Shown: positions 1 through 64,000 of the stretch, one piece after another | Layout: every line of letters begins with the position of its first letter | Position numbering within the stretch: the stretch's first letter is position 1 | DNA from: an uncultured Eubacteriales bacterium | GTDB lineage: Bacteria; Bacillota; Clostridia; Christensenellales; CAG-138 | Length of the DNA stretch: 64,000 bases | Reading direction: 5' to 3' | Assembly (NCBI GenBank): GCA_900542615.1 | Contig: UQOG01000002.1 | Location: 11,718-75,717 of the forward strand | Notes under the pieces: generated by a model | The model's database searches: none | Told to the model about the DNA's origin: nothing | The model's input: the letters and a program-made list of their open reading frames with translations, nothing else | Made by a program: the position numbers and the translations under genes

Positions 1-69
1 GATTTTGCAGAAAATGCAGTTTTCCATGGATAAACCTCCTCATGCAATTGCTGGGCGGGACGTTCCCGC

Positions 70-1368
70 CTATTCTATAAGCCGGCCGGTCAAACGGCCG
101 GTTTCCGCCTGCTGTATCTGTACCTGCGCCAATTGCCCCAATACCTGTTTGCCGCCGGGGACCCAAACCCGCACATAGGTGTCGGTATAGCCTTCCACAC
201 CGCCGTGTTTCTCTTCTTCAAACAGAACGGCCTGGCAGGTGCCCACCTGCTGGGCCAGATATTCCGCTTCCAGGCGATCCGCCAACTGGGCTAGGATGTG
301 GGCCCGTTGGGATTTTACCGCCTTGGAAAGCTGGCCTGGCATACGGGCGGCCGGGGTGCCGGAACGGGGAGAATAGGGGAACACATGGACACGGCATAGC
401 TTGACCTGCTCCACAAAATCCAGCGTCTGTTGAAATTCCGCTTCCGTTTCCCCGGGGAAGCCCACGATCACGTCGGTGGTGATGGCGCAGCCGGGCATGG
501 CGGCCCGCAGCCGGGCAACCCATTGGGCGTATTCGTCCGGGGTATAGCGCCGGGCCATACGCCGTAAAACGGTGGCGCTGCCGCTTTGCAGGGAGAGATG
601 AAATTGACGGCAAATTTTTGGATTCTCTGCCAGCGCCTGTACAAACGCATCGGAAAGAAGCTGAGGCTCCAGGGAACCAAGACGGATCCGCTGGATCCCC
701 GGGATATCTTGGCCCTGCCGGATGGCGTCCAGCAGGTTGGTGCCGTCCCCCAGATCCTTACCATAGCTCATCAGGTGAATGCCGGTCAACACCACCTCGG
801 AATAGCCGTTTTCCCCCAGCCGGGCCAGCTGGCTATGGATGTCCGAAAGGGGGCGGGAACGCAGAGGCCCCCGGGCATAGGGGATGACGCAATAGGTGCA
901 ATACCGGTCGCAGCCCTCCTGGATCTTTAGCTGGGCCCGGGTACGGCTTTCCTGGACGGCCTGGAGGTTTTCAAAGGCCGTGGCCTTTTCCAGGTCCGCC
1001 ACCGCGCACAGGAAGGGCTGGGCAGGGGATAGGCTTTCCACCAGCTCCACCACCCGAAGCCGGTCCTGGGAACCCAGGATCAGGCTGACCCCGGGGAGCT
1101 TTCCGATCTCCTCCGGGGCGCGCTGGGCATAGCAGCCCGCTACGATGATCTTTGCGTCGGGGTTTTTATGATGGGCCCTGGAGATCATCTGCCGGGATTT
1201 TTGATCCCCGGTGGCGGTGACGGTGCAGGTGTTGATTAGATACACGTCCGCCGCCTGGTCAAAATCCACGGTCTCATAGCCCGCCTGGGTAAAAAGCTCC
1301 CGCATGGCCTCCGTATCGAATTGATTCACCTTGCAGCCCAGGGTAAAAAACGCAGCCCGCTTCCCCAT
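70..1368 (-). CDS. mtaB: tRNA N6-threonylcarbamoyladenosine methylthiotransferase MtaB (MiaB-like radical-SAM enzyme)
   Basis: ORF 70..1371. It has N-terminal FFTLGCKVNQFD, a radical-SAM cluster motif CDRYCTYCVIP (CxxxCxxC) and a C-terminal TRAM-like region. Start set to ATG 1368, which forms a TGATG overlap with the rsmE stop and has a GGGGGA SD 6 nt upstream. GTG 1371 is the alternative. Confidence 0.85.
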   Translation of the reverse strand: MGKRAAFFTLGCKVNQFDTEAMRELFTQAGYETVDFDQAADVYLINTCTVTATGDQKSRQMISRAHHKNPDAKIIVAGCYAQRAPEEIGKLPGVSLILGSQDRLRVVELVESLSPAQPFLCAVADLEKATAFENLQAVQESRTRAQLKIQEGCDRYCTYCVIPYARGPLRSRPLSDIHSQLARLGENGYSEVVLTGIHLMSYGKDLGDGTNLLDAIRQGQDIPGIQRIRLGSLEPQLLSDAFVQALAENPKICRQFHLSLQSGSATVLRRMARRYTPDEYAQWVARLRAAMPGCAITTDVIVGFPGETEAEFQQTLDFVEQVKLCRVHVFPYSPRSGTPAARMPGQLSKAVKSQRAHILAQLADRLEAEYLAQQVGTCQAVLFEEEKHGGVEGYTDTYVRVWVPGGKQVLGQLAQVQIQQAETGRLTGRLIE

Positions 1369-2099
1369 CACATATCCCCCAATTCATATAGGATCATGGC
1401 CAAAGCCGCCATGCCTGCGGTTTCCGTCCGCAGGATCCGGGGGCCCAGGCTCAGGCAATGGCCTCCGGCGGCGGTCAGGGCAGCCACCTCGCTCCGCTCC
1501 AGCCCACCCTCCGGGCCCACCACCAGGCCGATGTCCAGGGCGTCGCCGTGGCTCTGGAGGACGGCCTTCAGGGATACGGCTTCCTCTTCCTCGTCGGCGA
1601 TCAGCAATAGGTCATGCCGGGCCAGGACGGCGTCGGAAAAGGCGGCCAGGGGGCGCACCTGGGGCACCATGCCCCGGCGGGCCTGCTTGGCCGCTTCATA
1701 GGCGACCCGCTGGTAGCGGACCCGCTTCTTTTCAAATTCCTTTGGGGTGAGCTTGACCACGCTGCGCTGGGCCAGGACCGGCACCAGGGAATACAGGCCC
1801 AGTTCCACGGATTTTTGCAGGATCAGCTCCATTTTGCCCGCCTTGGGCAACCCCTGGTACAGGGTGACCCGATGGCGCGGCTCCCCCCGGGAGGGCCGAG
1901 AGGAAAGCACATCCAGCAGGATTTCCTCCTTGCCCAGGGAGCGGAGCCGGGCTTCATAGTCCGTGCCGGCCCCATCGCACAGGGTGACCAGCTCCCCGGC
2001 TCGCAGCCGAAGGACCCGGGCCATGTGGGCCACATCCTCGCCGGTTATCCGGGCGGTCGCACCTTGGAGCTGATGGGGGTCTAGGAAAAACCGATGCAT
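1368..2099 (-). CDS. rsmE: 16S rRNA (uracil1498-N3)-methyltransferase RsmE
   Basis: 243-aa ORF starting MHRFFLDP. RsmE-family C-terminal motifs VVGPEGGLERSEV and SLGPRILRTETA are present. Position between prmA and mtaB is typical. Confidence 0.85.
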   Translation of the reverse strand: MHRFFLDPHQLQGATARITGEDVAHMARVLRLRAGELVTLCDGAGTDYEARLRSLGKEEILLDVLSSRPSRGEPRHRVTLYQGLPKAGKMELILQKSVELGLYSLVPVLAQRSVVKLTPKEFEKKRVRYQRVAYEAAKQARRGMVPQVRPLAAFSDAVLARHDLLLIADEEEEAVSLKAVLQSHGDALDIGLVVGPEGGLERSEVAALTAAGGHCLSLGPRILRTETAGMAALAMILYELGDM

Positions 2100-2102
2100 A
2101 CC

Positions 2103-3071
2103 CTATGCCCTCTTGGCCAATATGGCCCGCCAGTCCTCTCCCTCCAGGACGGAGAGCACCTGGAACGGCTGGGCCTTTAGGGCCTGCAAAACATCCTGGA
2201 GCCGGTCCTGGATGATGCCGCTCATGATGAACAGGCCGCCCGGCTTGAGGAAGCGGGGCGCAACCGGACAAAGGCCGATGATCACATCCGCCACGATGTT
2301 GGCCACCACGATGTCGTAGGTGGACTGGGCCAGCCGGTCCACCAGGCCGGCGTCGGTCAACACATCCCCGCACAAGACCGTATACCGATCCCCTTGCACG
2401 CCGTTAAGGGCGGCGTTTTCCCCGGCAATCCGCTCGGCCACCGGGTCAATGTCCACGCCGATGGCATGGGCGGCTCCCAACAGGACGCCGGCGATAGAAA
2501 GGATGCCGCTGCCGCAGCCTAGGTCCAGCAGGGTATCCCCCGGGCGCACGTGGGCTTCCAGCAGCTCCAGGCACATCCGGGTGGTGTGATGGCTGCCGGT
2601 ACCAAAGGCCATGCCCGGATCCAGGGACAACAGCACCCGTTGGCCGGGGTCGGCCTTTTCCCAGCTTGGGCACACCAGCAGCCGTTCGCCAATGGGCAGG
2701 GGCTTATAATAGGCTTTCCAGTTGTTGGCCCAGTCCTCCTCGTCGGTGACCTCGGCCACCACCCGGAGGCTGCCAAGATCCAGCCCCACGTCCATGGCCT
2801 GCAATTCCGCAAAGGACTGGCGGATCTGCTCCACCAGCCTGGCATTGTCCGCCACATTGCCCACATAGGCCGTTACGCAGGGGCCGGCGCCCTGGGTCAG
2901 CTCGTCCAGGTCGGCAAAATCCCAATATTTTGCGGTCTCCTGCAAAAAGGCGTCGATGGCCTCCCGGCTTTCCTGGATCTGTACTTGGTCGATCCCCAGG
3001 GTGGACAGCCGGCCGCAGACCGGCTCAATGCCCTCTTGGGTGGTGAATACGGTGATCTGGGTCCATTTCAT
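2103..3071 (-). CDS. prmA: ribosomal protein L11 methyltransferase PrmA
   Basis: 322-aa ORF starting MKWTQITVFT. SAM-binding motif LLDLGCGSGILSIA. PrmA-like length and N-terminal domain. Confidence 0.9.
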   Translation of the reverse strand: MKWTQITVFTTQEGIEPVCGRLSTLGIDQVQIQESREAIDAFLQETAKYWDFADLDELTQGAGPCVTAYVGNVADNARLVEQIRQSFAELQAMDVGLDLGSLRVVAEVTDEEDWANNWKAYYKPLPIGERLLVCPSWEKADPGQRVLLSLDPGMAFGTGSHHTTRMCLELLEAHVRPGDTLLDLGCGSGILSIAGVLLGAAHAIGVDIDPVAERIAGENAALNGVQGDRYTVLCGDVLTDAGLVDRLAQSTYDIVVANIVADVIIGLCPVAPRFLKPGGLFIMSGIIQDRLQDVLQALKAQPFQVLSVLEGEDWRAILAKRA

Positions 3072-3344
3072 AATTCGTAGGGTTCCTTTTCTTCAAATTG
3101 GGAAGGGCTACGCCTTCTCATATCCAGCTTCTATCTTAAAGCATTTTTTTCCCCGGGGCAAGCCTTTGGCGTTTGAAGGGGGAAAGCGCAGAGAAAAACA
3201 GGCGTCCAACCGCTGGTTGGGCGCACAACCAGCGGTAGAATCCAAGGATCGACCAATAGGCCATGGAAATTTCGGCCCAAATGTGGCAGAATGGATGCAG
3301 AAAATCCGCGACGGCCGGCGCAGAAAAAAAGGAGAAAGAAGAAC

Positions 3345-4370
3345 ATGGAACAAAATCGGGAGACCTTGGGCAAGCGCATCATGGCCCTGCGCAAGGCAAA
3401 GGGCTGGACCCAGGAGCAGCTGGCAGCCCAGCTGGGCATATCCGCACAGGCGGTGAGCAAATGGGAAAACGACGTATCCTGCCCGGATATCTCCACCTTG
3501 CCCGCCCTGGCGGCCCTGCTGGGGGTGCGGGTGGATACCCTGCTGGGCGTGCCGGCTGCCGGTGGAGAAGCAGCCGACTTTTCCCAGGAAGCGGGCCGGC
3601 AAACGGCAGACGATGCGTCCCAAGCCCCTTTGCCCGCGCCGCGGGTGGATTGGGGCGGGGTGGCCTTTGCCATTGCCCTGATCCTTTTGGGGCTGTCCTT
3701 CATATTAAATAAACAGCTGGGCCTTTCCCCGGACATTTGGGGCCTGGTATGGCCCAGCGTGGTGCTGGGGCTGGGGATACTGTGGTTTTTGCGGCAGCTT
3801 GCCCCCTTTGGCCTGGGGGTGGCCTTTATCGGGTTCTATTATCTGCTGCAAAACCTGGGGGACCCGCTGCCCTTCGCCCTGACCTGGGACCTGATTTGGC
3901 CCATGATCCTGATCCTGCTTGGGGTGGATATCCTGCTGAACCTGCTGGGTGTCAAACGGCATGTGGGCAACCGGTTCCAGGGACGGCATTGGGAACATTG
4001 GCAACAGGGGGCAGCGGGCTTTGTTGAGGAAAAGGAAATCATCCAGCTGCAAGCGGTATTCACCGAGGACAACCGGCAAATCAAGACGCCTTGCTTGCGG
4101 GGCGGGAAGGTGCGGCTGGTATTCGGCGCAGGCAAGCTGGATCTTACCCAGGTGCAGGCCCTAGGCGACCGGGGGGCGGCAGTGCTGAACCTGGAGGTGG
4201 TATTCGGCGGCTATACCCTGTTCCTCCCCAGGCATTTCCGGGTGGATAACCAGGTCACCGCCGTATTCGGCGGCTCCACCATCAACGGTAGCCCTTGGGA
4301 GCCCACCGCCACATTGACCTTGACCGGCAAGGTGATCTTCGGCGGGCTGGATATCCGGTATGTGGGGTGA
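3345..4370 (+). CDS. membrane-anchored XRE-family HTH protein with LiaF/DUF2154-like C-terminal domain
   Basis: N-terminal HTH LGKRIMALRKAKGWTQEQLAAQLGISAQAVSKWEN, then a Pro/Ala-rich linker and about 5 hydrophobic helices. The C-terminal region is repetitive and beta-rich (VFGAGKLDL, VVFGGYTLFL, AVFGGSTING, VIFGGLDIRY). Start set to ATG 3345 with an AAAGGAGAAAG SD upstream; the ORF track begins at 3291. Confidence 0.6.
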   Translation: MEQNRETLGKRIMALRKAKGWTQEQLAAQLGISAQAVSKWENDVSCPDISTLPALAALLGVRVDTLLGVPAAGGEAADFSQEAGRQTADDASQAPLPAPRVDWGGVAFAIALILLGLSFILNKQLGLSPDIWGLVWPSVVLGLGILWFLRQLAPFGLGVAFIGFYYLLQNLGDPLPFALTWDLIWPMILILLGVDILLNLLGVKRHVGNRFQGRHWEHWQQGAAGFVEEKEIIQLQAVFTEDNRQIKTPCLRGGKVRLVFGAGKLDLTQVQALGDRGAAVLNLEVVFGGYTLFLPRHFRVDNQVTAVFGGSTINGSPWEPTATLTLTGKVIFGGLDIRYVG

Positions 4371-4395
4371 CGGCGGGGTTTTTTGCAGGTTTTAG

Positions 4396-4424
4396 TTGAC
4401 TTCCCGTGCCCGTTCCAGTATAAT
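4396..4424 (+). promoter_or_regulatory. sigma-A-type promoter upstream of rpsU
   Basis: TTGACT (4396..4401), a 17-nt spacer, then TATAAT (4419..4424), about 70 nt upstream of the rpsU start. Confidence 0.6.
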
Positions 4425-4495
4425 GAAACATGTTTGATTTCGACCTTGCCGGTGGCACAGCCGCTATGCTGCAACGGAGAGGGGAGGGGAAAGAT

Positions 4496-4666
4496 TTGGA
4501 AATTCGCGTAGGTGAAAACGAGTCTCTGGAAAGTGCTCTCAAACGGTTTAAGCGTAAGTGCGCCCGCAGCGGCGTCTTGGCCGAAGTTCGTCGCCGTGAA
4601 CATTACGAGAAGCCCAGCGTAAAGCGTAAGAAAAAGGCCGAAGCAGCCCGGAAGCGCAAGTATTAA
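4496..4666 (+). CDS. rpsU: 30S ribosomal protein S21
   Basis: The sequence [56 protein letters not shown] is a full-length S21. Start is TTG 4496 with a GGAGAGGGGAGGGG SD upstream. The longer track ORF (4430) would add a non-homologous extension. Confidence 0.85.
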
Positions 4667-4778
4667 GCTTCCAAAGCCATCTACTGTTACCAATAACTAC
4701 GATATTCGGGATATGCATTCCGTCCTTCCCGGATAAGCGGCAGCCCCCTCAGGAAAATCAAACGATGCGTTGCATCCT

Positions 4779-4807
4779 AGCCCGCCCATTCGGCGGGCTT
4801 TTGCTTT
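4779..4807 (+). terminator. rho-independent terminator candidate downstream of rpsU
   Basis: Stem AGCCCGCC / GGCGGGCT (8 bp) with loop CATTC, followed by TTTGCTTT. Confidence 0.55.
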
Positions 4808-4868
4808 GCCGGAAGGAACGGGTATGCTAAGGGGCGCCGCGGCATACACTGTCAAGGGGGTGAAGCGA

Positions 4869-5111
4869 ATGTCCATCATCGGCTTTTGCGAGCTAAAGCG
4901 CAAGGAGGTGATCAACGTGCGGGACGGCGCCAGGCTGGGCTGCGTGTGCGACCTGGAGATCGAATGCGAATCCGGGCTGGTCAAGTCCCTGGTGGTGCCG
5001 GGGCCGCCGCATTTTTTCGGCCTGCTGAAAAACGACGAGGAGCTGGTCATCCCCTTTTCCCGCATCTCCAAGATCGGCGGGGACGTTATTTTGGTGGATC
5101 TGGTGCTTTGA
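4869..5111 (+). CDS. YlmC/YmxH-family sporulation protein (PRC-barrel)
   Basis: MSIIGFCELKRKEVINVRDGARLGCVCDLEIECESGLVKSLVVPG...VIPFSRISKIGGDVILVDL matches the small PRC-barrel YlmC/YmxH family. Start set to ATG 4869. Confidence 0.75.
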   Translation: MSIIGFCELKRKEVINVRDGARLGCVCDLEIECESGLVKSLVVPGPPHFFGLLKNDEELVIPFSRISKIGGDVILVDLVL

Positions 5112-5200
5112 CGGGGAAGATGTGAAAAAAATGCCGGGGAATGTGGCGGAAATCCGGGCGGTATGGTATGATATTCCATATCAAACAGGGAGGCCAAGCC

Positions 5201-5656
5201 ATGAAGTGTCGGTATTGCCTGAGTACGGAAAGCAAAGTGGTGGATTCCAGGCCCACGGAGGATGGCACCGCCATACGCCGCAGGCGGGAGTGCATCAATT
5301 GCGGCAAGCGCTTCACCACCTATGAAAAAATCGAAGAAGTCCCCATTATGGTCATCAAAAAGGACGGCAGCCGGGAGCCCTTCGATAGCAAGAAGATCCT
5401 GGCGGGGGTGCGCAAGGCCTGCGAAAAGCGGCCCGTATCCACCGGGGATATGGAACGGTTGGTGGATGATGTGGAGCGGGAAGTATTCAATTCCCTGGAG
5501 CAGGAGGTGCCCACCAATACCGTAGGCGAAATGGTGATGCGCCGGCTCAAAGAACTGGACGAAGTGGCCTATGTGCGCTTTGCCTCGGTATACCGGCAAT
5601 TCAAGGACATCAGCACCTTCATGGAAGAACTCAAGCGGTTATTGGATGAAAAATAG
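5201..5656 (+). CDS. nrdR: transcriptional repressor NrdR
   Basis: Zinc ribbon [42 protein letters not shown], followed by an ATP-cone domain. SD AGGGAGG upstream of ATG 5201. Confidence 0.9.
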
Positions 5657-5657
5657 T

Positions 5658-6497
5658 ATGCAAGAAACCTATTTAGCAAAGGCCGGGCGGTTCAAGCACG
5701 GCTTTCTTTACGAAAAAAGCCAGGGCGTGGGCTGGTACCGGGCGGCGTCCTTGCAGACGCCCGGGCTGCGCCATGGGTTTTCCACCCGGGAAGGCGGGGT
5801 AACGGCCGGGCGCAAGGCTTCCCTGAACCTGCATTGGGACAAGGATGGCTGCGAAGGGGACGTATTGGAAAACTACCAGCGGTTTGCCCGGGGCGCCGGC
5901 ATCGCCTATGAGGATATGGTCATCGTCAACCACGCCCACGGCGCCAATGTGATCCAGGTGGACAGGCTGAGCCGGGGCCGGGGCTTTACGCAGCCGCCCC
6001 TACCCTTTTGCGACGGCCTGATCACCAACGACCCGGCGGTGGCGGTGGTGACCTCCCACGCGGATTGCGGGGCCTTTTTCCTGTACGATCCGGAAAACCG
6101 GGCTGTGGGCATGGCCCACGCGGGGTGGAAGGGCACCCTGCTGAAAATCGGCCTGGTGATGGCGGAGGCCATGGGCCGGGCCTATGGCACCAGGCCGGAA
6201 AACTTGATCGCCGTGGCGGGGCCTTGTATCTGCCCCAAATGCTTTGAGGTGGACGAGGTGTTGGGGGAGGAATTCGCCAAGGCCTTTGACCCGGCTGTAA
6301 TGCGGCCGGGCCGGCCGGGCAAGGCTTATGTGGATCTGCCCTTATGCGCCGGGCTGCAATTTTTACAGGCGGGCATCCTGCCGGAACACATTACCCTGAT
6401 GGACGCCTGTACCTATGAGGACCCAGAACGATTCTATTCCCACCGCCGGGATAAGGGAGGAACCGGCTCCATGGCAGCGTATATGCAGCTGCAATAG
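5658..6497 (+). CDS. pgeF: YfiH/PgeF-family (laccase-domain) protein
   Basis: Family motifs GLRHGFSTREGG, TSHADCGAFFLYD, GMAHAGWKG and ICPKCFEV. The start is ambiguous: ATG 5658 (just after the nrdR stop) or ATG 5646. Confidence 0.75.
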   Translation: MQETYLAKAGRFKHGFLYEKSQGVGWYRAASLQTPGLRHGFSTREGGVTAGRKASLNLHWDKDGCEGDVLENYQRFARGAGIAYEDMVIVNHAHGANVIQVDRLSRGRGFTQPPLPFCDGLITNDPAVAVVTSHADCGAFFLYDPENRAVGMAHAGWKGTLLKIGLVMAEAMGRAYGTRPENLIAVAGPCICPKCFEVDEVLGEEFAKAFDPAVMRPGRPGKAYVDLPLCAGLQFLQAGILPEHITLMDACTYEDPERFYSHRRDKGGTGSMAAYMQLQ

Positions 6498-6558
6498 CTT
6501 TTCCATTCATTGCCGGGAATGCCGGCGTACCTGCCGGGGCAAGGTAGGGGTAATCCCC

Positions 6559-7155
6559 ATGGAAGAAGGTTTGTCTATGCAACTTTCCACCGCATTGCTC
6601 CTGTGCATCATAATCCTGGGCCTGACAGGGGGGCTTGCCCCGCTGCAGGCCCTGTTTCGCATCCGGCCCTTTCATGCCGTCTACTTTGCGGTATGTATGC
6701 TGGCCTTTTCCTCTTTTGTGTTTGCCCCTGTTGCCCAATTGCGCTTTTCCTTACAAATCGTTATGCTCCCAATTTCCCTGGCTCTGTGGGCCTGGCATGA
6801 GCGGCCAAACCCAGGCGCGCCTGCGGCGCTGCTGTTTTTTTCCCTGGCAGCCTTTTTCGCGGGGCGCACGGAGCTCCTGGCAGGTACCCAAAACGGCCTG
6901 CTCACCGGCTGCATCGCCGGGGCTGCCGCCACGATGCTGGTGGACACTCCGCGTACCGCCCTGGCGGTGGTTTGCCTGGTGCCGGTGGTATGCGCCCTGG
7001 GGGAGGGCTGCGTCAACCTGGTGACCGGCAGCTACGGGGTGCTGGACCTTGCCAGCGCCGCCCTGGCGGACGCCCAGATGAGCGGCCTTTGCTTTGGCGC
7101 TATCCTCTTATGCCTATATCAGGTTGCCCAGGAACAAAAACGGTCTGCGGAATGA
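6559..7155 (+). CDS. hypothetical polytopic membrane protein
   Basis: About 6 hydrophobic segments and no recognisable family motif. ATG 6559 is preceded by an AAGGTAGGGG SD. Codon usage and GC match the neighbouring genes. Confidence 0.45.
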   Translation: MEEGLSMQLSTALLLCIIILGLTGGLAPLQALFRIRPFHAVYFAVCMLAFSSFVFAPVAQLRFSLQIVMLPISLALWAWHERPNPGAPAALLFFSLAAFFAGRTELLAGTQNGLLTGCIAGAAATMLVDTPRTALAVVCLVPVVCALGEGCVNLVTGSYGVLDLASAALADAQMSGLCFGAILLCLYQVAQEQKRSAE

Positions 7156-7197
7156 CCTTTCTCAGCCTAGGGATTGTTTAATTTAAAATCGTTTGTT

Positions 7198-7240
7198 AAA
7201 GCCCTTGCGTCTAGCGAAACAGCGGACGCAAGGGCTTTTT
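7198..7240 (+). terminator. rho-independent terminator
   Basis: 14-bp stem AAAGCCCTTGCGTC / GACGCAAGGGCTTT with a 13-nt loop, followed by a T-run. Confidence 0.7.
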
Positions 7241-7273
7241 GCTTATGGGGAAAGGGATCGGCCAGGGGCAGGG

Positions 7274-7302
7274 AATAATGCCCGGCGCTTGCACATACAC
7301 AT
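7274..7302 (+). promoter_or_regulatory. possible sigma-E-type promoter of the spoIIIA operon
   Basis: CATACACAT at 7294..7302 resembles the sigma-E -10 consensus (CATACA-T), and AATAAT lies 14 nt upstream. This is weak pattern matching only. Confidence 0.25.
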
Positions 7303-7329
7303 ATACCAGCAAAAGGGGGACAGGCCGCG

Positions 7330-8217
7330 ATGGAAACATGGGAAACGCAGGTATTGCCCCTGCTCCCGCCTGATCTTGCCCGGGAGCTTCGGGCGGGGGA
7401 GCTGGCGGGGGCGGAGGAGATACGGATCCGGGTGAACCGGCCGGCCCAGGTGCTGGGCAAGCATCCGCGCCTGCTTGGATGGACGCCGGATCCACAGATG
7501 TGCCAGGCGGTGCTGCTGCGGCTGTGCAGGCAATCCATCTACGCCTATGGGCCGGAGCTGGCAGCCTGCTATATGACCCTGCCGGGCGGGGTGCGGGTAG
7601 GCCTGGCGGGCCGCATGGCGGGGGCGGGTGAGGAGGCCCGGCTGGTTACGGCTACGGGCTTCAACATCCGGCTGGCCCGGGCCATCCCGGGTTGCGCGGA
7701 CCCGCTGATGGGGCTATTGCTGGGCCCTGCGGGCCTTCGGAGCACCCTGCTGCTTTCCGCGCCGGGGGCGGGCAAAACCACTATGCTGCGGGATGCGGCA
7801 AGGCAGCTGTCCCTGCGGGGGATGAAGGTATGCCTTGCGGACGAACGCAGGGAGCTGGCCGGGTGCGACGACGGGGTGCCTACGTTGGATGTGGGGCCCT
7901 GCACGGATGTGTTGGAGGGCTGCAAAAAGGCCCGGGCCATGTCCCTGCTGGTGCGGGGCATGGGGCCGGAGGTGCTGGTCACGGACGAATTGGCGGGCCA
8001 GGGCGACGCGGAAGCGGTGATGGAGGCGGCAGGGTGCGGGGTACGGATCCTTGCCAGCGCCCACGGGGACGGCTGGGAGGACCTTAAGCGGCGCAAAAGC
8101 CTGTTTCCGCTCATCCAAACCGGGTGCTTCACCCAGGTGATCCTGCTGCGCCGGCAGGCGGGCCATCCGCCCCGGCTGGAGACGGTATATCGGGCAAAGG
8201 AGGAACCATGCGGTTGA
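7330..8217 (+). CDS. spoIIIAA: stage III sporulation protein AA (secretion ATPase)
   Basis: 295 aa. Walker A LLLSAPGAGKTTMLRD. First gene of an eight-gene spoIIIA-ordered cluster. Confidence 0.9.
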   Translation: METWETQVLPLLPPDLARELRAGELAGAEEIRIRVNRPAQVLGKHPRLLGWTPDPQMCQAVLLRLCRQSIYAYGPELAACYMTLPGGVRVGLAGRMAGAGEEARLVTATGFNIRLARAIPGCADPLMGLLLGPAGLRSTLLLSAPGAGKTTMLRDAARQLSLRGMKVCLADERRELAGCDDGVPTLDVGPCTDVLEGCKKARAMSLLVRGMGPEVLVTDELAGQGDAEAVMEAAGCGVRILASAHGDGWEDLKRRKSLFPLIQTGCFTQVILLRRQAGHPPRLETVYRAKEEPCG

Positions 8218-8708
8218 TGGCAGCCCTTGCGGCGTTGGGGCTGGGCATGTTCGTCGGGTACGCCAAAGGCTACAGGGTGCAGGCAAGAGCCCAGGCACTT
8301 AGCGGTTTTTTGGAGGAACTGCCCAGGCTGCTTTTGCAGATGGAATATAAGACCCTGCCTCTTGCCCAGCTGGTCCGGGCCCTGGGGCGGGCGGAGGGCA
8401 TATTGGGGGCATTCTGGACGGCCTTTGGGGCGGCGCTGCCGGAACGGGGGATCGAGGGGGCTTGGAACCAAGCCCTGGAGGAAGCGGCGCCCTATGGCCT
8501 TTTGGAAGGGGATGTGGCCATTTTGCAGGGGATGGGGCCCATGCTTGCCTATCCGGAGGCAGAGGGGCGCAAGCGGTCCGCCCAAGGGCTGCTGGCGGAG
8601 CTTTCGGAACAGCGGGAAGCCTTGCGGCGGGAGCAGGAGAAGCGGGGCAACCTATATGGCACGCTGGGCCTGCTCATGGGGCTGGCGCTGGCCATATTGA
8701 TCCTATAG
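8208..8708 (+). CDS. spoIIIAB: stage III sporulation protein AB
   Basis: Starts MRLMAALAALGLGMFVGYAKGY with an N-terminal TM helix and has a C-terminal TM helix. ATG 8208 with an AAGGAGG SD, overlapping the spoIIIAA end. Position in the operon supports the call. Confidence 0.85.
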   Translation: MRLMAALAALGLGMFVGYAKGYRVQARAQALSGFLEELPRLLLQMEYKTLPLAQLVRALGRAEGILGAFWTAFGAALPERGIEGAWNQALEEAAPYGLLEGDVAILQGMGPMLAYPEAEGRKRSAQGLLAELSEQREALRREQEKRGNLYGTLGLLMGLALAILIL

Positions 8709-8726
8709 CTACGAAAGGAAAGAAAG

Positions 8727-8924
8727 ATGGGGATCGAAATCGTATTGAAGATCGCGGGCATCGGGATGCTGGTGGCGGTGAGTTGCCAGCTGCTCAAGCA
8801 AACGGGCCGGGACGATATCGCCATGCTGGCCGCCCTGATGGGGCTGGTGATCGTATTGGGAATGGTTCTGGGGGAGATCGGCTCGCTGTTTGAGGAAGTG
8901 AAGCGGATCTTCGGGCTGTATTGA
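8727..8924 (+). CDS. spoIIIAC: stage III sporulation protein AC
   Basis: 65-aa two-TM protein, MGIEIVLKIAGIGMLVAVSCQLLKQTGRDD... Typical SpoIIIAC size and sequence. Confidence 0.9.
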   Translation: MGIEIVLKIAGIGMLVAVSCQLLKQTGRDDIAMLAALMGLVIVLGMVLGEIGSLFEEVKRIFGLY

Positions 8925-8926
8925 CC

Positions 8927-9319
8927 ATGACGGTATTCAAGCTGGCAGGGCTTGCGTTGATCGCCCTTTGCGGGGCGGTGCTGCTGCGGGCCTACAAGCC
9001 GGAGATGGGCTTGCAATTGAGCATTGCCGCCTGCTTTTTGCTGCTCAGCTACGCCCTTACGGACATCGCCGCCATACGCCAGGCGGTGGAAGGGGTGACC
9101 AGCCGGTTCGGCTTGGGGGTGGAGCAGCTCAAGCTGGCGTTCAAGGTGCTGGGGATCGCCTATGTGGCCCAGTTTGCCGCGGAGGCCTGTAGGGACGCAG
9201 GGGAGAGCGCCATCGCCTCTAAGGTGGAATTGGCGGGCCGGGTGATGATCGTGGCGGCGGCGCTGCCGGCGCTGTTGGCGGTGCTGGAGCTGCTGCGGGG
9301 CCTGCTGGAGGGCGTATGA
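8927..9319 (+). CDS. spoIIIAD: stage III sporulation protein AD
   Basis: About 130-aa four-TM protein containing KVLGIAYVAQFAAEACRDAGESAIASKVELAGRV. ATG 8927; the track start, TTG 8921, is the alternative. Confidence 0.9.
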   Translation: MTVFKLAGLALIALCGAVLLRAYKPEMGLQLSIAACFLLLSYALTDIAAIRQAVEGVTSRFGLGVEQLKLAFKVLGIAYVAQFAAEACRDAGESAIASKVELAGRVMIVAAALPALLAVLELLRGLLEGV

Positions 9320-10464
9320 AAAAAGGCGTATGGCTGGTTTTGGCGTTGGCGCTGCTTTGGCCCTGCAAGGCCATGGCCCTGGAGGCGGAGCTGGAAAGCG
9401 TCCTGGACGCTACCCAGGCCCAATATGATCTGTCCGCCTGGGAGGAACGCTATGGCAGGCTGCCTGAACAGGTACAGGAATTGTGGGGACACGGGGATGT
9501 CAACAGCCTGATCGCCGGCTTTGCCCGGGGCGAGGGCGTGGAAGCAAAGGGCCTGTTGGAGGGGCTGTGGGAGACGGTAAAGGCCACCATCGCCCAGGGG
9601 CTTGGCTCCCTGGCCTCCATTTTGGGCATCGCCCTGCTGACCGGCCTGTTGGACGCCCTTCTGGGGGAAAAGCAAACCAATGTGAAGGAGATCGCCTCCT
9701 TCCTATGCTACGGCGTATGCGTTATGCTCCTTAGCGCCCTGTTGACCGATCAGCTGTCCATGACCGTAGGGGCTATCCAGGAGCTGTGCGGGCTGTTGGA
9801 GACGGTCTCCCCCCTGCTGGTCACCCTGCTGGCCGCCATTGGGGCCACGGCGTCGGCGGGGATGGTGCAGCCTATGTTCGTGCTGCTCAGCGGCACCGTA
9901 GCCAAGGTGGTCCAGGGGGTGTTGCTCCCCGGGGTCATGGGGGCGGGGGTATTGTATATTGTGGGGGCCTTGGCGGGCCGGGAACAGGTGAGCCACCTGG
10001 CGAATACCATCAAGTCCTTCGTCAAGTGGGCCATGGGAGGGATCACCACCATTTTCCTGGGGGCCATGGCCCTGGGGGGGATGAGCGCCGGCGGGGTGGA
10101 CAGCATCAGCTTCCGCACCATGAAGTATACCCTGGATAAATCCCTGCCCCTGGTTGGCGGGGTGGTGGCGGGAAGCCTGGACAGCGTGCGGGGCTGTACC
10201 ATCCTGATCAAGAACGCCGCAGGCATGGCGGGGGTGGTGATGGCCCTGGGTGTGGTGCTGATGCCCTTGCTCCAATTGATGGGCATGAGCCTTGCCTTTC
10301 AGTTGACCGGCGCCCTATGCGCCCAGGTGTCCGACAGCCGGATGCCCAAGATGTTGGCCGGGATGGCGGACATTTGCAGGTATATGTTTGCCTGTGCCGG
10401 CATGGTGGCCCTGATGTTCGTGCTGACCATGGGGCTGGTGGTGGCATTGGGCAGCGGAGGATAG
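9316..10464 (+). CDS. spoIIIAE: stage III sporulation protein AE
   Basis: 382 aa with a signal peptide (MKKGVWLVLALALLWPCKAMA) and multiple TM helices. ATGA overlap with spoIIIAD. Confidence 0.9.
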   Translation: MKKGVWLVLALALLWPCKAMALEAELESVLDATQAQYDLSAWEERYGRLPEQVQELWGHGDVNSLIAGFARGEGVEAKGLLEGLWETVKATIAQGLGSLASILGIALLTGLLDALLGEKQTNVKEIASFLCYGVCVMLLSALLTDQLSMTVGAIQELCGLLETVSPLLVTLLAAIGATASAGMVQPMFVLLSGTVAKVVQGVLLPGVMGAGVLYIVGALAGREQVSHLANTIKSFVKWAMGGITTIFLGAMALGGMSAGGVDSISFRTMKYTLDKSLPLVGGVVAGSLDSVRGCTILIKNAAGMAGVVMALGVVLMPLLQLMGMSLAFQLTGALCAQVSDSRMPKMLAGMADICRYMFACAGMVALMFVLTMGLVVALGSGG

Positions 10465-10468
10465 GCGG

Positions 10469-10645
10469 ATGGGCTGGCTATACGGGATTGTGCTCAAGGT
10501 AAGCGCAGCGGCGGTTTTGCGATGCATCCTGGGATTCCTGCTTCCGGCGGGTTCCCTGCAAAAAAGCGCGGGCCGCGGAATCGACCTGATTCTATTTTGG
10601 ATGTTGGCGGAGGGGATCCTTTCCGCCTGGCAGGAGGCGCCATGA
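10469..10645 (+). CDS. spoIIIAF: SpoIIIAF-like protein, N-terminal membrane segment only (58 aa)
   Basis: Not in the ORF track because it is under 60 aa. ATG 10469 lies 8 nt after a GGAGG SD, and TGA 10643..10645 overlaps the spoIIIAG ATG. The translation is MGWLYGIVLKVSAAAVLRCILGFLLPAGSLQKSAGRGIDLILFWMLAEGILSAWQEAP. LLPAGSLQKSAG resembles LLPSSSMQKYAK of B. subtilis SpoIIIAF, recalled from memory. Confidence 0.55.
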   Translation: MGWLYGIVLKVSAAAVLRCILGFLLPAGSLQKSAGRGIDLILFWMLAEGILSAWQEAP

Positions 10646-11226
10646 AGGAGTGGAAGGCTGTGACAGAACCCCTGGGCCGCTTGGCCGCCCGGATGAAACA
10701 GGATAAGCGAATCGAGCTGGCGGTCTATGTGCTGCTGGCCGCCCTGGGCATTTTGGTGTACACCGCGTCCTGCGGCAAGGAGCCGGAGGCGGCCGTTCAG
10801 ACGAGCCTTGTGGAGGCCCCGGCGGAAACCGCTGTGGAGGAACGGCTGGAGGAGGTTCTATCCTGCATCCGGGGGGCGGGGAAGGTGCGGGTGATGATCA
10901 CCTACGATACCGGCGCCCAGGTGGTGCCGGCCATGCGGACGGAGGTGCAGAGCAGCACCCAGGAAAGCGCGGGCTCAGATACGAGCAGCGTCCATGAGGA
11001 CCGCACCGAGGTATCCGCGCCCGCCACCCTCAACGACGAGGCCCTGGTGCTGACGGAAAAGACGCCGGCCGTGCGGGGGGTGATCGTGATTGCGGAGGGA
11101 GCGGCGGACATTGCGGTGAAGCTGCGGCTGCAAAGCGCGGTGCAGACGGTGTTGGGGATCGACCCGGGGTGCATCGAGGTGTTTGAAATGAGCCGGCCGG
11201 CTTATGAAGAAGGAGGGGAAGGATGA
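10642..11226 (+). CDS. spoIIIAG: stage III sporulation protein AG
   Basis: Starts MKEWK, with one TM helix. The C-terminal ring-building domain reads VRVMITYDTG...VRGVIVIAEGAADIAVKLRLQSAVQTVLGIDPGCIEVFEM. Confidence 0.85.
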   Translation: MKEWKAVTEPLGRLAARMKQDKRIELAVYVLLAALGILVYTASCGKEPEAAVQTSLVEAPAETAVEERLEEVLSCIRGAGKVRVMITYDTGAQVVPAMRTEVQSSTQESAGSDTSSVHEDRTEVSAPATLNDEALVLTEKTPAVRGVIVIAEGAADIAVKLRLQSAVQTVLGIDPGCIEVFEMSRPAYEEGGEG

Positions 11227-11762
11227 AGATGAAAGAGAAGGGTTTTATCAGAAAATATGCGGTATTGCTGGTGGCGGGGGCCCTGCTGGTGGGGGCGGTG
11301 GTGTTGAATATCCGGCTCAACCGGCAGGCGGATCCCGTTGCGGAGGATGCGGAAGCCGCCTGGGATATGGAGCAAGCGGCGGCGGACGAAGCGGAGATGG
11401 AGCAGGCGGAAACGGATTATTTTGCCGCCTTCCGGGCAGAGCGGGACGCGGTAAGGGCGACGGAGATCGAATATTTGGACGAGGTGATCGCCGTATCCTA
11501 CAGCGACGCCGAAACCCTGGCGGACGCCCAGGCCCAGAAGCTGGCCTTGGTGGAGAACATGGAGGCGGAATTCACCATCGAGAACCTGCTGCGGGCCAAA
11601 GGCTTTTCGGATGCGGCGGTCACCTTCCATAAGGGCTCGGTGAACGTGGTGGTGGATTGTCCGCAGCTGAGCAGCGAGCAGGTGGCCCAGATCCTGGATG
11701 TGGTGACCAGGGAAACCGGGGAAAGCGCGGATAATATCAAGATCCTGTCCGAAGCCCAGTAA
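11223..11762 (+). CDS. spoIIIAH: stage III sporulation protein AH
   Basis: 179 aa with an N-terminal TM helix, an acidic linker and a C-terminal domain (TIENLLRAKGFSDAAVTFHKGSVNVVV). Last gene of the operon, with an ATGA overlap with AG. Confidence 0.8.
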   Translation: MKMKEKGFIRKYAVLLVAGALLVGAVVLNIRLNRQADPVAEDAEAAWDMEQAAADEAEMEQAETDYFAAFRAERDAVRATEIEYLDEVIAVSYSDAETLADAQAQKLALVENMEAEFTIENLLRAKGFSDAAVTFHKGSVNVVVDCPQLSSEQVAQILDVVTRETGESADNIKILSEAQ

Positions 11763-11866
11763 AAGATGTACAAATTGAAAATAAAACGGGAACAAAGGCA
11801 ATTGTGTTTGCAGGGCTGGGAAAATCTGATATAATATACGAAAGATCAACGCAAGGAGGCAATACC

Positions 11867-12289
11867 ATGGCATCTGACAAGAGCATCAGCACCGATGTGA
11901 CCGCCATCGAGGGCGGCAAGATTATATTTGCGCCGGACGTAATCGCAACCATTGCCAACCTGGCCGCCAGCGAAGTGGAAGGTGTTGAAAACCTAAGCGG
12001 CACGGTAGCCGAGAGCATCAGCGGAATGCTGGGCGGCAAAAAAAGCCTCACCAAGGGGATCCGGGTGGATTTCACCGAGGAAAATGTTACCATCGACATC
12101 AGCGTGGTGGTGAAATATGGCTTTAAGATCCACGAGGTATGCCAGAACATCCAGAAAAAGGTCAAGGCTACCATCGAAAACATGACGGGCCTCACCGTAT
12201 CCACCATCAATGTGGCCGTCCAATCCATCAGCTTTGAGAAGCCGGAAAAGACCGCCACGGTTTCCGTGACGGAAAAGCCCGAGGCATAA
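11867..12289 (+). CDS. Asp23/Gls24-family alkaline shock protein
   Basis: Contains GKIIFAPDVIATIANLAASEVEGVENLSG...RVDFTEENVTIDISVVVKYGFKIHEVCQNIQKKV. ATG 11867 with an AAGGAGG SD. Confidence 0.85.
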   Translation: MASDKSISTDVTAIEGGKIIFAPDVIATIANLAASEVEGVENLSGTVAESISGMLGGKKSLTKGIRVDFTEENVTIDISVVVKYGFKIHEVCQNIQKKVKATIENMTGLTVSTINVAVQSISFEKPEKTATVSVTEKPEA

Positions 12290-12406
12290 GGCATAATGAT
12301 TTTTTGCCCGGATGAATCACCCGCAGTATCTGGCGATCGGGTCTAGCCTGATCGCCCTTTGGCGTGTTGTTCCGGGCCGTTTCATGAACAGAAAGGACGT
12401 GTTCCC

Positions 12407-12982
12407 ATGAAGCCAAGCTTTTTCCATCGATTCCTATTGGTTATTCTGACCTTGGTGGGCATGATTGCGGGCCTGCTGCTGGTGGTTATGGCAACGGGGC
12501 TGTATCCGCTGCATACCCTGTGGGCGGCAATCGACGCCTATCAGGCGCAGTTGGGCGCGATGAACTTTGCCCTGGTCATGGGCGGGGTCGGCTTGGTGGT
12601 GTTCCTGGTGTCCCTGGTGGTCCTGGCCGGGTTTACCCGGGGCCCCAAGGAGCCTGCGCAAGCGCCGGTCACCGCCGCCCTGGTGTCCGCCGGGGATTAT
12701 GGCACCACCCAAATTTCCCTCTCCGCCATCGACGCCATGGTGCAGCGCCATTGTAAGGCAAACGTGAAGATTCGGGAGGTTACCAGCGTGATCTCCTTGC
12801 AGGAAGGCGGCGTCGGGATCCAGCTGAAACTATCCCTGCTCAACGACGCCAATATCCCGGAAACCACCGAAGCCCTTCGCACCTCCCTGCGGGAGAACAT
12901 CGAAAGCCTAACCGGCATTCAGGTGCGGGATGTGAGCATTATGGTGGTCAATACCCCTGCCCAGCAGGGAAGCCAGAAATAA
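12407..12982 (+). CDS. amaP: alkaline shock response membrane anchor protein AmaP-like
   Basis: Two N-terminal TM helices plus a soluble domain. It sits directly downstream of the Asp23 gene, as in the asp23-amaP-DUF2273 triad. Start ATG 12407. Confidence 0.6.
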   Translation: MKPSFFHRFLLVILTLVGMIAGLLLVVMATGLYPLHTLWAAIDAYQAQLGAMNFALVMGGVGLVVFLVSLVVLAGFTRGPKEPAQAPVTAALVSAGDYGTTQISLSAIDAMVQRHCKANVKIREVTSVISLQEGGVGIQLKLSLLNDANIPETTEALRTSLRENIESLTGIQVRDVSIMVVNTPAQQGSQK

Positions 12983-12996
12983 GCCGGAGGTAGGGT

Positions 12997-13221
12997 ATGC
13001 ATAAAAACGAACTCCTGGCATTTATCATGCAGCACAAGTGGCAGATCTTAGGCGCGCTGGGGGGGCTGTTGTTCTGTATCCTGGTGTTTGTGATCAACTT
13101 CTGGCGTACGCTGTTCCTGTTTGCGGTGGTGGCGGCCCTGTCGTTTATCGGCGCCCTGCTGGACGAAGGCGGCATCGAACGGGTACAGGAATTTTTCAGC
13201 CGGTTATTCAGAAAGAAATAA
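12997..13221 (+). CDS. DUF2273 small integral membrane protein
   Basis: 74 aa with two TM helices (GALGGLLFCILVFVINFWRTLFLFAVVAALSFIGALL). Third member of the Asp23 triad. Confidence 0.7.
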   Translation: MHKNELLAFIMQHKWQILGALGGLLFCILVFVINFWRTLFLFAVVAALSFIGALLDEGGIERVQEFFSRLFRKK

Positions 13222-13239
13222 AGACGGAGAATAGAGACC

Positions 13240-13659
13240 ATGAGCAGAAAGACAGCCCGCGAAGTGGCGATGAAGCTGGCCTTTGCAAGCCTGTTCGGGG
13301 GCGAGGATACCTATGAGGCGGTGCTGGACAAGTCCGGCATCCAGGAGACCCCCTCCCAAGAGGATCTGGCCTTTTCCCAGGCGGTGCTGGCGGGCATTGA
13401 AGCCAACAGCGCCCAGATCGACCAAATCATCGAGGAGCTGGCCGTAGGCTGGCGGATCGGCCGTATGCCCCGGGTGGACCTTTCCATCCTGCGGGTGGCC
13501 ATCTACGAGATGCTGTACCGGAAGGATATCCCTTGCAGCGTCTCCATCAATGAGGCGGTGGAGCTGGCCAAAGCCTTTGGGGGCGAGCGATCCCCCGCAT
13601 ATATCAACGGAATGCTGGGTACGCTGGCCAAGCGCCTGGAAGGCGGGGAGGCCTCCTGA
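13240..13659 (+). CDS. nusB: transcription antitermination factor NusB
   Basis: 139 aa: MSRKTAREVAMKLAFA...RMPRVDLSILRVAIYEML...VSINEAVELAKAFGGERSPAYINGMLG. Confidence 0.9.
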   Translation: MSRKTAREVAMKLAFASLFGGEDTYEAVLDKSGIQETPSQEDLAFSQAVLAGIEANSAQIDQIIEELAVGWRIGRMPRVDLSILRVAIYEMLYRKDIPCSVSINEAVELAKAFGGERSPAYINGMLGTLAKRLEGGEAS

Positions 13660-14618
13660 TGGGCCTGTTTCTTGGAATCGATACAAGCTGCTATACCACT
13701 TCCGTGGCATGTGTGGATGAAAGGGGCATCGTCTATGAAAAACGGACGGTGCTTTCTGTCAAGTTGGGCCAAAGGGGCCTGCGGCAAAGCGAGGGCTTGT
13801 TCCAGCACGTGCGGAACCTGGAGAGCCTGCTGCCCGCCATGCTTTCCGCTCTGGACTGCAGCCGGATCCAGGGGATTGGCGTCAGCAGCCGGCCACGGCC
13901 CGAGGCAGATTCCTATATGCCGGTGTTTTTGGCGGGCCGCATGGCCGCCGCTTCCCTGGGGGCCGGGCTGGGTCTGACGCCCTATCATACCTCCCATCAG
14001 CAGGGGCATGTGCGGGCGGCGCTGCAGGGGAACGAAGCCCTGCTCCAGCAGCTGCCCATCCTGGGGATGCATATCTCTGGGGGCACCACGGAGATCTTTA
14101 CCGTGGGGGAAGGGTTGTCCATCCGCCTGCTGGGGGGCACGGAGGACCTGCACGCGGGCCAGCTGGTGGACCGGCTGGGGGTAGCCATGGGGCTGCCCTT
14201 TCCCGCGGGGCCGCATTTGGAAGCGGCTGCCCGGGCGGCCGGGACCACCAACATCAAGCTACCGGCCAGCGTACGGGAGCTGCGGTGCTCCTTTTCCGGG
14301 GTGGAAACCGCAGCCAGGTCCCTATTGGGCAAGGCCCAGATGGGGGAACTGGCCCTGGCGGTATACGACTGCCTGGCCCGGACCTTTGCCAAGCTCATGG
14401 TCCAGGCCGGGGAAAAGACGGGGCTGAACCGGGTGCTGCTGGCGGGGGGCGTGGCCTCCAGCGGGCTGCTGCGGGAGATGCTGCAGGAGCGGCTGGAGAA
14501 AGCCAACATGCAGCTGTACTTTGGGGATCCATCCCTGAGTACGGACAACGCCGTGGGGGTGGCCCTGCTGACCCGGGACCGGCGTTTACAGGAGGCGAAC
14601 GGATGGGACAGATCTTAG
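13659..14618 (+). CDS. Kae1/TsaD-like (ASKHA, peptidase M22 family) protein
   Basis: Contains LGIDTSCYTTSVA, the HTSHQQGHV metal motif, GMHISGGTTE and LLAGGVASS. About 320 aa. Overlaps the folD start by 16 nt. Confidence 0.65.
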   Translation: MGLFLGIDTSCYTTSVACVDERGIVYEKRTVLSVKLGQRGLRQSEGLFQHVRNLESLLPAMLSALDCSRIQGIGVSSRPRPEADSYMPVFLAGRMAAASLGAGLGLTPYHTSHQQGHVRAALQGNEALLQQLPILGMHISGGTTEIFTVGEGLSIRLLGGTEDLHAGQLVDRLGVAMGLPFPAGPHLEAAARAAGTTNIKLPASVRELRCSFSGVETAARSLLGKAQMGELALAVYDCLARTFAKLMVQAGEKTGLNRVLLAGGVASSGLLREMLQERLEKANMQLYFGDPSLSTDNAVGVALLTRDRRLQEANGWDRS

Positions 14619-15472
14619 ATGGAAAGGCCCTCGCACAGACCCTTTGCGAGGATATCAAAAAACGGGCGGACGCCCTGAAGGCCCAGGGGGTCGCCCCGAA
14701 GCTGGCGGTGATCCTGGTGGGGGAGGACCCGGCGTCCCAGCTGTACGTCCGCTCCAAGGGGAAGCGGGCGGCGGAATTGGGCATCCTTGCGGAGCAGTAC
14801 ACCTATCCTGCGACCCTTTCGGAGGCGGAGCTCCTGGACAGGATCCGGCAGCTTAACCAGGACGATACCGTCCACGGGATCCTGGTGCAGCTGCCCCTGC
14901 CCGGCCATCTGGATCCGGATCAGGTGATCGCCTGCATCGACCCCAACAAGGATGTGGATGGGTTCCATCCGCAAAACGCCGGCGCCCTGCTGAGCGGCCA
15001 GCCGGGCTTTGTGCCCTGCACCCCCAAGGGGATACTGGCGCTGGTGAAAAGCACGGGGCTTCCCATTCGCGGGAAGCGGTGCGTGGTGGTGGGCCGAAGC
15101 AACATCGTAGGCAAGCCCGCGGCCCTGCTGATGCTAAGGGAGGACGCCACGGTGACCATTTGCCATTCCCGGACAGAGGGGCTGGGCGCCATCACCCGGG
15201 AAGCGGATATCCTGATCGCCGCGGTGGGCAAGGCAGGATTGATCACGGCGGATATGATCAAGGAGGGCGCCATCGTCATCGACGTGGGCCAGGTGCGAAT
15301 CCAGGGGAAATGGCAGGGGGATGTGGACTTTGGCCCGGCGCTGGAAAAGGCGGCGTATATCACCCCGGTCCCCGGGGGCGTGGGCCCCATGACCATCGCC
15401 ATGCTGATGGACAATACGGTGGAATCCGCCCAAAGGGCGCTGCAAGGCCGCTCGTCATATGGAAGCAACTAA
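14603..15472 (+). CDS. folD: bifunctional methylenetetrahydrofolate dehydrogenase/cyclohydrolase FolD
   Basis: Contains MGQILDGKALAQ...LAVILVGEDPASQLYVRSK...HGILVQLPLP...GFVPCTPKG...VVVGRSNIVGKP...PVPGGVGPMT. Start ATG 14603, internal to the longer track ORF. Confidence 0.9.
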   Translation: MGQILDGKALAQTLCEDIKKRADALKAQGVAPKLAVILVGEDPASQLYVRSKGKRAAELGILAEQYTYPATLSEAELLDRIRQLNQDDTVHGILVQLPLPGHLDPDQVIACIDPNKDVDGFHPQNAGALLSGQPGFVPCTPKGILALVKSTGLPIRGKRCVVVGRSNIVGKPAALLMLREDATVTICHSRTEGLGAITREADILIAAVGKAGLITADMIKEGAIVIDVGQVRIQGKWQGDVDFGPALEKAAYITPVPGGVGPMTIAMLMDNTVESAQRALQGRSSYGSN

Positions 15473-16709
15473 CGGCTATATCCTGGGGGTATCCCAGCTA
15501 AACGAATACGTCAACAACCTGCTGCGCCGGGACGGCCTGTTACAGGGCTTGCAGGTCCGGGGGGAGATCAGCGGCTTTAAGCGGCATAGCTCCGGCCACC
15601 TGTATTTTTCCCTGAAGGACGAGGCCGCCTTGGTTCGGTGCGTCATGTTCCGGCAGTACGCCTTTTCCCTGTCCCCCCTGCCAAAGGACGGGGAAACGGT
15701 CACCGTAACGGGCAGCGTTTCCCTCTATGTGAAGGATGGGCAATATCAGCTGTATGTCACCAGGCTCCAGCGGGAGGGCCAGGGGAATCTATACGCACGG
15801 TTCCTGGCCAGCAAAGCGGCTTTGGAGGCGGAGGGCCTTTTCGATCCGGCCCATAAGAAGCCCATTCCCCGCTTGCCCCGCTGCGTAGGGGTGGTTACGT
15901 CCCCAACCGGGGCGGCCATCCAGGATATTTTCCAGATCACCCGGCGCAGGTTTCCGGGCATGGGCCTTTTACTCTACCCTGTCAAGGTGCAGGGGGAGGG
16001 CGCGGCCGAGCAGATCGCCAAGGCCATCCAATGGATGGACGCCCACAAGGCGGCGGACGTGCTGATCGTGGGCCGGGGCGGCGGCAGCTTGGAGGACCTG
16101 TGGGCCTTCAATGAGGAGTGCGTGGCCCGGGCCATCTATGCGTGCACCATCCCCATCGTGAGCGCGGTGGGCCATGAAACGGATGTTTCCATTGCGGATT
16201 TTGTGGCGGACCTGCGGGCGCCGACCCCCAGCGCGGCGGCGGAGCTGTGCGTGCCGGAGTACGACAGGCTGATGGGGGATATCGAAGGGACGGAACAGGC
16301 CCTGGGCCGGTTTTGCCGGGAACGGGTGGAGCGGCTACGAAAGGAGCTGGAGGCTTTGGGGCAGTCGGCCGCCTTTACCAGGCCGGGCCATTGCCTGGCC
16401 CTGTTGGAGAAGGAGCTGGCGCAGCAGGCGGACAGGATGCAAAATAGCCTGCGCCATAGCCTCGCCGGGGCCCAGGCCGGATTGGACGCCTGCAAAGCCA
16501 GGCTGGACGAGCTGGATCCTCGCAGGGTGCTGGGCCGGGGCTATGCCATGGTCCAGGTGGCGGGGGGATACGCGGGCAGCATCCGGGCGTTGCGGCCCGG
16601 CATGGAGGCCGGGCTCATCCTGGGGGATGGCCGGGCGGATATTTTGATTGAACAGGTGGAGGAGCAAAAGGCGTATGGCGGCCGCGAAGAAGAAGGAACT
16701 CACGTTTGA
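15459..16709 (+). CDS. xseA: exodeoxyribonuclease VII large subunit
   Basis: 416 aa with an OB-fold N-terminus (VSQLNEYVNNLL...GEISGFKRHSSGHLYFSLKD) and the catalytic region (IVGRGGGSLEDLWAFNEE, AVGHETD). Confidence 0.9.
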   Translation: MEATNGYILGVSQLNEYVNNLLRRDGLLQGLQVRGEISGFKRHSSGHLYFSLKDEAALVRCVMFRQYAFSLSPLPKDGETVTVTGSVSLYVKDGQYQLYVTRLQREGQGNLYARFLASKAALEAEGLFDPAHKKPIPRLPRCVGVVTSPTGAAIQDIFQITRRRFPGMGLLLYPVKVQGEGAAEQIAKAIQWMDAHKAADVLIVGRGGGSLEDLWAFNEECVARAIYACTIPIVSAVGHETDVSIADFVADLRAPTPSAAAELCVPEYDRLMGDIEGTEQALGRFCRERVERLRKELEALGQSAAFTRPGHCLALLEKELAQQADRMQNSLRHSLAGAQAGLDACKARLDELDPRRVLGRGYAMVQVAGGYAGSIRALRPGMEAGLILGDGRADILIEQVEEQKAYGGREEEGTHV

Positions 16710-16899
16710 GCAGGCGAAGGAAAAGCTGGATGCCATTGTGGAAAAGCTGGGGGCGGGGAATTTGTCCCTGGACGAGATGGTAAAACTATATGAGGAAGGC
16801 ATGATCCTTACGGATCATTGCCGCAAGCTGTTGGAAGGCTATGAAGGACGGCTGATGCAGGTAAACGCTAGGATGCAGATCGAGGAGATCCAGGAATGA
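16675..16899 (+). CDS. xseB: exodeoxyribonuclease VII small subunit
   Basis: LTFEQAKEKLDAIVEKLGAGNLSLDEMVKLYEEGMILTDHCRKLLE. ATG 16675 overlaps the xseA end. Confidence 0.85.
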   Translation: MAAAKKKELTFEQAKEKLDAIVEKLGAGNLSLDEMVKLYEEGMILTDHCRKLLEGYEGRLMQVNARMQIEEIQE

Positions 16900-17783
16900 G
16901 CTATCGGGAATCCGTGGAAAGATACCGGGCGCTAACGGCCCGCACGTTGGAAGAATATATGAACAATCCCTACATCCCAAAGGGCTTGCTAACGGCCATG
17001 TCCTACAGCCTGTACAATGGCGGCAAGCGGCTGCGGCCCTGCCTGACCCTGGCGGTATGCGAGATGCTGGGCGGGGATGTGGAGGACGCCCTGCCGGTTG
17101 CCTGCGCCCTGGAGATGATCCATACCTATTCCCTGATCCACGACGATTTGCCCGCCATGGACGATGATGATTTCCGCCGGGGCAAGCCCTCCAATCACAA
17201 GGTGTTTGGCGAGGGGATGGCCGTGCTGGCCGGGGACGGGCTGCTGTCCTATGCCTTTGAGGTGATGCTCAGCGCCTTGGCCCTCCACGGGGATAACCCG
17301 GGGTATTTGGAAGCGATCCGGTCCGTGGCGGGGGGCGCAGGGGTATGCGGCATGGTGGCAGGCCAGGCGGTGGATCTGGAATCCGAAGGGGATGAGACCG
17401 CCGGCGCGGACAGGCTGCAATACATCCACGCCAGAAAGACCGGGGCCATCATCAAGGCTGCGGCTTTGGCGGGCGCCCACATCGCCAATGCGGATGCCCG
17501 GCAGCTGCACGCCATCAGCGAGTTTGGGTCCCTGTACGGCCTCCTGTTCCAGATCACGGACGATATCCTGGACGTGGAGGGGGACTTTGCGGCTATGGGC
17601 AAGACCCTAGGCAAGGATCAGGAATCCCACAAGCTGACCTATGTGAACCTGTACGGCTTAAAGGCGGCCAAGCAGATGGCGGAGGAGACCGCCCAAAAGG
17701 CTAGAAGCGCGGTGGCTTGCTTCGGCTCCGGCGCAAACTATTTGACGGAGCTTGTGGATATTACCCTGGAACGAAAGCATTGA
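16896..17783 (+). CDS. ispA: polyprenyl (farnesyl/geranylgeranyl) diphosphate synthase
   Basis: First aspartate-rich motif LIHDDLPAMDDDDFRRG and second motif FQITDDILD. 295 aa. Confidence 0.85.
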   Translation: MSYRESVERYRALTARTLEEYMNNPYIPKGLLTAMSYSLYNGGKRLRPCLTLAVCEMLGGDVEDALPVACALEMIHTYSLIHDDLPAMDDDDFRRGKPSNHKVFGEGMAVLAGDGLLSYAFEVMLSALALHGDNPGYLEAIRSVAGGAGVCGMVAGQAVDLESEGDETAGADRLQYIHARKTGAIIKAAALAGAHIANADARQLHAISEFGSLYGLLFQITDDILDVEGDFAAMGKTLGKDQESHKLTYVNLYGLKAAKQMAEETAQKARSAVACFGSGANYLTELVDITLERKH

Positions 17784-17800
17784 CGGAGGGCTGGATAAAC

Positions 17801-19651
17801 ATGCAGGATACCCCGCTTCTGAACCGGCTGGGCTCCCTGGAGGATTACAAGCGGCTGCCCCAAAAGGATCTGGAGGAGCTGGCAAGGGAGATCCGTTTGT
17901 GCCTGGTGCAGGTCGTATCCCAAAATGGCGGGCATTTGGCCTCCAACCTGGGGGCTGTGGAGCTTACCATGGCGATGGATTGGGTATTTGACAGCCCAAG
18001 GGATAAGCTGCTATTCGACGTGGGGCATCAGGCGTATGTGCATAAGCTGCTCACAGGCCGCTACGGGGAATTTTCGACCCTACGGAAGGCCCATGGGTTA
18101 TCGGGCTTCCCAAAGCGGGAGGAAAGCGTCCACGACGCCTTTAATACCGGCCATGCCAGCACCTCCATCTCCGCCGCCCTGGGTATGCTGCGGGCCATGC
18201 GGCTAAACGGGGATACCACCCATTGCGCGGTGGCTTTGATCGGGGATGGGGCTCTGGGGGGCGGTATGGCGTTTGAAGCACTAAACGACGGGGGACAAAG
18301 CGGCTTGCCCCTGATCGTGTTGCTCAACGACAACGGCATGTCCATCTCGAAAAACGTGGGGGCCATGGCCATGCACCTATGCAAGGTGCGCACCAGCAAG
18401 CGGTATAACGATTTAAAGCGCCGGGTGATCGATTACGTGGAAAAGCTGCCGAGGATCGGCCCGGGCTTATATGGGCGCATATCCCGGTTCAAGGAGCGGA
18501 TCAAGTATTTTTTGCTGCCCAACGTGTTGTTTGAGGAGATGGGCTATACCTACCTTGGTCCCATCGACGGGCACGACCTATCGGCCCTGATTCGGGTGCT
18601 GGAAAAGGCCAAGGCACTGCGGCAGCCGGTGGTGATCCATACGGTCACCCAGAAGGGAAAGGGCTACGGCCTAGCTGAATCCAGCCCGGACAAATTCCAC
18701 GGCATCGGCGCCTTTGACCCACAGACCGGTTACATCCGGGGCAAGGCGGCCTGCACCAACTCGGACGTGCTGGGCATGACCCTATGCGACCTGGCGGAAC
18801 GGGATAAACGCATTGTGGCCATCACCGCCGCCATGCCGGATGGAACCGGGCTAACGGACTTTGCCCGGCGGTTTCCCCGGCGGTTTTTCGACGTGGGGAT
18901 CGCGGAACAGCACGCGGTTACCCTGGCGGCAGGCATGGCTGCGGCGGGCCTGCGGCCGGTGGTGGCCATCTATTCCACCTTTTTGCAGCGGGCCTATGAC
19001 CAGCTGCTCCATGACGTGGCCCTGCAGGGGCTGCCGGTGGTCTTTGCGGTGGACCGGGCGGGCCTGGTGGGGGAGGACGGGGAGACCCATCAGGGGGTCT
19101 ATGACCTGGCCTATTTGCATACCATTCCCGAATTGGATATTTATGCGCCCTCCAGCCAGGAGGAGCTAGCCGCCCTGCTGCCCATGGCCTTGGCGGCGGG
19201 CCGGCCGGCAGCGGTGCGCTATCCCCGGGGGGCGCTGATGAACCGGCCGCTGGAAGGGCCGATGGAACGGGGAAAATGGAAGGTCATTCGCCCCCTCCGG
19301 CCCGTGACCCTGGTGGCGGAGGGCCCCATGGTAGAGCGGACGCTGCTGGCGGTAGAAGGCAGGGACGTGGGCGTGGTGGATGCGTGGTGCATTCGGCCTA
19401 TGGATGGGGATACCATCGATGAAATCAAAGGCCGTTGCAAGCGGATTCTATGCCTGGAGGACGGGCTGCAAACGGGCGGCCTGGGCAGCCGGCTTTGCGA
19501 AGCCCTGAGCGGCACAGGGATCCAGGTGGCGCGCCTGGGCGTGGGAGAAGCGCCTGTGGCCCAGGGGACGGCAGCCCAGCAATATGCCTGGTGCGGCCTG
19601 GATGTGGAGAGCATCCGGCGGCGGCTGGAGAAGATGGAGGAAGGGCGATGA
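17801..19651 (+). CDS. dxs: 1-deoxy-D-xylulose-5-phosphate synthase
   Basis: Contains GGHLASNLGAVELTMA, GHQAYVHKLLTGR, the TPP motif IGDGALGGGMAFEALN and DVGIAEQHAVT. Start ATG 17801. Confidence 0.92.
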   Translation: MQDTPLLNRLGSLEDYKRLPQKDLEELAREIRLCLVQVVSQNGGHLASNLGAVELTMAMDWVFDSPRDKLLFDVGHQAYVHKLLTGRYGEFSTLRKAHGLSGFPKREESVHDAFNTGHASTSISAALGMLRAMRLNGDTTHCAVALIGDGALGGGMAFEALNDGGQSGLPLIVLLNDNGMSISKNVGAMAMHLCKVRTSKRYNDLKRRVIDYVEKLPRIGPGLYGRISRFKERIKYFLLPNVLFEEMGYTYLGPIDGHDLSALIRVLEKAKALRQPVVIHTVTQKGKGYGLAESSPDKFHGIGAFDPQTGYIRGKAACTNSDVLGMTLCDLAERDKRIVAITAAMPDGTGLTDFARRFPRRFFDVGIAEQHAVTLAAGMAAAGLRPVVAIYSTFLQRAYDQLLHDVALQGLPVVFAVDRAGLVGEDGETHQGVYDLAYLHTIPELDIYAPSSQEELAALLPMALAAGRPAAVRYPRGALMNRPLEGPMERGKWKVIRPLRPVTLVAEGPMVERTLLAVEGRDVGVVDAWCIRPMDGDTIDEIKGRCKRILCLEDGLQTGGLGSRLCEALSGTGIQVARLGVGEAPVAQGTAAQQYAWCGLDVESIRRRLEKMEEGR

Positions 19652-20487
19652 AGGGAGTCCGGGCGGACGTTCGTTTGGTGGAGCTGGGCCTTGCGCCCAG
19701 CCGGGAAAGGGCCCGGTCCCTGATTATGGCCGGGGTGGTTTTCTCGGACGGGAAGCGGGTGGAGAAGGCGGGGGAGACCCTTGGACCGGAACAGACGCTT
19801 ACGGTCAAGGAGGACCCCATCCCCTTCGTCAGCCGGGGCGGGCTGAAGCTCGCCAAGGCCATGAAGGCCTTCGGCCTTTCCCTGGACGGGGCGATCGCAG
19901 CGGACGTGGGGGCTTCCACCGGCGGATTCACGGACTGCATGTTGCAAAACGGCGCGAAAAAGGTTTATGCCATCGACGTGGGCTACGGCCAGCTGGATTG
20001 GCGGCTGCGCAACGATGGGCGGGTGGTGGTCATGGAACGGATGAACGCCCGCAATATGGCCCCGGATTGGTTCGCGGAGCCCCTGGATTTTGCCGGCATG
20101 GACGTGAGCTTCATCTCCATCCGCCTGATCCTGCCGGCCCTGTTTTCCTGCCTACGGCCCGGGGCGCAGGCGGTCACGCTGGTGAAGCCCCAATTCGAGG
20201 CGGGCCGGGATAAGGTGGGGAAAAACGGCGTGGTGCGGGATCCAAAGACCCATCTTTGCGTTTTACAGGATGCGGTGCAGGGGGCCATGGCTGCGGGCTT
20301 TTCCGTATGCCAGGCGGACTTTTCCCCCATTACCGGGCCAAAGGGCAACATCGAGTTTTTGCTTCTGCTGGAAAAGGGCGGGGACGCCCCTTTGACAGGG
20401 GACGCCTTGGCGCAGCGGCTGCAAGAGGTGGTGGAGCAAAGCCATGGGGAATTGGAAGGAACGGGGGTTTTGGATAAAATCCCTTGA
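19648..20487 (+). CDS. tlyA: TlyA-family rRNA 2'-O-methyltransferase
   Basis: S4-like N-terminus (RADVRLVELGLAPSRERARSLIMAG) and FtsJ-type methyltransferase motif DVGASTGGFTDCMLQNGAKKVYAIDVG. ATGA overlap with dxs. Confidence 0.85.
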   Translation: MKGVRADVRLVELGLAPSRERARSLIMAGVVFSDGKRVEKAGETLGPEQTLTVKEDPIPFVSRGGLKLAKAMKAFGLSLDGAIAADVGASTGGFTDCMLQNGAKKVYAIDVGYGQLDWRLRNDGRVVVMERMNARNMAPDWFAEPLDFAGMDVSFISIRLILPALFSCLRPGAQAVTLVKPQFEAGRDKVGKNGVVRDPKTHLCVLQDAVQGAMAAGFSVCQADFSPITGPKGNIEFLLLLEKGGDAPLTGDALAQRLQEVVEQSHGELEGTGVLDKIP

Positions 20488-20540
20488 AAAAACGCATAAA
20501 TACGCATATAATGAATAAACAAAGATCGTTGGGTAGTCAT

Positions 20541-21356
20541 ATGCATAGTTTGGGCATTTTTGCCAATCCGAATAACCCCAGCGCACTGGACGCAGTGCAA
20601 AATATTTTGCAAGCGGCAGAGCAGCTTTCCATGGCCTGCGCCCTGGACGACGCCCTGCGCAGCCTGCCCCAGTTTCAACGGGCCCCGGCCTTTTCCGCGG
20701 CCCGGCCCGAGGTGATCCTGGCCCTGGGGGGGGACGGTACCATTCTGCGGGCGGCTGCCCTGGCCGTACCTTTGGACGTGCCGGTCTTAGGCGTCAACTA
20801 TGGCCGGGTGGGGTTTATGAGCGCCATCAGCCATCAGGAGATTCCGGCAGCCCTGGAAAAGCTGCAAAAGGGGCAATACGCGGTAGATGAGCGGATGCTG
20901 CTGTCCTGCTCGGTCAACGGTGAAGCGCCCCAGGATTGCATCAACGAGGCCCTGCTTTATAAGCAGCGGTTTTCCGGGGTGGCGGATATCCATGTGGCCA
21001 TCGGCGGGCTGGACGCCGGCAGCGTATTTTGCGACGGCATTATCGTCAGCACGCCCAATGGTTCCACCGGCTATTCCATTTCCGCGGGGGGGCCGGTGGT
21101 GGCTCAGGGATTGGACGTGGCCATCATTACGCCCATATGCCCCCATACCCTTAGCTTCCGTCCCATTGTGGCGGATCCCGGCGAACCGCTGCGGCTGCGC
21201 ATGGGCAGCGACGGATATCTGGCTTTGGACGGCATCTATACCCGGGATATCAACCAGCGGGACGAGATCACCATCCGTAAAAGCCCAAGGACGGTGAAAT
21301 TCATCCAATTCCAGCAGCGGAACATTTACCAGCTCATCCATACCAAGCTGACCTAG
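20541..21356 (+). CDS. nadK: NAD kinase
   Basis: Contains LALGGDGTILRAA, GVNYGRVGFM, STPNGSTGYSISAGGP. The start is uncertain; ATG 20541 was chosen, and upstream in-frame ATGs exist. Confidence 0.85.
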   Translation: MHSLGIFANPNNPSALDAVQNILQAAEQLSMACALDDALRSLPQFQRAPAFSAARPEVILALGGDGTILRAAALAVPLDVPVLGVNYGRVGFMSAISHQEIPAALEKLQKGQYAVDERMLLSCSVNGEAPQDCINEALLYKQRFSGVADIHVAIGGLDAGSVFCDGIIVSTPNGSTGYSISAGGPVVAQGLDVAIITPICPHTLSFRPIVADPGEPLRLRMGSDGYLALDGIYTRDINQRDEITIRKSPRTVKFIQFQQRNIYQLIHTKLT

Positions 21357-21400
21357 CATCCGCACGTTCACCAAATACCAAGTGGGGGAGGTTTATTCAC

Positions 21401-21853
21401 GTGAAGTCTGCGCGCCATGCCATCATTCTGGACATCATTGAGCATTACGACATCGATACCCAAGAGGAGCTTGCCGCCCGCCTGCGGGAACAGGGGGTGA
21501 AGGTGACCCAGGCCACCGTGTCCCGGGATATCAAGGAGCTGCGCCTGATCAAGGTGCTCTCCGATGATGGAAATTATAAATACGCTACCGTGGATAAGGC
21601 TGAGGCGGGGTTGAAGGATCGATTCATCAGCATTTTTGCCCATTCGGTGTTGTCCATGACCGCCACCGGGCATCTGGTGATCGTAAAGACCATCTCCGGT
21701 ACGGCCGGCGCGGCCACAGAGGCCATCGATTCCCTGCGTTGGGATGAGATCGCCGGCACCATCGCCGGGGATAATACGATCTTTATCGCGGTGAAGGAGG
21801 GGGCGGACGCCAATGAGATGATCCGCCGGTTCCAAACCCTATTGAAGGTATAG
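21401..21853 (+). CDS. argR: arginine repressor ArgR/AhrC
   Basis: Contains RHAIILDIIEHYDIDTQEELAARLREQGVKVTQATVSRDIKELRLIK plus the C-terminal oligomerisation domain (GTIAGDNTIFI). GTG start with a GGGGGAGG SD. Confidence 0.88.
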   Translation: MKSARHAIILDIIEHYDIDTQEELAARLREQGVKVTQATVSRDIKELRLIKVLSDDGNYKYATVDKAEAGLKDRFISIFAHSVLSMTATGHLVIVKTISGTAGAATEAIDSLRWDEIAGTIAGDNTIFIAVKEGADANEMIRRFQTLLKV

Positions 21854-21859
21854 AGGCAT

Positions 21860-23563
21860 ATGCTGCAACGGCTTTTCGTAAAAAACGTAGCCCTGATCGA
21901 GGAACTGGACGTGGATTTTACCGCGGGCTTCAACGTGCTTACAGGTGAGACCGGCGCGGGAAAATCCATCGTGATCGACGCGGTGAACCTGGTGCTGGGG
22001 GAGCGGGCCAGCCGGGAGCTGATCAAGCATGGGGCGGACAAGGCGCGGGTGGAAGCCATATTCGATATCAAGGGCCGGGACGGCCTTTTATCCGCTTTGG
22101 AGGATATGGGCCTTCCTTGCGAGGCGCCGGGAGAATTGCTGCTCTCCCGGGAGATGTCCATGGCGGGTAAAAACGTGTGCAGGGTGAACGGCGCCTTGGT
22201 GAACCTGGCCACCCTTAAGGAGATCACCGACCAGCTGGTGGACGTCCACGGCCAGCACGCTCATCAGTCCCTGCTCTCTAAAAACCGGCATATGGAATAT
22301 CTGGATTCCTTCGCCCAGGAGGAGATCCGGCCCTGGAAGGAAGGGGTGGCGGCAGCAGCCCAGCGATATAAGCAGATCCAAGGGGAGCTGCTGGAGGGCT
22401 TTGGCTCTGAGGAGGAGCGGGCCAGGGAAATGGACATGCTGCGCTATCAGATTCAGGAGATCGAGAAGGCAGGTCTATATGCGGGGGAGGAAGAAGCCCT
22501 GTTGGCGGAGCGTAAGGTGCTGCAAAACGCCGCCCGGATCATGGAAGCCTTGGAGCAGGGCGGCGAAGCCCTGAGCGGCGAAGGGGATACGGCGGTAGCC
22601 CTGGTCAACGCCGCATGGCGGCAGATCCAGGGGATCGGGGAGCTTTCGGCGGAATATGGAGCGTTGGCCCAGCGGCTGGAGGAGGCGTATTATGCCCTGG
22701 AGGATATCAGCTACAGCCTGCGGGACCTGCAAGCCGGTTTTGAATACGACCCCCAGCGGGCAGAGCAGATCGAGGAGCGGCTGGCGCTGTACCATAACCT
22801 GAAGCGGAAATACGGCGAGGACTATGAAGCGATCATGGGTTACCTGGCAGCCAGCGCAGAGCGGTTGGAGAAGCTGGAAGGCTCGGAAGAGCGCCGGGCA
22901 AACCTGGAGCGGGAGCTTCAGCAGGCGGAGGAGGCATATAGGCAGCAGGCGGACGGGTTGACCCAGGCCCGCAGGGCGGCGGCAGCCGCCTTGGAAGCGG
23001 GCATGGTACAGGAGCTCAAGGAGCTGGGATTTGCCCATGGGGACTTTGCCGTGGCATTCCATCCGGTGGAGGGCATTTCCGCCCTTGGGGCGGAGCGGGC
23101 GGAATTCCTGCTCAGCGCCAACGCGGGAGAGCCGCTCAAGCCCCTGGAAAAGGTGGCCTCCGGCGGCGAAATCAGCCGGATCATGCTGGCCATGAAGGCC
23201 ATGTTCGCCAAAGGCGATGCCATTGGGACCCTGATTTTCGATGAGATCGACACGGGGATCAGCGGCAGGATCGCCAGCGTGGTGGGGGAGAAGATGGTGC
23301 GCATCGCCCAGGACCATCAGGTGCTGTGCGTCACACATCTGCCGCAGATCGCCGCCATGGCGGACGCCCATTACCTGGTGGAAAAATCCGAAGACGCAGG
23401 CCATGCCCGCACGTCCTTGCGGCTTCTCACCCAGCAGGAACGCTATGCCCAGGTGGCGGCCATGATGAGCGGGACCGGACAAAGCGCCACGGCATTGGAG
23501 CACGCCAGGGAGCTGGTGGATGGCTGCGCAGCCGCTAAAGCGGGCGGCCGAAAGGGCGCATAG
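21860..23563 (+). CDS. recN: DNA repair protein RecN
   Basis: 567 aa. Walker A LTGETGAGKSIVIDA, long coiled-coil, SMC signature ASGGEISRIMLA and Walker B LIFDEIDTGISG. Confidence 0.92.
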   Translation: MLQRLFVKNVALIEELDVDFTAGFNVLTGETGAGKSIVIDAVNLVLGERASRELIKHGADKARVEAIFDIKGRDGLLSALEDMGLPCEAPGELLLSREMSMAGKNVCRVNGALVNLATLKEITDQLVDVHGQHAHQSLLSKNRHMEYLDSFAQEEIRPWKEGVAAAAQRYKQIQGELLEGFGSEEERAREMDMLRYQIQEIEKAGLYAGEEEALLAERKVLQNAARIMEALEQGGEALSGEGDTAVALVNAAWRQIQGIGELSAEYGALAQRLEEAYYALEDISYSLRDLQAGFEYDPQRAEQIEERLALYHNLKRKYGEDYEAIMGYLAASAERLEKLEGSEERRANLERELQQAEEAYRQQADGLTQARRAAAAALEAGMVQELKELGFAHGDFAVAFHPVEGISALGAERAEFLLSANAGEPLKPLEKVASGGEISRIMLAMKAMFAKGDAIGTLIFDEIDTGISGRIASVVGEKMVRIAQDHQVLCVTHLPQIAAMADAHYLVEKSEDAGHARTSLRLLTQQERYAQVAAMMSGTGQSATALEHARELVDGCAAAKAGGRKGA

Positions 23564-23621
23564 CTGCAAAAAGGAAAGAATATATTCCCACCGTATAGCC
23601 GAGACGGATGCCGAGGAAACT

Positions 23622-23669
23622 AACACTGCGGATGAAGGGGCGAAGCCCTGGAACCCCAGTGTTTTTTTT
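23622..23669 (+). terminator. rho-independent terminator between recN and spoIVB
   Basis: Outer stem AACACTG / CAGTGTT encloses an inner GGGC-GAA-GCCC hairpin and is followed by T8. It ends 14 nt before the spoIVB ATG. Confidence 0.6.
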
Positions 23670-23683
23670 CGAGGTGACGTGCC

Positions 23684-24940
23684 ATGAACAGAGGCAGGGG
23701 GAGCGCCGTTGTGCGCGGAATTGGTCTGCTGGTCTGCTTGCTGCTGATCAGCTTTAACTATGGGGAGCCGGCGCGGCTCGTCCGGGAGCTGCCGAGCCAG
23801 GCCTACATCGGATCGGACAGCGAAAGCCAGCTGGCTGGCATTGGCGCGCCCTTTTCCCTTCGGTATGGGCAAAACCAGCAGGCCGTATCCCAGGATCTAT
23901 CCCAGACCCTTTCCCAGGACGCGGCTGCCGGGTATTCGGTGCAGGTGGACCTATTCGGCCTGATCCCCCTGAAAAAGATCAGCTTTTATACCCGGGATTC
24001 CATCTGGGTGATGCCGGGCGGCTATTCGGTAGGCGTCACCCTGTATACCAAGGGAGCGTTGGTGGTGGGGCTGGGGGAATTTGAGACCCTGGATGGAACC
24101 GCCGTATGCCCGGCCCAGGCGGCGGGGATCCGGGTGGGGGACGTGATCCTGGGGGTAAACGGCACGGAGGTAAAGGATGCGGCCCATTTGACGGCCTTGT
24201 GCAACGAAACCCAAGGGGCGGTAGACCTGCGCCTTGCAAGGGGCGAGGAGACCTTGGAGGTGACCATCCAGCCGGCGGCAGACCGGCAGGATGGGATCTA
24301 TAAAATGGGCATGTGGGTGCGGGACAGTACGGCGGGCATCGGGACCTTATCCTTTTACGCCATGGATACCCTGCGTTACGGCGCATTGGGGCATCCCATC
24401 ACGGATGTGGATACGGGGTCGTTGCTGTCTGTGAAGACCGGGGAGATCGTGCAATCCAATGTGGTGGGCATCGCCCAGGGAAGCAGCGGCCTCCCGGGGG
24501 AGATCCAGGGCGCCTTCAGCACCGTCAGCCAGCGGTTGGGCACGCTGGAAACCAACAGCAATATCGGCATATATGGGCAGCTTTATTCTCCACTGGAAAA
24601 CCCGCTGTATCCGGAGGGGGTATTGCTTGCTTATCCGGAGGAGATTCATACGGGCGCCGCACAGCTATTGACTACGGTGGATGAAAACGGGGTACAGGCC
24701 TATGATTGCCAAATCATAAAAACCTACCCGCAGACCAGCGCCGCCGCCAAGGGGATGGTCGTCCAGATCACCGACCCAAGGCTCATCGAAAAGACGGGCG
24801 GGATCGTGCAAGGCATGAGCGGCAGCCCCATTGTGCAGGATGGGAAGCTGGCAGGCGCCGTAACCCACGTATTTGTCAACGATCCCCTTCGGGGATATTG
24901 CATTTACGCCCTCTGGATGTACCAACAAACCCTGAATTAG
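23684..24940 (+). CDS. spoIVB: SpoIVB peptidase (S55)
   Basis: 418 aa with a signal anchor, a PDZ domain (GIRVGDVILGVNGTEVKD) and the S55 catalytic region GMSGSPIVQDGKLAGAVTHVFVNDP. GAGGTG SD. Confidence 0.9.
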   Translation: MNRGRGSAVVRGIGLLVCLLLISFNYGEPARLVRELPSQAYIGSDSESQLAGIGAPFSLRYGQNQQAVSQDLSQTLSQDAAAGYSVQVDLFGLIPLKKISFYTRDSIWVMPGGYSVGVTLYTKGALVVGLGEFETLDGTAVCPAQAAGIRVGDVILGVNGTEVKDAAHLTALCNETQGAVDLRLARGEETLEVTIQPAADRQDGIYKMGMWVRDSTAGIGTLSFYAMDTLRYGALGHPITDVDTGSLLSVKTGEIVQSNVVGIAQGSSGLPGEIQGAFSTVSQRLGTLETNSNIGIYGQLYSPLENPLYPEGVLLAYPEEIHTGAAQLLTTVDENGVQAYDCQIIKTYPQTSAAAKGMVVQITDPRLIEKTGGIVQGMSGSPIVQDGKLAGAVTHVFVNDPLRGYCIYALWMYQQTLN

Positions 24941-24985
24941 TATAATAAATTATACAAAAAATAACATACATATATTCTAGATAGC

Positions 24986-25023
24986 AGCTGGAAATATCAT
25001 AATAATGGGATGTATTTCCAGCT
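24986..25023 (+). terminator. hairpin / weak terminator candidate after spoIVB
   Basis: Stem AGCTGGAAATA / TATTTCCAGCT (11 bp) with a 16-nt loop. The T-rich tract follows only after 9 nt. Confidence 0.4.
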
Positions 25024-25051
25024 TAGCTCTATATTTTTGTATAAAACCTAC

Positions 25052-25070
25052 TGTCGTCCCTTTGTATAAT
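25052..25070 (+). promoter_or_regulatory. near-0A-box plus extended -10-like element upstream of spo0A
   Basis: TGTCGTC (25052..25058) matches 6 of 7 positions of the TGTCGAA 0A box. It is followed by TGTATAAT (25063..25070), which is TG-n-TATAAT-like. No convincing -35 element. Confidence 0.3.
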
Positions 25071-25185
25071 TCATGCGCAAAAACTGTCTATGCATTGCGC
25101 TTGCTTCCAGATTCTGCTATACTTATCCTGTAGCTTGTACGTTAATAGTTTTTTCTTTTTTCCTTCCAGATCCTCTATTTACAAA

Positions 25186-25223
25186 ATAATTAAATATGTG
25201 GTATATAATTAAATATGTGGTAT
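25186..25223. repeat. perfect 19-bp tandem duplication (ATAATTAAATATGTGGTAT x2)
   Basis: Copies at 25186..25204 and 25205..25223 are identical and abut head to tail. The repeat ends 5 nt before the spo0A ATG. Confidence 0.9.
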
Positions 25224-25228
25224 TTGCT

Positions 25229-26017
25229 ATGAAACCTTATAGCTTGCTTATCATTACGGATAACGTAACTCTACGGGAAAGGCTGGAAACGTATTTCTCA
25301 TCCATTTCCCTGATTTCCCTGCTGCCTTCCGCAGTGGATGGACCATCCGGTGTGGTGCAGGCCAAGCTCAACGAACCCGATATGATGCTGCTGGATATGC
25401 TTATGCCCAAAATGGATGGCATCGCGGTGCTTCGGCGGCTACAGGCGGAAAATTGCTGTAAAAATACCCGCATATTCGCCTTGTCATCCATGAAGGGCGA
25501 GGAAGCCATCCAGCTGGGGGAGAGCTTAGGTGTTACCTATCAGATCCAAATGCCAACGGATGAAAGCCTGATTTTTAGCCGGATGATGGACTTTGCGCCG
25601 GATCGGGATGGGCGCGTTAAGCAATATCGCAACAGGATGCGGGAAAACGATTTGAATTTGCAGATTGACGAGGCGATTACTTTTCTGTTCCGGCATATGG
25701 GCTGCCCGGTGAACCTGGCCGGATATTATCAGGCGAAAACCGTTATTTCCTACTGTGTGCGCAATCGTGAAAGGGCCATTTTCCTTTCCAAGGAGGCATA
25801 TCCCTATGCCGCAAAAATCCATGGGGTAAACGCAAAGCAAATCGAACGGAATATCCGCAACCTCATCGAGGTCACCTGGACACGCGGCGATATGAAGGCC
25901 CAGCATAAGATCTTCGGCAACACCGTGGAAGACGAAAAATCCAGGCCCACCAATAAGGAGTTTATCGCAAACTTGACCCAGTATACCATTCGGCGTTTAC
26001 ATAAGACCCTGAGCTAA
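25229..26017 (+). CDS. spo0A: Spo0A-type sporulation response regulator (divergent)
   Basis: Receiver domain (LLIITDN, LLDMLMPKMDG) plus a Spo0A_C-type DNA-binding domain (AKQIERNIRNLIEVTWTRGD...SRPTNKEFIANL). Canonical position downstream of spoIVB. Start ATG 25229 has no SD; in-frame ATG 25196 is the alternative. Confidence 0.8.
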   Translation: MKPYSLLIITDNVTLRERLETYFSSISLISLLPSAVDGPSGVVQAKLNEPDMMLLDMLMPKMDGIAVLRRLQAENCCKNTRIFALSSMKGEEAIQLGESLGVTYQIQMPTDESLIFSRMMDFAPDRDGRVKQYRNRMRENDLNLQIDEAITFLFRHMGCPVNLAGYYQAKTVISYCVRNRERAIFLSKEAYPYAAKIHGVNAKQIERNIRNLIEVTWTRGDMKAQHKIFGNTVEDEKSRPTNKEFIANLTQYTIRRLHKTLS

Positions 26018-26499
26018 AAATAGGCCCGCTTGCAAACGGAGAGAAACCAGCAAAGCAGTTATGCTTTTGCATGGTTTCCTTGCAAGCATAGGGAATGGGC
26101 ACAGTTCTATGCTATGGCATTACTTTTCTTATATTTCAGCCGGACGCATTAGAATTTATTGATATAATTGAAATAAACATCTAATAATATGCTGTAATTT
26201 CATATTGCGAAAAAAATATAGCCGCGTTATATGAAAATAAAAAACGATTTGGGTGGTATGCTTTTCTTCCGAAGCGCATACCCATTTCTAGGTATGCTAT
26301 ATCCCGGGCTTCATGCGGCCCGCCGTAACAAGCGGGCAAAGAAAAGCTGCGGCGGTTCAGTATCGTATTCATCAATAGATAAAGGCAAAATGATGTATGT
26401 GCTCACCTATATGCTGCCCTCGATTTAATCCAGCGCCAACAACGGTAGAATTGGCGCTGGCGCACATATATTGCCGGGCCGGGGCGTATATATGGAAGC

Positions 26500-27075
26500 A
26501 TGAATATACAACATGCCAGCCGAATGCGGCTCGATAAGGGGCCTATGGAGCTCCTTGCCCAGCATCCATATTTGTTGCTTTACCTGGCCTTCTTTTTGGT
26601 GGCCGGGGTGGCTGCGGGCGTTTCCACCGCCAGGATGGCTCAGGAGGCGGAGCCCATACTGCCAAAGGCGTTTTCCCAGCTGCAAAACGGCACTTATCAG
26701 CTTTGGCCGGGGCTATTGCACGCCGTTGCGCTGAATGGTTTCCTGTATATGTTAGCCTTTGCGCCCGGGCTGTGGCCGCCGCTGCTGGTGGCCAGCGGGG
26801 TCCCGGTGGCATTAAAGGGGTTCTTTATGGGGGCGGGCATTTTTTATCTGGAGCAGGAGCTGGGGCTTGCGGGGCTTGGCTGGAGTATCCCCCTTTGCGT
26901 GGCGCCGGGGCTGTTCCTGGTGGCGGGGGTGATCCTGCGCGTCCTGTCGGATGTGAGCGATCGGGCGGGGCAGCCTGTGGACGGCCTGCCCCAGCGGGCG
27001 GCGGGTTTTGTGCTGCTGTGCATCCTGCTGGAAAGCGGGGCGGCGCCGGCGGCCCTGCGGGCATGGCTCAAATGA
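26500..27075 (+). CDS. SpoIIM-like (DUF95/stage II sporulation protein M family) membrane protein
   Basis: Four to five TM helices. The pattern LLHAVALNGFLYMLAFAPGLWPPLLVASGVPVALKGFFMGAGIFYL resembles the SpoIIM core. Start uncertain (26500, 26524 or 26545). Confidence 0.5.
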   Translation: MNIQHASRMRLDKGPMELLAQHPYLLLYLAFFLVAGVAAGVSTARMAQEAEPILPKAFSQLQNGTYQLWPGLLHAVALNGFLYMLAFAPGLWPPLLVASGVPVALKGFFMGAGIFYLEQELGLAGLGWSIPLCVAPGLFLVAGVILRVLSDVSDRAGQPVDGLPQRAAGFVLLCILLESGAAPAALRAWLK

Positions 27076-27157
27076 TTTGACGGCCAGGGCGGAGAATGGT
27101 AGAATCAAATTGACCAACCAAGCGATTTCCAAGGGATACAAAAGAAAGGATCGGACT

Positions 27158-28336
27158 ATGGCACAGCGTAAACGGGCGATCATCGTGGTGCTGGACAGCG
27201 CGGGTATCGGCAGCCTGCCGGATGCGGCGGACTTCGGGGATGCGGGGGCCAACACCATTTGCAATATTTGTCGGGAGCGGGGCCATCTGGACCTGCCCAA
27301 CATGTACGCCATGGGGCTTTCCCGGATCCAGGGCGTCCATAGCCTGCCGGCCCATACAGGCGCGATCCATGGGGCGTACGGACGGGCCATGGAAAAAACC
27401 CATGCCAAGGATACCACCTGCGGCCATTGGGAAATGGCGGGGGTGATTATGGAGGAGCCCTTCCAAACCTATCCAAAGGGGTTCCCGCCTCGGATCATGG
27501 AGGCCTTTGAAGCCAAGATCGGCAGGGGCACCCTGGGGAATTGCGTGGCCTCGGGCACGGCCATCATCCAGGAGCTGGGGGACGAGCATGTGCGCACGGG
27601 GAAGCCCATCGTATACACCTCTGCGGACAGCGTTTTTCAGGTGGCGGCCCATGAGGCGGTGATCCCGCCGGCGGCGCTCTATGAGATGTGCGAAATCGCC
27701 CGGGCCATGCTGGTGGGGCCGGATCTGGTGGGCCGGGTGATCGCGCGGCCCTTCATCGGCAGCAACGGCCGTTACACCCGCACGGAGAACCGGCGGGATT
27801 TCGCGGTGCCCCCGGTGAAGGAAACCATCCTGGACGGCTTGACGGCCCAAGGGTACCAGACAATCGCCATAGGCAAGATCGAGGATATCTTTTGCCACCG
27901 GGGTATCGGCCTGGTAGACCACACCAAGAACAATCCGGATGGGATCGAAGCCACCTTGCGGTATGTGCAGGAGGGCGGCGGGGACCTGATCTTCACCAAC
28001 CTGGTGGATACGGACATGCTCTACGGCCACAGGAACGATGTGGAAGGGTATGCCAAGGCCCTGGAATATTTTGACCGGCAGCTGCCCCGGATCATGGCGG
28101 CCATGGGGCCGGAGGACCTTTTGATCGTAACGGCGGACCACGGCTGCGACCCCACCTATCCCGGCACGGACCACACCCGGGAGTATATTCCCATCCTGGC
28201 CTGGCGGCCCGGCCTGGACAGGGAGGTGGCGCTGGGTACCCGGGCGACCTTTGCGGATATCGGCAGCACCGCCTATGAACACATAACCGGCCGTCCCTGG
28301 ACCACGGGCCAATCCTTCTTAACGGCGCTGCAATAA
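27158..28336 (+). CDS. deoB: phosphopentomutase
   Basis: Contains AIIVVLDSAGIG, KDTTCGHWEMAG, VYTSADSVFQ, NLVDTDMLYGHRND and VTADHGCDPT. Start ATG 27158. Confidence 0.92.
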   Translation: MAQRKRAIIVVLDSAGIGSLPDAADFGDAGANTICNICRERGHLDLPNMYAMGLSRIQGVHSLPAHTGAIHGAYGRAMEKTHAKDTTCGHWEMAGVIMEEPFQTYPKGFPPRIMEAFEAKIGRGTLGNCVASGTAIIQELGDEHVRTGKPIVYTSADSVFQVAAHEAVIPPAALYEMCEIARAMLVGPDLVGRVIARPFIGSNGRYTRTENRRDFAVPPVKETILDGLTAQGYQTIAIGKIEDIFCHRGIGLVDHTKNNPDGIEATLRYVQEGGGDLIFTNLVDTDMLYGHRNDVEGYAKALEYFDRQLPRIMAAMGPEDLLIVTADHGCDPTYPGTDHTREYIPILAWRPGLDREVALGTRATFADIGSTAYEHITGRPWTTGQSFLTALQ

Positions 28337-28450
28337 ACCTTTGGCAAAAAAATAAGGAATGTTAGCCTGGAAAATCTCCTTTCCATCCGTATGGCACCCC
28401 CCTTTTCTTCATACGTATGTAGTAGTATGCATGAACAGGGGGGTATTTCT

Positions 28451-29593
28451 ATGGGAAAACGCTTGCTTGCCGCGGCCCTGGCGATGCTGTGGCTGCTGCC
28501 TGCCGGGACGGCCTGGGCAGATGGGGAAGCGGACCTGGAGCTTGCCGGCGCCAAGGCGGCGGTGCTGATGGAGCAGGGCGGCGGCCAGGTGGTATTTGGG
28601 GCCCAGGCGGATGAAAAGCTGGAAGTAGGCGGCTTATCCCGCTTGCCTGCCCTATTGGCCGTATGCGAAGGGATAGACGCGGGCCTGCTGGGGCTGGATA
28701 TGACGGTGACCGTGAGCCATGAAGCGGCGGCCATTCAGGGCCCCACCGCCTTTTTATCCCCAGGGGAGGCCATAGACGCCGGTTCTCTGCTCAAGGCCGG
28801 CATCATCATCACCGCCGGGGATGCCATCTATGCCCTGGGGGAAGCGGTGTTCGGCACGGAGGAAGCCTGCCTTATCCGGATCCGGGAGCGGCTGGCCAGC
28901 CTGAACATCCAGGCGGAATACGGGGATATGTTGGGAAGCGGTGTAAAGCTATCGGCCCGGGATCTAGCGGCCCTGGGAAGGGCGCTGATGGCAAGTCCGT
29001 CCTTTACCAGCTATAGCGGCATTTTCCTGGATACAATCACCCACCCGGACGGCCGGGAGACCCAGCTGGCCAGCTCCAACCGGTTGATCAAGTCCATGCC
29101 CGGCTGCAACGGCGTGGCCACCGGCTCCTCCAGCACGGCGGGGTATTGCGGCGTGTACAGCGTCAAGCGCAACGGGGCGACCTGGCTTTGCGCCGTGATC
29201 GGCGCGCCGGATTCCGCCGCCCGGTCCGCCGCGGCCACCGCCCTTTTGGAGCATGGCTTTGCCGCCTATGAGGTAAAAACCCTGGCCCGAGCGGAGTCCG
29301 TCTTGGTAGACGCGGTGCCTGTCCAGGGGGCGAAGCAGGCCAACGTGGCCCTGGTAGCGGCTGGCGACGCCATTTTGCTGCTGCCAAAAGGGGTCAGCTT
29401 TGAGACCCAATTTGATTTGCCGGAGTTCCTGAGCGCCCCTGTGTCCAGCCGGGAGGGGGTGGGCAGCGTAACCTACGTGGATGGGGATGGGGAAACCCTG
29501 TGTAGGGTGGACCTGCTGCCGGCGGAGGATATCCCCCAGGCCCAGGTGCTGGATTATACGGCCATGCTGTTGCAAAGATGGGTGCATGGCTAG
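28451..29593 (+). CDS. secreted PBP5/S11 D-Ala-D-Ala carboxypeptidase homologue with degenerate catalytic motifs (probable pseudoenzyme)
   Basis: Signal peptide MGKRLLAAALAMLWLLPAGTAWA. Collinear with the paralogue at 32887..34014, but SxxK, SxN and KTG are replaced (GGLSRLP, TAGD, ATG). Start ATG 28451 with an AACAGGGGGG SD. Confidence 0.75.
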   Translation: MGKRLLAAALAMLWLLPAGTAWADGEADLELAGAKAAVLMEQGGGQVVFGAQADEKLEVGGLSRLPALLAVCEGIDAGLLGLDMTVTVSHEAAAIQGPTAFLSPGEAIDAGSLLKAGIIITAGDAIYALGEAVFGTEEACLIRIRERLASLNIQAEYGDMLGSGVKLSARDLAALGRALMASPSFTSYSGIFLDTITHPDGRETQLASSNRLIKSMPGCNGVATGSSSTAGYCGVYSVKRNGATWLCAVIGAPDSAARSAAATALLEHGFAAYEVKTLARAESVLVDAVPVQGAKQANVALVAAGDAILLLPKGVSFETQFDLPEFLSAPVSSREGVGSVTYVDGDGETLCRVDLLPAEDIPQAQVLDYTAMLLQRWVHG

Positions 29594-29630
29594 GGGTTTC
29601 GCCGCATTTTGGCGGCCTTCGCCAAGAGGC

Positions 29631-29660
29631 TTGCCAAAAAGATCGGCCATAGCGTATAAT
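29631..29660 (+). promoter_or_regulatory. sigma-A-type promoter candidate for the M50 protease gene
   Basis: TTGCCA (29631..29636), an 18-nt spacer, then TATAAT (29655..29660). Confidence 0.45.
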
Positions 29661-29694
29661 AACAGCATCTATGTTTTAATGAGGTGCTGAAAAT

Positions 29695-30369
29695 TTGTTT
29701 GGTATTACGAGCTTTTTTTCCAACCCTTCGGGGATGCTGTCCCAGCTTCTTTATCGGATCCCGGCGATCCTGGTTGCCCTTTCCTTCCATGAATGGGCCC
29801 ACGCCTACGCGGCGTATAAGCTGGGCGACCCCACGGCCCGGAATATGGGCAGGATGACCATCAATCCCTTTGCCCATATCGATCCGCTGGGCTTTTTGAC
29901 CCTGTTGCTGTTCCGCTTCGGCTGGGCAAAGCCTGTGCCCATCTCCACCCGCTACTTTAAGAACGCCCGCCGGGATGAGCTGATCGTTTCCCTGGCCGGC
30001 GTGGCAGCCAATTTGATCTTGGCCTTTTTAAGCATGGGCGTGTTATATGTTTTCATCTTCACCACCGGGGTGAACCAGGCGGGGATGGAGCTATTTAGCA
30101 ACTTCTTTTTCCTGAATATCAGCTTGTGCATTTTTAACCTGCTGCCCATTCCGCCGCTGGATGGCTATCATGTGGCCCAGTGCCTGTTCCTGCGGGGGCA
30201 AAAGACCTATCGCGTTTTCGCATTCCTAGATCGGTACGGGTATATCATCCTGTTGGTGCTGCTCTTTACCGGGGTGCTGAGCACCATCATGTCCCCCCTG
30301 GTAAACGGAATCGTATACGGTATAGATGGAATATACCGGCTGATTTTCCAGGTGGCGGGGCTCCTGTAA
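29695..30369 (+). CDS. site-2 protease (peptidase M50) family zinc metalloprotease
   Basis: HEWAHAYAAYKLGDPTARNMGRMTINPFAHIDPLGFL (HExxH), several TM helices and NLLPIPPLDG. TTG start 8 nt after a GAGGTG SD. Confidence 0.8.
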   Translation: MFGITSFFSNPSGMLSQLLYRIPAILVALSFHEWAHAYAAYKLGDPTARNMGRMTINPFAHIDPLGFLTLLLFRFGWAKPVPISTRYFKNARRDELIVSLAGVAANLILAFLSMGVLYVFIFTTGVNQAGMELFSNFFFLNISLCIFNLLPIPPLDGYHVAQCLFLRGQKTYRVFAFLDRYGYIILLVLLFTGVLSTIMSPLVNGIVYGIDGIYRLIFQVAGLL

Positions 30370-30375
30370 CACGAC

Positions 30376-31140
30376 ATGGCGTATCAGGTACATCTCAAGC
30401 AATTTGACGGCCCCTTGGACCTGCTGCTCCATCTGATCGAACAGGCGGAGGTGGATATCAAGGATATATTCATCTCCGAGATCACCACCCAGTATTTGGC
30501 CTATATGGCCCAGGTGGATGAACTGGATATGGATACGGCCAGCGAGTTTTTGACCATGGCCGCTACGCTGGTGTATATCAAGTCCCGCTCCCTGTTGCCC
30601 CGGCCCCCAAAGGAGGAGGAAGAGGGGGAGGATCCGGCGGAGACCCTGATCCGGCAATTGCGGGAATACAAGGCCATCAAGCTGGCGGGCCAGCGGCTAC
30701 AGGAGCTGGAGCAGGCCGTTAGGGGCATGTATACCAAGCTGCCGGAGGAATTTCTTCTGCCGCCCCAGGAGGTAGTATGGGAAGGCGGCACCCGGGAAGG
30801 GCTGTTTGAGACCTTTTTGGAGCTGCTGCATAAGCGGGAGCTGGCCAAGGAATCCGCCGTACAGCGCCAGGAAGTGCAGGCGGATACCTTTACCGTGCGC
30901 ACCCAGCTGGGTAAGCTGCGCAGCCTGCTGCGGGAGAAGGAACAGGTGGAGTTTTGGGAGCTGTTTCCCCCCGACACCTGCAAGCTGGAGATGATCGTAA
31001 CCTTTATGGCCCTGTTGGACATGCTGACCCGTGGGGAAGTGCAGATCCAGCAAAGCCAGCCCTATGCCCCCATCCGCATTCAGCGGGGGAACCTGCTGGG
31101 GGAGGATGAGCAGGGCGAGACCTATATGGATGAAGTATAA
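30376..31140 (+). CDS. scpA: segregation and condensation protein A
   Basis: Contains FDGPLDLLLHLIEQAEVDIKDIFISEITTQYL and a C-terminal winged helix. 254 aa. Confidence 0.9.
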   Translation: MAYQVHLKQFDGPLDLLLHLIEQAEVDIKDIFISEITTQYLAYMAQVDELDMDTASEFLTMAATLVYIKSRSLLPRPPKEEEEGEDPAETLIRQLREYKAIKLAGQRLQELEQAVRGMYTKLPEEFLLPPQEVVWEGGTREGLFETFLELLHKRELAKESAVQRQEVQADTFTVRTQLGKLRSLLREKEQVEFWELFPPDTCKLEMIVTFMALLDMLTRGEVQIQQSQPYAPIRIQRGNLLGEDEQGETYMDEV

Positions 31141-31141
31141 G

Positions 31142-31792
31142 ATGGATGGTGAAACAATGGACCAAGGGAAGCCGCAAACGGATCAGGAATGGTATGGAGC
31201 CATAGAATGCATCCTGTTCGTGTCCGGGGAGCCGGTGGATATGGTGTCTTTGCAGCGGGCGCTGGGGCTGACGGAGCTGGAATTGCAGTCTATCCTGGGT
31301 AAAATGGAGGAAAGCTATAAGGCCCAGGACCGGGGGATCCAGCTATACCGCACCGGTGATACGGTGCAGCTGGTGTCCAACCGCAAATATGCCGGCTATG
31401 TGGAGGCCCTGTTGCAGCCCGCCCAGACCAAGAGCTTTTCCCAAGCCATGCTGGAGACCCTGTCCATCGTGGCCTACAAGCAGCCGGTCACCCGGAACGA
31501 TATCGAAGCCATTCGGGGCGTCCGGTGCGAATATTCCGTGAGCCAGCTGCTCAAGCTGGGGCTCATCCAAGAGCTGGGGCGCAAGGACGCAGTGGGCCGG
31601 CCCATGCTCTTTGGTACCACGGACGCGTTTTTGCGGCAGTTTGGCCTGCACGACCTGGGAGAGCTGCCCAGCTATGAAACCTTTTCCAAGGACATTTCCG
31701 ACGAGATGGAGGACGCCGTCTCCCTTGCGCCGCCCATCGCGGAAAAGGACCCGGACCAGCTGGAGCTGGAATTGCCCAAACCCTTGCTGTAA
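31142..31792 (+). CDS. scpB: segregation and condensation protein B
   Basis: Contains IECILFVSGEPV...MLETLSIVAYKQPVTRNDIEAIRGV...GRKDAVGRPMLFGTT. Start ATG 31142; 31130 and 31157 are alternatives. Confidence 0.88.
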   Translation: MDGETMDQGKPQTDQEWYGAIECILFVSGEPVDMVSLQRALGLTELELQSILGKMEESYKAQDRGIQLYRTGDTVQLVSNRKYAGYVEALLQPAQTKSFSQAMLETLSIVAYKQPVTRNDIEAIRGVRCEYSVSQLLKLGLIQELGRKDAVGRPMLFGTTDAFLRQFGLHDLGELPSYETFSKDISDEMEDAVSLAPPIAEKDPDQLELELPKPLL

Positions 31793-31883
31793 CCCGCAAT
31801 ATGGATCTATCAGCCGATCGGCTGGACATAAGTTTCCAGCCCTGGCAGAATACTAAGGCCAGTACCTGCTTTAAGGAGGGGAC

Positions 31884-32468
31884 ATGGCCTTTTTTCTTAT
31901 TATACTTTTAATTGGTCTAGGGGTGGCGGCGGGGCTTTTATGGCCCACGCCCGTTTCCTTTTGCCTGCAATGGGAAGGACGGGCGCTTCGGCTGCGGGGA
32001 TCCCTGCGGATCTGCTTTACCCTGCTGCCCATCAAGGTGGAGGTTACGCTGCAATATTTTCCCCTGCGGCTGTATTGGGGGCGGCGGCAGCTGCCCCTGG
32101 GCGGGAAAAAACCAAAGCAAAAGCCGGCGGGCCTTGGCAGGGCGCTGTTCGCCCAGCGGGCCGCCTGGCTTTCCATGGCCCGGCTGCGGCTGTTGGGCAA
32201 CGTGGGGAAGCTGGGGGACGCATACCGGTCCGTGCTGTATGCTGGGGCGCTGCATATCGGGGCCGACTGCCTGTTCCAGGCCCTACTGGAACCCGATGCG
32301 TTGGAGATCCGGGTAGCGCCCATATGGGATTGCCGGTGCTTTTGGGTGAAACTGGAAGGCATAGGAACCCTGCGGCCTTGGCAGATTATAGGTGTTGCCA
32401 TCCGGCATCAAATACATAGGAGCAGGCGAGGTAGCAAGCTATGGCACACCCCATCGAAAACATTATGA
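31884..32468 (+). CDS. DUF2953 / YtfI-like sporulation protein
   Basis: N-terminal TM helix and a basic Pro-rich linker. It sits directly upstream of and overlaps the ytfJ/gerW homologue, matching the ytfI-ytfJ pair. AAGGAGGGG SD. Confidence 0.55.
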   Translation: MAFFLIILLIGLGVAAGLLWPTPVSFCLQWEGRALRLRGSLRICFTLLPIKVEVTLQYFPLRLYWGRRQLPLGGKKPKQKPAGLGRALFAQRAAWLSMARLRLLGNVGKLGDAYRSVLYAGALHIGADCLFQALLEPDALEIRVAPIWDCRCFWVKLEGIGTLRPWQIIGVAIRHQIHRSRRGSKLWHTPSKTL

Positions 32469-32890
32469 AAACCACCATGGAAGAGATCAAGCAGATGGTG
32501 GACGTAAATACCGTGGTAGGGACCCCCATTCTAACGGGCGCGGAGACCATGATCCTGCCCGTATCCAAGGTGAGCGTAGGCTTCTTTTCCGGAGGCGGGG
32601 AATACGGCGCCGGGAAGCCGGAAAAGGGCATGTGCCCCATCGCAAAAAGCGGGGCGGAGCTATCGGCGGACCAGGCGGAAACCGGCTATCCCTTTGCGGG
32701 CGCGTCCATTGGCGGCATGACCCTGACGCCTTTGGCATTTTTGTCCGTGACCAATGGGAATGTGAAGGTGCTGCCCGCCCAGAGCAATACCACCCTGGAC
32801 CGGGCCATCGAGCTCATGCCCGAGGCCATCACCACCCTGGAGCAGGCCATCTCCGGCTTATGTAAGAAGGGGGCCGAAGAAGCGAAATGA
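32441..32890 (+). CDS. gerW: GerW/YtfJ-family spore protein
   Basis: Contains MAHPIENIMKTTMEEIKQMVDVNTVVGTPILTGAETMILPVSKVSVGFFSGGGEYG and a second half with GASIGGMTLTPLAFLSV. Confidence 0.85.
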   Translation: MAHPIENIMKTTMEEIKQMVDVNTVVGTPILTGAETMILPVSKVSVGFFSGGGEYGAGKPEKGMCPIAKSGAELSADQAETGYPFAGASIGGMTLTPLAFLSVTNGNVKVLPAQSNTTLDRAIELMPEAITTLEQAISGLCKKGAEEAK

Positions 32891-34014
32891 GGGGGCGGCA
32901 AGTAAGGCGGTATTTTGCAGGCGCCATCGCCGCCCTGTGTTTCTGGCTTGCCCTGCCCGCCATGGCGGCGCAGGAGCCGGTATCCAGCGCGGCGGGGGCC
33001 ATCCTGATGGAGGCGACCACCGGGAAGGTGCTCTACGCCAAGGACGCCCATAAGCAGCTGCCCATGGCCAGCACCACCAAGATCATGACGGCCCTGCTGG
33101 CCATCGAGCAAGGGGACCTGGACGAGCTGGTCACCACGGACGCCAGCGCCTATGGGGTGGAGGGCTCCAGTATGTATTTGCAGCTGGAGGAGACGATTAG
33201 CCTGCGGGATCTGCTCTATGGGTTGATGCTGCCCTCCGGGAACGATGCGGCGGTGGCCATCGCGGTACACATCGGCCATGGCGTGGAGCAGTTCGCCGAT
33301 ATGATGAACCAGCGGGCAAAGTCCCTGGGGGCGAAAAACACCTATTTTGTCACCCCCAACGGCCTGCCGGACCCGGACCATTATACCACCGCCTATGACC
33401 TTGCCTGCATCGCGGCGGCGGCCATGCAAAACCCCACCTTCCGGGAGATCGTATCCGCCCAGTATTACCGCACCAGCACCGGGGCGGTGCAGCGGACGTT
33501 TAAGAATAAGAACAAGATCCTGTGGAATTACGAGGGGGGAAACGGGGTTAAGACCGGCTATACCAAGGCGGCAGGCCGGTGCCTGGTGTTTGCGGCGGAG
33601 CGGGATGGAATGCAGCTGGTGGGGGTGCTGCTCAATTGCAACGACATGTTCGAGGAAGCGGAAACGCTGCTGGACTACGGCATGGAGCATTATGAGATGG
33701 TTCCCCTGGTAAAGGGCGGCCAGGCGGTGGCCAACCTGTACGTGGCGGATGGGATGAAAAACCGGTTGGCACTTTGCCCGGGGGAAGATATAATGGTACC
33801 AGTGGAAAAGGATGGCAGCAGCCTGTATAAGACCCGGGTGCTGCTGCCGGATATGGTAACGGCGCCCATAGAAGCCGGGCAGGTCTGCGGGGAAGTGGAG
33901 GTCCTGGAGGAGGACGGCACCCTTCGGGCCAAATTCGACCTGCTTGCCATGGAGGATGTGGATCAGGCCACGGTGGGCTTCTATATCCAAAAGCTGTTCC
34001 GGAATATGACGTAG
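32887..34014 (+). CDS. D-alanyl-D-alanine carboxypeptidase (PBP5/S11 family, catalytic motifs intact)
   Basis: Signal peptide present. Carries SxxK (MASTTKIMT), SxN (LPSGNDAA) and KTG (GVKTGYT), plus a C-terminal PBP5_C domain. ATGA overlap with gerW. Confidence 0.88.
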   Translation: MRGRQVRRYFAGAIAALCFWLALPAMAAQEPVSSAAGAILMEATTGKVLYAKDAHKQLPMASTTKIMTALLAIEQGDLDELVTTDASAYGVEGSSMYLQLEETISLRDLLYGLMLPSGNDAAVAIAVHIGHGVEQFADMMNQRAKSLGAKNTYFVTPNGLPDPDHYTTAYDLACIAAAAMQNPTFREIVSAQYYRTSTGAVQRTFKNKNKILWNYEGGNGVKTGYTKAAGRCLVFAAERDGMQLVGVLLNCNDMFEEAETLLDYGMEHYEMVPLVKGGQAVANLYVADGMKNRLALCPGEDIMVPVEKDGSSLYKTRVLLPDMVTAPIEAGQVCGEVEVLEEDGTLRAKFDLLAMEDVDQATVGFYIQKLFRNMT

Positions 34015-34068
34015 GCGGTTCCAGGTTGCGCTTTGTTGCCTTAGGCGGAGGCTGCTTGGAGGACGTAA

Positions 34069-34090
34069 GCCCTGCCCAGGCAGGGCATTT
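34069..34090 (+). terminator. weak terminator candidate after the carboxypeptidase gene
   Basis: Stem GCCCTGCC / GGCAGGGC with a very short loop, followed by ATTT. Confidence 0.35.
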
Positions 34091-34146
34091 CGGTGCGGCC
34101 GGGGGTAGGCGGCGCCAAGGATGTACATACGGAGGGGGAAATCGGG

Positions 34147-34866
34147 ATGCGGCTGCAAAAGTATATGGCGGAGGCGGGGGTGGCTTCCCGCCGCAAGTGC
34201 GAAGATCTGATCCAGGCGGGCCGGGTCAAGGTCAACGGCCAGGTGGCCATCCTGGGGACCTGCGTGGAGCCGCAACAGGACCTGGTGGAGCTGGATGGGA
34301 AGCCCCTTGGCGAAAGCCAACGGAAGGTGACGGTGATCCTCCATAAGCCGAGGGGGGTCATGTGTACGGCCCAGGATCCTCAGGGAAGGCCCACGGTGGG
34401 GGAATATGTACGGGACCTGCCGGCGCGGGTATACAACGCGGGCCGGCTGGATTACGATTCCGAAGGGCTGCTGGTAATGACCAACGATGGTGAGCTGGCC
34501 TATCGGCTCACCCATCCCAAGTTTTGCATGGATAAGACCTATTCCGCCATCTGCGACGGGCTGCTGACAAAGGAACAGATCGCCGCGCTGGAGCAGGGAG
34601 TCCTTTTGGAGGATGGGCCTACCCACCCTGCCAAGGTGGAGGAGGTGTATCGGCTGCGCAATGGCAATACCGCCTTTAACATCACCATTCACGAGGGCCG
34701 GAACCGGCAGGTGCGGCGGATGCTGGAGGCGGTGGGCCATGAGACGCTGGCCCTCAAGCGGGTGGCGCTGGGGCCCCTGCGGCTGGGAGACCTGCCCAGC
34801 GGGGATTACCGGCCCCTGACGGACCAGGAATGGGACGCCCTGCACGCATGGCTGGAAAGCCATTAG
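34147..34866 (+). CDS. rluB: pseudouridine synthase, RsuA/RluB family
   Basis: S4 domain (MRLQKYMAEAGVASRRKCEDLIQAGRVKVNG) and catalytic motif AGRLDYDSEGLLVMTNDG. GGAGGGGGA SD before ATG 34147. Confidence 0.85.
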   Translation: MRLQKYMAEAGVASRRKCEDLIQAGRVKVNGQVAILGTCVEPQQDLVELDGKPLGESQRKVTVILHKPRGVMCTAQDPQGRPTVGEYVRDLPARVYNAGRLDYDSEGLLVMTNDGELAYRLTHPKFCMDKTYSAICDGLLTKEQIAALEQGVLLEDGPTHPAKVEEVYRLRNGNTAFNITIHEGRNRQVRRMLEAVGHETLALKRVALGPLRLGDLPSGDYRPLTDQEWDALHAWLESH

Positions 34867-34926
34867 CAAAAAATATGGCAAACCCGAAAGGGATTAAAAT
34901 ATCATTGGTAAAATTGACAAATCTCC

Positions 34927-34955
34927 TTGCGTACAAGTCTGGATTTATGTACAAT
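34927..34955 (+). promoter_or_regulatory. possible promoter of the decarboxylase operon
   Basis: TTGCGT (34927..34932), a 17-nt spacer, then TACAAT (34950..34955), inside an AT-rich 200-bp spacer. Confidence 0.3.
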
Positions 34956-35064
34956 ATAAGTGGTCGGGTTTTGCTTGAACGCCTTGTTTCAAGGAACCAT
35001 TATAACAATATCTTATATCAATTTACACTTGAAAAAGAATTATTAAGAAGGGAGGAACACAATT

Positions 35065-35475
35065 ATGCAAAACATCAGTCCGTGGTTTGTGCTTGTGCTT
35101 GGCATGGCGACGGTTTTCATCGGGCTCATTTGCTTGATCCTGCTCACAAAGATTATGAGCGCTGTTATGGTCAAGAACAAAGGCGCGGCGCCCGCTGCCC
35201 AGGAAAAAGCCAAAATGCCTGCGGCGCAGGCCGCGGCCGTTCCCGCAGCGCTGAACATAGGGGACCGCAAGCTGTTGGATGCCATTCTTGCCGCATCCAT
35301 TGCATGTGCCATGGGGACAGAGCCCCAGGGCTTGCGCATCCATTCCATTCGCTGCTTGTCCGCGGCCCCGGCGGGGGATCGCGGCCAGTTTGTAGCCGCG
35401 GTATCCGCGGCGGTAGCCACGGCCATGGGCACCGAGCCCCAGGGCTTACGGATCCACAGCATCAAACGCGTCTAA
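35065..35475 (+). CDS. OadG-family small subunit of a Na+-translocating decarboxylase
   Basis: N-terminal TM helix WFVLVLGMATVFIGLICLILLTKIM, an Ala/Pro-rich linker and two copies of AMGTEPQGLRIHSI(R/K). AGGGAGG SD. Confidence 0.7.
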   Translation: MQNISPWFVLVLGMATVFIGLICLILLTKIMSAVMVKNKGAAPAAQEKAKMPAAQAAAVPAALNIGDRKLLDAILAASIACAMGTEPQGLRIHSIRCLSAAPAGDRGQFVAAVSAAVATAMGTEPQGLRIHSIKRV

Positions 35476-35517
35476 CCCAAACCACAAATTATACAAAATC
35501 ATCAGGAGGATGTACTC

Positions 35518-35901
35518 ATGCGTAAATTCATCGTCAACGTCAACGGTTCTTCTTATGAAGTTGAAGTAGAAGAGATCGTCGCCGGCGCCGCGCCCGTTGC
35601 GGCTCCCGCCGCCCCTGCCGCCCCCGCTGCGCCCGCGCCTGCTCCTGCTCCCGCCCCTGTGGCTGCGCCCGTGCAGGCTGCCGCCGGCCAGGAGTCCGTG
35701 GAAGCGCCCATGCCCGGCAACATCATGGATGTGCGGGTCAAGGTGGGCGACGCGGTGAAGAGCGGCGATGTGCTGGCCATTTTGGAAGCGATGAAGATGG
35801 AAAATGAGATCATGGCCCCCCGGGATGGCAAGGTGGTGGCCGTAAACGTGGCCAAGGGCGCTACCGTCAATTCCGGCGACGTGCTGGTGGTGCTGGCCTA
35901 A
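35518..35901 (+). CDS. biotin carboxyl carrier subunit (biotinyl domain)
   Basis: Pro/Ala linker followed by a biotinyl/lipoyl domain with the attachment motif LEAMKMENEI. 127 aa. Confidence 0.85.
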   Translation: MRKFIVNVNGSSYEVEVEEIVAGAAPVAAPAAPAAPAAPAPAPAPAPVAAPVQAAAGQESVEAPMPGNIMDVRVKVGDAVKSGDVLAILEAMKMENEIMAPRDGKVVAVNVAKGATVNSGDVLVVLA

Positions 35902-35948
35902 GGCGTGTCCCCGCCCTCCCGGCGCGCCCGACCAGCCGCCGGGGGAGC

Positions 35949-36005
35949 GCCCCATTCGCCCAGGCCCGGACGAATGGGGCCCAACATGGCTGCTTATAAG
36001 CCATG
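35949..36005 (+). other. two intra-operon stem-loops between the biotin carrier and beta-subunit genes
   Basis: GCCCCATTCG / CGAATGGGGC (10 bp, 35949..35980) and CATGGCT / AGCCATG (7 bp, 35985..36005). No T-run follows either. Confidence 0.4.
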
Positions 36006-36028
36006 CCGACTGACCTAAGGAGTTCTTC

Positions 36029-37225
36029 ATGCAGAATTATATCGAACCAATTCAGGACTTTCTTAAGTCCACGGGTTTTTCTCAGCTGGTCGAAAATCCG
36101 CTGTGCCTGGTGATGATCGCCATCGCCTGCCTGTTGATGTATTTGGCCATCGTGAAGAAGTACGAACCCATGCTGCTGTTGACCATCGCCTTCGGTATGC
36201 TGCTGACCAACCTGCCCGGCGCCAACATGTACCATACCTACCTCTATGAGGGCGGACATGTGAACTGGGCCCAGTTCAGCCAGGATGCGGGCTTGATCGA
36301 CTATCTGTACCTGGGCGTGAAGCTGGGGATCTACCCATCCCTGATCTTCATGGGGGTAGGCGCCATGACGGACTTTGGCCCCTTGATCGCCAACCCCCGC
36401 AGCCTGCTGCTGGGCGCGGCTGCCCAGCTGGGCATCTTCGTGGCCTTCATGGGCGCGCTGGCCCTTTCCGATATTTTCCCCGGGATCCAGTTTGGCTATA
36501 ACGAAGCCGCGTCCATCGGCATCATCGGCGGCGCGGACGGCCCCACGGCCATCTATGTGACCTCCCAGTTGGCCCCGGCCCTCCTGGGCCCCATCGCGGT
36601 GGCGGCCTATAGCTACATGGCCCTGGTCCCCGTGATCCAGCCCCCCATCATGAAGGCGCTGACCACCAAGGCGGAACGCAAGATCGTCATGAAACAGCTT
36701 CGCCCGGTTTCCAAGGCGGAAAAGATCGTATTCCCCATCGTGGTGACCATTTTCGTTTCCCTGCTCCTGCCCTCCGCCGCGCCGTTGATCGGTATGCTGA
36801 TGCTGGGCAACCTGTTCCGGGAATGCGGGGTGGTGGACCGCCTCAGCAAAACCGCTCAGAACGAGCTGATCAACATCGTTACCATTTTCCTGGGGGTTTC
36901 CGTTGGCGCCACCGCCACCGCCGAAGCCTTCCTCAACGGGCAGACCTTGGGCATCTTCGCCATGGGCGTGATCGCATTCGCCTTTGGTACGGCTGGCGGC
37001 GTGCTGCTTGCCAAGCTGATGAACCTGTTCTCCAAGGATAAGATCAATCCCCTTATCGGCTCCGCCGGCGTATCCGCCGTGCCCATGGCCGCCCGGGTAT
37101 CCCAGGTGGTGGGCCAGAAGGAGAATCCCGGTAACTTCCTGCTCATGCATGCCATGGGCCCCAATGTGGCCGGCGTTATCGGCAGCGCCATTGCCGCGGG
37201 CGTGTTCCTGGCGCTGTTCCTCTAA
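36029..37225 (+). CDS. oadB: Na+-translocating decarboxylase beta subunit (OadB/GcdB/MmdB family)
   Basis: 398-aa polytopic membrane protein with family motifs [39 protein letters not shown] and [15 protein letters not shown]. Confidence 0.9.
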
Positions 37226-37263
37226 TGCCCGTGCCCTCTACCGTCTTTTAGGAGGTTTATTGA

Positions 37264-38727
37264 ATGGCACATAAACTCATGATCACCGATACCATCCTGC
37301 GCGATGCCCACCAGTCCCAGGCGGCCACCCGTATGCGGGTGGAGGATATGCTCCCCGCCTGCGATATCCTGGACAGCATCGGCTATTATTCCCTGGAATG
37401 CTGGGGCGGCGCCACCTTTGACAGCTGCCTGCGCTTCCTGAACGAAGATCCCTGGGACCGGCTCCGCAAGCTGAAGAAGGCACTGCCCCATACCAAGCTG
37501 CAGATGCTGTTCCGGGGCCAGAACATCCTGGGCTACAAGCACTATGCCGACGACGTGGTGGAGCAGTTCTGCCGCAAGGCCATTGAAAACGGCATCGATG
37601 TGATCCGTATTTTCGACGCCCTGAACGATGTGCGCAACCTGGAAGCCGCCATCAAGTACACCAAGAAGTACGGCGGCATCTGCGAGCCCGCCATCAGCTA
37701 CACCATCAGCCCGGTACACAACGAGGATTATTTCGTCAAGCTGGCCAAGGAACTGGTGCAGATGGGCGCGGACAATATCTGCATCAAGGATATGGCCAAC
37801 CTGCTGCTGCCCTATGACGCCTATTCCCTGGTGAAGCGGCTCAAGAGCGAGGTGGATGTGCCCATTCACCTGCATACCCACAACACCACCGGCACCGGCG
37901 ATATGACCTATCTGATGGCCGTGCAGGCGGGGGTGGATATCGTGGATTGCGCCCTGTCCCCCTTGGCCAACGGTACGTCCCAGCCCGCCACGGAATCCCT
38001 GGTGGCGACCCTGAAGGGGACGGAATACGATACCGGCTACGACCTGGAGCTGCTGGCCAAGGCGGCCAAGCATTTCCGCGGCGTGGCCCAGAAGCTCAAG
38101 GAGCAGGGCAGCCTGGACCCCAAGGTGCTCAGCGTGGATACCAACACCCTGATCTACCAGGTGCCCGGCGGTATGCTCAGCAACCTGATCTCCCAGCTGA
38201 AGCAGGCGGGGAAGGAGGAGAAGTACTATGACGTGCTGGCGGAGATCCCGGTGGTGCGCAAGGACTTCGGCTATCCGCCCCTGGTGACCCCCACCAGCCA
38301 GATCGTAGGCACCCAGGCCGTGTTCAACGTGCTCATGGGCCGGTACAAGACCTTCCCCAAGGAATCCAAGGCCTTGCTGGCCGGCGAATACGGCGCCCTG
38401 CCCGGCGTGGTCAACGAGGAAGTGCGCAAGATGGCCATTGGCGACAAGGAGCCCATTACCTGCCGCCCGGCCGATCTCCTGGCTCCCGAGCTGGATAAAT
38501 ACCGGGAGGAGATCAAGGACTACATGGAGCAGGAAGAGGACGTGCTCAGCTACGCCCTGTTCCCCCAGGTGGCCATGAAGTTCTTCGAGGCCAGGAAGGC
38601 GGCCCGGGAACCCAAGCCCGCAGAACCCGCGCCCGCCCCGGCGCCTGCACCGGTTGCGGCCCCCGCGCCTGCGCCTGCTGCGCCCGCCGGCGTCACCACC
38701 CTGTATGTGGAGGATCTCTCCATCTAA
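37264..38727 (+). CDS. oadA: oxaloacetate decarboxylase alpha-type carboxyltransferase subunit (no biotinyl domain)
   Basis: Contains ITDTILRDAHQSQAATRM, IFDALND and HLHTHNTTGTG (HMGL-like TIM barrel), plus a PYC_OADA domain. It ends after a Pro/Ala linker without an AMKM motif. Confidence 0.88.
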   Translation: MAHKLMITDTILRDAHQSQAATRMRVEDMLPACDILDSIGYYSLECWGGATFDSCLRFLNEDPWDRLRKLKKALPHTKLQMLFRGQNILGYKHYADDVVEQFCRKAIENGIDVIRIFDALNDVRNLEAAIKYTKKYGGICEPAISYTISPVHNEDYFVKLAKELVQMGADNICIKDMANLLLPYDAYSLVKRLKSEVDVPIHLHTHNTTGTGDMTYLMAVQAGVDIVDCALSPLANGTSQPATESLVATLKGTEYDTGYDLELLAKAAKHFRGVAQKLKEQGSLDPKVLSVDTNTLIYQVPGGMLSNLISQLKQAGKEEKYYDVLAEIPVVRKDFGYPPLVTPTSQIVGTQAVFNVLMGRYKTFPKESKALLAGEYGALPGVVNEEVRKMAIGDKEPITCRPADLLAPELDKYREEIKDYMEQEEDVLSYALFPQVAMKFFEARKAAREPKPAEPAPAPAPAPVAAPAPAPAAPAGVTTLYVEDLSI

Positions 38728-38744
38728 CAACCCTTACATGCTGG

Positions 38745-38774
38745 AAGGGGGCTGGAACATCCGGCCCCCTTTTT
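38745..38774 (+). terminator. strong rho-independent terminator of the decarboxylase operon (repeat copy 1)
   Basis: AAGGGGGCTGG-aacat-CCGGCCCCCTT (11-bp stem including one G-U pair, 5-nt loop), followed by TTT. Confidence 0.8.
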
Positions 38775-39072
38775 GCGTGCCGGAAAGGGGGAACGGCCTT
38801 TGCCTCTCGCATTCGCTCCCGGGAGAAGCAGGAGGCTCCTTGAGGGTTCACCCCTGATTAGGGCCGGATGGGTCCTAAGGGGCTACCCCGGCTTTAGAAC
38901 GGCTGCAGGACAGGCGGTTTCAGCCCCGTTTGCGCTGCCGAAGGCTGTTCCGGCCAACCGGAACCGGCTTTGGCGGCGCAAGGCGGGAATCCGCGGGGAG
39001 AAGCCCCTGTACCCGGCCCCACGGAAGGCCGGGGGAGACCGGCATCCAGGCTCGCCGCCGTTGCACATCCGT

Positions 39073-39099
39073 AAGGGGGTGGAACATCCGGCCCCTTTT
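39073..39099 (+). repeat. second, slightly degenerate copy of the terminator hairpin element
   Basis: AAGGGGGTGGAACATCCGGCCCCTTTT differs from copy 1 by two single-base deletions, and its flanks are also similar (..ACAT.. upstream, GCG..GGAAAG downstream). It lies 328 bp downstream of copy 1 in a region with no gene. Confidence 0.5.
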
Positions 39100-39375
39100 C
39101 GCGCGTCTCGGGAAAGCTGCCGCCAACTTCTATGCGCGCTCACTGGATGGGATAAATCCGCAGCGGCTTCCCGCATGACAGGCGCCGGGGCCTATGATGA
39201 CCCCGAAAAGGCGGGGCAACGCGCACCCGCCCACCGTTTCCCGGCTTAGAGAAAGGGGAATGGGTGGTGACCCCATACCCATCCGAAATGCTTCCCCCCG
39301 GCAGCGAACCGATGGCAAAAGGAAGCTTTCATTTGCTTGCCTGTGCTGCAAGAATTGCATCCTATGGATTTTTTG

Positions 39376-39404
39376 TTGCCTTTTTTCCGGTGATTTGCTA
39401 CAAT
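39376..39404 (+). promoter_or_regulatory. sigma-A-type promoter candidate for surE
   Basis: TTGCCT (39376..39381), a 17-nt spacer, then TACAAT (39399..39404), about 55 nt upstream of the surE ATG. Confidence 0.4.
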
Positions 39405-39457
39405 AATGCAAGTACATGCAATTCTAGCGTCATTCTTGAAGGAGGCTCCTGGCGGAT

Positions 39458-40237
39458 ATGCACATCATGCTCACCAATGACGATGGGGTTTATGCCTATG
39501 GGATCCTGGCCCTGGCCAAGGCGTTGCTGCGCCAGGGGGAGAACCGGATCAGCATTGTGGCGCCGGACCGCGAGCAAAGCGGTACCGCCCATTCGTTTAC
39601 CTTTTTAACCCCCTTGCACGCTGAATCCACCGATCTGGAAGGGCTGGATGCGGGGACCGCCTTCCGGGTAAACGGCACGCCCACGGACTGTGTGAAGGTC
39701 GGGACCAGCAACCTGATGGGGGATAAGCCGGATTGTCTGATATCCGGGATCAATCATGGGCAAAATCTGGGCATAGACACCACCTATTCCGGCACGGTAT
39801 CCGCCGCGCTGGAGGGGGCGCTGCTGGGGATCCCCAGCATGGCGGTATCCCTGGTGGGGAGCATGAGAAAGCTGGGGGAGAAGAAGCAGGCCTTTTTTGA
39901 CGCGGCGGCGGACATCGCCGCAGAGCTGTTGCCCCGTTTCCTGAAAAGCGGTAGCCTGCTGTGGAACGTCAACATCCCCGCCCTGCCCAGGGAACAGTTG
40001 AAGGGCGTCCGTTTTACGCCCCTTGCCCGGCAGATCTACGACGGGATATACGAGGAGCGGGAGGACCCACGGGGCCGGCGGTATTTTTGGACGCCGGTCA
40101 GCGTGCACTATACCCACGACGCCCAGACGGATTGCGATATCCGCTGGGTGCAGGAAGGATATGTAGCCGTTACGCCCCTGGTGCAGGATATGACGGATTA
40201 CCAAGCCTTGCAGCGGATGCAGAACGAGGCGGAATAA
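39458..40237 (+). CDS. surE: 5'/3'-nucleotidase SurE
   Basis: MHIMLTNDDGVYAYGILALA...VAPDREQSGTAHS...ISGINHGQNLGIDTTYSGTVSAALEG. 259 aa. Confidence 0.9.
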   Translation: MHIMLTNDDGVYAYGILALAKALLRQGENRISIVAPDREQSGTAHSFTFLTPLHAESTDLEGLDAGTAFRVNGTPTDCVKVGTSNLMGDKPDCLISGINHGQNLGIDTTYSGTVSAALEGALLGIPSMAVSLVGSMRKLGEKKQAFFDAAADIAAELLPRFLKSGSLLWNVNIPALPREQLKGVRFTPLARQIYDGIYEEREDPRGRRYFWTPVSVHYTHDAQTDCDIRWVQEGYVAVTPLVQDMTDYQALQRMQNEAE

Positions 40238-40253
40238 GTAGAGGAGAGAATAT

Positions 40254-41141
40254 ATGGAAAACGCGGATCTGCTGGTTCGAATCAACCAAAATTTCAGCAG
40301 CTTCAGCAAAGGGCAACGGCTCTTGGCCAACTATATTATGGAGAATTACGACAAGGCGGCCTTCGTGACGGCCTCCCGTATGGGGCATACGGTGGGGGTC
40401 AGCGAGTCCACGGTGGTGCGTTTTGCCTATGCCCTGGGCTATGATGGCTATCCTGAATTGCAGCGGGCCTTGCAGGAGCTGATCCGCAACCGGCTTACCG
40501 CCGTGCAACGGATCCAGCTGACCTCCGAGCTGGACGAGGATGAGATCCTGACCAACGTGCTCAAAAGCGATATCGCCAACCTTCGGGCCACCATCGATAC
40601 GGCGGACAACGCCACCTTCAACCGGGTGGTGGACGAGCTGTTCCAGGCGAAGAAGGTCTACATCGTGGGCATGAAAAGCGCGTCGCCCCTGGCGCAGTTT
40701 TTGGGCTATTACCTGGGGTTCGTGCTGGACAACGTGGTGACGGTTAACGCTTCCTTTGGGGACGCCTACGAGAGCATGATCCGGGTGGGTCCGGAGGATC
40801 TATGCGTGGGCATCAGCTTCCCCCGGTATTCCTCCCGGACCGTAGAAGCCCTTTCCTTTGCAAAAAGCATGGGGGCCAAGGTCGTGGCCATTACGGACGG
40901 CATGTTTTCCCCCATTGCGGAATTGGCGGATTACGTGCTACTGGCCCATAGCGACATGGCTTCCTTTGCCGATTCCCTGACGGCGCCCTTGAGCCTGATC
41001 AACGCCATGATCGTGGCGGCAAGTATGCGTAGGCGGGACGATGTATACGACCGGCTGGATCAGCTGGAAAACCTCTGGCGCAGGCAAAAGGTCTATATGG
41101 CCGCCCGGGGGACAGACGGGGGAACGGAGCGGGATCGATGA
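40254..41141 (+). CDS. MurR/RpiR-family transcriptional regulator (HTH_6 + SIS)
   Basis: N-terminal HTH (FSKGQRLLANYIMENYDKAAFVTASRMGHTVGVSESTVVRFAYALGYDGYPELQ) and a C-terminal SIS domain (VYIVGMKSASPLA). Confidence 0.85.
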   Translation: MENADLLVRINQNFSSFSKGQRLLANYIMENYDKAAFVTASRMGHTVGVSESTVVRFAYALGYDGYPELQRALQELIRNRLTAVQRIQLTSELDEDEILTNVLKSDIANLRATIDTADNATFNRVVDELFQAKKVYIVGMKSASPLAQFLGYYLGFVLDNVVTVNASFGDAYESMIRVGPEDLCVGISFPRYSSRTVEALSFAKSMGAKVVAITDGMFSPIAELADYVLLAHSDMASFADSLTAPLSLINAMIVAASMRRRDDVYDRLDQLENLWRRQKVYMAARGTDGGTERDR

Positions 41142-42370
41142 AGCGGATCGCGGTGATCGGCGGCGGCCCGGCCGGTATGCTGGCCGCAGCGGAGGCGGCC
41201 GGCATGGGGAACCAGGTCATCCTGCTGGAGCAAAACGAGAAAACAGGCAAGAAGCTCTATATCACCGGCAAGGGCCGTTGCAACCTGACCAACGCCTGCC
41301 CGGTGGAGGAAATGTTCGACAACATTCCCCGCAACCCCAAGTTCCTGTACAGCGCCCTGTACGGCTTTACCAACCGGGACGTGATGGCCCTGGTGGAGTC
41401 CATGGGGGTCAAGCTGAAGGTGGAGCGGGGCCAGCGGGTGTTTCCGGAATCGGATCGCGCCAGCGATGTGATCAAGGCCCTCAACGCCTACATGCAGGCC
41501 AAAGGCGTGGAGGTGCGGCTGCACAGCCGTGTGGAGGCGTTGAAAACGGACCAAGGGGGCTTCATCGTAACGGTCAACGGCCAGGAGCTACCCGTTGCAG
41601 CGGTGATTTTGGCCACCGGCGGGAAAAGCTATCCTTCAACGGGATCGGATGGTTCCGGGTATGAATTGGCCCGGCGCTTGGGCCATACCCTCGTCCCCTG
41701 CAAGCCCTCCCTGGTGCCCCTGGAGACGGAGGAGGCCTGGCCGCAAAAGGCCATGGGCCTTTCTTTGCGGAACGTGCGGCTCCAGGCCATGCAACGGGGC
41801 AGGACGGTGTTTTCCGAGCTGGGGGAGCTGCTGTTTACCCACTTCGGGGTATCGGGCCCGCTGGTGCTGTCTGCCAGCAGCCGCATCGCGGAGGATCCAA
41901 GGGGCTGCCGCCTTTCCATCGATCTGAAGCCCGGCTTGGACCCGGAGGCCTTGGACCGGCGGGTGCAACGGGATTTTGAAAAGAATAACCGGCGGCAGTT
42001 TGCCAATAGCCTAGGGGAGCTTTTGCCGGCCAAGCTCATACCGGTGCTGGTGGAGCTTTCCGGGATACCGGGGGATATAGGCGTTAGCAGCATTACCCGG
42101 GCCCAGCGGCAGCGGTTTTGCGGGCTGCTGAAGGACTTGCCGTTGACCGTGAAGGGCCCCCGGGACATCCAGGAAGCGGTGATCACCCGGGGCGGCATCC
42201 CGGTGAAGGAGGTGGACCCGTCCACCATGGGCTCCAAGCTGGTGAAGGGCTTGTACTTTGCCGGAGAGATGCTGGATGTGGACGCCTATACCGGCGGCTT
42301 CAATTTGCAGATCGCCTGCTCCACCGGGGTGTTGGCCGGACGCAGCGCGGGCGCGGCCGAAAGGGGATAA
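41138..42370 (+). CDS. HI0933/BaiN-like NAD(P)/FAD-dependent oxidoreductase
   Basis: Rossmann motif IAVIGGGPAGMLAA, YITGKGRCNLTN, and FAGEMLDVDAYTGGFNLQ at the C-terminus. 410 aa. Confidence 0.8.
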   Translation: MKRIAVIGGGPAGMLAAAEAAGMGNQVILLEQNEKTGKKLYITGKGRCNLTNACPVEEMFDNIPRNPKFLYSALYGFTNRDVMALVESMGVKLKVERGQRVFPESDRASDVIKALNAYMQAKGVEVRLHSRVEALKTDQGGFIVTVNGQELPVAAVILATGGKSYPSTGSDGSGYELARRLGHTLVPCKPSLVPLETEEAWPQKAMGLSLRNVRLQAMQRGRTVFSELGELLFTHFGVSGPLVLSASSRIAEDPRGCRLSIDLKPGLDPEALDRRVQRDFEKNNRRQFANSLGELLPAKLIPVLVELSGIPGDIGVSSITRAQRQRFCGLLKDLPLTVKGPRDIQEAVITRGGIPVKEVDPSTMGSKLVKGLYFAGEMLDVDAYTGGFNLQIACSTGVLAGRSAGAAERG

Positions 42371-42378
42371 ATGTAGCC

Positions 42379-43065
42379 ATGTATTTGAATATCGCAATCG
42401 ACGGCCCTGCAGGGGCGGGGAAGAGCACCATCGCCAAGGCGGTGGCACAGGCGCTGGGCATCCTGTACCTGGACACGGGGGCCATGTATCGGGCCATGGC
42501 CCTGAAAGCCCTGCGGGCAGGGGTTGACCCCCAGGACCCGGAAGCGGTGGAACCATTGCTACCGGATACGGATATCTTTGCAAGGAATATAGATGGGGTG
42601 CAGCACACCTATCTGGACGGGGAGGATGTATCCCAGCTGCTGCGGACCCAGGAAATGGCCAGGGCCGCCTCGGACATAAGCGCCATACCCCAGGTGCGCA
42701 TCAAGCTGGCCCAGGTGCAGCGTGCCGTGGCCCAGGCGGGGGATGTGGTGATGGATGGGCGGGAGATCGGCTCCTATGTGCTGCCGGATACGCCCCATAA
42801 GTTCTTTGTGACCGCGTCCCTGGAGGAGCGGGCCAGACGCCGCTGGACCGAGCTGCAGGCAGCCGGGAAGGCCGGCGGCCGCACCTTGGCAGACATTCAG
42901 GCGGAGGTAGCCCAGCGGGATTACAACGATTCCCACCGGGCGTTTGCACCCTTGGTGCAGGTGCCCGACGCGGTGGTGATCGACACCACCCATATGTCCA
43001 TTTCCCAGGCGGTGGATGCGGTGCTGAATAAATTGCCGGGCAAAGGCGAGGTGGAGCCAACATGA
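42379..43065 (+). CDS. cmk: cytidylate kinase
   Basis: IAIDGPAGAGKSTIAKAVAQALGILYLDTGAMYRA. Start ATG 42379. Confidence 0.92.
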   Translation: MYLNIAIDGPAGAGKSTIAKAVAQALGILYLDTGAMYRAMALKALRAGVDPQDPEAVEPLLPDTDIFARNIDGVQHTYLDGEDVSQLLRTQEMARAASDISAIPQVRIKLAQVQRAVAQAGDVVMDGREIGSYVLPDTPHKFFVTASLEERARRRWTELQAAGKAGGRTLADIQAEVAQRDYNDSHRAFAPLVQVPDAVVIDTTHMSISQAVDAVLNKLPGKGEVEPT

Positions 43066-43664
43066 TCTATTTTTTTGGGAAATATATCCTAGGCCCGTTC
43101 ATTCTCCTTTTTTGGCGGCCCCGGGTATTCGGCGGGAAGCATCTTAGCGTGAAAGGCCCTGCCATTTTTATCGCCAACCATCTTTCCATGGCGGATCCGC
43201 TTTTGATCGCCCTTTTAAGCCCCCGGGTGGTCCATTTCATGGCCAAAAAGGAGATCTTCCAAAACCCCATCGGGCGGTGGTTTTTCCAGGCGCTGTTCGC
43301 CTTCCCCATCAACCGGAAAACGGCGGATCTGGCTTCCTTGCGCAACGCTATGACGGTACTGCACCAGGGAAAGGTGTTTGGGATCTTCCCGGAGGGCAAG
43401 CGATCCATTACCTATGCGCTGGATGAGCTGGAGCATGGGGCCGCGTTTTTGGCCCTAAGGAGCGGGGCGCCCCTGGTGCCCATCTACATCCATCCCAGCA
43501 GCTATCGCACCTGCCGGCCCAAGGTTTATGTCGGAGAACCCTTAAATCCGGCAGCCATCGTGGAAGGCGTGTCCCGGCCGGAACAGGCCGGGGTGCTGAC
43601 GGCGGCCATGGAAGCCGCCCTGCTGGATAACCGGGAGAAACTGGAGGCGGCCCTATGCAGGTGA
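43062..43664 (+). CDS. plsC: 1-acyl-sn-glycerol-3-phosphate acyltransferase
   Basis: HX4D motif ANHLSMADP and FPEGKRS. 200 aa. ATGA overlap with cmk. Confidence 0.85.
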   Translation: MIYFFGKYILGPFILLFWRPRVFGGKHLSVKGPAIFIANHLSMADPLLIALLSPRVVHFMAKKEIFQNPIGRWFFQALFAFPINRKTADLASLRNAMTVLHQGKVFGIFPEGKRSITYALDELEHGAAFLALRSGAPLVPIYIHPSSYRTCRPKVYVGEPLNPAAIVEGVSRPEQAGVLTAAMEAALLDNREKLEAALCR

Positions 43665-45985
43665 TCCCGGCCAAGCATATCGGATTTTGTTTCGGGGTGG
43701 AGCGGGCCATCTCCCTGGCCAGGGAGGCTGCCGCAAAGGGCTGCGTCTATACCTACGGCGCCCTGATCCACAATGGGGACGTGATTGCCAGGCTGGAGCA
43801 GGAGGGCATCCATGCGGCGGAACGCTTGGAGGATATCCCGGAGGGGGCTACGGCGGTGATCCGCTCCCATGGCCTTTCTCCAACGGAACGGCGGGCATTG
43901 GAACGGCGGGCGGGCAAGGTATGGGACGCGACCTGCCCCTTTGTGGCCCGGATCCATAGCATCGTTGCGGAGCAGGCAGAAGCGGGCCGGACGATTCTGC
44001 TCTTCGGCGCGGCCGCCCATCCGGAGGTGCGGGGCATTGCCGGCTATGGGGAAAGGAGCCGGGTATATATCCTGGAAGGGGTGGAGGACGCCCGGGCGCT
44101 GCCGCCGGTGGACCAGGCTTGCCTGGTTTCCCAGACCACGGCCAAGGTGACGGATTTCCGGATGGTGGAAGAAATATTGCGAAAAAAGATAAAAGATTTG
44201 AAAGTATTTCATACCATCTGCACGGAGACCCAACAGCGGCAGGAAGAAGTGGAAACGCTAAGTAAAAAATGCACGCGCATATTGGTGGTTGGTGGACATA
44301 ATAGTTCTAATACGCAAAAGTTGGCTGCCGTATGCAAAAAAAACTGTAAACATGTGCAATCTATAGCCAACCTTGAAGAAGTTTTGCTTGAAAATATTGA
44401 TACAAATGATATAATAGGGGTTGTTGGAGGCGCGTCGACGCCGAATTGGATAATAATGGAGGTTATAACAAGGATGAGCGAACTGGAAAAGACGATGGCT
44501 GAAAGCCCCGAATTGGAAAAGGTAGAGGCGGAGGAAGCAGCTACCGTCGAGACGTCCGTGCCGGCCGAGGCCGCCGCAGCGGAGCCTGTGGAAGCCCCCG
44601 CGGCGGAAGCACCTGTAGCCGAAGAAGCGGCCGAACCCAGCTTTGAGGAAGCATTCGAAAAGACCTTGGTTCGTATTCGGAATGGGCAGATCATCAAGGG
44701 CACGGTGCTTCAAATTGTAAATGGTGAAGTTGGTATTGATATCGGCTACAAAGCGGATGGCTATATCCCACGGAGCGAATTCTCTGCTGACCCCGATGTC
44801 GATCCCGCGGATACCATCAAGGTGGGCGATGAGATCGAGGTGGAAGTCCTCAAGGTAAACGACGGCGAAGGTAACGTGCTTCTCTCCCGCAAGAATGTAG
44901 AGAGCAAAAAGCTTTGGGACAACCTGATGGAGGATGAGGACATCCAAAATAAGGTGTTCGAAGGCGTTGGTAAGGAAGTGGTCAAGGGCGGCCTGATCGC
45001 CACCATCGAAGGCATTCGCGCCTTTATCCCCGCTTCCCAGCTTTCCACCAAATATGTTGAGAACATCGGCGACTATGTAGGCCAGACGTTGAGCCTCAAG
45101 GTCATCGAAGTGGACAAGGCCCGCAAGCGCATCGTGGCTTCCCACAAGGCCGTTATGCTGGAAGAGGCGGAAGCCCGCCGCAAGGAGCTGTGGAGCAAGC
45201 TGGTGGTCGGTTCCAAGGTGCATGGCGTGGTTCGCCGCATCACCGACTTCGGCGCGTTTGTGGATATCGGCGGCATCGACGGCCTGGTGCATGTGACCGA
45301 CGTGGCCTGGGGCCGGGTCAAGCATCCTTCCGACGTGCTGTCCATCGGCCAGGAAATCGAAGTCCTCATCCGGGATGTGGATGTGGAAAAGCAGCGGGTA
45401 TCCCTGGGCTATAAGCAGCTGCAGCCCAAGCCCTGGACCATGGCGGATCAGAAGTATCCCGTTGGCTCCATCGTAGAGGGCAAGGTGGTGCGCATCGTAC
45501 CCTTTGGCGCCTTTGTGGCACTGGAGCCCACCATCGACGGCCTGATCCACATTTCCCAAGTGGGCGTCAAGCGGATCGAAAAGGTAGAAGACGAGATCAA
45601 CGTGGGCGACATGGTTCGCTGCAAGGTGCTGGATGTAAATCCCGAGGCTAAGCGCATCAGCCTGAGCCGGCGGGAAGTCATCCTGGAGGAGAATCCTGAG
45701 ATCGCTGAGCAGCTGGCTGCCGAGCGCGCCGAGCGGGAGCGCATCGCCCAGGAGCGGGCTGAGCAGCGGGCCGCGGCCAACGAAGCCCGCGCCCGTCAGC
45801 AGCAGGAGCGCAGCGAGCGCAGTGAGCGGGCCGAGCGGGTCGAGCGGGCTGAGCGCGCCACCTCCGGCGAGCGCCGGGAGCGCCGTCCCCGCCGGGAGGA
45901 CGCGGATTACGATCTGCCTCCCGTACAGCAGTCCACCACTTCCTTGGCGGATCTGTTCTCCGGCTTCAAGCCCATGGACGAGTAA
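43655..45985 (+). CDS. ispH: bifunctional 4-hydroxy-3-methylbut-2-enyl diphosphate reductase (IspH) / ribosomal protein S1-like fusion
   Basis: Residues 1 to about 280 are IspH (GFCFGVERA, IHNGDV, TCPFV, GGHNSSNT). An acidic linker follows, then four S1 domains (e.g. GKVVRIVPFGAFVAL) and an Arg/Glu-rich tail. Confidence 0.88.
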   Translation: MQVIPAKHIGFCFGVERAISLAREAAAKGCVYTYGALIHNGDVIARLEQEGIHAAERLEDIPEGATAVIRSHGLSPTERRALERRAGKVWDATCPFVARIHSIVAEQAEAGRTILLFGAAAHPEVRGIAGYGERSRVYILEGVEDARALPPVDQACLVSQTTAKVTDFRMVEEILRKKIKDLKVFHTICTETQQRQEEVETLSKKCTRILVVGGHNSSNTQKLAAVCKKNCKHVQSIANLEEVLLENIDTNDIIGVVGGASTPNWIIMEVITRMSELEKTMAESPELEKVEAEEAATVETSVPAEAAAAEPVEAPAAEAPVAEEAAEPSFEEAFEKTLVRIRNGQIIKGTVLQIVNGEVGIDIGYKADGYIPRSEFSADPDVDPADTIKVGDEIEVEVLKVNDGEGNVLLSRKNVESKKLWDNLMEDEDIQNKVFEGVGKEVVKGGLIATIEGIRAFIPASQLSTKYVENIGDYVGQTLSLKVIEVDKARKRIVASHKAVMLEEAEARRKELWSKLVVGSKVHGVVRRITDFGAFVDIGGIDGLVHVTDVAWGRVKHPSDVLSIGQEIEVLIRDVDVEKQRVSLGYKQLQPKPWTMADQKYPVGSIVEGKVVRIVPFGAFVALEPTIDGLIHISQVGVKRIEKVEDEINVGDMVRCKVLDVNPEAKRISLSRREVILEENPEIAEQLAAERAERERIAQERAEQRAAANEARARQQQERSERSERAERVERAERATSGERRERRPRREDADYDLPPVQQSTTSLADLFSGFKPMDE

Positions 45986-46001
45986 CGGGATAATGCATAG
46001 C

Positions 46002-46030
46002 AAAAGCCCCCAAGTTTTGGGGGCTTTTTT
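46002..46030. terminator. bidirectional rho-independent terminator between ispH-S1 (+) and cls (-)
   Basis: AAAAGCCCCCAA-gtt-TTGGGGGCTTTTTT. The A-run on one side and T-run on the other let it act on both convergent genes. Confidence 0.8.
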
Positions 46031-46127
46031 CTGTGGCAAGGGCGCGGCGCAGAGGGCTTTATGGAAGGGGATTGGCCCTTGGCCGGCTATTGGATGCGCT
46101 TTGCAAAACGGATCCGACGAGGCCGCC

Positions 46128-47669
46128 CTAGAGTAGGGGGGCGAACAAGCGGAGCACTTGCTGGGTGATCCGGTAGAAGAACCCGCCCTTGCACTCTTCC
46201 AGGCGCACCAGATGGCATTTTTGCAGGATATTCAGATAGTCCGCCTTGATGTCTTGGATGCAAGGGCAATCATACAGCAGGCACCCGCATTCAAAATGCA
46301 GATACAGGCTGCGATAATCCATATTGACGCTACCCACGGAGGCGATGCTGTCATCGGAAACGGACACCTTTGCGTGCATGAATCCCGGCGTAAATTCATA
46401 AATGCGCACCCCGGCTTCGATCAGCTCCGGATAATAGGAACGGGTGGTTTGATGGACGGGGGGTTTATCCGGGATGTAGGGGGTAATGATCCGCACATCC
46501 ACGCCGCTTTTGGCGGCCAGGGTTAGGGCCCGCATCAGGATATCGTCTATGATAAGGTAGGGCGTGGCGATATACACATAGTCCTGGGCGGACTGGATGA
46601 TACGAAGATAGGCGCTATGGCCGGTAAGCTCCTGGTCCATGGGGCTGTCCGCATAGGGCTGGACAATGCCCTGGCTGTCCTGGGAGAGAGGGGGAAGGTC
46701 CGTAGGATACAGGCTTAGCACCGAGCTGAGGTCCAGCTCTTCCCAATAATCCCACAGCTGCAAAAACATCAGCGTAAAGCTCCAGGCAGCCTTCCCTTGA
46801 AGGCATAGAGCAGCATCCTGCCAATAGCCGTGCTTTTCATAGGCGTTGATATATTCATCCGCCAGGTTTGCGCCTCCTGTAAACGCCACTTTGCCGTCGA
46901 TCACCAGGATCTTGCGGTGGTCCCGCTGGTTTTGCACTGAGGACAGGAAGGGCTGGAAGGGATGAAACTTGCGGCATTGAATGCCTTTGGCTTCCAGGGT
47001 TTTATGGTAGTTGGAGGGCAGAGTCAAAAAGCAGCCCACATCGTCGTACATGATCCGCACGTCCACGCCTTCTTTGGCTTTACGCTCCAGGATCTCCAAT
47101 ACGGAATTCCACATGGTGCCTTCTTCGATGATGAAGAATTCCAGGAAGATGTATTTTTCGGCTTTTTCCAGCTCCGGCAGGAGCCGGGAGAAAAATACCT
47201 GGCCAGGGCTTAGGTATTCGCTTTGGGTATGGTCGTAAGCAGGGTAGCCGCAGGTGCCGTGCATATATTTGAGCAAAGGGCTGTACTTTCCCACGTTTCC
47301 GGAAAAGGCCATGCCGGATTCCGCGTTGGGCAGGTAGAAAATAGGCCGCAATACATCCCGACGCCTGGCCAAAAGCTTGCGCACATAATTGGTGCCCCTT
47401 TGCAGGCTATATAAAAGGTAGAGCAATCCGCCCACGATGGGTACCAGCAGAATCAAAAACACCCATGTTAATTTGGCGTTGGGGTCCCCTTGCTTGGAAA
47501 TGATATGGAGCACTGTGCCGATGCTGATCACGGTCAACAAGCCCCGGAGGACTTCCGAGGTGGCGGAGGTACTGCTGATCAGGTAAAACAAAAAACCCGC
47601 CTGTAACAGGATTAAGATGGTCACAAAAAGCCTGCGTCGTACCAGGGCGCGTTTCCATTTCTGCTTCAT
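46128..47669 (-). CDS. cls: cardiolipin synthase
   Basis: Two N-terminal TM helices and two PLD HKD motifs (HRKILVIDGKVAFTGGANL and MHAKVSVSDDSIASVGSVNMD). Start set to ATG 47669 (MKQKWKR) with a GGGGAG SD. Confidence 0.88.
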   Translation of the reverse strand: MKQKWKRALVRRRLFVTILILLQAGFLFYLISSTSATSEVLRGLLTVISIGTVLHIISKQGDPNAKLTWVFLILLVPIVGGLLYLLYSLQRGTNYVRKLLARRRDVLRPIFYLPNAESGMAFSGNVGKYSPLLKYMHGTCGYPAYDHTQSEYLSPGQVFFSRLLPELEKAEKYIFLEFFIIEEGTMWNSVLEILERKAKEGVDVRIMYDDVGCFLTLPSNYHKTLEAKGIQCRKFHPFQPFLSSVQNQRDHRKILVIDGKVAFTGGANLADEYINAYEKHGYWQDAALCLQGKAAWSFTLMFLQLWDYWEELDLSSVLSLYPTDLPPLSQDSQGIVQPYADSPMDQELTGHSAYLRIIQSAQDYVYIATPYLIIDDILMRALTLAAKSGVDVRIITPYIPDKPPVHQTTRSYYPELIEAGVRIYEFTPGFMHAKVSVSDDSIASVGSVNMDYRSLYLHFECGCLLYDCPCIQDIKADYLNILQKCHLVRLEECKGGFFYRITQQVLRLFAPLL

Positions 47670-47742
47670 GCATCTCCCCAAGCTCCATGCGTTCATTTTG
47701 GCGCAGCGATTCGCCGCCCTTGCACAAGCCTTGATACAAATC

Positions 47743-47771
47743 ATTATAGCAGAAGAACAGCCTGCTGCCTA
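47743..47771 (-). promoter_or_regulatory. extended -10 promoter candidate for cls
   Basis: On the minus strand: TAGGCA, a 17-nt spacer, then TATAAT with a TG extension (TGCTATAAT), about 75 nt upstream of ATG 47669. Confidence 0.5.
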
Positions 47772-47807
47772 GCGTTTCCAGGACGCGGGCTATTCCCGGC
47801 CCATTTT

Positions 47808-47833
47808 GCGAAAACAGGACTGTCTCGTCCTGT
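47808..47833 (-). terminator. orphan minus-strand hairpin with short T-tract upstream of the cls promoter
   Basis: On the minus strand: ACAGGAC-gagaca-GTCCTGT, followed by TTTCGCAAAA. No annotated minus-strand gene lies upstream of it. Confidence 0.35.
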
Positions 47834-48216
47834 AGAAATAAGCCCTTCGGGAGAGCCACGTTAGGGAACCCCCTTAAGAAAGGGCGGAGAAAGGACGCTG
47901 CAAAAGGAACACAGGCATACTGGGACGCCACCTTGCCGTTGTGGAGGATGCCCAGCCGGCGTGCGCCCCCCGGTTCATGCGACGATAAATGGCCCTGTGT
48001 CAATCCGGCTCAACCGAAGCGACGGCGTTTACAGGCAGGCCGAACAAAACGGCGAGCCAAGGCTGTTAAACGCAGCGCATTTCTTATGGCGCCGCTCCTT
48101 TATGGACGGCGCCGTAAGAAAACCATTTGAATGGATCGGCAAAGGCATGGATTTCCGCTGTGCAACGGGGCGGGGAACGGCCTTTGACATAAATCGATCC
48201 GTTTGATATTTTAGCC

Positions 48217-48245
48217 TTGACAATCGAATAAGAAAATGGTAAGAT
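48217..48245 (+). promoter_or_regulatory. sigma-A-type promoter of tRNA-Pro
   Basis: TTGACA (48217..48222), a 17-nt spacer, then TAAGAT (48240..48245), 20 nt upstream of the tRNA 5' end. Confidence 0.55.
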
Positions 48246-48265
48246 TATCATCGTTCGAGTGAGAT

Positions 48266-48342
48266 CTGGGTGTGGCGCAGTTTGGTAGCGTGCTTGAATG
48301 GGGTTCAAGAGGCCGGAGGTTCAAATCCTCTCACCCAGACCA
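48266..48342 (+). tRNA. tRNA-Pro (anticodon GGG)
   Basis: Cloverleaf folded by hand. Acceptor CTGGGTG/CACCCAG, D-arm GCGC..GCGT, anticodon stem CTTGA/TCAAG with loop A-U-GGG-G-U, T-arm GGAGG-TTCAAAT-CCTCT, and an encoded 3' CCA. Confidence 0.9.
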
Positions 48343-48344
48343 AA

Positions 48345-48369
48345 ACAGGATCCGGTGGGTCCTGTTTTT
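48345..48369 (+). terminator. rho-independent terminator after tRNA-Pro
   Basis: ACAGGA(T)CC-ggtg-GG(G)TCCTGT, followed by TTTTT. Confidence 0.6.
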
Positions 48370-48505
48370 ATTTTGCTTGCAGGTTGTTCGAAGGCTGGGT
48401 CCGATTGCGGCCAAACATAAATCAACGGGAAACGCATAAATTTTTACTTGCCTTTTTCAGGAAAGATGCTACCCTTGTATTCGAAGGGAAAGAAAGGGAA
48501 CCCGT

Positions 48506-49267
48506 ATGGATTATGATATGCTTGTGAATTTGGCCATGGAAATGGGCTGTACCCTTATGGCCAGCGGCGCGGAAATATACCGAGTGGAGGAATCCCTAAA
48601 CCGGCTTCTGGCAGCCTATGGCCGGCAGGACGCTCAGGTGTTCGCCATCCCCAGCTGCCTGATCGTCAGCTTGCAGGGGGAGGGCGGCCGTTCGGTGACC
48701 CGTATGTCCAGGATCCCGGCCCATGGGACGGATATCGAGCTCTTGGAACGGTGCAACGATCTATGCCGGCGCCTGTGCCAGCAGACGCCGCCCCTGGAAG
48801 AGGGGATCGCATCGGTGGATGCTTTGCGCATAGGCGCAAGGCGGTATCGGCCCATGCAGACCCTGTTCGGCTATGCGTTGGCCCCGGCTTCCTTTACCGC
48901 CCTGTTTGGCGGGGATCTGTGGGATAGCTTATGCGCGTTCCTATGCGGCGGCCTGGTGGGCTTGTGCTTGCAGGGGGGCGTAAAGTGGATGGGCCGCAAT
49001 GTGTTTTTGCGGACCGTGGTATGCAGCGGGATCGCTGCGCTGCTTGCCTTGCTGCTATTCAACCTGGGCCTGGGCAACAATGTGGACCTGATCACCATCG
49101 GTACGTTGATGCTGTTGGTGCCGGGTGTCGCCATAACCAATTCCATGTGGGAGCTGGTGGCGGGGGATACCTATTCCGGCCTGAGCCGGATGGCAGAGGC
49201 GATTTTGGTGGCCACTGCCATTGCGCTGGGAGCAGCGGCCGGGCTGGGGCTTGGACAGCTGCTTTAG
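48506..49267 (+). CDS. ThrE-family (DUF1212) threonine/serine exporter, large subunit
   Basis: Contains LAMEMGCTLMASGAEIYRVEESLNRLLAAYG and five C-terminal TM helices. 253 aa. Confidence 0.8.
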   Translation: MDYDMLVNLAMEMGCTLMASGAEIYRVEESLNRLLAAYGRQDAQVFAIPSCLIVSLQGEGGRSVTRMSRIPAHGTDIELLERCNDLCRRLCQQTPPLEEGIASVDALRIGARRYRPMQTLFGYALAPASFTALFGGDLWDSLCAFLCGGLVGLCLQGGVKWMGRNVFLRTVVCSGIAALLALLLFNLGLGNNVDLITIGTLMLLVPGVAITNSMWELVAGDTYSGLSRMAEAILVATAIALGAAAGLGLGQLL

Positions 49268-49285
49268 AAGCAAAGGAGGCGCTTG

Positions 49286-49747
49286 ATGGTTACCGGTCTG
49301 CTGGAGCTTTGCCAGCGTTTTATCCTGCCGTGTTTTTATGCCTTTTCCGCCTGCGTTGGCTTTACCCTGATCTTTAACGTTCACGGAAAGGGCAAGGTGA
49401 TCTGCGGGCTGGGAGGCGCCCTGGGATGGTTGGTCTATCTCCTGGTGGGGGAAAGCATCCTGGGGGCTTTTGTAGCTGCCCTGAGCATTGGGTTCTACTC
49501 GGAGATTATGGCCAGGCTTCGCCGTTACCCGGTGACAGGCTACCTTTTGATTTCCCTGTTGCCCCTGGTACCGGGGGGCGGCATTTATTACGCCATGCGC
49601 TACTGCGTGCTGGGGGATACGATGCTGTTTTTATCTACCCTACTGCACACCTTTGGCGTTGCCGCAGCCCTGGCAATAGGCGGGACCTTGTCATCCACCC
49701 TGTTCCGCAACGTCATCCTGCGGGCTTTGCCCCACAGAGGCGGATAG
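49286..49747 (+). CDS. ThrE-family (DUF3815) exporter, small subunit
   Basis: About 150-aa four-to-five-TM protein adjacent to the DUF1212 partner. ATG 49286 lies 6 nt after an AAAGGAGG SD. Confidence 0.8.
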   Translation: MVTGLLELCQRFILPCFYAFSACVGFTLIFNVHGKGKVICGLGGALGWLVYLLVGESILGAFVAALSIGFYSEIMARLRRYPVTGYLLISLLPLVPGGGIYYAMRYCVLGDTMLFLSTLLHTFGVAAALAIGGTLSSTLFRNVILRALPHRGG

Positions 49748-49874
49748 GGGGATGCAAGTTTCGGAAGGGGGAAACGGATGCAGGGAAGGTGTTCATTATT
49801 TAAGGAACGATCTGTTGGTTTCGTGTTTACCGCTTACAACCCAGGCGTTAATTTATTTTTTTGCTGAAAAAACA

Positions 49875-49903
49875 TTGACCATCCGATCGTAACATGATAT
49901 AAC
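49875..49903 (+). promoter_or_regulatory. sigma-A-type promoter (extended -10) of the atp operon
   Basis: TTGACC (49875..49880), a 17-nt spacer ending in TG-A, then TATAAC (49898..49903). Confidence 0.55.
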
Positions 49904-49959
49904 GAAAAATGTATTTTTGCCCTTGCGCCTTGGTTTGCAGGGCAAACGGAGGGATTATC

Positions 49960-50223
49960 ATGCTGGGCGCGGCCTTGGGCGGAATAACGGGAGGCATACA
50001 GCTGTATCTGCTGATACTGGTTGCGGCCTCGGTAGAACAATGCAGTGTCAAAATATGGCCGCTGGTGGTGCAGTTCTTTTGCCCGATGATCGGCCTTGGC
50101 CTGTGCGCCATCCTATGGCGCAGCCAGATCTTACACTGTGCAATCGCCATGTCCGGGGTGCTCCTGGTGGGGGCTTTGGTAAAATGTATTGGTGTGCGCA
50201 GGAGAAAGAAGGATAGGGAATGA
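49960..50223 (+). CDS. small membrane protein, AtpI/AtpZ-like by position
   Basis: 87 aa with two to three hydrophobic helices and a basic tail (RRRKKDRE). First ORF of the atp operon. AACGGAGGG SD before ATG 49960 and an ATGA overlap with atpB. Confidence 0.45.
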   Translation: MLGAALGGITGGIQLYLLILVAASVEQCSVKIWPLVVQFFCPMIGLGLCAILWRSQILHCAIAMSGVLLVGALVKCIGVRRRKKDRE

Positions 50224-51101
50224 AATTGCTTGGTGAGTATTGGCTGTTGATCCTGGGCCTGCTAATGGGGATCGGCGGCTGGAGTTGGCGCCGGGCGCTG
50301 GGAAAGGGTGAGATATCCAAAAGCCGGAAAAAGAAAAGGCTTTGGGCTACCATTCTGATGCTGGCAGGCGGCTGGTGCTTTATGGTGCGGCTGTTGCAGC
50401 TGGTGTTCGGCACAAAGGAGGCGGAGGCCTTTTCCGTGAGCATATGGGCGCCCAGGATGCAGCTGGGCGGCATGACCATCAGTTCCACGGTGGTGGTCAC
50501 CTGGGTGGTAATGGGCGTCCTGCTGCTGCTGGCCTTGCTGATCCGCATCTTTGTGATCCCCCATATGACCGACCGGCCCCATGGCGTACAAAACGTATTG
50601 GAGATCGCCGTGGAAGCCCTTTGCAAATATACCAAGAGCAACGTGGGGGACCTGGGGGATAACCTGCCTGCGTATTTGTTCACCGTAGCGGCCTTTATGA
50701 TCGGCTGCGCTTCGGTGGAGCTGATGGGAGTACGGGCGCCTACGGCGGATATCACCATGACCTTTGCCATGGCCCTGATCACCTTTGTGCTGATCAACTA
50801 TTACGGCATACGCAAAAAGGGCGTTTTCGGCCGGATCCGGTCCATGGCCCAGCCTACGCCCGTGGTGTTCCCCATCAAGATCGTTTCGGATTGCGCCGTT
50901 CCGGTATCCATGGCGTGCCGGCTGTTCGGCAACATGCTGGGCGGCATGATCGTAATGGATCTATTGTATTCCGCGTTGGGCAATGCCGCTGTGGGCATCC
51001 CCAGCGTGGTGGGCCTGTATTTCAATGTGTTCCACCCCTTGATTCAGGCGTATATCTTTATTACCCTGACCCTTACCTTTATCCACGAGGCCGTGGAATA
51101 A
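50220..51101 (+). CDS. atpB: F-type ATP synthase Fo subunit a
   Basis: C-terminal core SMACRLFGNMLGGMIVMDLLY...FNVFHPLIQAYIFITLTLTFI carries the essential Arg. The N-terminus has about 55 extra residues with two hydrophobic helices; internal start M55 is possible. Confidence 0.88.
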   Translation: MKLLGEYWLLILGLLMGIGGWSWRRALGKGEISKSRKKKRLWATILMLAGGWCFMVRLLQLVFGTKEAEAFSVSIWAPRMQLGGMTISSTVVVTWVVMGVLLLLALLIRIFVIPHMTDRPHGVQNVLEIAVEALCKYTKSNVGDLGDNLPAYLFTVAAFMIGCASVELMGVRAPTADITMTFAMALITFVLINYYGIRKKGVFGRIRSMAQPTPVVFPIKIVSDCAVPVSMACRLFGNMLGGMIVMDLLYSALGNAAVGIPSVVGLYFNVFHPLIQAYIFITLTLTFIHEAVE

Positions 51102-51143
51102 ACGATTGCTTTGCTACAACGATAAGATATGGAGGATATGACA

Positions 51144-51371
51144 ATGAATACTGGATTGACCGCCATCGCTGCCGCTCTGGCCCTGCTTCCCTGCACCGCT
51201 GCCGGCCTGGCCATGGGCCTTGCCACCGGCAAAGCCGTAGACGCCACCGCCCGTCAGCCGGAAGCTTCCGGAAAGATCAGCTCCACCCTGCTGTTGGGCC
51301 TGGCGCTTACCGAGTCCTGCGCGATTTACGGCTTTGTTTCCGCGCTGATCATTGCGTTTACAATGGCATAA
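51144..51371 (+). CDS. atpE: F-type ATP synthase Fo subunit c
   Basis: Hairpin protein with the loop ARQPE and carboxylate helix [24 protein letters not shown] 51144 lies 7 nt after a GGAGGA SD; the track start is 51129. Confidence 0.88.
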
Positions 51372-51383
51372 GGAGCGATCGCT

Positions 51384-52067
51384 GTGGAATTATACCCCAT
51401 TGATATTGCGATACATTTGCTGAATATTATCGTGCTGTACGTGCTGCTGCGGCTTCTGGTATGGAAGCCGGTGCGCAAGTTTATGGCGGGCCGGGAGGAA
51501 CGGATCCAATCCCAGCTGGACCAGGCGGAAAAGGCCCAGGCGGAAGCCCAGGCCGCCCAGGCGGAATATACGCAAAAGTTGGCCGCTGCCCAGGCGACCT
51601 GCGAGCAGCTCATGGCGGAGGGCCGCAAGCAAGCGGCTGTATCCGGCCAAAAAATATTAGCCCAGGCCCAGGAGGAAGCGGGCCGCATCCTGGAAAAGGC
51701 CCATGCCGACGCCCAGGAGGAAAAGGTGCGGGCCATGGATGACGCAAAGGGCGAGCTGGCCCACCTGGCGGTGGAGCTGGCGGGACGGGTGTTGCGCTTT
51801 GACGAGGAGACCAAGTCCCGCATTGCCCAGGGCCGCAGCGACCGGAAGGGAACGCGGGAGGGCGTGCTGAAAACCGCCCGCCCCCTATCCAGCCAGGAGC
51901 AGGCCCAGGTTACCGCCCAGCTGGAGGAGCTTTTGGGCTGCGGGCTGAAATTGGATTGCCAGGTAGACCCGCAGCTGATTGGCGGATACGCGGCCTACAT
52001 CGGGGGCAACGTATACGATTTCAGCTATGCTTCCCAGCTGGCTGCCATGAAGCAGCAGCTGGCGTAA
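51384..52067 (+). CDS. atpF: F-type ATP synthase subunit b fused to a delta (OSCP) C-terminal domain
   Basis: GTG start after an AAGGAG SD. Residues 1 to about 150 form a b subunit (TM helix plus a long A/E/Q-rich helix). The last ~65 residues (PLSSQEQAQVTAQLEELLG..LKLDCQVDPQLIGGYAAYIGGNVYDFSYASQL) match the delta C-terminal domain. There is no separate atpH. Confidence 0.8.
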   Translation: MELYPIDIAIHLLNIIVLYVLLRLLVWKPVRKFMAGREERIQSQLDQAEKAQAEAQAAQAEYTQKLAAAQATCEQLMAEGRKQAAVSGQKILAQAQEEAGRILEKAHADAQEEKVRAMDDAKGELAHLAVELAGRVLRFDEETKSRIAQGRSDRKGTREGVLKTARPLSSQEQAQVTAQLEELLGCGLKLDCQVDPQLIGGYAAYIGGNVYDFSYASQLAAMKQQLA

Positions 52068-52076
52068 GGGAGACGA

Positions 52077-53588
52077 ATGATGTTACAATTCGATCCGGCC
52101 TCTATGGGGGCCTTTTTAGCAGAAAAGCTTGGGGCCTATGCGCCCCATATGGTCAAATACGAATACGGCACCGTGATCAGCTGCGGGGACGATATCGTGC
52201 GGATCCAGGGGCTTTCCCAAGCCAAATACGGGGAATTGCTGGCCTTTGAAAACGACGTGTACGGCATCGCCCTGGACATGGGGCTGGACGGGGTAAGCGC
52301 CGCGCTTTTAAGCCGGGGCGGCTTTGTGCCGCCGGGCAGCGTAGCCAAGGGAACCGGCAGGGTCGCGGATATTTGCGTTGGTAAGGAGCTGCTGGGTCGG
52401 GTTATCGACCCGTTGGGCAGACCGCTGGATTGCAAGCCCCTGGAGGGGCGTACCTTCCGCAGGCTGGAATCCCCGGCGCCTGCCATCATGGACCGGGCGC
52501 CGGTGGATACCCCTATTGAGACGGGTATTTTGGCCATCGACAGCATGATCCCCATCGGCCGGGGCCAGCGGGAGCTTATCATCGGCGACCGGCAAACGGG
52601 CAAAACCTCCATCGCCCTTGCGGCCATGATGAACCAGCAGAGCTCCAACGTAATATGCGTATACTGCGCCATCGGCCAGAAGGCCTCCAGCGTGGCCAAC
52701 TTGGTGCATACCCTTCAGGAAAAGGGCGCCATGGAGCATACGGTGGTGGTGGCCTCCACCGCTGCGGACAGCGCCGCCATGCAGTATTTAGCCCCCTATG
52801 CCGCCTGCGCGGTAGCGGAGCATTTCATGTATAACGGCCAGGACGCCCTGGTGGTCTACGACGACCTGTCCAAGCACGCGGTGGCCTACCGGGCCATGTC
52901 GCTGCTGCTGCGGCGGCCCTCCGGCCGGGAAGCTTATCCCGGGGACGTTTTTTACCTGCACTCCAGGCTTTTGGAGCGGGCCGCCAGGCTTTGCGAGGAA
53001 AAGGGCGGCGGATCCATGACCGCCCTGCCCATCGTGGAGACCATGGCGGGGGATATCTCCGCCTATATCCCCACCAATGTGATCTCCATTACCGACGGCC
53101 AGATCTACCTGGAGAGCGAGCTGTTCCACGCGGGGGTGCGGCCGGCGGTCAACGTGGGCCTATCCGTATCCCGGGTGGGCCGCAGCGCCCAGCATCCCGC
53201 CATGAAAAAGGTCTCCGGCAACCTGCGCATGGAGGTAGCCCAGTATCGGGATATGGCGGTGTTCGCCCAGTTCGGCGCAGATGTGGACGCGGTTACGAAA
53301 AAGCTTCTGGACCGGGGCGACCGGATGACCGAATTGCTCAAGCAGCCCAAGGAGCAGATCCTGCGGCTTTCCGCCCAGACGGCCCTGCTGCTGGCATTTC
53401 AATGCGATGCGTATAAGGATGTGCCTGTAAAGGACATTTCCCGCTTTGAAGAGGGCCTGCTGGCGCATTTGGATAAAGCTCACGCCACGCTGGTACAGGG
53501 CATCGACAACAGCAAAGACCTGAACGACCACATGAAAGAAGCCCTTCGCAAGGCCATATTGGATTACGCGGAAAGCTGGGAGGCTTAG
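52077..53588 (+). CDS. atpA: F-type ATP synthase F1 alpha subunit
   Basis: 503 aa. P-loop GDRQTGKTSIAL, then LVVYDDLSKHAVAYRAMSLLLRRPSGREAYPGDVFYLHSRLLERA. Confidence 0.93.
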   Translation: MMLQFDPASMGAFLAEKLGAYAPHMVKYEYGTVISCGDDIVRIQGLSQAKYGELLAFENDVYGIALDMGLDGVSAALLSRGGFVPPGSVAKGTGRVADICVGKELLGRVIDPLGRPLDCKPLEGRTFRRLESPAPAIMDRAPVDTPIETGILAIDSMIPIGRGQRELIIGDRQTGKTSIALAAMMNQQSSNVICVYCAIGQKASSVANLVHTLQEKGAMEHTVVVASTAADSAAMQYLAPYAACAVAEHFMYNGQDALVVYDDLSKHAVAYRAMSLLLRRPSGREAYPGDVFYLHSRLLERAARLCEEKGGGSMTALPIVETMAGDISAYIPTNVISITDGQIYLESELFHAGVRPAVNVGLSVSRVGRSAQHPAMKKVSGNLRMEVAQYRDMAVFAQFGADVDAVTKKLLDRGDRMTELLKQPKEQILRLSAQTALLLAFQCDAYKDVPVKDISRFEEGLLAHLDKAHATLVQGIDNSKDLNDHMKEALRKAILDYAESWEA

Positions 53589-56301
<2,713 letters not shown>

Positions 56302-56326
56302 CCCAGCCAACCACAGGGAGGTCACC

Positions 56327-56794
56327 ATGCTCACGATCCCCATCCCCGGTAGAAGCGCCTTGCAGCTTCAGCATATTGTTTTGGACTATAACGGCACCAT
56401 TGCCTTGGATGGGGAACTCATGCCCGGCGTGGAAGATCGGCTGACGCGGCTGGCAGCCGCCGCGACCATTCACATCCTGACAGCGGACACCCACGGCACC
56501 GTGCGGGCCAAATGCGGCCATCTCAACGCCCAGATCCAAACCTTCCCCCAGGAGGGCGCAGCCCTGTGTAAGGCCAGGATCGTCCAGACGCTGGAAGGGG
56601 GCGTATGCTGTATTGGAAACGGCTACAACGACCTGGAAATGCTGCGGGAGGCCCAGCTGGCCATCGGCATCCTGGGGGCCGAGGGCATGTTCCCGGGGTT
56701 GATGGCCCATATGGACGTATTGGTTACCTCGCCTCTGGACGCCCTGGACCTGCTCCTGTACCCTCGGCGGCTCCAGGCTACCCTGCGCAGCTAA
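56327..56794 (+). CDS. small HAD-superfamily protein (soluble P-type-ATPase-like, COG4087-type)
   Basis: Contains VLDYNGTIA (DxxGT-like motif I), ILTADTHGT and IGNGYNDLEML (motif III). 155 aa. GGGAGG SD. Confidence 0.7.
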   Translation: MLTIPIPGRSALQLQHIVLDYNGTIALDGELMPGVEDRLTRLAAAATIHILTADTHGTVRAKCGHLNAQIQTFPQEGAALCKARIVQTLEGGVCCIGNGYNDLEMLREAQLAIGILGAEGMFPGLMAHMDVLVTSPLDALDLLLYPRRLQATLRS

Positions 56795-56836
56795 AAGAAA
56801 AGCACGATTGCCGTGCATTGAAGAATCCATATCGTG

Positions 56837-56887
56837 ATCAGCCGGCCTCGGCGGGGCGTCCCGTCAGGGGCCGGCTGATGTTTTTTT
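56837..56887 (+). terminator. rho-independent terminator closing the atp/HAD transcription unit
   Basis: Stem ATCAGCCGGCC / GGCCGGCTGAT (11 bp) encloses an inner CGGG..CCCG hairpin and is followed by G-T7. Confidence 0.75.
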
Positions 56888-56913
56888 GTACGTTTATCGA
56901 GCATGTTAGGCGG

Positions 56914-57141
56914 CTACGCCTGTTCCAACTGTTCGTCAAAATAGAATAGCTCTTCAAATTTTTTATCCAAGGCGATGCAAAGGGTTAAAGCCAATTTTGC
57001 AGTTGGATTGAATTGTCCTGTCTCAATGGAGCTGATGGTATTTCGAGAAACGCCCACCAACTTCGCCAAAGCTGTTTGGGAAAGCTTTTTTTCCGCTCGG
57101 GCTTCCCTTAATCGGTTGCGCAAGATCAGCGAATCATCCAT
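56914..57141 (-). CDS. small XRE-family helix-turn-helix transcriptional regulator
   Basis: 75 aa: LRNRLREARAEKKLSQTALAKLVGVSRNTISSIETGQFNPTAKLALTLCIAL. Low-GC gene, 6 nt downstream of its partner gene. Confidence 0.85.
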   Translation of the reverse strand: MDDSLILRNRLREARAEKKLSQTALAKLVGVSRNTISSIETGQFNPTAKLALTLCIALDKKFEELFYFDEQLEQA

Positions 57142-57147
57142 GGCGCA

Positions 57148-57459
57148 TTATCCAAATAATAAAAAGGAAACAAGCCCTATTGTGGCAACGAGGCTGCTGG
57201 CAAGCCCTAAAAACAATATTTTTTTCTTTTTTGCAATCCTGTATTGATACCAAGAAATCCCCGCCAAATAGCCAAAGAGAATGGTGCAATCATCAAAGAA
57301 AGGCTCCCCTTGCATTGCTTTTATTACGGAAAATAAACCGCATAAGCAACAAACCATTGCGCCGCCGAAACCAAAACTGTTGCGCATTTCCTGGCGCTCC
57401 CGCTCATCAAAGTATTGGTTTTCCGCTCTGCTTTTTTCAAGTATCGCTTCTTTTTGCAT
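57148..57459 (-). CDS. small membrane protein, DUF6442-like partner of the XRE regulator
   Basis: Starts MQKEAILEKSRAENQYFDERERQ, followed by three hydrophobic helices. ATG 57459 is preceded by an AGGAGG SD. The N-terminal motif recalls DUF6442 family members, from memory. Confidence 0.65.
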   Translation of the reverse strand: MQKEAILEKSRAENQYFDERERQEMRNSFGFGGAMVCCLCGLFSVIKAMQGEPFFDDCTILFGYLAGISWYQYRIAKKKKILFLGLASSLVATIGLVSFLLFG

Positions 57460-57489
57460 GGTATGCCTCCTAAAACTATGCAAAGTTTT

Positions 57490-57526
57490 CTTGGCATATT
57501 ATATCATTGCCAAGTATACTTTGCAA
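57490..57526 (-). promoter_or_regulatory. strong sigma-A promoter with overlapping palindromic operator for the XRE module
   Basis: On the minus strand: TTGCAA (57526..57521), a 17-nt spacer, then TG-A-TATAAT (-10 at 57503..57498). The inverted repeat CTTGGCA-N11-TGCCAAG (57490..57514) spans the -10 element. Confidence 0.6.
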
Positions 57527-57685
57527 TCTATTCCACAATTGATAAAAGCAGCAAGCTAGATACTGCGGCATTTCAAATCTCTGGAGGAATCCCCCTGAAA
57601 CAAGGCGATCCATGGGGAATTTTGCCCGGCCTCTTTTTTTGAACCCGTAATTGTAGTATAATGCAGAATGGAATGAGAGGTATAT

Positions 57686-60205
57686 ATGGCGAAGAACCAA
57701 AAATCTGCGTCCGGCTCCCAAAGGGGGGCGCAGAAGCAAGCGCTGGAAAAAAATAAAAGGGTCAAGCGGGAGATCACAGGCGTTTTATTGATCGCTTTGG
57801 GCCTGTTCTTGGCCGCCAGCTTATACGTGGATGCGGTGGGCATCGTAGGCCAGGCTGCCAGCCGGGTCTGTTTTGGTTTGTTTGGGATCCTCACCTATGC
57901 GCTTCCCTTGATCGTGATCGCCTTTGGCATCCTGGCCATCGCCTCCTCCACGGGGAATGGGGTGGCAGGCTCTTCTTTGGTGCTGTGTAGCCTGGGGGTG
58001 GTGTGCCTTTTGGTGCTGCTCCATGCCAATGTCCGCAGCGCCACGGACAACATCGGCCTTTGGGATTATTATATGGACGCATATCAGTTCGGCAGCGCCC
58101 TGCAAAAGGGCGGCGGGCTGATTGGTTCCCTGTTGGCATATCCGGCCCTGGTGTTTTTGGGGTTGGTGGGCACCAATATTTTCTTCATCGCCGCGCTGTT
58201 GATCCTCTTTTTGGCCATCACCAAAATTTCCCTGCGGGCAACCGGGGAAAAGGTGGGCAAACAGCTGAAAACCAGCGCATCCAATATGGCGGAGCGGGCG
58301 GAGGAGCGCAAACATAGCCAGCAAAGCCCCTCGGTTTTGGCGGAGAAAATCGACGTAAGCAAGCAAAACCTGTTTACCGAGGTGATGGAGACCGGCGGCC
58401 GCCCCCGTCGAGGCGGGCGGAAAACCGGCATTAAGGTGGAGCGCAGGCCGGTGGAGCAGGATGCCGGCAACCCGCAGCTGGACGATCTGACCTATTTTCC
58501 GGCCAGCGGGACCCTGCCCAGGAAGCCGGAGGAGGATGACGATCCCTTCGATATCCTGGCCGGGGTGGAGGTGCATACAGCCCAGGCGCCCCGCCACAAA
58601 TCCGGCATGACGGTGGGCGATCTGAAGGCCGCCCAGGATGCTTCCCGCAAGGAAAAGCAAGCTCCGCCCAGCCAGTCCCAGGAGGACGAGGATGGGGAGG
58701 ATGCGCCTGTGTTGCCCAACCAGGATGTGGAGGTGCTGGAATACCAGCGCCCGCCTTATACCCTGCTGAACCTGCCGAAGGAACAGTTTGACGGCTTGGA
58801 TAACCCGGCGGAGAACGCGAAACTCCTGATCGACACCCTACAGAGCTTCCATATCTCCGCCAAGATCATCAACATCACTGTGGGGCCCGTGATCACCCGG
58901 TATGAATTGCAGCCCGCCCAAGGGGTGCGGGTCAACCGGATCACCACCCTTTCGGACGATATCGCTTTGGCGCTGGCAGCGCCCCGGGTGCGCATCGAAG
59001 CGCCCATCCCGGGGAAATCCGCCATCGGCATCGAGATCCCCAACCGGGAGACCCAACCCGTGCTGCTCAGAGAAGCGGTGGAGTCTCCGGAATTCCAGCA
59101 GGCCAAGTCCCCCCTGTGCTTTGCCCTGGGTAAGGACATCGCTGGAAAGGTGGTATGCGCGGATCTGGACCGGATGCCCCACCTGCTCATCGCAGGCTCC
59201 ACGGGCAGCGGCAAGAGCGTGTGCATCAACGACATCATTCTGAGCCTGATCTACCATACGGCCCCTTGCGATCTAAGGATGATCCTGGTGGATCCCAAGA
59301 AAGTGGAGCTGAAGGTATATTCGCCCTTGCCCCATTTGCTTTTGCCTGTGGTGACGGATGCGAAAAAGGCGGCGGGCGCTTTGAAATGGGCGGTGCGGGA
59401 GATGGAACAGCGCTATTCCAAGATGTCCCAATGCAACGCCCGGGACCTGAACCGTTACAATTCCCTGCAGGAGGACCCTGCCCACCGGATGCCCCGGCTG
59501 GTGATCATCATCGACGAGCTGGCGGATCTGATGATGGTGGCGGCCAAGGACGTGGAGGAGGCCATCTGCCGGATTGCCCAGCTGGGCCGGGCGGCAGGCA
59601 TCCATTTGATCGTGGCCACCCAGCGGCCCTCCACGGATATCATCACCGGCCTGATCAAGGCCAACATCCCCAGCCGGATCGCCTTGACGGTGTCCTCGGC
59701 GGTGGATTCCAGGGTCATCATGGATTGCAGCGGCGCAGAAAAATTGTTGGGCCGGGGCGATATGCTCTTCCACGCAAACGGGGCCAGCAAGCCCCTGCGG
59801 GCCCAGGCCGCCTTTGTCAGCGACGAGGAGGTGGAGCGGGTTATGGACTTCTTTACGGAGCACGCCACCGCCCCCAGCACCCAATATACGGACCTGTCCC
59901 TGGAGGATATGGAAACCGAGCTGGAAAACGGCGGCCCTGCCCAGGGCAATGGGAAGCAGGAGGACGACCTGCTGCCGGATGCGGTGCGGGTGGTAATGGA
60001 AAGCGGACAGGCTTCCATCTCCATGATCCAGCGCAGGCTGCGGGTGGGATACGCCAGGGCAGCCCGCCTGGTGGACATTATGGAACAGAAGAAGATCGTC
60101 AGCGGGTTTGACGGAAGCAAGCCCCGGCGGCTGCTGATCAGCCAAGCGGAATATGCGGAAATGTTCGGCAACCAAGCGCAAGGGATACAGGAGGATGAAG
60201 AATGA
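57686..60205 (+). CDS. ftsK: DNA translocase FtsK/SpoIIIE
   Basis: 839 aa with four to five N-terminal TM helices, a Pro/Glu-rich linker, a motor domain (Walker A IAGSTGSGKSVCIN, Walker B VIIIDELADLMM) and a C-terminal gamma winged helix. Confidence 0.92.
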   Translation: MAKNQKSASGSQRGAQKQALEKNKRVKREITGVLLIALGLFLAASLYVDAVGIVGQAASRVCFGLFGILTYALPLIVIAFGILAIASSTGNGVAGSSLVLCSLGVVCLLVLLHANVRSATDNIGLWDYYMDAYQFGSALQKGGGLIGSLLAYPALVFLGLVGTNIFFIAALLILFLAITKISLRATGEKVGKQLKTSASNMAERAEERKHSQQSPSVLAEKIDVSKQNLFTEVMETGGRPRRGGRKTGIKVERRPVEQDAGNPQLDDLTYFPASGTLPRKPEEDDDPFDILAGVEVHTAQAPRHKSGMTVGDLKAAQDASRKEKQAPPSQSQEDEDGEDAPVLPNQDVEVLEYQRPPYTLLNLPKEQFDGLDNPAENAKLLIDTLQSFHISAKIINITVGPVITRYELQPAQGVRVNRITTLSDDIALALAAPRVRIEAPIPGKSAIGIEIPNRETQPVLLREAVESPEFQQAKSPLCFALGKDIAGKVVCADLDRMPHLLIAGSTGSGKSVCINDIILSLIYHTAPCDLRMILVDPKKVELKVYSPLPHLLLPVVTDAKKAAGALKWAVREMEQRYSKMSQCNARDLNRYNSLQEDPAHRMPRLVIIIDELADLMMVAAKDVEEAICRIAQLGRAAGIHLIVATQRPSTDIITGLIKANIPSRIALTVSSAVDSRVIMDCSGAEKLLGRGDMLFHANGASKPLRAQAAFVSDEEVERVMDFFTEHATAPSTQYTDLSLEDMETELENGGPAQGNGKQEDDLLPDAVRVVMESGQASISMIQRRLRVGYARAARLVDIMEQKKIVSGFDGSKPRRLLISQAEYAEMFGNQAQGIQEDEE

Positions 60206-61509
60206 AGGTAGGCATGGTTTCCCTGGGATGCTCTAAAAACCGGGTGGACAGCGAATATATCCTGGCAGCCTTGACCAATCAGGGCTTTACCATCACCGCC
60301 GACCCGAAGGAGGCGGAGGTGATTTTGGTGAACACCTGCGGCTTTATCGATCCGGCCAAGGAGGAATCCATCAACACCATCCTGGAGATGGCCGCCTATA
60401 AGGAGACCGGCCGCTGCAAATTGCTGGTGGGCACGGGCTGCCTGACCCAGCGGTATGAGAAGGAGCTGCGGGAGGAGCTGCCCGAGCTGGACCTGCTCTG
60501 GGGCGTCAAGGATCCCCAGGGTCTGGCGCGGAAGGTAGCGGAGCTGGCTGGGTTTCCCCAGCCGCAGACTCCCGGCTGCTGCCCCCGGATCCTGACCACG
60601 CCCCGGTATTCCGCTTATCTGCGCATTGCGGACGGCTGTGACAACCGCTGCGCCTATTGCGCCATTCCCCTGATCCGGGGGCCGCGCAAAAGCGTGCCCA
60701 TGGAGGATGCGCTGGCGGAAGCAAAACGCCTGGCGGAAGGCGGCGTAGTGGAGCTAACGGTAATCGCCCAGGATACCTCCGCCTATGGCAGCGACCTTTA
60801 CGGCAAGCCCATGCTGCGGGAGCTGCTGCTGGAGCTGTGCAAGATCCCCGGCCTCCATTGGATCCGGGTGCTCTATACCTATCCCAATACGGTGGATACC
60901 GACCTGATCGACGCCATGGTGCGGGAGCCCAAGCTGGTGCCCTACCTGGATATGCCCATCCAACACATCGCGCCGGATATCCTGCGGCGCATGAACCGGC
61001 ATGGCACCGCGGAGCACATCCGTAAGATCGCGGCCTACGCCCGGGAGGCCAGCCCGGACTTTATCCTGCGCACCACGGTGATCGCCGGCTTCCCGGGGGA
61101 GACGGAGGAAGAATTCGACCAATTGACCGAATTTTTGCAGTCCCATCCCTTCGACCGGCTGGGCGCCTTCGCCTATTCCCAAGAGGAAAATACCCCTGCG
61201 GCCCAGATGCCGGATCAGGTTCCGGATGAGGTGAAAGCAAAGCGTCTGGACCGTATCATGACCGCTCAGCAAGCGGTTTCCCTGGTTTGCAACCAGATCC
61301 GTGTCGGCCGGACGTACGAGGTTTTGGTGGACGGGGTCCAAGGCGACCTGTGCTTTGGCCGCTCCTATGGGGAGGCCCCGGAGGTGGACGGCTGCATCCG
61401 CTTCTACTACCAGGGGCCGGCACCGAAGCCCGGCACCTTCGTGCAGGTCCGCATCAACCAGGCCGGGCCCTATGACCTTTGGGGCGAAATGGTGGTTCAG
61501 GAACCATAA
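60202..61509 (+). CDS. rimO: ribosomal protein S12 methylthiotransferase RimO
   Basis: VSLGCSKNRVDSE, radical-SAM motif CDNRCAYCAIP and a C-terminal TRAM domain. 435 aa. ATGA overlap with ftsK. Confidence 0.9.
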   Translation: MKVGMVSLGCSKNRVDSEYILAALTNQGFTITADPKEAEVILVNTCGFIDPAKEESINTILEMAAYKETGRCKLLVGTGCLTQRYEKELREELPELDLLWGVKDPQGLARKVAELAGFPQPQTPGCCPRILTTPRYSAYLRIADGCDNRCAYCAIPLIRGPRKSVPMEDALAEAKRLAEGGVVELTVIAQDTSAYGSDLYGKPMLRELLLELCKIPGLHWIRVLYTYPNTVDTDLIDAMVREPKLVPYLDMPIQHIAPDILRRMNRHGTAEHIRKIAAYAREASPDFILRTTVIAGFPGETEEEFDQLTEFLQSHPFDRLGAFAYSQEENTPAAQMPDQVPDEVKAKRLDRIMTAQQAVSLVCNQIRVGRTYEVLVDGVQGDLCFGRSYGEAPEVDGCIRFYYQGPAPKPGTFVQVRINQAGPYDLWGEMVVQEP

Positions 61510-61546
61510 TCGATACATAGAATTTTAGCCGGAAGGAAGTGTTCCT

Positions 61547-62101
61547 GTGTTAAAAAACATGAACCTGCCCAATAAGCTTACCCTGCTGCGGATCATCCTG
61601 GTGCCCGTTTTCATCGCCAGCTTTTACCTTTCCGTCAGCTGGCGGAATTATCTCGCCGCATTGTTATTTGTAGGAGCCTATGCGACGGATATGCTGGATG
61701 GCCGCATCGCCAGGAAGCGGAACCTGATCACGGATTTCGGCAAGCTCATGGACCCCATGGCGGATAAGCTCCTCTCCGTGAGCGCCCTGATCATGCTCAC
61801 CGCCATGGATATGCTTCACCCGGTGGCGGTGATCCTCATCGTGGGCCGGGAGTTCTTCATCAGCGCGTTTCGGCTGGTGGCGGTGGAAAAGGGCGTGGTC
61901 ATCGCGGCCAGCGGCCTGGGGAAAGCCAAGACCGTTTCCCAGTTCATCGCCATTACCCTGACGCTGCTACAAGCCCCCATCCGAAGCCTTTTGGGCGGCT
62001 TCCCTCTGGACCTGGCGGTCATGTGGATCTCCGTGCTGCTTACGGTGGTTTCCGGGGTGGATTACGTTGTAAAGAACAAGAATGCCGTCCGGTTTGATTG
62101 A
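61547..62101 (+). CDS. pgsA: CDP-diacylglycerol--glycerol-3-phosphate 3-phosphatidyltransferase
   Basis: Contains PNKLTLLRIILVP and the CDP-alcohol phosphotransferase motif DMLDGRIARKRNLITDFGKLMDPMADK. GTG 61547 lies 7 nt after a GGAAGGAAG SD; ATG 61559 is the alternative. Confidence 0.9.
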   Translation: MLKNMNLPNKLTLLRIILVPVFIASFYLSVSWRNYLAALLFVGAYATDMLDGRIARKRNLITDFGKLMDPMADKLLSVSALIMLTAMDMLHPVAVILIVGREFFISAFRLVAVEKGVVIAASGLGKAKTVSQFIAITLTLLQAPIRSLLGGFPLDLAVMWISVLLTVVSGVDYVVKNKNAVRFD

Positions 62102-62122
62102 AGAGAAACGAGGAAGCGCATT

Positions 62123-63379
62123 ATGCATAACCTAACCGCAGAGATCCTGTCCGTGGGCACGGAATTGCTCATGGGGCAGATCCTGGATACCAATGCCCAG
62201 TACATTTCCCAAAGGCTGACGGAAGTGGGCATCAACCAGTACTACCGCACCACCGTGGGGGACAACCGCCAACGGCTGCAGGAGACCATTCAGCAGGCCC
62301 TGGGCCGGGCGGACCTGGTGATCCTTACAGGCGGGCTGGGGCCCACGGAGGACGACCTGACCAAGGAGACCGCAGCGGCGGTGCTGGGGCATACGGATTT
62401 TACCATCGACGAGACCAGCAAGGCCCGGATGTATCAGCGGTTTGTCCATTACAATCACGCCATGCCGGAAAACAACCTGAAGCAGGTCATGTTTCCAAAG
62501 GGCGCCATCATCCTGCCAAACGATTATGGAACCGCCCCCGGCTGCATTTTGGAAAAAGAGGGCAAAGCCATCATCCTTTTGCCCGGCCCGCCCAGGGAGA
62601 TGCGGCCCATGTTCGACGCCAGCGTGATGCCCTATCTGTGCCGGGAGAGCCATGGCCAGCTCTATTCCCGGGTGCTCCGGGTGTACGGCATGGGGGAATC
62701 CATGGTGGCGGAGCAGCTGGGGGATCTGATCGACCAGCAGACCAATCCCACCATCGCTACCTACGCCTTAACAGGCGAGACCACCATCCGGGTAACCGCC
62801 CGCTGCAACAGCGACCGGGAAGGGGAAGAACTGCTGCGCCCCATGATCCGGCAAATCCAGGACCGGCTGGGCAGCGTGGTATACGCCACCCACGGGGAAC
62901 CGCTGGAGCGGGTCTGCGCCGGGCTATTGGAACAGGCGGGCAAGACCCTGGCGGTGGCGGAGAGCTGCTCCGGCGGAATGCTGGCTTCCACCCTGGTGTC
63001 CGTGGCGGGAAGCTCCGCCTGGTTTTTAGAGGGCTGCGTCACCTACTCCAATGCCGCCAAGATGCGGCGGCTGGGGGTGCGGGAGGATACCCTGGCAAGC
63101 CATGGGGCCGTCAGCCGGGAAACCGCCCTGGAAATGGCCCGGGGGATGCGGGAGAGCGCAGGCGCGGATCTGGCCCTGGCCACCACGGGGATCGCAGGCC
63201 CCGGCGGCGGTACGGCGGAAAAGCCGGTGGGCCTGGTGTATGTGGCCCTGTGCGGCGAAGCGGGGGAATATGTCCACGAAATGCATTTTGCCGGCGACCG
63301 GGAACGGATTCGGGGCGCGGCGGTGCTGGAAGGGCTGGACATGCTGCGCCGCTATCTGACAGGGATGCTGGAAGCGTGA
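62123..63379 (+). CDS. cinA: competence/damage-inducible protein CinA (MoCF-binding + nicotinamide-nucleotide amidase domains)
   Basis: Contains AEILSVGTELLMGQILDTNAQYIS and LILTGGLGPTEDDLT, plus a C-terminal CinA/PncC domain (AVAESCSGG...TTGIAGPGGG). 418 aa. Confidence 0.9.
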   Translation: MHNLTAEILSVGTELLMGQILDTNAQYISQRLTEVGINQYYRTTVGDNRQRLQETIQQALGRADLVILTGGLGPTEDDLTKETAAAVLGHTDFTIDETSKARMYQRFVHYNHAMPENNLKQVMFPKGAIILPNDYGTAPGCILEKEGKAIILLPGPPREMRPMFDASVMPYLCRESHGQLYSRVLRVYGMGESMVAEQLGDLIDQQTNPTIATYALTGETTIRVTARCNSDREGEELLRPMIRQIQDRLGSVVYATHGEPLERVCAGLLEQAGKTLAVAESCSGGMLASTLVSVAGSSAWFLEGCVTYSNAAKMRRLGVREDTLASHGAVSRETALEMARGMRESAGADLALATTGIAGPGGGTAEKPVGLVYVALCGEAGEYVHEMHFAGDRERIRGAAVLEGLDMLRRYLTGMLEA

Positions 63380-63466
63380 TCAACGAGCAGGAAGGGCGCG
63401 GGCAGCCGCCGGCGCAGAGGAACGGAACCGAATTCATTACTACCCAGAAAAGGAGCTCGATATCCC

Positions 63467-64000
63467 ATGATGGAAAAAGAAAAAGCCCTGGAAATGGCCC
63501 TGAGCCAAATAGAAAAGCAATTCGGCAAAGGCGCCATCATGAAGCTGGGGGATGCGGCTGCCAAGATCAGCGTATCCACCATTTCCACCGGTTGCCTGGC
63601 CCTGGACCTGGCCTTGGGAGTGGGCGGCGTGCCCCGGGGCCGGATCATCGAGATCTACGGCCCGGAATCCTCCGGTAAGACCACCATTGCCCTGCACGTG
63701 ATCGCGGAGGCCCAAAAGGCTGGCGGCGCGGCAGCCTTCATCGACGCGGAACACGCCCTGGATCCGGTTTACGCGGAAAACTTGGGGGTCAACGTGGAGG
63801 ATCTGTATGTATCCCAGCCGGATACCGGCGAACAGGCGCTGGAGATCACCGAGGCGCTGGTGCGCAGCGGGGCCATCGACGTGGTGGTCATCGACTCGGT
63901 GGCGGCCCTGGTGCCCAAGGCGGAGATCGAGGGGGATATGGGGGATTCCCATGTGGGCCTGCAGGCCCGGCTGATGAGCCAGGCCCTGCGCAAGCTGGCG
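63467..64000 (+). CDS. recA: recombinase RecA (3' end cut by window edge)
   Basis: Not in the ORF track because no stop occurs before the window end. My own translation gives [29 protein letters not shown]...[20 protein letters not shown]...[12 protein letters not shown]...[49 protein letters not shown] upstream. Confidence 0.93.

What the first reader, a model, noticed from the sequence alone, without database searches (positions are those of the whole stretch)
24941..26100. The spo0A slot is occupied by a compositionally atypical, divergent Spo0A-type gene with two conserved receiver residues replaced
Seen: the gene downstream of spoIVB encodes a receiver domain plus a Spo0A_C domain, but four things are unusual.
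1. I aligned it without gaps to B. subtilis Spo0A as I remember it. The first Asp of the acidic pair is Thr (LLIITDN versus VCVADDN). The conserved beta5 Lys is Met (YQIQMPTD versus YFILKPFD). The phospho-acceptor Asp (LLDMLMP) and the Ser/Thr position (ALSS) are kept.
2. The usually near-invariant DNA-recognition signature SRVERAIRHAIEVAW reads KQIERNIRNLIEVTW.
3. My hand counts of 60-nt lines give 43-53% GC inside the gene and about 28% in the 5' flank. Neighbouring genes give about 60-68%.
4. No Shine-Dalgarno precedes ATG 25229.

Established knowledge: the acidic pocket and the Lys are required for Mg2+ binding and for the phosphorylation-driven switch in receiver domains.

Inference: the gene may be a xenologous in-situ replacement, may be under relaxed selection, or may be an atypical, possibly phosphorylation-independent master regulator.
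Basis: partly seen in the sequence, partly recalled or inferred. Interest (0 to 1): 0.6.

Follow-up and report, generated by a model that had tools for sequence, protein, structure and literature searches.

The report
Spo0A with a degenerate phosphorylation pocket
The sporulation master-regulator gene of this uncultured gut clostridium (Candidatus Pelethousia) is the genuine, vertically inherited spo0A, but it has lost two of the five residues that normally let phosphorylation switch such proteins on; related bacteria conserve the same loss, so sporulation there is probably triggered in a non-standard way.

Summary
All four observations hold. The CDS 25229-26017 encodes a receiver plus a Spo0A_C domain. 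It has Thr10 for the first acidic-pair Asp and Met108 for the beta5 Lys. I add a third change: Gln105 for the aromatic switch residue. Asp11, Asp56 and Ser86 are kept. Gene GC is 0.50 against 0.57-0.64 in neighbours, and there is no Shine-Dalgarno.

- It is not a foreign replacement. The order nadK-argR-recN-spoIVB-spo0A-deoB-dacB is kept, in whole or in the part a contig covers, in 24 related genome loci. The Spo0A tree matches the neighbour-gene tree.
- It is not decaying. dN/dS is about 0.035, and the receiver domain is the best conserved part within the genus.

It is the positional spo0A ortholog of a Candidatus Pelethousia species and carries a pseudo-receiver. The T10/M108 state is fixed across the genus and a sister lineage. 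It belongs to one clade of Spo0A orthologs that all lack both residues. Some members have also lost the phospho-acceptor Asp56 (to Asn or Gly) while keeping spoIVB.

The window keeps spoIIIAA-AH, spoIVB and ylmC. Most likely this is a Spo0A no longer gated by the canonical phospho-switch. That step is inferred, not shown. I found no prior description.

The parts
25229..26017 (+). spo0A ortholog CDS (262 aa plus stop): receiver domain (about residues 1-122), helical linker, Spo0A_C DNA-binding domain (about residues 145-262)
   Evidence: Pfam Response_reg 46.5 bits and Spo0A_C 88.4 bits. TIGR02875 scores 146 bits, below its 200-bit cutoff. AF2 model pLDDT 84.8. Sits in the spoIVB-adjacent slot in 24 loci.
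25256..25258 (+). codon ACG = Thr10, at the position of the first acidic-pair Asp (DD1)
   Evidence: Alignments. Fixed in window, L001-L005, L007 and P0002-P0008.
25394..25396 (+). codon GAT = Asp56, the retained phospho-acceptor position, in the conserved LLDMLMPxMDG motif
   Evidence: Replaced by Asn in L019/L020/L022 and by Gly in L024.
25541..25552 (+). codons for Q105-I-Q-M108: the aromatic switch residue is replaced by Gln and the beta5 Lys by Met
   Evidence: Lies just after beta5 (E102-107) in the model.
25835..25879 (+). recognition-helix segment KQIERNIRNLIEVTW (residues 203-217)
   Evidence: Aligned to SRVERAIRHAIEVAW of 1fc3/1lq1. E206, R207, N208, I209, R210, I213, E214 and W217 are invariant in 14 relatives.
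25095..25123 (+). promoter-like element TTGCGC-N17-TATACT with TGC directly before the -10 hexamer, conserved upstream of spo0A in all Pelethousia loci
   Evidence: Conserved blocks GCATTGCGC and GATTCTGCTATACT with identical spacing in window, L050, L001-L004, and partly in L005. Not reported by the consensus scan, so its function is inferred from conservation only.
24986..25023 (+). hairpin after spoIVB (11-bp arms AGCTGGAAATA / TATTTCCAGCT), a probable spoIVB terminator that separates the two transcription units
   Evidence: Fold -18.4 kcal/mol, z = -2.67. Arms conserved in L050.
25186..25223 (+). exact 19-nt tandem duplication (ATAATTAAATATGTGGTAT, two copies) in the 5' leader, ending 5 nt before the start codon
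   Evidence: One copy in 4 and two copies in 2 of 6 conspecific metagenome contigs that are 98-99.6% identical.
24941..25228 (+). 288-nt AT-rich (0.29 GC) spoIVB-spo0A intergenic region. The part downstream of the promoter-like element is an unstructured leader without a Shine-Dalgarno.
   Evidence: Leader fold z = 0.26. About 88 nt in L001-L004.
26024..26100 (+). strong hairpin just after the stop codon, a probable transcription terminator although no T-run follows
   Evidence: -32.6 kcal/mol, z = -3.85, 0 of 200 shuffles fold as well.
23684..24940 (+). spoIVB (S55 signalling protease), the conserved upstream neighbour
   Evidence: TIGR02860 scores 420 bits against a 305-bit cutoff. Pfam Peptidase_S55 271 bits.
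7330..11762 (+). spoIIIAA-AH operon. Context evidence that the organism keeps sporulation-specific machinery.
   Evidence: NCBIfam hits to AA, AD, AE and AG. Pfam hits to AB, AC and AH. ORF list.

Best explanation
Shown:
- The gene is the vertically inherited, positional ortholog of spo0A in a species of Candidatus Pelethousia, an uncultured gut clostridium related to MAGs labelled Christensenellaceae.
- Its protein keeps the Spo0A fold and the Spo0A_C DNA-binding domain.
- Its receiver is a pseudo-receiver. The first acidic-pair Asp (DD1) is Thr10, Lys108 is Met, and the aromatic switch residue 105 is Gln. Asp11, Asp56 and Ser86 remain.
- This state arose on one ancient branch with roughly two-fold accelerated change. 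It has been held by strong purifying selection since then.
- It is shared, with different replacement residues, by a monophyletic group of Spo0A orthologs.

Inferred:
- DD1 and Lys108 are each needed for sporulation in C. difficile. Sister lineages have discarded Asp56 itself while keeping spoIVB and an intact Spo0A_C.
- So the protein is most likely no longer gated by the canonical Mg2+/phospho-Asp/Lys/Thr-Tyr switch.
- It probably still controls entry into sporulation by binding DNA through Spo0A_C.
- Its activity would then be set by protein amount and/or by partner proteins that contact the highly conserved receiver surface. Amount could be controlled through its own conserved promoter and the unstructured AU-rich leader that lacks a Shine-Dalgarno. 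This is the way atypical response regulators such as Streptomyces WhiI work.
For: Domains and fold.

Substituted residues.

Conserved gene order in 24 loci.

Vertical descent: Spo0A and neighbour-gene trees are congruent. Clades A, B, C and D have 98-100% bootstrap support in both trees.

Rates: the Spo0A/neighbour distance ratio is 1.0 within the clade and about 2.2 against canonical relatives.

Purifying selection: dN/dS is 0.035 against L050. dN is 0.15-0.17 against 0.20-0.25 for spoIVB and recN. The receiver is 83% identical within the genus. T10 and M108 are present in every cluster member inspected that covers them, and the exact protein occurs on 64 contigs.

Clade-wide trait: the active-site patterns (DD1, DD2, D56, S/T86, K108) are TDDSM, GDDSL, K(D/E)D(S/A)L, KDNTS and KNGTS in syntenic orthologs. 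All DD1-less and Lys-less forms are monophyletic among the 50%-identity representatives. DD1 and Lys are lost together: 18 of the 21 sequences with a non-basic residue at the Lys position also lack an acidic DD1. This matches the DD1-K covariation network reported for pseudo-receivers (PMC12632262).

Functional weight of the residues: D10A, D11A, D56A and K108A each give severe sporulation defects in C. difficile Spo0A (bioRxiv 10.1101/2022.02.07.479450).

Sporulation genes in the window: spoIIIAA-AH, spoIVB and ylmC/ymxH are intact.

Single copy: the genome scan used motifs that canonical Spo0As of this order also carry. It found one locus per genome, including the complete chromosome OY762936.1.
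Against: - Asp56, Asp11 (the residue that binds the metal directly), Ser86 and the LLDxxMPxxDG loop are strictly conserved in the window's own clade. That would be expected if some phosphorylation still occurs. Substitutions at DD, T or K do not always abolish phosphotransfer (PMC12632262).
- No biochemical data exist.
- No cultured representative exists, so sporulation in this genus is unproven. Cultured Christensenella species are described as non-spore-forming (PMC11536998).
- The rest of the genome could not be searched for a second, differently patterned spo0A or for orphan kinases.
- The trees are NJ only.
- The large GC3 deficit in this species is not explained by the model.
Confidence: 0.6

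Rival explanations
1. It is a less efficient but still phosphorylation-dependent Spo0A. Asp56 is still phosphorylated by orphan kinases. Asp11 binds the metal directly, and other residues compensate for Thr10 and Met108. Regulation is then canonical in logic.
For: Asp11, Asp56, Ser86, Pro109 and the LLDMLMPxMDG loop are invariant in the TDDSM clade. The receiver is more conserved than the DNA-binding domain. DD1 binds the metal only through water, and substitutions at DD, T or K do not always abolish the chemistry (PMC12632262).
Against: K108A and D10A alone give severe sporulation defects in C. difficile. The aromatic switch residue is also lost. The related clade, which shares the loss of DD1 and Lys, went on to lose Asp56 itself (L019, L020, L022, L024) while keeping spoIVB and Spo0A_C.
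Confidence: 0.28
2. It is a xenologous replacement. A foreign or intra-genus spo0A allele recombined into the slot, which would explain the low GC and the AT-rich flanks.
For: GC is 0.50 and GC3 0.63, against GC3 0.75-0.80 in the neighbours. In the closest species, spo0A has the same GC3 as its neighbours, so the anomaly is new to this species. The flanking intergenic regions are long and AT-rich. Synonymous divergence from L006 is higher in spo0A (dS 1.21) than in deoB and dacB (about 0.6).
Against: Gene order and tree congruence. The nearest sequences are all Pelethousia. DNA identity to L006 is equal in the gene and its neighbours. orf191 has the same high dS with normal GC3. No flanking repeats or mobile-element traces were found. 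A distant donor is excluded. Only exchange with an unsampled, lower-GC congener remains possible, and that would not explain T10/M108, which the whole genus shares.
Confidence: 0.05
3. The gene is under relaxed selection or is an incipient pseudogene in a lineage that is losing sporulation.
For: It scores below the Spo0A equivalog cutoff (146 against 200 bits). The spoIIIA proteins also score below their cutoffs. Cultured Christensenella are non-spore-formers. There is no Shine-Dalgarno.
Against: The ORF is intact in the window, in the full-length relatives aligned and in the six conspecific contigs checked. The exact protein is on record on 64 contigs. dN/dS is 0.035. Spo0A is more conserved than recN, spoIVB, nadK and dacB within the genus. 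The promoter-like element is conserved.
Confidence: 0.02
4. It is a repurposed regulator. The lineage no longer forms spores, and this Spo0A-derived protein now controls another programme, for example stationary-phase metabolism, without needing the phosphorelay.
For: Spo0A has pleiotropic, non-sporulation roles in other species (text). No cultured spore-forming representative is known. The recognition helix is altered at non-core positions.
Against: The sporulation-specific genes spoIVB and spoIIIAA-AH are intact next to it. spoIVB is under purifying selection (dN/dS about 0.11-0.12).
Confidence: 0.08

Closest known systems
Canonical Spo0A (B. subtilis, Geobacillus, C. difficile; NCBIfam TIGR02875; PDB 1qmp, 5wq0, 1fc3, 1lq1)
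   Same: Receiver plus Spo0A_C architecture. Length and residue numbering are as in C. difficile. It sits in the spoIVB-adjacent locus within nadK-argR-recN-spoIVB-spo0A. It keeps the D56 loop LLDxxMPxxDG, the ERxIRxxIExxW recognition-helix core and the RPTNxEFI motif. The receiver model superposes on solved Spo0A receivers at TM 0.9.
   Different: Thr10 replaces Asp10, Met108 replaces Lys108, and Gln105 replaces the aromatic residue. It scores 146 bits against a 200-bit equivalog cutoff, so NCBI names cluster members only 'Spo0A C-terminal domain-containing protein'. The non-core recognition-helix residues differ (K203, Q204, N208, N211, L212, T216).
Streptomyces WhiI (an atypical, orphan response regulator of sporulation septation)
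   Same: A developmental regulator whose receiver lacks the universally conserved Lys and one of the two adjacent Asp residues. The degenerate pocket is conserved in all orthologs. The protein is orphan, and control is by expression and by a partner (BldM heterodimer) rather than by phosphorylation (PMC4125116).
   Different: The output domain is NarL/FixJ-type, not Spo0A_C. It acts in actinobacterial exospore formation. There is no homology beyond the receiver fold. The analogy is mechanistic only and was not tested here.
Pseudo-receiver domains and atypical response regulators, as defined by the 2025 J Bacteriol review (PMC12632262)
   Same: [quoted passage not shown] It is still recognised by PF00072 and sits phylogenetically among typical members of its own family.
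   Different: I found no Spo0A-family example in that review or elsewhere in the searched literature. Non-acidic DD1 is the rarer kind of DD change, about 20% of pseudo-receivers.
Aspartate-less receiver (ALR) domains (PMC4395418)
   Same: The syntenic Spo0A orthologs of L019, L020 and L022 (Asp56 to Asn) and L024 (Asp56 to Gly) belong to the same derived clade and are ALRs.
   Different: The window's protein keeps Asp56, so it is not itself an ALR.

Membership tests
Spo0A (sporulation transcription factor, TIGR02875 equivalog) | N-terminal receiver plus C-terminal Spo0A_C (PF08769) architecture | tested here: met
   Pfam Response_reg residues 7-115 (46.5 bits) and Spo0A_C residues 150-252 (88.4 bits, covering positions 1-103 of the 104-position model).
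Spo0A (sporulation transcription factor, TIGR02875 equivalog) | Score at or above the curated equivalog cutoff (200 bits) | tested here: not met
   146.3 bits. Canonical-receiver relatives of the same order reach only 210-229 bits. L007 scores 147.5, L019 145.8 and L024 121.8.
Spo0A (sporulation transcription factor, TIGR02875 equivalog) | Positional orthology: directly downstream of spoIVB within argR-recN-spoIVB-spo0A | tested here: met
   The same gene order is seen in the window and in L001-L024 where the contigs allow. The gene tree is congruent with the neighbour tree.
Spo0A (sporulation transcription factor, TIGR02875 equivalog) | Complete phospho-acceptor quintet D10, D11, D56, S/T86, K108 | tested here: not met
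   T10 and M108 are substituted; D11, D56 and S86 are present.
Spo0A (sporulation transcription factor, TIGR02875 equivalog) | Spo0A recognition helix and C-terminal signature (ERxIRxxIExxW, xPTNxEFI) | tested here: met
   ERNIRNLIEVTW and RPTNKEFI are aligned to 1fc3/1lq1 and invariant in relatives. The non-core positions differ.
Spo0A (sporulation transcription factor, TIGR02875 equivalog) | Acts as the master activator of sporulation, binds 0A boxes, and is activated by Asp56 phosphorylation | not testable with these tools
   Only context is available: spoIIIAA-AH, spoIVB and ylmC are intact in the window.
Pseudo-receiver / atypical response regulator (definition of PMC12632262) | Recognised as a receiver (PF00072) but lacking at least one of DD, D, T, K | tested here: met
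   PF00072 hit. DD1 and K are absent. Definition quoted.
Pseudo-receiver / atypical response regulator (definition of PMC12632262) | Activity not controlled by Asp phosphorylation | not testable with these tools
   Inferred from the loss of D10 and K108, each required in C. difficile, and from the loss of Asp56 in sister lineages.
Aspartate-less receiver (ALR) | Phospho-acceptor Asp replaced | tested here: not met
   Asp56 is present in the window and the whole TDDSM clade. It is replaced only in L019, L020, L022 (Asn) and L024 (Gly).
Horizontally acquired gene / genomic islet | Phylogeny discordant with flanking genes, a donor-like closest relative, mobile-element traces | tested here: not met
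   Trees are congruent. The closest relatives are all congeners. No flanking repeats were found. Only the atypical composition fits this family.

The most novel reading that the evidence does not exclude
In a whole clade of uncultured gut Clostridia, entry into endospore formation may have been uncoupled from His-Asp phosphotransfer. The clade comprises Ca. Pelethousia and related Christensenellaceae-labelled lineages, at least about 17 species-level genomes. Their only spo0A ortholog would be a phosphorylation-independent atypical response regulator. The DD1 Asp and Lys108 were lost once at the base of the clade, and Asp56 was later lost in some branches. Sporulation would then be triggered by Spo0A dosage and/or a partner protein. 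This would be the first exception to the rule that Spo0A is activated by Asp phosphorylation in all endospore formers.
Probability: 0.35. Interest if true: 0.8.

Novelty: new variant of a known kind. Interest (0 to 1): 0.6.

Why it matters
Spo0A is a standard example of a phosphorylation-activated master regulator. The literature states that a conserved Asp regulates it in all endospore formers (text). Here a prevalent gut lineage keeps sporulation genes: cluster members are seen on hundreds of metagenome contigs. Yet it conserves a Spo0A that lacks two residues individually required for sporulation in C. difficile, and its sister lineages lack the acceptor Asp altogether.

If these bacteria do sporulate, they show a second way to make the decision to sporulate. 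They also give a natural series, from TDDSM through K(D/E)DSL to KDNTS, for studying how a phospho-switch is replaced.

There are practical consequences as well. Equivalog-based annotation does not call this gene Spo0A. Genome-based predictors of sporulation that rely on that label could therefore misclassify the whole clade.

Tried and rejected
- Rfam scan of 24800-26600 at E up to 1: only two chance-level hits. No known RNA lies in the AT-rich flanks.
- Consensus promoter and terminator scan: counts were no higher than in shuffles, and the scan did not pick up the conserved element. That element was found only by comparing loci.
- Repeat search for insertion signatures around the gene: only the 19-nt leader duplication, a 15-nt imperfect repeat and one 14-nt inverted repeat. 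No flanking direct repeats.
- Test for a recent allele import from a P. gallinarum-like donor: dS in spo0A is not lower than in its neighbours, it is higher. Rejected as positive evidence.
- Leaderless-mRNA idea: the TATAAT created by the duplication would start transcripts at an out-of-frame ATG, and most strains lack the duplication. Dropped.
- The 0A-box-like TGTCGTC at about 25053 is not conserved in L050 (TGCCGTC). Not pursued.
- dN/dS beyond the closest species: dS is saturated (infinite or above 1.5), so only dN comparisons were used.
- Literature searches for Spo0A with pseudo-receiver, atypical response regulator, Christensenellaceae or Pelethousia found no description of this variant. 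The Pelethousia protologue text was beyond the held portion of the paper.
Full report
WHAT IS THERE

The ORF list shows one long ORF at 25196-26017 (+). All orthologs begin MK(P/T/K)Y, which places the start at ATG 25229 and gives 262 aa. Pfam finds a receiver domain (46.5 bits, residues 7-115) and a full-length Spo0A_C domain (88.4 bits, residues 150-252). The NCBIfam Spo0A equivalog TIGR02875 matches end to end but scores only 146.3 bits against a curated cutoff of 200. The upstream gene is an unambiguous spoIVB, at 420 bits against a cutoff of 305. Upstream of spoIVB lie recN, argR and a NAD kinase. Downstream lie a 191-aa membrane protein with no family hit, phosphopentomutase, and a D-Ala-D-Ala carboxypeptidase-like gene.

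CHECK OF THE FOUR OBSERVATIONS

1. Receiver residues.
- HMMER aligns the receiver without gaps to the solved Spo0A receiver 5wq0. LLIITDN lies over VAIADDN, LLDMLMP over LLDIIMP, and YQIQMPTD over YFMLKPFE. MAFFT alignments with 25 syntenic orthologs give the same columns.
- The first Asp of the acidic pair (DD1) is therefore Thr10 and the beta5 Lys is Met108. Asp11, Asp56 and Ser86 are present.
- The residue three positions before the Lys, which is the aromatic switch residue (Phe in 5wq0), is Gln105.
- The numbering coincides with C. difficile Spo0A (D10, D11, D56, S86, K108).
- An AlphaFold model (mean pLDDT 84.8) has a regular (beta-alpha)5 receiver with these residues at the C-terminal ends of beta1, beta3, beta4 and beta5. 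Its best PDB matches are Spo0A receivers 5wq0 and 1qmp (TM 0.86-0.92, rmsd 1.2-1.4 A).

2. Recognition helix. It reads KQIERNIRNLIEVTW against SRVERAIRHAIEVAW. The core ER-IR--IE--W is kept. The Asn in ERNIR also occurs in relatives that have a canonical receiver.

3. Composition. The CDS has GC 0.498 and GC3 0.62. Neighbouring genes have GC 0.57-0.64 and GC3 0.72-0.80. The 5' intergenic region is 0.29 GC. Of 60 ORFs in the window (mean GC 0.605, sd 0.044), only one 111-aa ORF is lower.

4. Shine-Dalgarno. No purine-rich motif precedes ATG 25229, while most of the other start regions printed show one.

WHOSE GENE IS IT

- The exact protein is on record on 64 contigs, and its 90%-identity cluster has 121 members. 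One member occurs on 781 contigs and is named by NCBI only 'Spo0A C-terminal domain-containing protein'.
- A scan of one genome per species returned Candidatus Pelethousia gallinarum (94% over the part on the contig), other Pelethousia MAGs (77-80%), a Christensenellaceae-labelled MAG (58%), and more distant Clostridia MAGs.
- NCBI taxonomy places Pelethousia in Eubacteriales incertae sedis.
- Conspecific contigs at 98-99.6% DNA identity occur in several metagenome assemblies.

VERTICAL DESCENT, NOT REPLACEMENT

- In 24 loci the order nadK-argR-recN-spoIVB-spo0A-(orf191)-deoB-dacB is preserved, in whole or in the part that a contig covers.
- NJ trees of Spo0A and of concatenated RecN+SpoIVB+DeoB+ArgR recover the same four clades: A, the TDDSM clade (Pelethousia plus L007); B, the K..L clade (L009-L013); C, the KDNTS clade (L019, L022); and D, the canonical clade (L014-L018, L023). 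The labels give the residues at DD1, DD2, D56, S/T86 and K108.
- Each clade, and the split separating D from the rest, has 98-100% bootstrap support in both trees. B+C groups at 70% in the Spo0A tree and 100% in the neighbour tree.
- DNA identity to P. gallinarum is 84.8% inside spo0A and 84.3% across the 7.5 kb downstream.
- Among 1.84 billion representatives the nearest sequences are all of this lineage.
- No flanking repeats or mobile-element traces were found.
- A distant donor is therefore excluded.

PURIFYING SELECTION, NOT DECAY

- Within the genus Spo0A is 77-79% identical. RecN is 68-71%, SpoIVB 71-74% and DacB 52-62%.
- The receiver domain (83%) is more conserved than the DNA-binding domain (74-77%).
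- Against the closest species dN/dS is 0.035. For the other congeners dS is saturated, but dN (0.15-0.17) is below that of recN and spoIVB (0.20-0.25).
- By contrast, between clades Spo0A has diverged about 2.2 times faster than its neighbours, against 1.0 within the clade and 1.3 among canonical relatives.
- This indicates an episode of rapid change on the stem branch, followed by constraint.

THE TRAIT IS CLADE-WIDE AND GOES FURTHER IN SISTER LINEAGES

Active-site patterns (DD1, DD2, D56, S/T86, K108) in syntenic orthologs:

| Loci | Pattern |
|---|---|
| window, L001-L005, L007 | T-D-D-S-M |
| L008 | G-D-D-S-L |
| L009-L013 | K-(D/E)-D-(S/A)-L |
| L019, L020, L022 | K-D-N-T-S |
| L024 | K-N-G-T-S |
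| L014-L018, L021, L023 | D-D-D-S-K (canonical) |

- The alignment around position 56 is gapless (PDLVILNATMAGSDGIEIL against PDVLLLDIIMPHLDGLAVL). Several spo0A-slot orthologs have therefore lost the phospho-acceptor itself.
- L019, L020 and L022 still have an intact spoIVB upstream, and all of these orthologs keep a conserved Spo0A_C. L024's contig begins just upstream of spo0A, so spoIVB could not be checked there.
- In an NJ tree of the best 50%-identity representatives, all forms lacking DD1 and Lys make one clade.
- Among 146 representatives, 18 of the 21 with a non-basic residue at position 108 also lack an acidic DD1. Only 3 of the 117 with Lys lack it. These counts are not phylogenetically independent.
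- Joint loss of DD1 and K matches the covariation network reported for pseudo-receivers (PMC12632262).

FUNCTIONAL WEIGHT OF THE RESIDUES

- In C. difficile Spo0A, D10A, D11A, D56A and K108A each cause severe sporulation defects and reduce dimerisation (bioRxiv 10.1101/2022.02.07.479450).
- A receiver that lacks any of the five residues is by definition a pseudo-receiver, and its protein an atypical response regulator (PMC12632262).
- The same review cautions that substitutions at DD, T or K need not abolish phosphorylation. It also notes that DD1 contacts the metal only through water.

DOES THE ORGANISM SPORULATE

- The window carries ylmC/ymxH, a complete spoIIIAA-AH operon and spoIVB. spoIVB is under purifying selection (dN/dS about 0.11-0.12).
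- No isolate exists. Cultured Christensenella species are described as non-spore-forming (PMC11536998).
- Sporulation is therefore likely but unproven.

EXPRESSION SIGNALS

- A hairpin follows spoIVB at 24986-25023 (z = -2.67).
- A promoter-like TTGCGC-N17-TATACT, with TGC directly before the -10 hexamer (25095-25123), is conserved with identical spacing in all Pelethousia loci, although synonymous sites are saturated.
- The roughly 100-nt leader is AU-rich, unstructured (z = 0.26) and has no Shine-Dalgarno. Congeners L001-L004 have GGGAG there.
- An exact 19-nt tandem duplication ends 5 nt before the start codon. It is polymorphic among conspecific strains: one copy in 4 of 6 contigs and two copies in 2.
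- A strong hairpin follows the stop codon (z = -3.85).

MOST LIKELY MECHANISM

Shown:
- This is the spo0A ortholog.
- It is vertically inherited and under strong constraint.
- It has an intact Spo0A_C and a pseudo-receiver.

Inferred:
- Activity is no longer gated by the canonical phospho-Asp/Lys108/Ser-aromatic switch.
- The conserved receiver acts as a dimerisation or partner-binding module.
- Control has shifted to protein amount and/or partner proteins, as in Streptomyces WhiI. WhiI likewise lacks the Lys and one Asp of the pair (PMC4125116).

The main rival (probability about 0.28) is that Asp56 is still phosphorylated, less efficiently. This fits the strict conservation of Asp11, Asp56, Ser86 and the D56 loop within the window's own clade.

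WHAT REMAINS UNEXPLAINED

- In P. gallinarum, spo0A has the same GC3 (0.60-0.66) as its neighbours (0.60-0.69). In the window's species the neighbours are at 0.75-0.80 while spo0A stayed at 0.63.
- Synonymous divergence from L006 is higher in spo0A and orf191 (about 1.2) than in deoB and dacB (about 0.6).
- This neither supports a recent import from a gallinarum-like donor nor excludes exchange with an unsampled congener.
- It has no bearing on T10/M108, which the whole genus shares.

NOVELTY

Literature searches found no description of a Spo0A ortholog with a degenerate or aspartate-less receiver. I rate it a new variant of a known kind: a Spo0A-family atypical response regulator in the native spo0A locus.

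Noticed in passing
L019:10001-10780, L022:10001-10780, L020:1816-2574, L024:206-994: Spo0A orthologs whose phospho-acceptor Asp56 is replaced by Asn (L019, L020, L022) or Gly (L024). Lys108 is also replaced by Ser and DD1 by Lys. L019, L020 and L022 lie next to an intact spoIVB; L024's contig begins just upstream of spo0A. These are aspartate-less Spo0As.
   Followed up: partly
window 53592-55889 (+): A single 765-aa ORF matches ATP synthase F1 gamma (residues 1-290) and beta (residues 310-761). No stop codon separates atpG from atpD. An AAGGAGG plus ATG for atpD lies in frame inside the ORF. This is either a gamma-beta fusion or read-through, or a sequence error.
   Followed up: partly
window 25186-25223: An exact 19-nt tandem duplication lies in the spo0A leader 5 nt before the start codon. 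It is polymorphic among strains that are 98-99.6% identical (one copy in L051, L054, L055, L056; two copies in L052, L053 and the window).
   Followed up: yes
window 24941-25228 and 26018-26499: The intergenic regions on both sides of spo0A are long (288 and 482 nt) and AT-rich in this species. In P. gallinarum the upstream one is about 264 nt (L050) and the downstream one about 500 nt (L006). In Pelethousia L001-L004 they are only about 88 and about 50 nt. The 3' region is poorly conserved even against L006, and no Rfam family matches.
   Followed up: partly
window 26500-27075 (+): A 191-aa predicted membrane protein lies between spo0A and deoB. It is conserved in position in Pelethousia and L007 (37-47% identity) but has no Pfam or NCBIfam hit. 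It evolves fast (83% amino-acid identity and dS 1.2 against P. gallinarum).
   Followed up: partly
window 7330-11762 (+): The spoIIIAA, AD, AE and AG proteins all score below their NCBIfam equivalog cutoffs (for example AA 228 against 281, AE 188 against 247). As with Spo0A, the sporulation proteins of this lineage are generally divergent from the reference models.
   Followed up: no
window 57148-57483 (-): The lowest-GC ORF of the window (GC 0.41, GC3 0.44, 111 aa). It matches DUF6442 (67 bits). It is compositionally more atypical than spo0A.
   Followed up: no
window 32686-34881 (-): A 731-aa ORF with typical composition and no Pfam or NCBIfam match.
   Followed up: no
P0024, P0029, P0041 (representatives): Spo0A-family representatives with an intact or Asn DD1 but Met in place of Lys108 (patterns DDDSM and NDDSM, motif AMPTP). 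They lie outside the DD1-less clade in the NJ tree. This suggests that Lys-to-Met has happened more than once in the family. Only 83 of the 146 best representatives keep the full quintet.
   Followed up: partly

Follow-up and report, generated by a model that had tools for sequence, protein, structure and literature searches.

The window, by which we mean the whole stretch of 64,000 nucleotides that was analysed, carries a gene directly 3' of deoB that encodes a degenerate homologue of the PBP5-type D,D-carboxypeptidases, referred to here as pseudo-DacF (gene pseudo-dacF); punA is missing from the window. The features of the locus are collected in Table 1. A 400-aa open frame that begins at 28391 contains the ORF, whose ATG at 28451 agrees with the N-termini of the orthologues and lies 8 nt downstream of a GGGGGG Shine-Dalgarno (SD) sequence, in line with an earlier note on this DNA, which had judged the SD to be good. 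The predicted signal peptide has no lipobox Cys. The AF2 model is of low pLDDT over residues 1-26 and places an N-terminal helix at residues 2-14.

Table 1. Features at the pseudo-dacF locus (positions in the window)
Feature	Position	Strand	Basis
deoB (phosphopentomutase), conserved upstream neighbour defining the dacF-type slot	27158..28336	+	NCBIfam PRK05362, 512 bits; synteny
GTATGG box, candidate -35 of a sporulation-type promoter, adjoins the hairpin on its 5' side	28389..28394	+	G[CT]AT[GTA] in relatives
SD-sequestering hairpin	28395..28445	+	MFE -28 kcal/mol, z = -4.0
Hairpin 5' arm (anti-SD CCCCCC)	28395-28408	+	
Hairpin loop, carries CATACGTA at 28410-28417, candidate -10 box	28409-28431	+	
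Hairpin 3' arm, SD GGGGGG at 28438-28443, T-rich tail after	28432-28445	+	
pseudo-DacF CDS (degenerate PBP5/S11 homologue, 380 aa)	28451..29593 including stop codon	+	ORF list, Pfam, AF2, Foldseek
Predicted Sec signal peptide, residues 1-23, MGKRLLAAALAMLWLLPAGTAWA, cleavage after AWA, then DGE	28451..28519	+	sequence pattern
Penicillin-binding (S11) domain, residues 33-253	28547..29209	+	Pfam PF00768
Former SxxK, now G61-L62-S63-R64 (nucleophile Ser to Gly; general-base Lys to Arg)	28631..28642	+	alignments, translation
Former SxN, now T121-A122-G123, then retained D124-A125	28811..28819	+	alignments, translation
Former KTG, now A223-T224-G225 (Lys lost; Thr-Gly and next Ser-Ser kept)	29117..29125	+	alignments, translation
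Arg258, 35 residues past the KTG Lys position; invariant in dead family, intermediates and intact relatives	29222..29224	+	alignments
PBP5_C-type beta-sandwich domain, residues 273-362	29267..29536	+	Pfam PF07943; beta strands in AF2 model
C-terminal amphipathic helix, VLDYTAMLLQRWVHG	29546..29590	+	helix at residues 366-379 in AF2 model
Intact S11 paralogue with STTK / SGN / KTG, dacB-type slot scpA-scpB-x-ytfJ-dac-rluB	32887..34014	+	Pfam S11, 214 bits; synteny

The description of the product as a secreted 380-aa PBP5-type homologue, collinear with the intact paralogue and including the PBP5_C part, is borne out. The Peptidase_S11 (PF00768) match scores 73.4 bits against a cut-off of 27.6, which places the S11 homology above the curated threshold, and PBP5_C (PF07943) scores 25.0 bits against a cut-off of 21.2; the alignment with the paralogue spans the full length of the protein (27% identity, E = 1e-28). 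Structure prediction, which the earlier note had called for, returns a PBP5 fold (pLDDT 91, pTM 0.81). The best Foldseek matches of the model are PBP5 and PBP6, with TM 0.8-0.87 to E. coli PBP5 and ~345 residues superposed, and phmmer searches of the PDB match PBP5, PBP6 and DacD structures (E = 1e-24 to 4k91). From Pfam, AF2 and Foldseek together, the two-domain PBP5 fold with its C-terminal beta-sandwich is kept whole. The last 16 residues have a hydrophobic moment of 0.45, and a C-terminal Trp-containing motif (WVHG in pseudo-DacF) is common to intact relatives; by analogy with PBP5-type enzymes, the C-terminal helix is a probable peripheral membrane anchor. NCBIfam has no model specific to this family, with every match far under cut-off, and its members are labelled in databases as 'D-alanyl-D-alanine carboxypeptidase', 'serine hydrolase' or 'hypothetical protein'.

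The BLASTP, phmmer-to-PDB and MAFFT alignments are concordant in the motif columns, and they uphold the reading that all three catalytic motifs have been replaced, with G-L-S-R, T-A-G and A-T-G standing at the SxxK, SxN and KTG positions. The same substitutions are present in 68/68 orthologous loci, none of which retains the KTG Lys or the SxN Asn. Within the core family (n=138), the nucleophile position 61 is Gly in 138/138 members, and position 64, that of the SxxK Lys, carries R in 91 members and otherwise K (44), H (2) or S (1). Gly123 at the SxN Asn position is found in 134/138 members, while position 121 varies (C, S, T, L, N). As for the former KTG, T224 is present in 138/138 and G225 in 137/138, and position 223 is occupied by A, G, S, L or F, with K in 0/138. 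Recurrence of this kind, in every orthologous locus and with Gly at every nucleophile position, is far beyond chance.

We also searched for a shifted SxxK/SxN/KTG triad. The protein does contain two S-x-x-K tetrads (S112LLK and S163GVK) and two S-x-N triplets (S150LN and S208SN) by chance. These would be the raw material for an intact triad hidden by an alignment artefact, an explanation that we regard as exceedingly improbable. The independent alignment methods agree on the motif columns, the model superposes on PBP5 over most of its length, and a [KHR][ST]G triplet is absent from the whole pseudo-DacF protein. Moreover, the residues of the chance motifs vary across the family (with E, S, A, M or D found at 112 and T, A, S or G at 163); the Ser and Lys are unconserved, and therefore no shifted catalytic triad exists. 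As far as sequence analysis goes, pseudo-DacF would be unable to work as an acyl-enzyme S11 carboxypeptidase, as had been proposed.

Loss of all three catalytic motifs would also be the mark of a decaying pseudogene, a functionless relic of a duplicated carboxypeptidase, but this explanation is highly improbable given how the gene has been maintained. Intact, full-length orthologues occur in at least 68 species-level genomes at 34-88% identity, in Ca. Pelethousia, Christensenellales and related uncultured gut Clostridia, all of the host genomes being uncultured or MAG-derived. The dN/dS values are 0.05-0.27 over 15 species pairs (0.134 for the window against locus L001), which is only ~1.5 times the level of the intact paralogue (0.07-0.17). 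Across 19 diverse family members 44 columns are invariant, and conservation among the family loci extends to the upstream control region, the SD, the start codon and the signal peptide. A profile search of 50%-identity cluster representatives again returned the core family among its top matches. From these sequence comparisons we conclude that the gene is under purifying selection and is not a decaying pseudogene. The view that it is retained, put forward in the earlier note, gains further from conserved synteny and from 14 newly constrained positions, both described below. Pseudo-DacF thus has the hallmarks of a pseudoenzyme: the fold persists while residues essential for catalysis are gone, and the protein is conserved across species under purifying selection. 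A literature search found no description of a catalytically dead S11/DacF family.

The gene sits in a conserved order, spoIVB-spo0A-x-deoB-pseudo-dacF-M50-scpA-scpB-x-ytfJ-dacB-rluB, and the spoIIIA operon likewise lies inside the window. In relatives that bear punA, the same slot, spoIVB-spo0A-deoB-punA-S11, holds intermediate or intact enzymes. We take the gene order in B. subtilis to be drm-punA-dacF, which puts dacF in the position after deoB(drm)-punA. This synteny makes pseudo-dacF the positional orthologue of the sporulation carboxypeptidase that is linked to deoB(-punA), i.e., it occupies the dacF position. The earlier suggestion of a role in cortex synthesis or germination gains support from this dacF slot within a sporulation gene neighbourhood. 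The syntenic intact orthologues came up only when intermediates served as queries; the nearest intact matches of the first search (P0040, P0286 and P0277) are non-syntenic and were rejected as orthologues.

In neighbour-joining (NJ) trees built with the catalytic columns removed, the core dead clade is recovered in 97/100 bootstrap replicates, and the sister group of the degenerate clade includes the syntenic intact enzymes P0229 and P0237. The intermediates are partly degenerate, being of the types SK/SN/xTG and GK/SN/xTG; P0198 (SK/SN/ATG) exemplifies the first and P0213 (GK/SN/STG) the second. Monophyly of the core together with the intermediates has an NJ bootstrap of just 41/100, so a single stepwise path of decay is not established. 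The dead family is large and old; this, the existence of partly degenerate intermediates and the persistence of the SxxK Lys in roughly one member in three all go beyond what the earlier note had described.

The old cleft is partly retained and partly remodelled. Among the invariant positions of the dead family are T224, G225, R258, H198, N210 and D124. Arg258 we take to be the equivalent of E. coli PBP5 Arg248, which likewise lies 35 residues past the KTG Lys and presumably has a role in substrate docking. In addition, 14 positions are newly constrained (62, 65, 76, 88, 100, 101, 106, 117, 120, 126, 205, 231, 234 and 355), and there are 4 switches. Judged by sequence position relative to the known motifs, the new constraints cluster round the old cleft. 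Since the docking residues (the beta-3 Thr-Gly, the Arg at +35, and the His and Asn loops) are invariant and new constraints surround the cleft, the cleft most likely still binds the stem peptide.

These data also bear on whether pseudo-DacF has remained an enzyme by rewiring its active site, for example around Ser226/Ser227, Cys233, His198 or Thr/Ser/Cys121, and carries out a different peptidoglycan reaction or a slow non-acyl-enzyme hydrolysis. H198, S226, Y232 and R258 show little or no variation, C233 is found in 123/138 members, and all of these residues lie in or near a cleft surrounded by new constraints. Some intermediates, moreover, keep SxxK and SxN with the KTG Lys alone missing, and activity may have faded gradually. 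However, H198, S226, C233, Y232 and R258 are conserved in intact relatives too, and they belong to an ancestral framework rather than to a newly recruited set; a new C233/H198 catalytic pair was considered and rejected on this ground. Position 121 is variable, all three substitutions are to small inert residues (Gly, Gly, Ala), and the family conserves no SxxK, SxN or K[ST]G elsewhere. We consider a rewired enzyme improbable.

A further explanation is that the dead PBP5 fold serves as a protein-protein scaffold or an allosteric regulator of another envelope protein rather than as a peptidoglycan binder. Candidate partners would be the intact DacB-type paralogue, the SpoVD/SpoVE-type cortex synthases or a lytic enzyme. 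Purifying selection in spite of missing catalytic residues is consistent with such a role, newly constrained positions not seen in intact relatives form the pattern expected of a new interface, and the intact paralogue, ~3 kb off, co-occurs with pseudo-dacF in loci extending that far. The new constraints adjoin the old motifs, however, and with the docking Thr-Gly and Arg invariant, ligand binding fits at least as well. The operon structure indicates no partner either, the gene appearing to be monocistronic. On balance a scaffold is a serious candidate but a rather unlikely one.

Upstream of the gene, a candidate promoter and a hairpin that would sequester the SD overlap. A conserved arrangement G[CT]AT[GTA]-N15-17-[CA]ATA is present, and a G[CT]A[TA] box is found at 29/48 loci, where shuffles would give 11. 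Across loci, the duplex between the SD and upstream sequence has a median of -18.2 kcal/mol compared with -10.7 kcal/mol in shuffles, 84% of loci being at -12 or lower, and the hairpin arms covary between lineages. Six other genes checked for an SD-to-upstream duplex gave no such signal, and Rfam has no match within 28250-28550. The GCAT box and the anti-SD/SD hairpin are common to the syntenic intact orthologues, where GCATA or GCATG occurs at the same place 5' of the gene, and are absent from non-syntenic S11 genes. The partly degenerate intermediates of this slot are likewise preceded by this control region. That the hairpin is merely the deoB terminator is an interpretation we did not adopt; the hairpin is still present in loci L044-L060, which have a separate canonical terminator 5' of it.

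No sigma-A-type signal was found upstream of pseudo-dacF, and the downstream M50 gene has a sigma-70-type promoter of its own at 29631-29660. The gene therefore appears to be monocistronic, forming its own transcription unit. Sigma-factor scoring used B. subtilis consensus sequences (tabulated in PMC3416734); controls behaved as they should, with sigma-A for deoB and M50 and sigma-F/G for spoIVB. With these consensus sequences, sigma-F and sigma-G score no better than shuffles upstream of pseudo-dacF, and sigma-E/K-type scores are weakly above them. A two-block promoter pattern is enriched (22/68 against ~2) but was set aside as sigma evidence, being derived from the same sequences and hence circular. 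From orthology and neighbourhood we infer that expression of pseudo-dacF is sporulation-specific.

The known protein closest to this picture is DacF of B. subtilis and C. difficile, a forespore PBP5-type D,D-carboxypeptidase that depends on sigma-F/sigma-G. Like DacF, pseudo-DacF has S11 and PBP5_C domains preceded by a signal peptide and followed by a C-terminal amphipathic helix, and it occupies the same slot after deoB(-punA), near spoIVB-spo0A; its nearest intact relatives are the syntenic enzymes. Unlike DacF, it has no nucleophile Ser, and the Lys of KTG and the Asn of SxN are gone as well; in its family the SxxK Lys is often Arg. With the S11 archetypes E. coli PBP5/PBP6 (DacA/DacC) and P. 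aeruginosa PBP5 it shares 21-26% identity, the fold, the Thr-Gly of KTG and the Arg at +35, but all catalytic residues are substituted, and the omega-like loop reads GPTAF where these enzymes have GGSQ. The intact paralogue has the same domains and neighbourhood, yet it keeps STTK, SGN and KTG, is distant from the dead family in the tree and has no SD-sequestering hairpin.

A cell-wall enzyme fold conserved in the absence of catalysis has precedents. EnvC/NlpD and SpoIIQ are dead LytM/M23 domains that act as regulators or scaffolds, SpoIIQ doing so in sporulation. Their M23 fold is unrelated to S11; the parallel with pseudo-DacF concerns how the proteins act and does not make it a member of their group.

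Taken together, these observations lead us to favour, with somewhat better than even confidence, a reading in which pseudo-DacF is a secreted, DacF-derived pseudoenzyme that acts in the spore envelope as a non-hydrolysing binder of peptidoglycan stems or as a regulator. Its ancestor would have been the sporulation D,D-carboxypeptidase of the deoB(-punA) slot. The protein would be made in sporulation, exported to the space where the germ-cell wall and cortex are built, and probably held at the membrane by its C-terminal amphipathic helix. There the cleft would most likely bind the stem peptide, with its D-Ala-D-Ala or D-Ala C-terminus, and not cleave it. Pseudo-DacF would then read or cap stem peptides without hydrolysing them, or would use the cleft to regulate a wall enzyme; by either route, cross-linking would be tuned instead of trimmed. 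On the other hand, exchanging Ser, Asn and Lys for Gly, Gly and Ala deprives the substrate of several hydrogen-bond partners, and affinity for the stem peptide could have been lost rather than preserved. A protein partner or a different ligand could account equally well for the new constraints.

A more far-reaching version, which we put forward tentatively and hold to be doubtful, is that the cleft has been remodelled into a new site for a ligand and that pseudo-DacF founds a 'reader' class of PBP pseudoenzymes. The features of such a site would be Gly, Gly and Ala at the motifs, Arg or Lys at 64, the invariant Thr224 and Arg258, and the 14 new constraints. The protein might recognise a structure of the spore wall, possible targets being an uncleaved pentapeptide, a tetrapeptide or a cortex-specific muropeptide, and might shield it from a DacB-type trimming enzyme or signal the status of the wall in cortex synthesis or germination. 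The promoter within the hairpin would, in the same proposal, silence read-through mRNA and so limit synthesis to the gene's own sporulation promoter.

Annotation uniformly regards low-molecular-weight PBPs as enzymes. A dead DacF conserved in a whole branch of gut Clostridia suggests that part of the carboxypeptidase repertoire predicted there is non-enzymatic. The family is also a natural experiment on the PBP5 scaffold without catalysis, with a graded series that runs from intact enzymes through loss of KTG only and loss of the Ser to full loss, and this series offers ready-made constructs for finding the step that abolishes penicillin binding and activity. The SD-sequestering hairpin round a candidate promoter would be a compact insulation device, one that may be of interest for developmental genes more widely. 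If cross-linking of the cortex or germ-cell wall is indeed tuned by binding and not by cutting, pseudo-DacF would represent a new type of control in spore wall assembly.

The open frame in the ORF list spans 28391 to 29593 on the + strand, and the protein start set by the ATG at 28451, with GGGGGG 8 nt upstream, lines up with all orthologues at the N-terminus; the coordinates 28451-29593 proposed in the earlier note therefore stand. The product, a degenerate PBP5/S11 homologue of 380 aa, begins MGKRLLAAALAMLWLLPAGTAWA/DGE, by inspection a typical predicted Sec signal, and residues 1-26 are disordered or low-confidence in the AlphaFold2 model. Among PDB structures, this model (31-sequence alignment, mean pLDDT 91.1, pTM 0.81) is best matched by PBP5 and PBP6 from E. 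coli and P. aeruginosa, with TM 0.8-0.87 on the target. A C-terminal helix with a conserved Trp is common to the protein and its intact relatives. Here it covers residues 366-379, with a hydrophobic moment of 0.45, and by analogy with PBP5 it probably anchors the protein peripherally to the membrane.

The intact S11 paralogue at 32887..34014 scores 214.5 (Peptidase_S11) and 54.4 (PBP5_C) bits in Pfam (see the table for the degenerate homologue), and the two proteins can be aligned along their entire length (27% identity, E = 1e-28), in agreement with the collinearity claimed earlier. The earlier note also held that all three catalytic motifs are replaced, and BLASTP, phmmer against PDB chains and MAFFT bear this out, each placing identical residues at the three motifs. 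By chance the protein contains two S-x-x-K tetrads (S112LLK and S163GVK) and two S-x-N, and a search throughout it for [KHR][ST]G found none. The Ser and Lys of these tetrads vary among relatives, so the shifted but intact triad considered in that note is not present. An alignment artefact is refuted by the agreement of the three methods and by the unconserved chance Ser and Lys, and we regard its probability as negligible.

Features of the degenerate S11 homologue (residue numbering), residue counts in the 138 core-family sequences, and the upstream hairpin (window positions)
Feature	Position	Observation
Peptidase_S11	33-253	Pfam 73.4 bits, cut-off 27.6
PBP5_C	273-362	Pfam 25.0 bits, cut-off 21.2
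Former SxxK	61-64	G61-L-S-R64 (BLASTP, phmmer, MAFFT)
Former SxN	121-123	T121-A-G123 (BLASTP, phmmer, MAFFT)
Former KTG	223-225	A223-T-G225 (BLASTP, phmmer, MAFFT)
Nucleophile Ser	61	Gly 138/138
SxxK Lys	64	R 91, K 44, H 2, S 1
SxN Ser	121	C, S, T, L, N
SxN Asn	123	Gly 134/138
KTG Lys	223	Lys never
KTG Thr	224	Thr 138/138
KTG Gly	225	Gly 137/138
SD hairpin, 5' arm (anti-SD)	28395-28408	
SD hairpin, loop	28409-28431	
SD hairpin, 3' arm	28432-28445	

A word-indexed protein search returned 39 close relatives with the same substitutions, down to 37% identity, and the first intact S11 enzymes turned up only below 33%. The species scan sampled each species by a single genome and yielded 68 loci; every one comes from uncultured Clostridia or MAGs, under the labels Candidatus Pelethousia and Christensenellales/-aceae or from bins labelled Oscillospiraceae, Acutalibacteraceae or Feifaniaceae; the closest orthologue, from Ca. 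Pelethousia gallinarum, is 88% identical. The open frame is present in every one of these loci, a contig end cutting only L037. The nucleophile position is Gly in 68/68, as is that of the SxN Asn ('AGDA' in 66/68, 'AGDS' in L023 and L067), while the KTG Lys position holds A, G, S, M, L, F, I or V; T-G-S comes next, and after it S, replaced by A in two loci. The counts in the table extend this to the core family, pooled from all searches. Pairwise Nei-Gojobori dN/dS over 15 species pairs is 0.05-0.27 (0.134 between the window and locus L001), compared with 0.07-0.17 for the intact paralogue and 0.03-0.14 for deoB in the same pairs. Purifying selection on the gene is clear, if slightly weaker than on its neighbours. 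The open frames and this selection sustain the earlier view of a retained gene and refute a decaying pseudogene, which we consider very improbable. We hold with high confidence that the protein is both dead and under selection.

The synteny around the gene is highly stable: spoIVB - spo0A - (small membrane ORF) - deoB - [window gene] - M50-type peptidase - scpA - scpB - x - ytfJ/GerW - intact S11 - rluB. In the scpAB-ytfJ-dac-rluB arrangement, the second S11 gene encodes the DacB-type enzyme. When 1.84 billion cluster representatives were searched exhaustively with a profile, partly degenerate S11 proteins came up beyond the core family, some lacking the KTG Lys alone (SK/SN/ATG or MTG at the three motifs, e.g., P0097, P0101, P0198-P0201) and many without the Ser and the KTG Lys that keep SxN (GK/SN/xTG, e.g., P0091, P0099, P0202-P0217). 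An NJ tree arranges these intermediates as a grade, with intact 'DGxKTGST' enzymes on one side and the core family on the other. Once the five catalytic columns are left out, bootstrap support for the core clade is 97/100, and its sister group includes P0229 and P0237; the graded intermediates suggest a stepwise loss of catalytic residues, with core plus intermediates at just 41/100.

The intermediate P0213, in a complete 2.6-Mb genome, lies in the order argR-recN-spoIVB-spo0A-x-deoB-punA-[S11]-lysA-M50-scpA-scpB-x-ytfJ-dacB-rluB, and P0198 follows deoB-punA. The intact P0237 and P0229 occupy spo0A-deoB-punA-[S11] and spoIVB-spo0A-deoB-punA-[S11], respectively; the intact S11 genes P0040, P0286 and P0277 lie outside the deoB-punA slot. 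We take deoB(drm)-punA-dacF to be the dacF position on the B. subtilis map, and we therefore infer, with good confidence, that the window gene is the positional orthologue of dacF in a catalytically dead form.

Several further observations concern this region. Partly degenerate S11 proteins in the same slot are P0091-P0160 and P0198-P0217, with loci L070 (7001-8149) and L071 (7001-8140). The purine nucleoside phosphorylase gene punA is missing between deoB and the S11 gene in the window (28337-28450) and in most core-family loci; the order deoB-punA-[S11] is found in intermediate and intact syntenic relatives (L070, L071, L074, L075). A hydrophobic 191-aa ORF between spo0A and deoB (26500-27075) has no match in Pfam or NCBIfam; loci L001-L005 hold a homologue at 45-83% identity (tblastn), and L070 has in the same place a 197-aa gene with no Pfam match. 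Farther downstream, in a 136-aa ORF at 35065-35475 (+), a 15-residue motif is repeated almost exactly (AMGTEPQGLRIHSIR / AMGTEPQGLRIHSIK), possibly through duplication of part of a decarboxylase small subunit; the neighbours of this ORF, labelled from translations only, are a biotinyl-carrier-like ORF (35518-35901), which has an Ala/Pro-rich linker, and a carboxyltransferase-like ORF. At 32686-34881 (-), 35867-37150 (-) and 37222-38730 (-), very long antisense ORFs (427-731 aa) overlap real + strand genes and were rejected as artefacts of 60% G+C, with low second-position-GC patterns on the wrong strand.

No sigma-70-type promoter was found between deoB and the window gene, and the downstream M50 gene has a good, near-consensus one of its own in front of it (TTGCCA-18-TATAAT, 29631-29660); the window gene therefore looks monocistronic. 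The M50-type peptidase gene (29695..30369) is directly followed by scpA and then scpB, and this unit appears to be housekeeping and transcribed separately from the dead PBP gene, despite their near-universal adjacency.

The SD of the window gene forms the 3' arm of a hairpin (MFE -28 kcal/mol, z = -4). Across orthologues, SD-to-upstream pairing has a median of -18.2 versus -10.7 kcal/mol in shuffled upstream sequence and reaches -12 kcal/mol or lower in 84% of orthologues versus 34% of shuffles; no such signal was found at spoIVB, deoB, M50, scpA, ytfJ or dacB, and the hairpin region has no Rfam match. The arms change between lineages yet stay complementary (CCTCCTTTGCC/GGCAAAGGAGG, CTCCCGCGC/GCGCGGGAG, CACTCCCGC/GCGGGAGTG). 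A G[CT]AT[GTA] box (GTATG, 28389-28393 in the window) usually lies just 5' of the 5' arm and a [CA]ATA box (CATACGTA, 28410-28417) in the loop, the former type in 29/48 versus 11 in shuffles and the latter in 32/48 versus 18. A GCAT box with the hairpin also precedes syntenic intact orthologues and an intermediate and is absent before non-syntenic S11 genes; the combination therefore belongs to the dacF-type locus, and the dead form has inherited it. The arrangement (window 28389-28450) was also noted upstream of the S11 gene across L001-L068, L070, L074 and L075.

With the anti-SD between the two boxes, this looks like a promoter nested in an SD-sequestering hairpin. The boxes would serve a sporulation-type promoter as its -35 and -10 elements; transcripts begun there would lack the anti-SD and be translated, and read-through transcripts from upstream would either terminate or stay untranslated. 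When B. subtilis sigma consensus sequences (table in PMC3416734) were used for scoring, the controls came out correctly, sigma-A for deoB and M50 and sigma-F/G for spoIVB; for the window gene it gave no sigma-A signal and a weak sigma-E/K-type enrichment. The B. subtilis dacF product is a forespore sigma-F/sigma-G carboxypeptidase (regulon membership in PMC3097244 and PMC3416734), and C. difficile dacF is under sigma-G control (PMC3789822). The window holds spoIIIAA-AE, spoIVB and spo0A, so the host carries a sporulation gene set. These genes run as spoIIIAA, AB, AC/AD, AE, then spoIVB and spo0A, at 7330-10464 and 23684-26017, and a GAATAAT...CATACACAT arrangement upstream of spoIIIAA resembles a sigma-E promoter.

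Comparing the 138 core sequences with 169 intact relatives, we find 24 columns conserved and identical in both sets, including Thr224-Gly225, Arg258, Asn210, Thr204, Asp124 and Cys233; His198 is present in 138/138 core and 125/169 intact sequences. Four columns are conserved but switched (S61G, M66P, N123G, T227S), 31 lose constraint in the core family, including Ser121 and Lys223, and 14 are newly constrained (L62, L65, D76, V88, A100, F101, E106, A117, I120, I126, E205, G231, G234, L355). Most of the 14 adjoin the three former motifs or sit in the omega-like loop, where GGSQ has become GPTAF. Arg258 lies 35 residues past the KTG Lys position, which is presumably the spacing of Arg248 in E. 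coli PBP5, and in PBP5 the KTG Thr and the Arg248-type Arg bind the terminal carboxylate of the substrate. Judged by sequence position, these columns suggest that the cleft no longer has its chemistry, still has its docking elements and has gained new specific requirements. A rewired enzyme, in which other residues had taken over catalysis, is improbable, as its candidate residues were already present in the ancestor and every substitution introduces a small, inert residue.

By homology and fold the protein belongs to the S11/PBP5 superfamily, with DacF-type enzymes as its closest known proteins, but it lacks three of the defining catalytic features and should not carry a carboxypeptidase annotation. 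Public annotations of family members read 'D-alanyl-D-alanine carboxypeptidase', 'serine hydrolase' or 'hypothetical protein', and full-text searches of a literature library turned up no account of an S11/DacF family that is catalytically dead. The closest known logic, by analogy only, is that of EnvC, NlpD and SpoIIQ, which are dead cell-wall hydrolase homologues. As a whole, we lean slightly toward a secreted, membrane-associated, non-hydrolysing DacF derivative made in sporulation, in which the retained docking elements of the cleft would bind stem peptides, or the cleft would control a wall enzyme, such that cross-linking is modulated instead of D-Ala being trimmed. Taken alone, stem-peptide binding is a tentative assignment that falls somewhat short of an even chance, and a pure protein-protein scaffold or regulator is rather unlikely. 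On the sequence evidence, these proteins would constitute a pseudoenzyme family that is solid and testable and whose evolutionary path is clear; its control region is unusual and its hosts are uncultured.

Follow-up and report, generated by a model that had tools for sequence, protein, structure and literature searches.

Few design features of F-type ATP synthases are as well conserved as the peripheral stalk with its delta cap. In the usual enzyme, this cap occupies the three-fold axis and restricts the complex to a single stalk. In ordinary enzymes, the delta C-domain is bound by one alpha N-terminus (PMC12229609). A 2025 study demonstrated that the Bacillus PS3 enzyme assembles and works when residues 2-104 of delta are removed and the remaining C-domain is tethered to alpha; removal of the delta N-domain allowed extra stalks (up to three) and proton channels, doubling H+/ATP (5.8 vs. 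3.0), and natural deltaC/alpha fusions without the N-domain were reported as well, although only a few were cited, e.g., the Acidaminococcus fermentans type (PMC12229609). The operons of N-ATPases (order atpD-C-Q-R-B-E-F-A-G, with AtpR as a hallmark) lack atpH, and their long atpF ends in a stretch that aligns with the delta C-terminus (PMC2881411). In mycobacteria, b and delta form one polypeptide (NF009961, ~445 aa; PDB 7JG5 chain d), which keeps a full delta and, judged from its 445-aa chain length, a long insert, and which pairs with a separate b chain in the structures solved. The original prediction held that b-delta fusions keep a full-length delta. This was incomplete, as illustrated by the N-ATPase b, the 2025 deltaC/alpha fusions and other proteins combining b with the delta C-domain only, which, in the cases examined, are encoded in Fo-only operons beside complex I genes, with the F1 genes elsewhere. 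A b subunit fused to only the delta C-domain (b-deltaC) is thus not unprecedented. No paper describing it outside the N-ATPases was found; many subscription journals lay outside the search, so this is weak evidence.

In the 64-kb stretch of DNA analyzed here (the window), the b-deltaC fusion gene occupies 51384..52067 of the + strand, with a GTG start, 227 aa and a stop codon at 52065-52067. The stop codon TAA of the c subunit (51369-51371) is directly followed by GGAG, ~8 nt 5' of the GTG. Residues 9-137 matched Pfam ATP-synt_B (PF00430; E 1.9e-25, 89.9 bits against a cutoff of 28), and the b model TIGR01144 was passed with 77.1 bits (cutoff 65.5). A transmembrane helix was identified in the translation at residues 6-27 (IDIAIHLLNIIVLYVLLRLLVW; 51399..51464, +), within the ATP-synt_B match. 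The b portion, residues 1-137 (51384..51794, +), aligned without gaps with residues 6-137 of an ordinary 166-aa b. The final ~29 residues of that protein are absent, including the free C-terminal segment for non-covalent delta binding (the alignment ends at 137), and two other parts stand in their place: a hinge/linker at residues 138-156 (RFDEETKSRIAQGRSDRKG; 51795..51851, +), with a pLDDT dip at 132-137 and a short helix at 141-149, and a delta/OSCP C-terminal alpha/beta domain at residues 157-227 (51852..52064, +), assigned by Pfam OSCP, Foldseek and hhalign.

Residues 151-226 matched Pfam OSCP (PF00213; E 2e-14, 54.5 bits against a cutoff of 22.3), and the alignment was confined to profile positions 96-172 of 172, leaving positions 1-95 unmatched. 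When the tail was searched alone, delta models were matched at their C-terminal ends only, e.g., TIGR01145 at positions 106-172; the cutoff of this delta model (57.5) was missed by b-deltaC at 43.7-46.3 bits. In a PDB sequence search, residues 145-226 aligned to the C-termini of delta, b-delta and OSCP chains of known structure, and hhalign against the full delta of a relative (L032) paired residues 170-226 with 107-164. The AlphaFold2 model (mean pLDDT 83.5) consisted of a single long helix (residues 5-135) that leads through a hinge of low confidence (132-137) into a globular domain (157-226) with a predicted beta-alpha-beta-beta-beta-alpha topology. With Foldseek, this domain superposed on the delta/OSCP C-terminal domain 6rd6_P (rmsd 1.7, 72 columns) and on the C-terminal domain of the mycobacterial b-delta from M. 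smegmatis (rmsd ~2.1, 71 columns, 31% identity). The data indicate, by profile and predicted fold, that the tail is the delta/OSCP C-terminal domain. The original prediction that the product opens as a normal Fo b and ends in this domain was therefore borne out, and the profile test it proposed for the tail placed it in the OSCP/delta family (PF00213, TIGR01145), in the C-terminal part only.

The architecture was found in 218 listed homologues, essentially all of 226-228 aa and all with PF00430 plus PF00213, reaching down to ~41% identity; the proposed survey of atpF length and architecture in related Clostridia thus found the same two-domain form recurring in >200 proteins. The hosts are Oscillospiraceae-like Clostridia, including the cultured Chakrabartyella piscis (complete genome CP092441.1), and isolates with complete or RefSeq genomes are among them. 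Alpha lies directly 3' of b-deltaC in 30/30 loci with the 227-aa family, and no second b gene accompanies b-deltaC in its operon (related loci likewise have one each). Y4, P5, D7, A9, H11 and N14 are invariant in the family, as are G200, G201, G208, Y211, D212, F213, S214, Q218 and L219 of the deltaC domain; in the hinge, L137, R138, F139 and D140 are nearly invariant and the remainder is more relaxed. Median dN/dS was 0.28 for the b portion, 0.70 for the hinge/linker and 0.35 for the deltaC domain, values that indicate purifying selection on both the b portion and the deltaC domain.

The operon order is I-like, a, c, b/deltaC, alpha, gamma-beta, epsilon. The sequence of subunits agreed with the original prediction, but gamma and beta, listed there as separate genes, form one 765-aa ORF. 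The small hydrophobic I-like ORF (104 aa; 49909..50223, +) lies upstream of atpB and is kept 5' of subunit a in nearly all related loci (37%-85% identity); it had no Pfam or NCBIfam match, including none to the AtpR or AtpQ families. Fo subunit a (293 aa; 50220..51101, +) matched Pfam ATP-synt_A at residues 93-288 (E 1.5e-38), and its N-terminal extension of ~70-90 residues is present in the loci with b-deltaC and in those with deltaC fused to alpha (deltaC-alpha), but not in those with a full delta. Fo subunit c (80 aa; 51129..51371, +) matched Pfam ATP-synt_C (E 4.5e-14) and TIGR01260 (50.4 bits, cutoff 43.95). F1 alpha (503 aa; 52077..53588, +) matched TIGR00962 atpA with 680.5 bits (cutoff 484). 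An ATG does stand at 52077, 10 nt after b-deltaC as first described; judged from the relatives, however, the ATG at 52080 is the likelier start. Alpha measures 502-503 aa and has no OSCP match; deltaC is not fused to its N-terminus. F1 epsilon (139 aa; 55882..56301, +) matched Pfam ATP-synt_DE_N plus ATP-synt_DE and TIGR01216 (88 bits, cutoff 67.25). The cutoffs of the canonical F-type equivalog models were passed by alpha, beta, gamma, epsilon and c, while the N-ATPase models failed, which identifies the operon, at the sequence level, as canonical F-type and not N-type. Recognizable in the translations are the Walker A motifs, DELSEED, the arginine of subunit a and the glutamate of subunit c. 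From Rfam and tRNA scans of the DNA surrounding the operon, a tRNA-Pro was the sole result.

Three stalk designs were observed in the related Clostridia: b with a full delta, b-deltaC, and b with deltaC-alpha. The third was present in five loci (L029, L030, L033, L036 and L038), and in the tree the deltaC-alpha operons form the sister group of the b-deltaC operons. The first was represented by L032, with an ordinary b and a full-length delta (OSCP positions 4-172), and by L037, with an ordinary b and a separate 176-aa OSCP-family delta gene. A single gamma-beta ORF is common to relatives of all three designs.

Neither the window nor 30 related operons were found to contain atpH. The delta N-terminal bundle, ~100 residues that bind alpha N-termini, was sought by tblastn and with an HMM trained on 28 complete delta sequences from the closest lineage still possessing delta, a narrow lineage whose profile a divergent domain would escape. 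Within the limited sensitivity of these methods, it was found neither in the 64-kb window nor in ~0.5 Mb of related loci, which spanned ~8 kb either side of the b-deltaC gene; among the fetched loci, delta N-domain matches were limited to the delta genes of the two full-delta relatives. Both absences from the operon had been predicted and hold. The absence of the delta N-terminal helical cap from the b-deltaC lineage is established in cis, and we infer that no delta N-domain acts in trans.

The original prediction had left two options, a stator that attaches in a different way or a delta N-domain encoded elsewhere. The first fits the evidence best. We consider it likely that b-deltaC forms a stalk complete in itself, docking on the conserved N-terminal helix of alpha, the cap having been lost. 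A single polypeptide would then make up the entire peripheral stalk of an F-type ATPase of canonical lineage, comprising the b anchor, the long helix, the hinge and deltaC, with the residues of b that normally hold delta replaced by the short hinge and the alpha/beta domain. The covalently attached deltaC head would most likely dock on the alpha N-terminal helix, a contact that one alpha makes with the delta C-domain in ordinary enzymes; the b-delta link would therefore be covalent and the delta-alpha link non-covalent. The proposed docking site is the helix region MLQFDPASMGAFLAEKLGAYAPHMVKYEYGTV (52080..52175, +), where the motif ML(N/Q/D)FDxxSxGAFLKEKL..PEMVSYEYGTV is conserved across b-deltaC loci in register with the canonical helix. 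This reading is supported by the domain composition, the conservation, the F-type partners, the absence of the delta N-domain in cis and the strongly conserved alpha N-terminus, by the working engineered PS3 enzyme (PMC12229609), and by the sister group, which carries the complementary natural design with deltaC on alpha. Against it, a b2 homodimer would carry two deltaC heads, and we know of no solved F-type structure that shows how two are accommodated. In addition, the PS3 engineers tethered their truncated delta to alpha, fearing unstable binding alone (PMC12229609), whereas the b-deltaC head would have to bind alpha on its own.

The second option, in which a delta N-cap or a complete delta is encoded elsewhere and joins in trans to give ordinary stalk attachment, appears unlikely. 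Split ATP synthase gene sets do exist, and the other b-deltaC proteins examined sit in the Fo-only operons described above; moreover, alpha has kept the N-terminal helix to which the delta N-domain normally binds, and the searches were confined to the window and related loci. On the other hand, those searches returned nothing, in every genome the operon is compact and lacks nothing else, and a free N-domain would have neither a covalent nor a known non-covalent link to b, since the delta-b link runs through the delta C-domain. The sister group has also lost the same domain, and the engineered enzyme without it is functional (PMC12229609).

Far less probable is the possibility that the operon encodes an N-type ATPase, i.e., a laterally transferred ATP-driven ion-export pump with a long b ending in the delta C-terminal region. 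The absence of atpH and a long b with a delta C-terminal end are traits shared with N-ATPase operons (PMC2881411), and the best E-value for the whole of b-deltaC came from the N-ATPase b model (AtpF_N, TIGR03321), to whose 246 positions both halves align. The score of 83 bits, however, was far under the cutoff of 224.7, and the "alt" models also failed for alpha (586.9 vs. 750.5 bits), beta (555.6 vs. 752), gamma (70.3 vs. 282), a (82.4 vs. 302) and c (43.8 vs. 130.9), whereas alpha, beta, gamma, epsilon and c had passed the canonical models. The order a-c-b-alpha-gamma-beta-epsilon is not beta-epsilon-Q-R-a-c-b-alpha-gamma, and the upstream ORF belongs to neither the AtpR nor the AtpQ family. 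The tail is also nearer to genuine delta (46.3 bits) than to the N-ATPase b tail (27.4 bits). Compared with the N-ATPase b, b-deltaC seems to have been derived independently and more recently, within Clostridia.

The engineered PS3 enzyme (PDB 9JC1) and the A. fermentans type resemble b-deltaC in that the delta N-domain is gone and the C-domain is covalently tied to a neighbor, and the b-deltaC tail superposed on 9jc1_I with an rmsd of 2.1 over 67 columns (34% identity). They differ in that here the C-domain is on the b C-terminus instead of the alpha N-terminus, so that the covalent and non-covalent interfaces are swapped and every b carries its own deltaC head. The mycobacterial b-delta shares the joining of b and delta in one polypeptide, but b-deltaC scored 55.8 bits against the NF009961 cutoff of 328, has no delta N-domain and stands alone as the b gene of its operon. 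A similar layout, a long N-terminal helix with a small C-terminal head attaching the stalk to the catalytic hexamer, is found in A/V-type subunit E and in FliH, in a setting with no axial cap and several stalks per enzyme. A relationship of b plus delta to subunit E was proposed earlier (PMC2881411). Whole-length Foldseek matches of b-deltaC were weak (6xbw_K, E 0.045, probability 0.60, TM 0.23; 5b0o_F, probability 0.51), and neither a sequence-family match nor a significant fold match past the general layout was obtained for subunit E or FliH; subunit E pairs with G, whereas a G-like partner gene is absent at the b-deltaC operon.

The gamma-beta ORF (765 aa; 53592..55889, +) holds gamma at residues 1-~290 in frame with beta from Met301, with Pfam ATP-synt (gamma) at 4-287 and the beta domains at 310-739. 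No stop codon separates gamma from beta in the window or in 30 related loci. The junction, residues 282-313 (54435..54530, +), is variable in sequence and length, with AlphaFold2 pLDDT <50 at residues 278-303. It measures 28-39 residues in the b-deltaC group, 9-19 with a full delta and 36-81 in the deltaC-alpha group. An internal Shine-Dalgarno sequence, AAGGAGG at 54477-54483, and an in-frame ATG at 54492 (together 54477..54494, +) lie at the head of beta. AAGGAGG stands 6-8 nt 5' of an in-frame ATG in most b-deltaC loci; a few have CAGGAGG or GAGGAGG, the internal start is TTG in L012 and GTG in L028, and no clear equivalent was seen in L024 and L031. A programmed frameshift at a slippery-looking run in the junction (AAGAAAAAG) was considered and dropped since the run is not conserved in relatives. 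That the window holds an assembly error or a recent in-frame deletion merging atpF and atpH in a non-functional operon can be dismissed: the missing stop codon after gamma, a second oddity, could suggest decay, but a product of 226-228 aa is seen again in >200 independent sequences with identities as low as ~41%, among them isolates whose genomes are complete or in RefSeq. Moreover, both domains have dN/dS values well below 1, no catalytic motif is damaged, and the gamma-beta junction varies yet never gains a stop.

The gamma-beta ORF has the topology of an engineered thermophilic F1 from the Kinosita laboratory, in which the gamma C-terminus was joined to the beta N-terminus by a 15-residue linker and which rotates at wild-type speed (15.9 vs. 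16.2 revolutions per second; PMC4052266). Rotation likewise persists when disulfides cross-link the C-terminal end of gamma to the bearing, because the chain swivels (PMC3536650). The natural ORF differs from the construct in its internal ribosome-binding site, and the internal start could give one gamma-beta chain plus free beta rather than three fused chains. Should cells produce the fused chain, rotor and stator would be covalently linked in a natural enzyme. No paper on a natural gamma-beta fusion was found, which is weak evidence given the many subscription journals outside the search.

With the axial delta cap gone, the crown would be free for both heads of one b2 dimer or for more than one stalk. 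Multi-stalk synthases have so far been engineered only, and the b-deltaC operon is a natural candidate because b is joined to half a delta, the cap is missing, and gamma and beta share one reading frame. We tentatively raise the possibility, while leaning against it, of a natural cap-less F-type synthase in which b-deltaC would sit on more than one alpha, with two to three stalks and a-subunits and an H+/ATP ratio roughly doubled or tripled, which would let fermentative gut anaerobes make ATP at their very low ion-motive force, and with gamma tethered to one beta via a swivelling linker. The notion that a gamma-beta linker on the crown axis forced delta to lose its N-domain does not hold as a strict rule, because L032 and L037 combine the gamma-beta ORF with a delta gene; a looser correlation remains, with junctions of 9-19 residues where a full delta is present and 28-81 where it is not. 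With the delta C-domain on b, b-deltaC would be a second natural route to a cap-less stalk. The full-delta, b-deltaC and deltaC-alpha operons of related Clostridia form a ready-made comparative series, in which C. piscis, cultured and with a complete genome, allows stalk number and H+/ATP to be measured.

Fused gamma-beta ORFs of 747-831 aa have been called in many assemblies, and in two isolates, beta was called from the internal start by RefSeq (WP_317856397.1 and WP_441464857.1). Database labels are inconsistent and include "subunit B", "subunit beta" of 767 aa or of 458-466 aa, and "Multifunctional fusion protein".

The b-deltaC gene (51384-52067, forward strand) encodes 227 residues from a GTG start, with GGAG directly after the c-subunit stop and approximately 8 nt upstream of the GTG. 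Residues 9-137 matched Pfam ATP-synt_B (E 1.9e-25), and residues 151-226 were placed in the Pfam OSCP family at profile positions 96-172 of 172 only (E 2e-14, 54.5 bits, cutoff 22.3). The tail matched NCBIfam delta models at their C-terminal ends only, and solved delta, b-delta and OSCP chains also aligned to it through their C-terminal ends. An AlphaFold2 model with 56 homologues as input (mean pLDDT 83.5) predicted a long helix over residues 5-135, a hinge of low confidence (132-137), then a short helix followed by a head (157-226) of beta-alpha-beta-beta-beta-alpha order. When the PDB was searched by Foldseek, all 26 matches at E <= 0.001 were delta/OSCP chains overlaid via their C-terminal domains, and the head was superposed on 6rd6_P (rmsd 1.7, 72 columns), M. 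smegmatis b-delta (rmsd 2.1, 71 columns) and the engineered 9jc1_I (rmsd 2.1, 67 columns). Pfam, NCBIfam, PDB chains and AlphaFold2/Foldseek agree, so that the original prediction of subunit b joined to the delta C-terminal domain holds and is no chance resemblance. Up to residue 137 the b part aligned colinearly with an ordinary b of 166 aa, and there colinearity stopped, so that b lacks its last ~29 residues; the tail aligned with residues ~107-164 of the closest full-length delta. An in-frame removal has in effect taken out the end of b together with the first ~95 residues of delta.

The delta N-domain was searched for with the full delta of L032, the nearest related locus with one, and with an HMM built from the first 95 residues of 28 full-length deltas of the L032 lineage. 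Six-frame translations of the window and of the related loci searched gave no match, L032 itself excepted; the full-length delta HMM matched nothing but the tails of b-deltaC proteins and the N-terminal ends of extended alphas. In related loci alpha starts 13-17 nt 3' of the b-deltaC gene, a gap too short for atpH. The operon flanks held unrelated genes (ThrE exporter, tRNA-Pro, HAD hydrolase, HTH protein and FtsK), and the sole RNA family match in 46500-57700 was the tRNA-Pro (GGG) at 48266-48342, 5' of the ThrE-family genes preceding the operon. By these sequence probes the N-domain was shown to be absent in cis, as had been claimed for the operon; its supply in trans from elsewhere in the genome is a formal possibility.

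The identity of an N-ATPase was also considered, as N-ATPase operons lack atpH and the C-terminus of their long atpF aligns with that of AtpH (PMC2881411; restated in PMC5706428). The best whole-protein E-value of b-deltaC was indeed obtained with the N-ATPase b model TIGR03321, because this model also spans both halves, but the score was 83 bits where the cutoff is 224.7, and genuine delta gave the tail a higher score than did the N-ATPase tail. The curated cutoffs of canonical F-type equivalog models were exceeded by alpha, beta, gamma, epsilon and c, none of which passed the N-ATPase ("alternate F1F0") models. Given in addition a different gene order and no AtpR, this identity was rejected, and b-deltaC falls outside both the N-ATPase b family and the mycobacterial b-delta family. 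Walker A motifs, DELSEED, the a-subunit arginine and the c-subunit glutamate were all present in the window translations. The c subunit (51129-51371) carries the helix-2 motif ..ALTESCAIY.. (Glu-Ser ... Tyr), with Met at what we take to be the position of the helix-1 Gln ligand of the Ilyobacter Na+ site.

The premise that b-delta fusions keep a full-length delta was incomplete, since the long N-ATPase b and other proteins of b plus deltaC only are known. A representative-sequence search yielded more of the latter (233-268 aa), including two unrelated proteins of 254 aa (L034:7001-7765) and 233 aa (L035:7001-7702), each in a nuoLMN-atpQ-a-c-b/deltaC operon without F1 genes; one of these two loci is from a hydrothermal-vent metagenome. 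Judged from such operons, the architecture is one that arose, or persisted, in other lineages too.

A search of 5.8 billion proteins listed 218 b-deltaC homologues, almost all of 226-228 aa and all with PF00430 and PF00213; the family is narrow, since approximately five clusters remain at 50% clustering. The closest ordinary b proteins were 158-160 aa long with 40-44% identity. Genome loci with b-deltaC (27 recovered) were nearly all from Oscillospiraceae-like gut MAGs, the closest being Candidatus Pelethousia gallinarum (92% identity); the gene was also present in the cultured Chakrabartyella piscis (complete genome CP092441.1, WP_317855560.1) and in one further metagenome locus. On contigs long enough to show it, the gene order was small ORF, a, c, b-deltaC, alpha, gamma-beta, epsilon. 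The small ORF in the atpI position (49909-50223), hydrophobic and 104 aa long, was conserved across relatives and matched neither AtpI, AtpQ nor any Pfam/NCBIfam family. Median pairwise dN/dS was lowest in the b part (0.28), followed by the deltaC domain (0.35) and the hinge (0.70); these values are rough because synonymous sites are probably saturated. An artefact or pseudogene was excluded by the 218 homologues of near-constant length, the same domains, the kept operon order and the low dN/dS.

Distant relatives were reached by following the gamma-beta protein, and the survey of their stalk genes revealed three designs. Group A (L032:4492-9277 and L037:3456-8244) has an ordinary b of 166 aa, a separate delta of 167-176 aa, alpha of 502-504 aa and a gamma-beta ORF; the L032 delta is full length (OSCP positions 4-172 verified; 66% identity to Blautia schinkii delta) and that of L037 full or near-full. 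Group B, the design of the window, combines b-deltaC with alpha of 502-503 aa. In group C a headless b of 161-211 aa stands alone, a gamma-beta ORF is present in each locus, and deltaC is fused to alpha, which reaches 583-601 aa (L029:293-2089, L030:3892-5697, L033:5157-6941, L036:4207-5982 and L038:4249-6000). The OSCP family was matched by the first ~90 residues of these alphas, at profile positions 97-172 in the three scanned and by precomputed Pfam matches in L036 and L038. Given the order b, delta, alpha, one lost stop codon and a deletion suffice for either fusion. Concatenated alpha and beta were placed in a neighbour-joining tree with L032 as root and thin sampling (three group C loci); groups B and C each came out monophyletic, as sisters of one another. 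Subunit a was 280-300 aa in groups B and C versus 219-243 in A; in the window its N-terminal extension (50220-50490, residues 1-~90) contains extra hydrophobic segments. The c-position gene was unusually long in group C, 117-154 aa versus 71-83 (L030:2432-2896, L033:4188-4541, L036:3216-3599, L038:3398-3754), and the 154-aa product of L030 has no recorded Pfam match. The epsilon of related locus L031 (9279-9554) was truncated to 91 aa, without C-terminal helices.

In the ordinary enzyme, the delta C-terminal region is bound by one alpha N-terminus and the N-domain, on the pseudo-three-fold axis, by two (PMC12229609). In b-deltaC the b part provides anchor and shaft, and a covalent join to the delta C-domain takes the place of the delta-binding segment of b. 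We propose that the head would dock on an alpha N-terminal helix, in the way that one alpha is contacted by the delta C-domain of an ordinary enzyme. Docking is supported by a strongly conserved motif at the group B alpha N-terminus, ML(N/Q/D)FDxxSxGAFLKEKL..PEMVSYEYGTV, which aligned in register with the canonical helix (L032 version EIISILKEEIKNY). The usual b2 homodimer is assumed because each operon has one b gene, and would provide two heads. Either both heads of a single stalk would occupy two alpha N-termini out of three, or several stalks would be bound, as is the case for A/V-type enzymes (their E subunit likewise consists of a helix plus a head) and for an engineered enzyme. In the latter, Bacillus PS3 with delta 2-104 deleted and 105-178 fused to alpha, up to three stalks and extra a-subunits were obtained and H+/ATP was 5.8 versus 3.0 before; its authors pointed out a natural delta-C/alpha fusion in Acidaminococcus fermentans (PMC12229609). 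By analogy b-deltaC would work most like this 2025 design of a cap-less stalk, except that the fusion partner is b, not alpha, and a multi-stalk version appears rather unlikely. The original interpretation is partly supported: a stator attached differently from the ordinary one agrees best with the evidence, and the premise of full-delta fusions was incomplete. Interest is raised by the sister designs, the gamma-beta ORF and the cultured host.

The gamma-beta ORF (53592-55889, 765 aa) has no stop between gamma and beta (junction 54435-54530), and an in-frame stop was absent in 30 out of 30 related loci containing the junction, whose sequence and length vary. At the head of beta, AAGGAGG is followed by an in-frame ATG (54477-54494); most group B loci (L001-L028) have AAGGAGG 6-8 nt before such an ATG, a few have CAGGAGG or GAGGAGG, and the start is TTG in L012 and GTG in L028. 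The surrounding codons are variable, and a clear equivalent was not seen at the junction in L024 and L031. This arrangement suggests that internal initiation yields free beta as well; each complex would then hold one gamma-beta chain and two beta. The link need not block rotation, since wild-type speed was kept when the gamma C-terminus was joined to the beta N-terminus through an engineered linker of 15 residues (PMC4052266), and at the C-terminal end of gamma disulfides do no harm, as the chain swivels (PMC3536650). Residues 278-303 had pLDDT below 50 (AlphaFold2). Because L032 and L037 combine a separate delta with the gamma-beta ORF, this fusion is independent of N-domain loss. Group A junctions measured 9-19 residues, those of group B 28-39 and those of group C 36-81, a suggestive correlation with stalk design that may simply be phylogeny given few independent lineages. 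A literature search found no description of a natural gamma-beta fusion. Of the many database ORFs of this type (747-831 aa), one is labeled "Multifunctional fusion protein" (UniRef) and one of 767 aa "subunit beta" (GenBank), and RefSeq sometimes calls only beta (458-466 aa) from the internal start; annotation was inconsistent across L028 (CP092441.1), L018 (NZ_JBQKJT010000012.1) and HIR50519.1, with b-deltaC named "subunit B".
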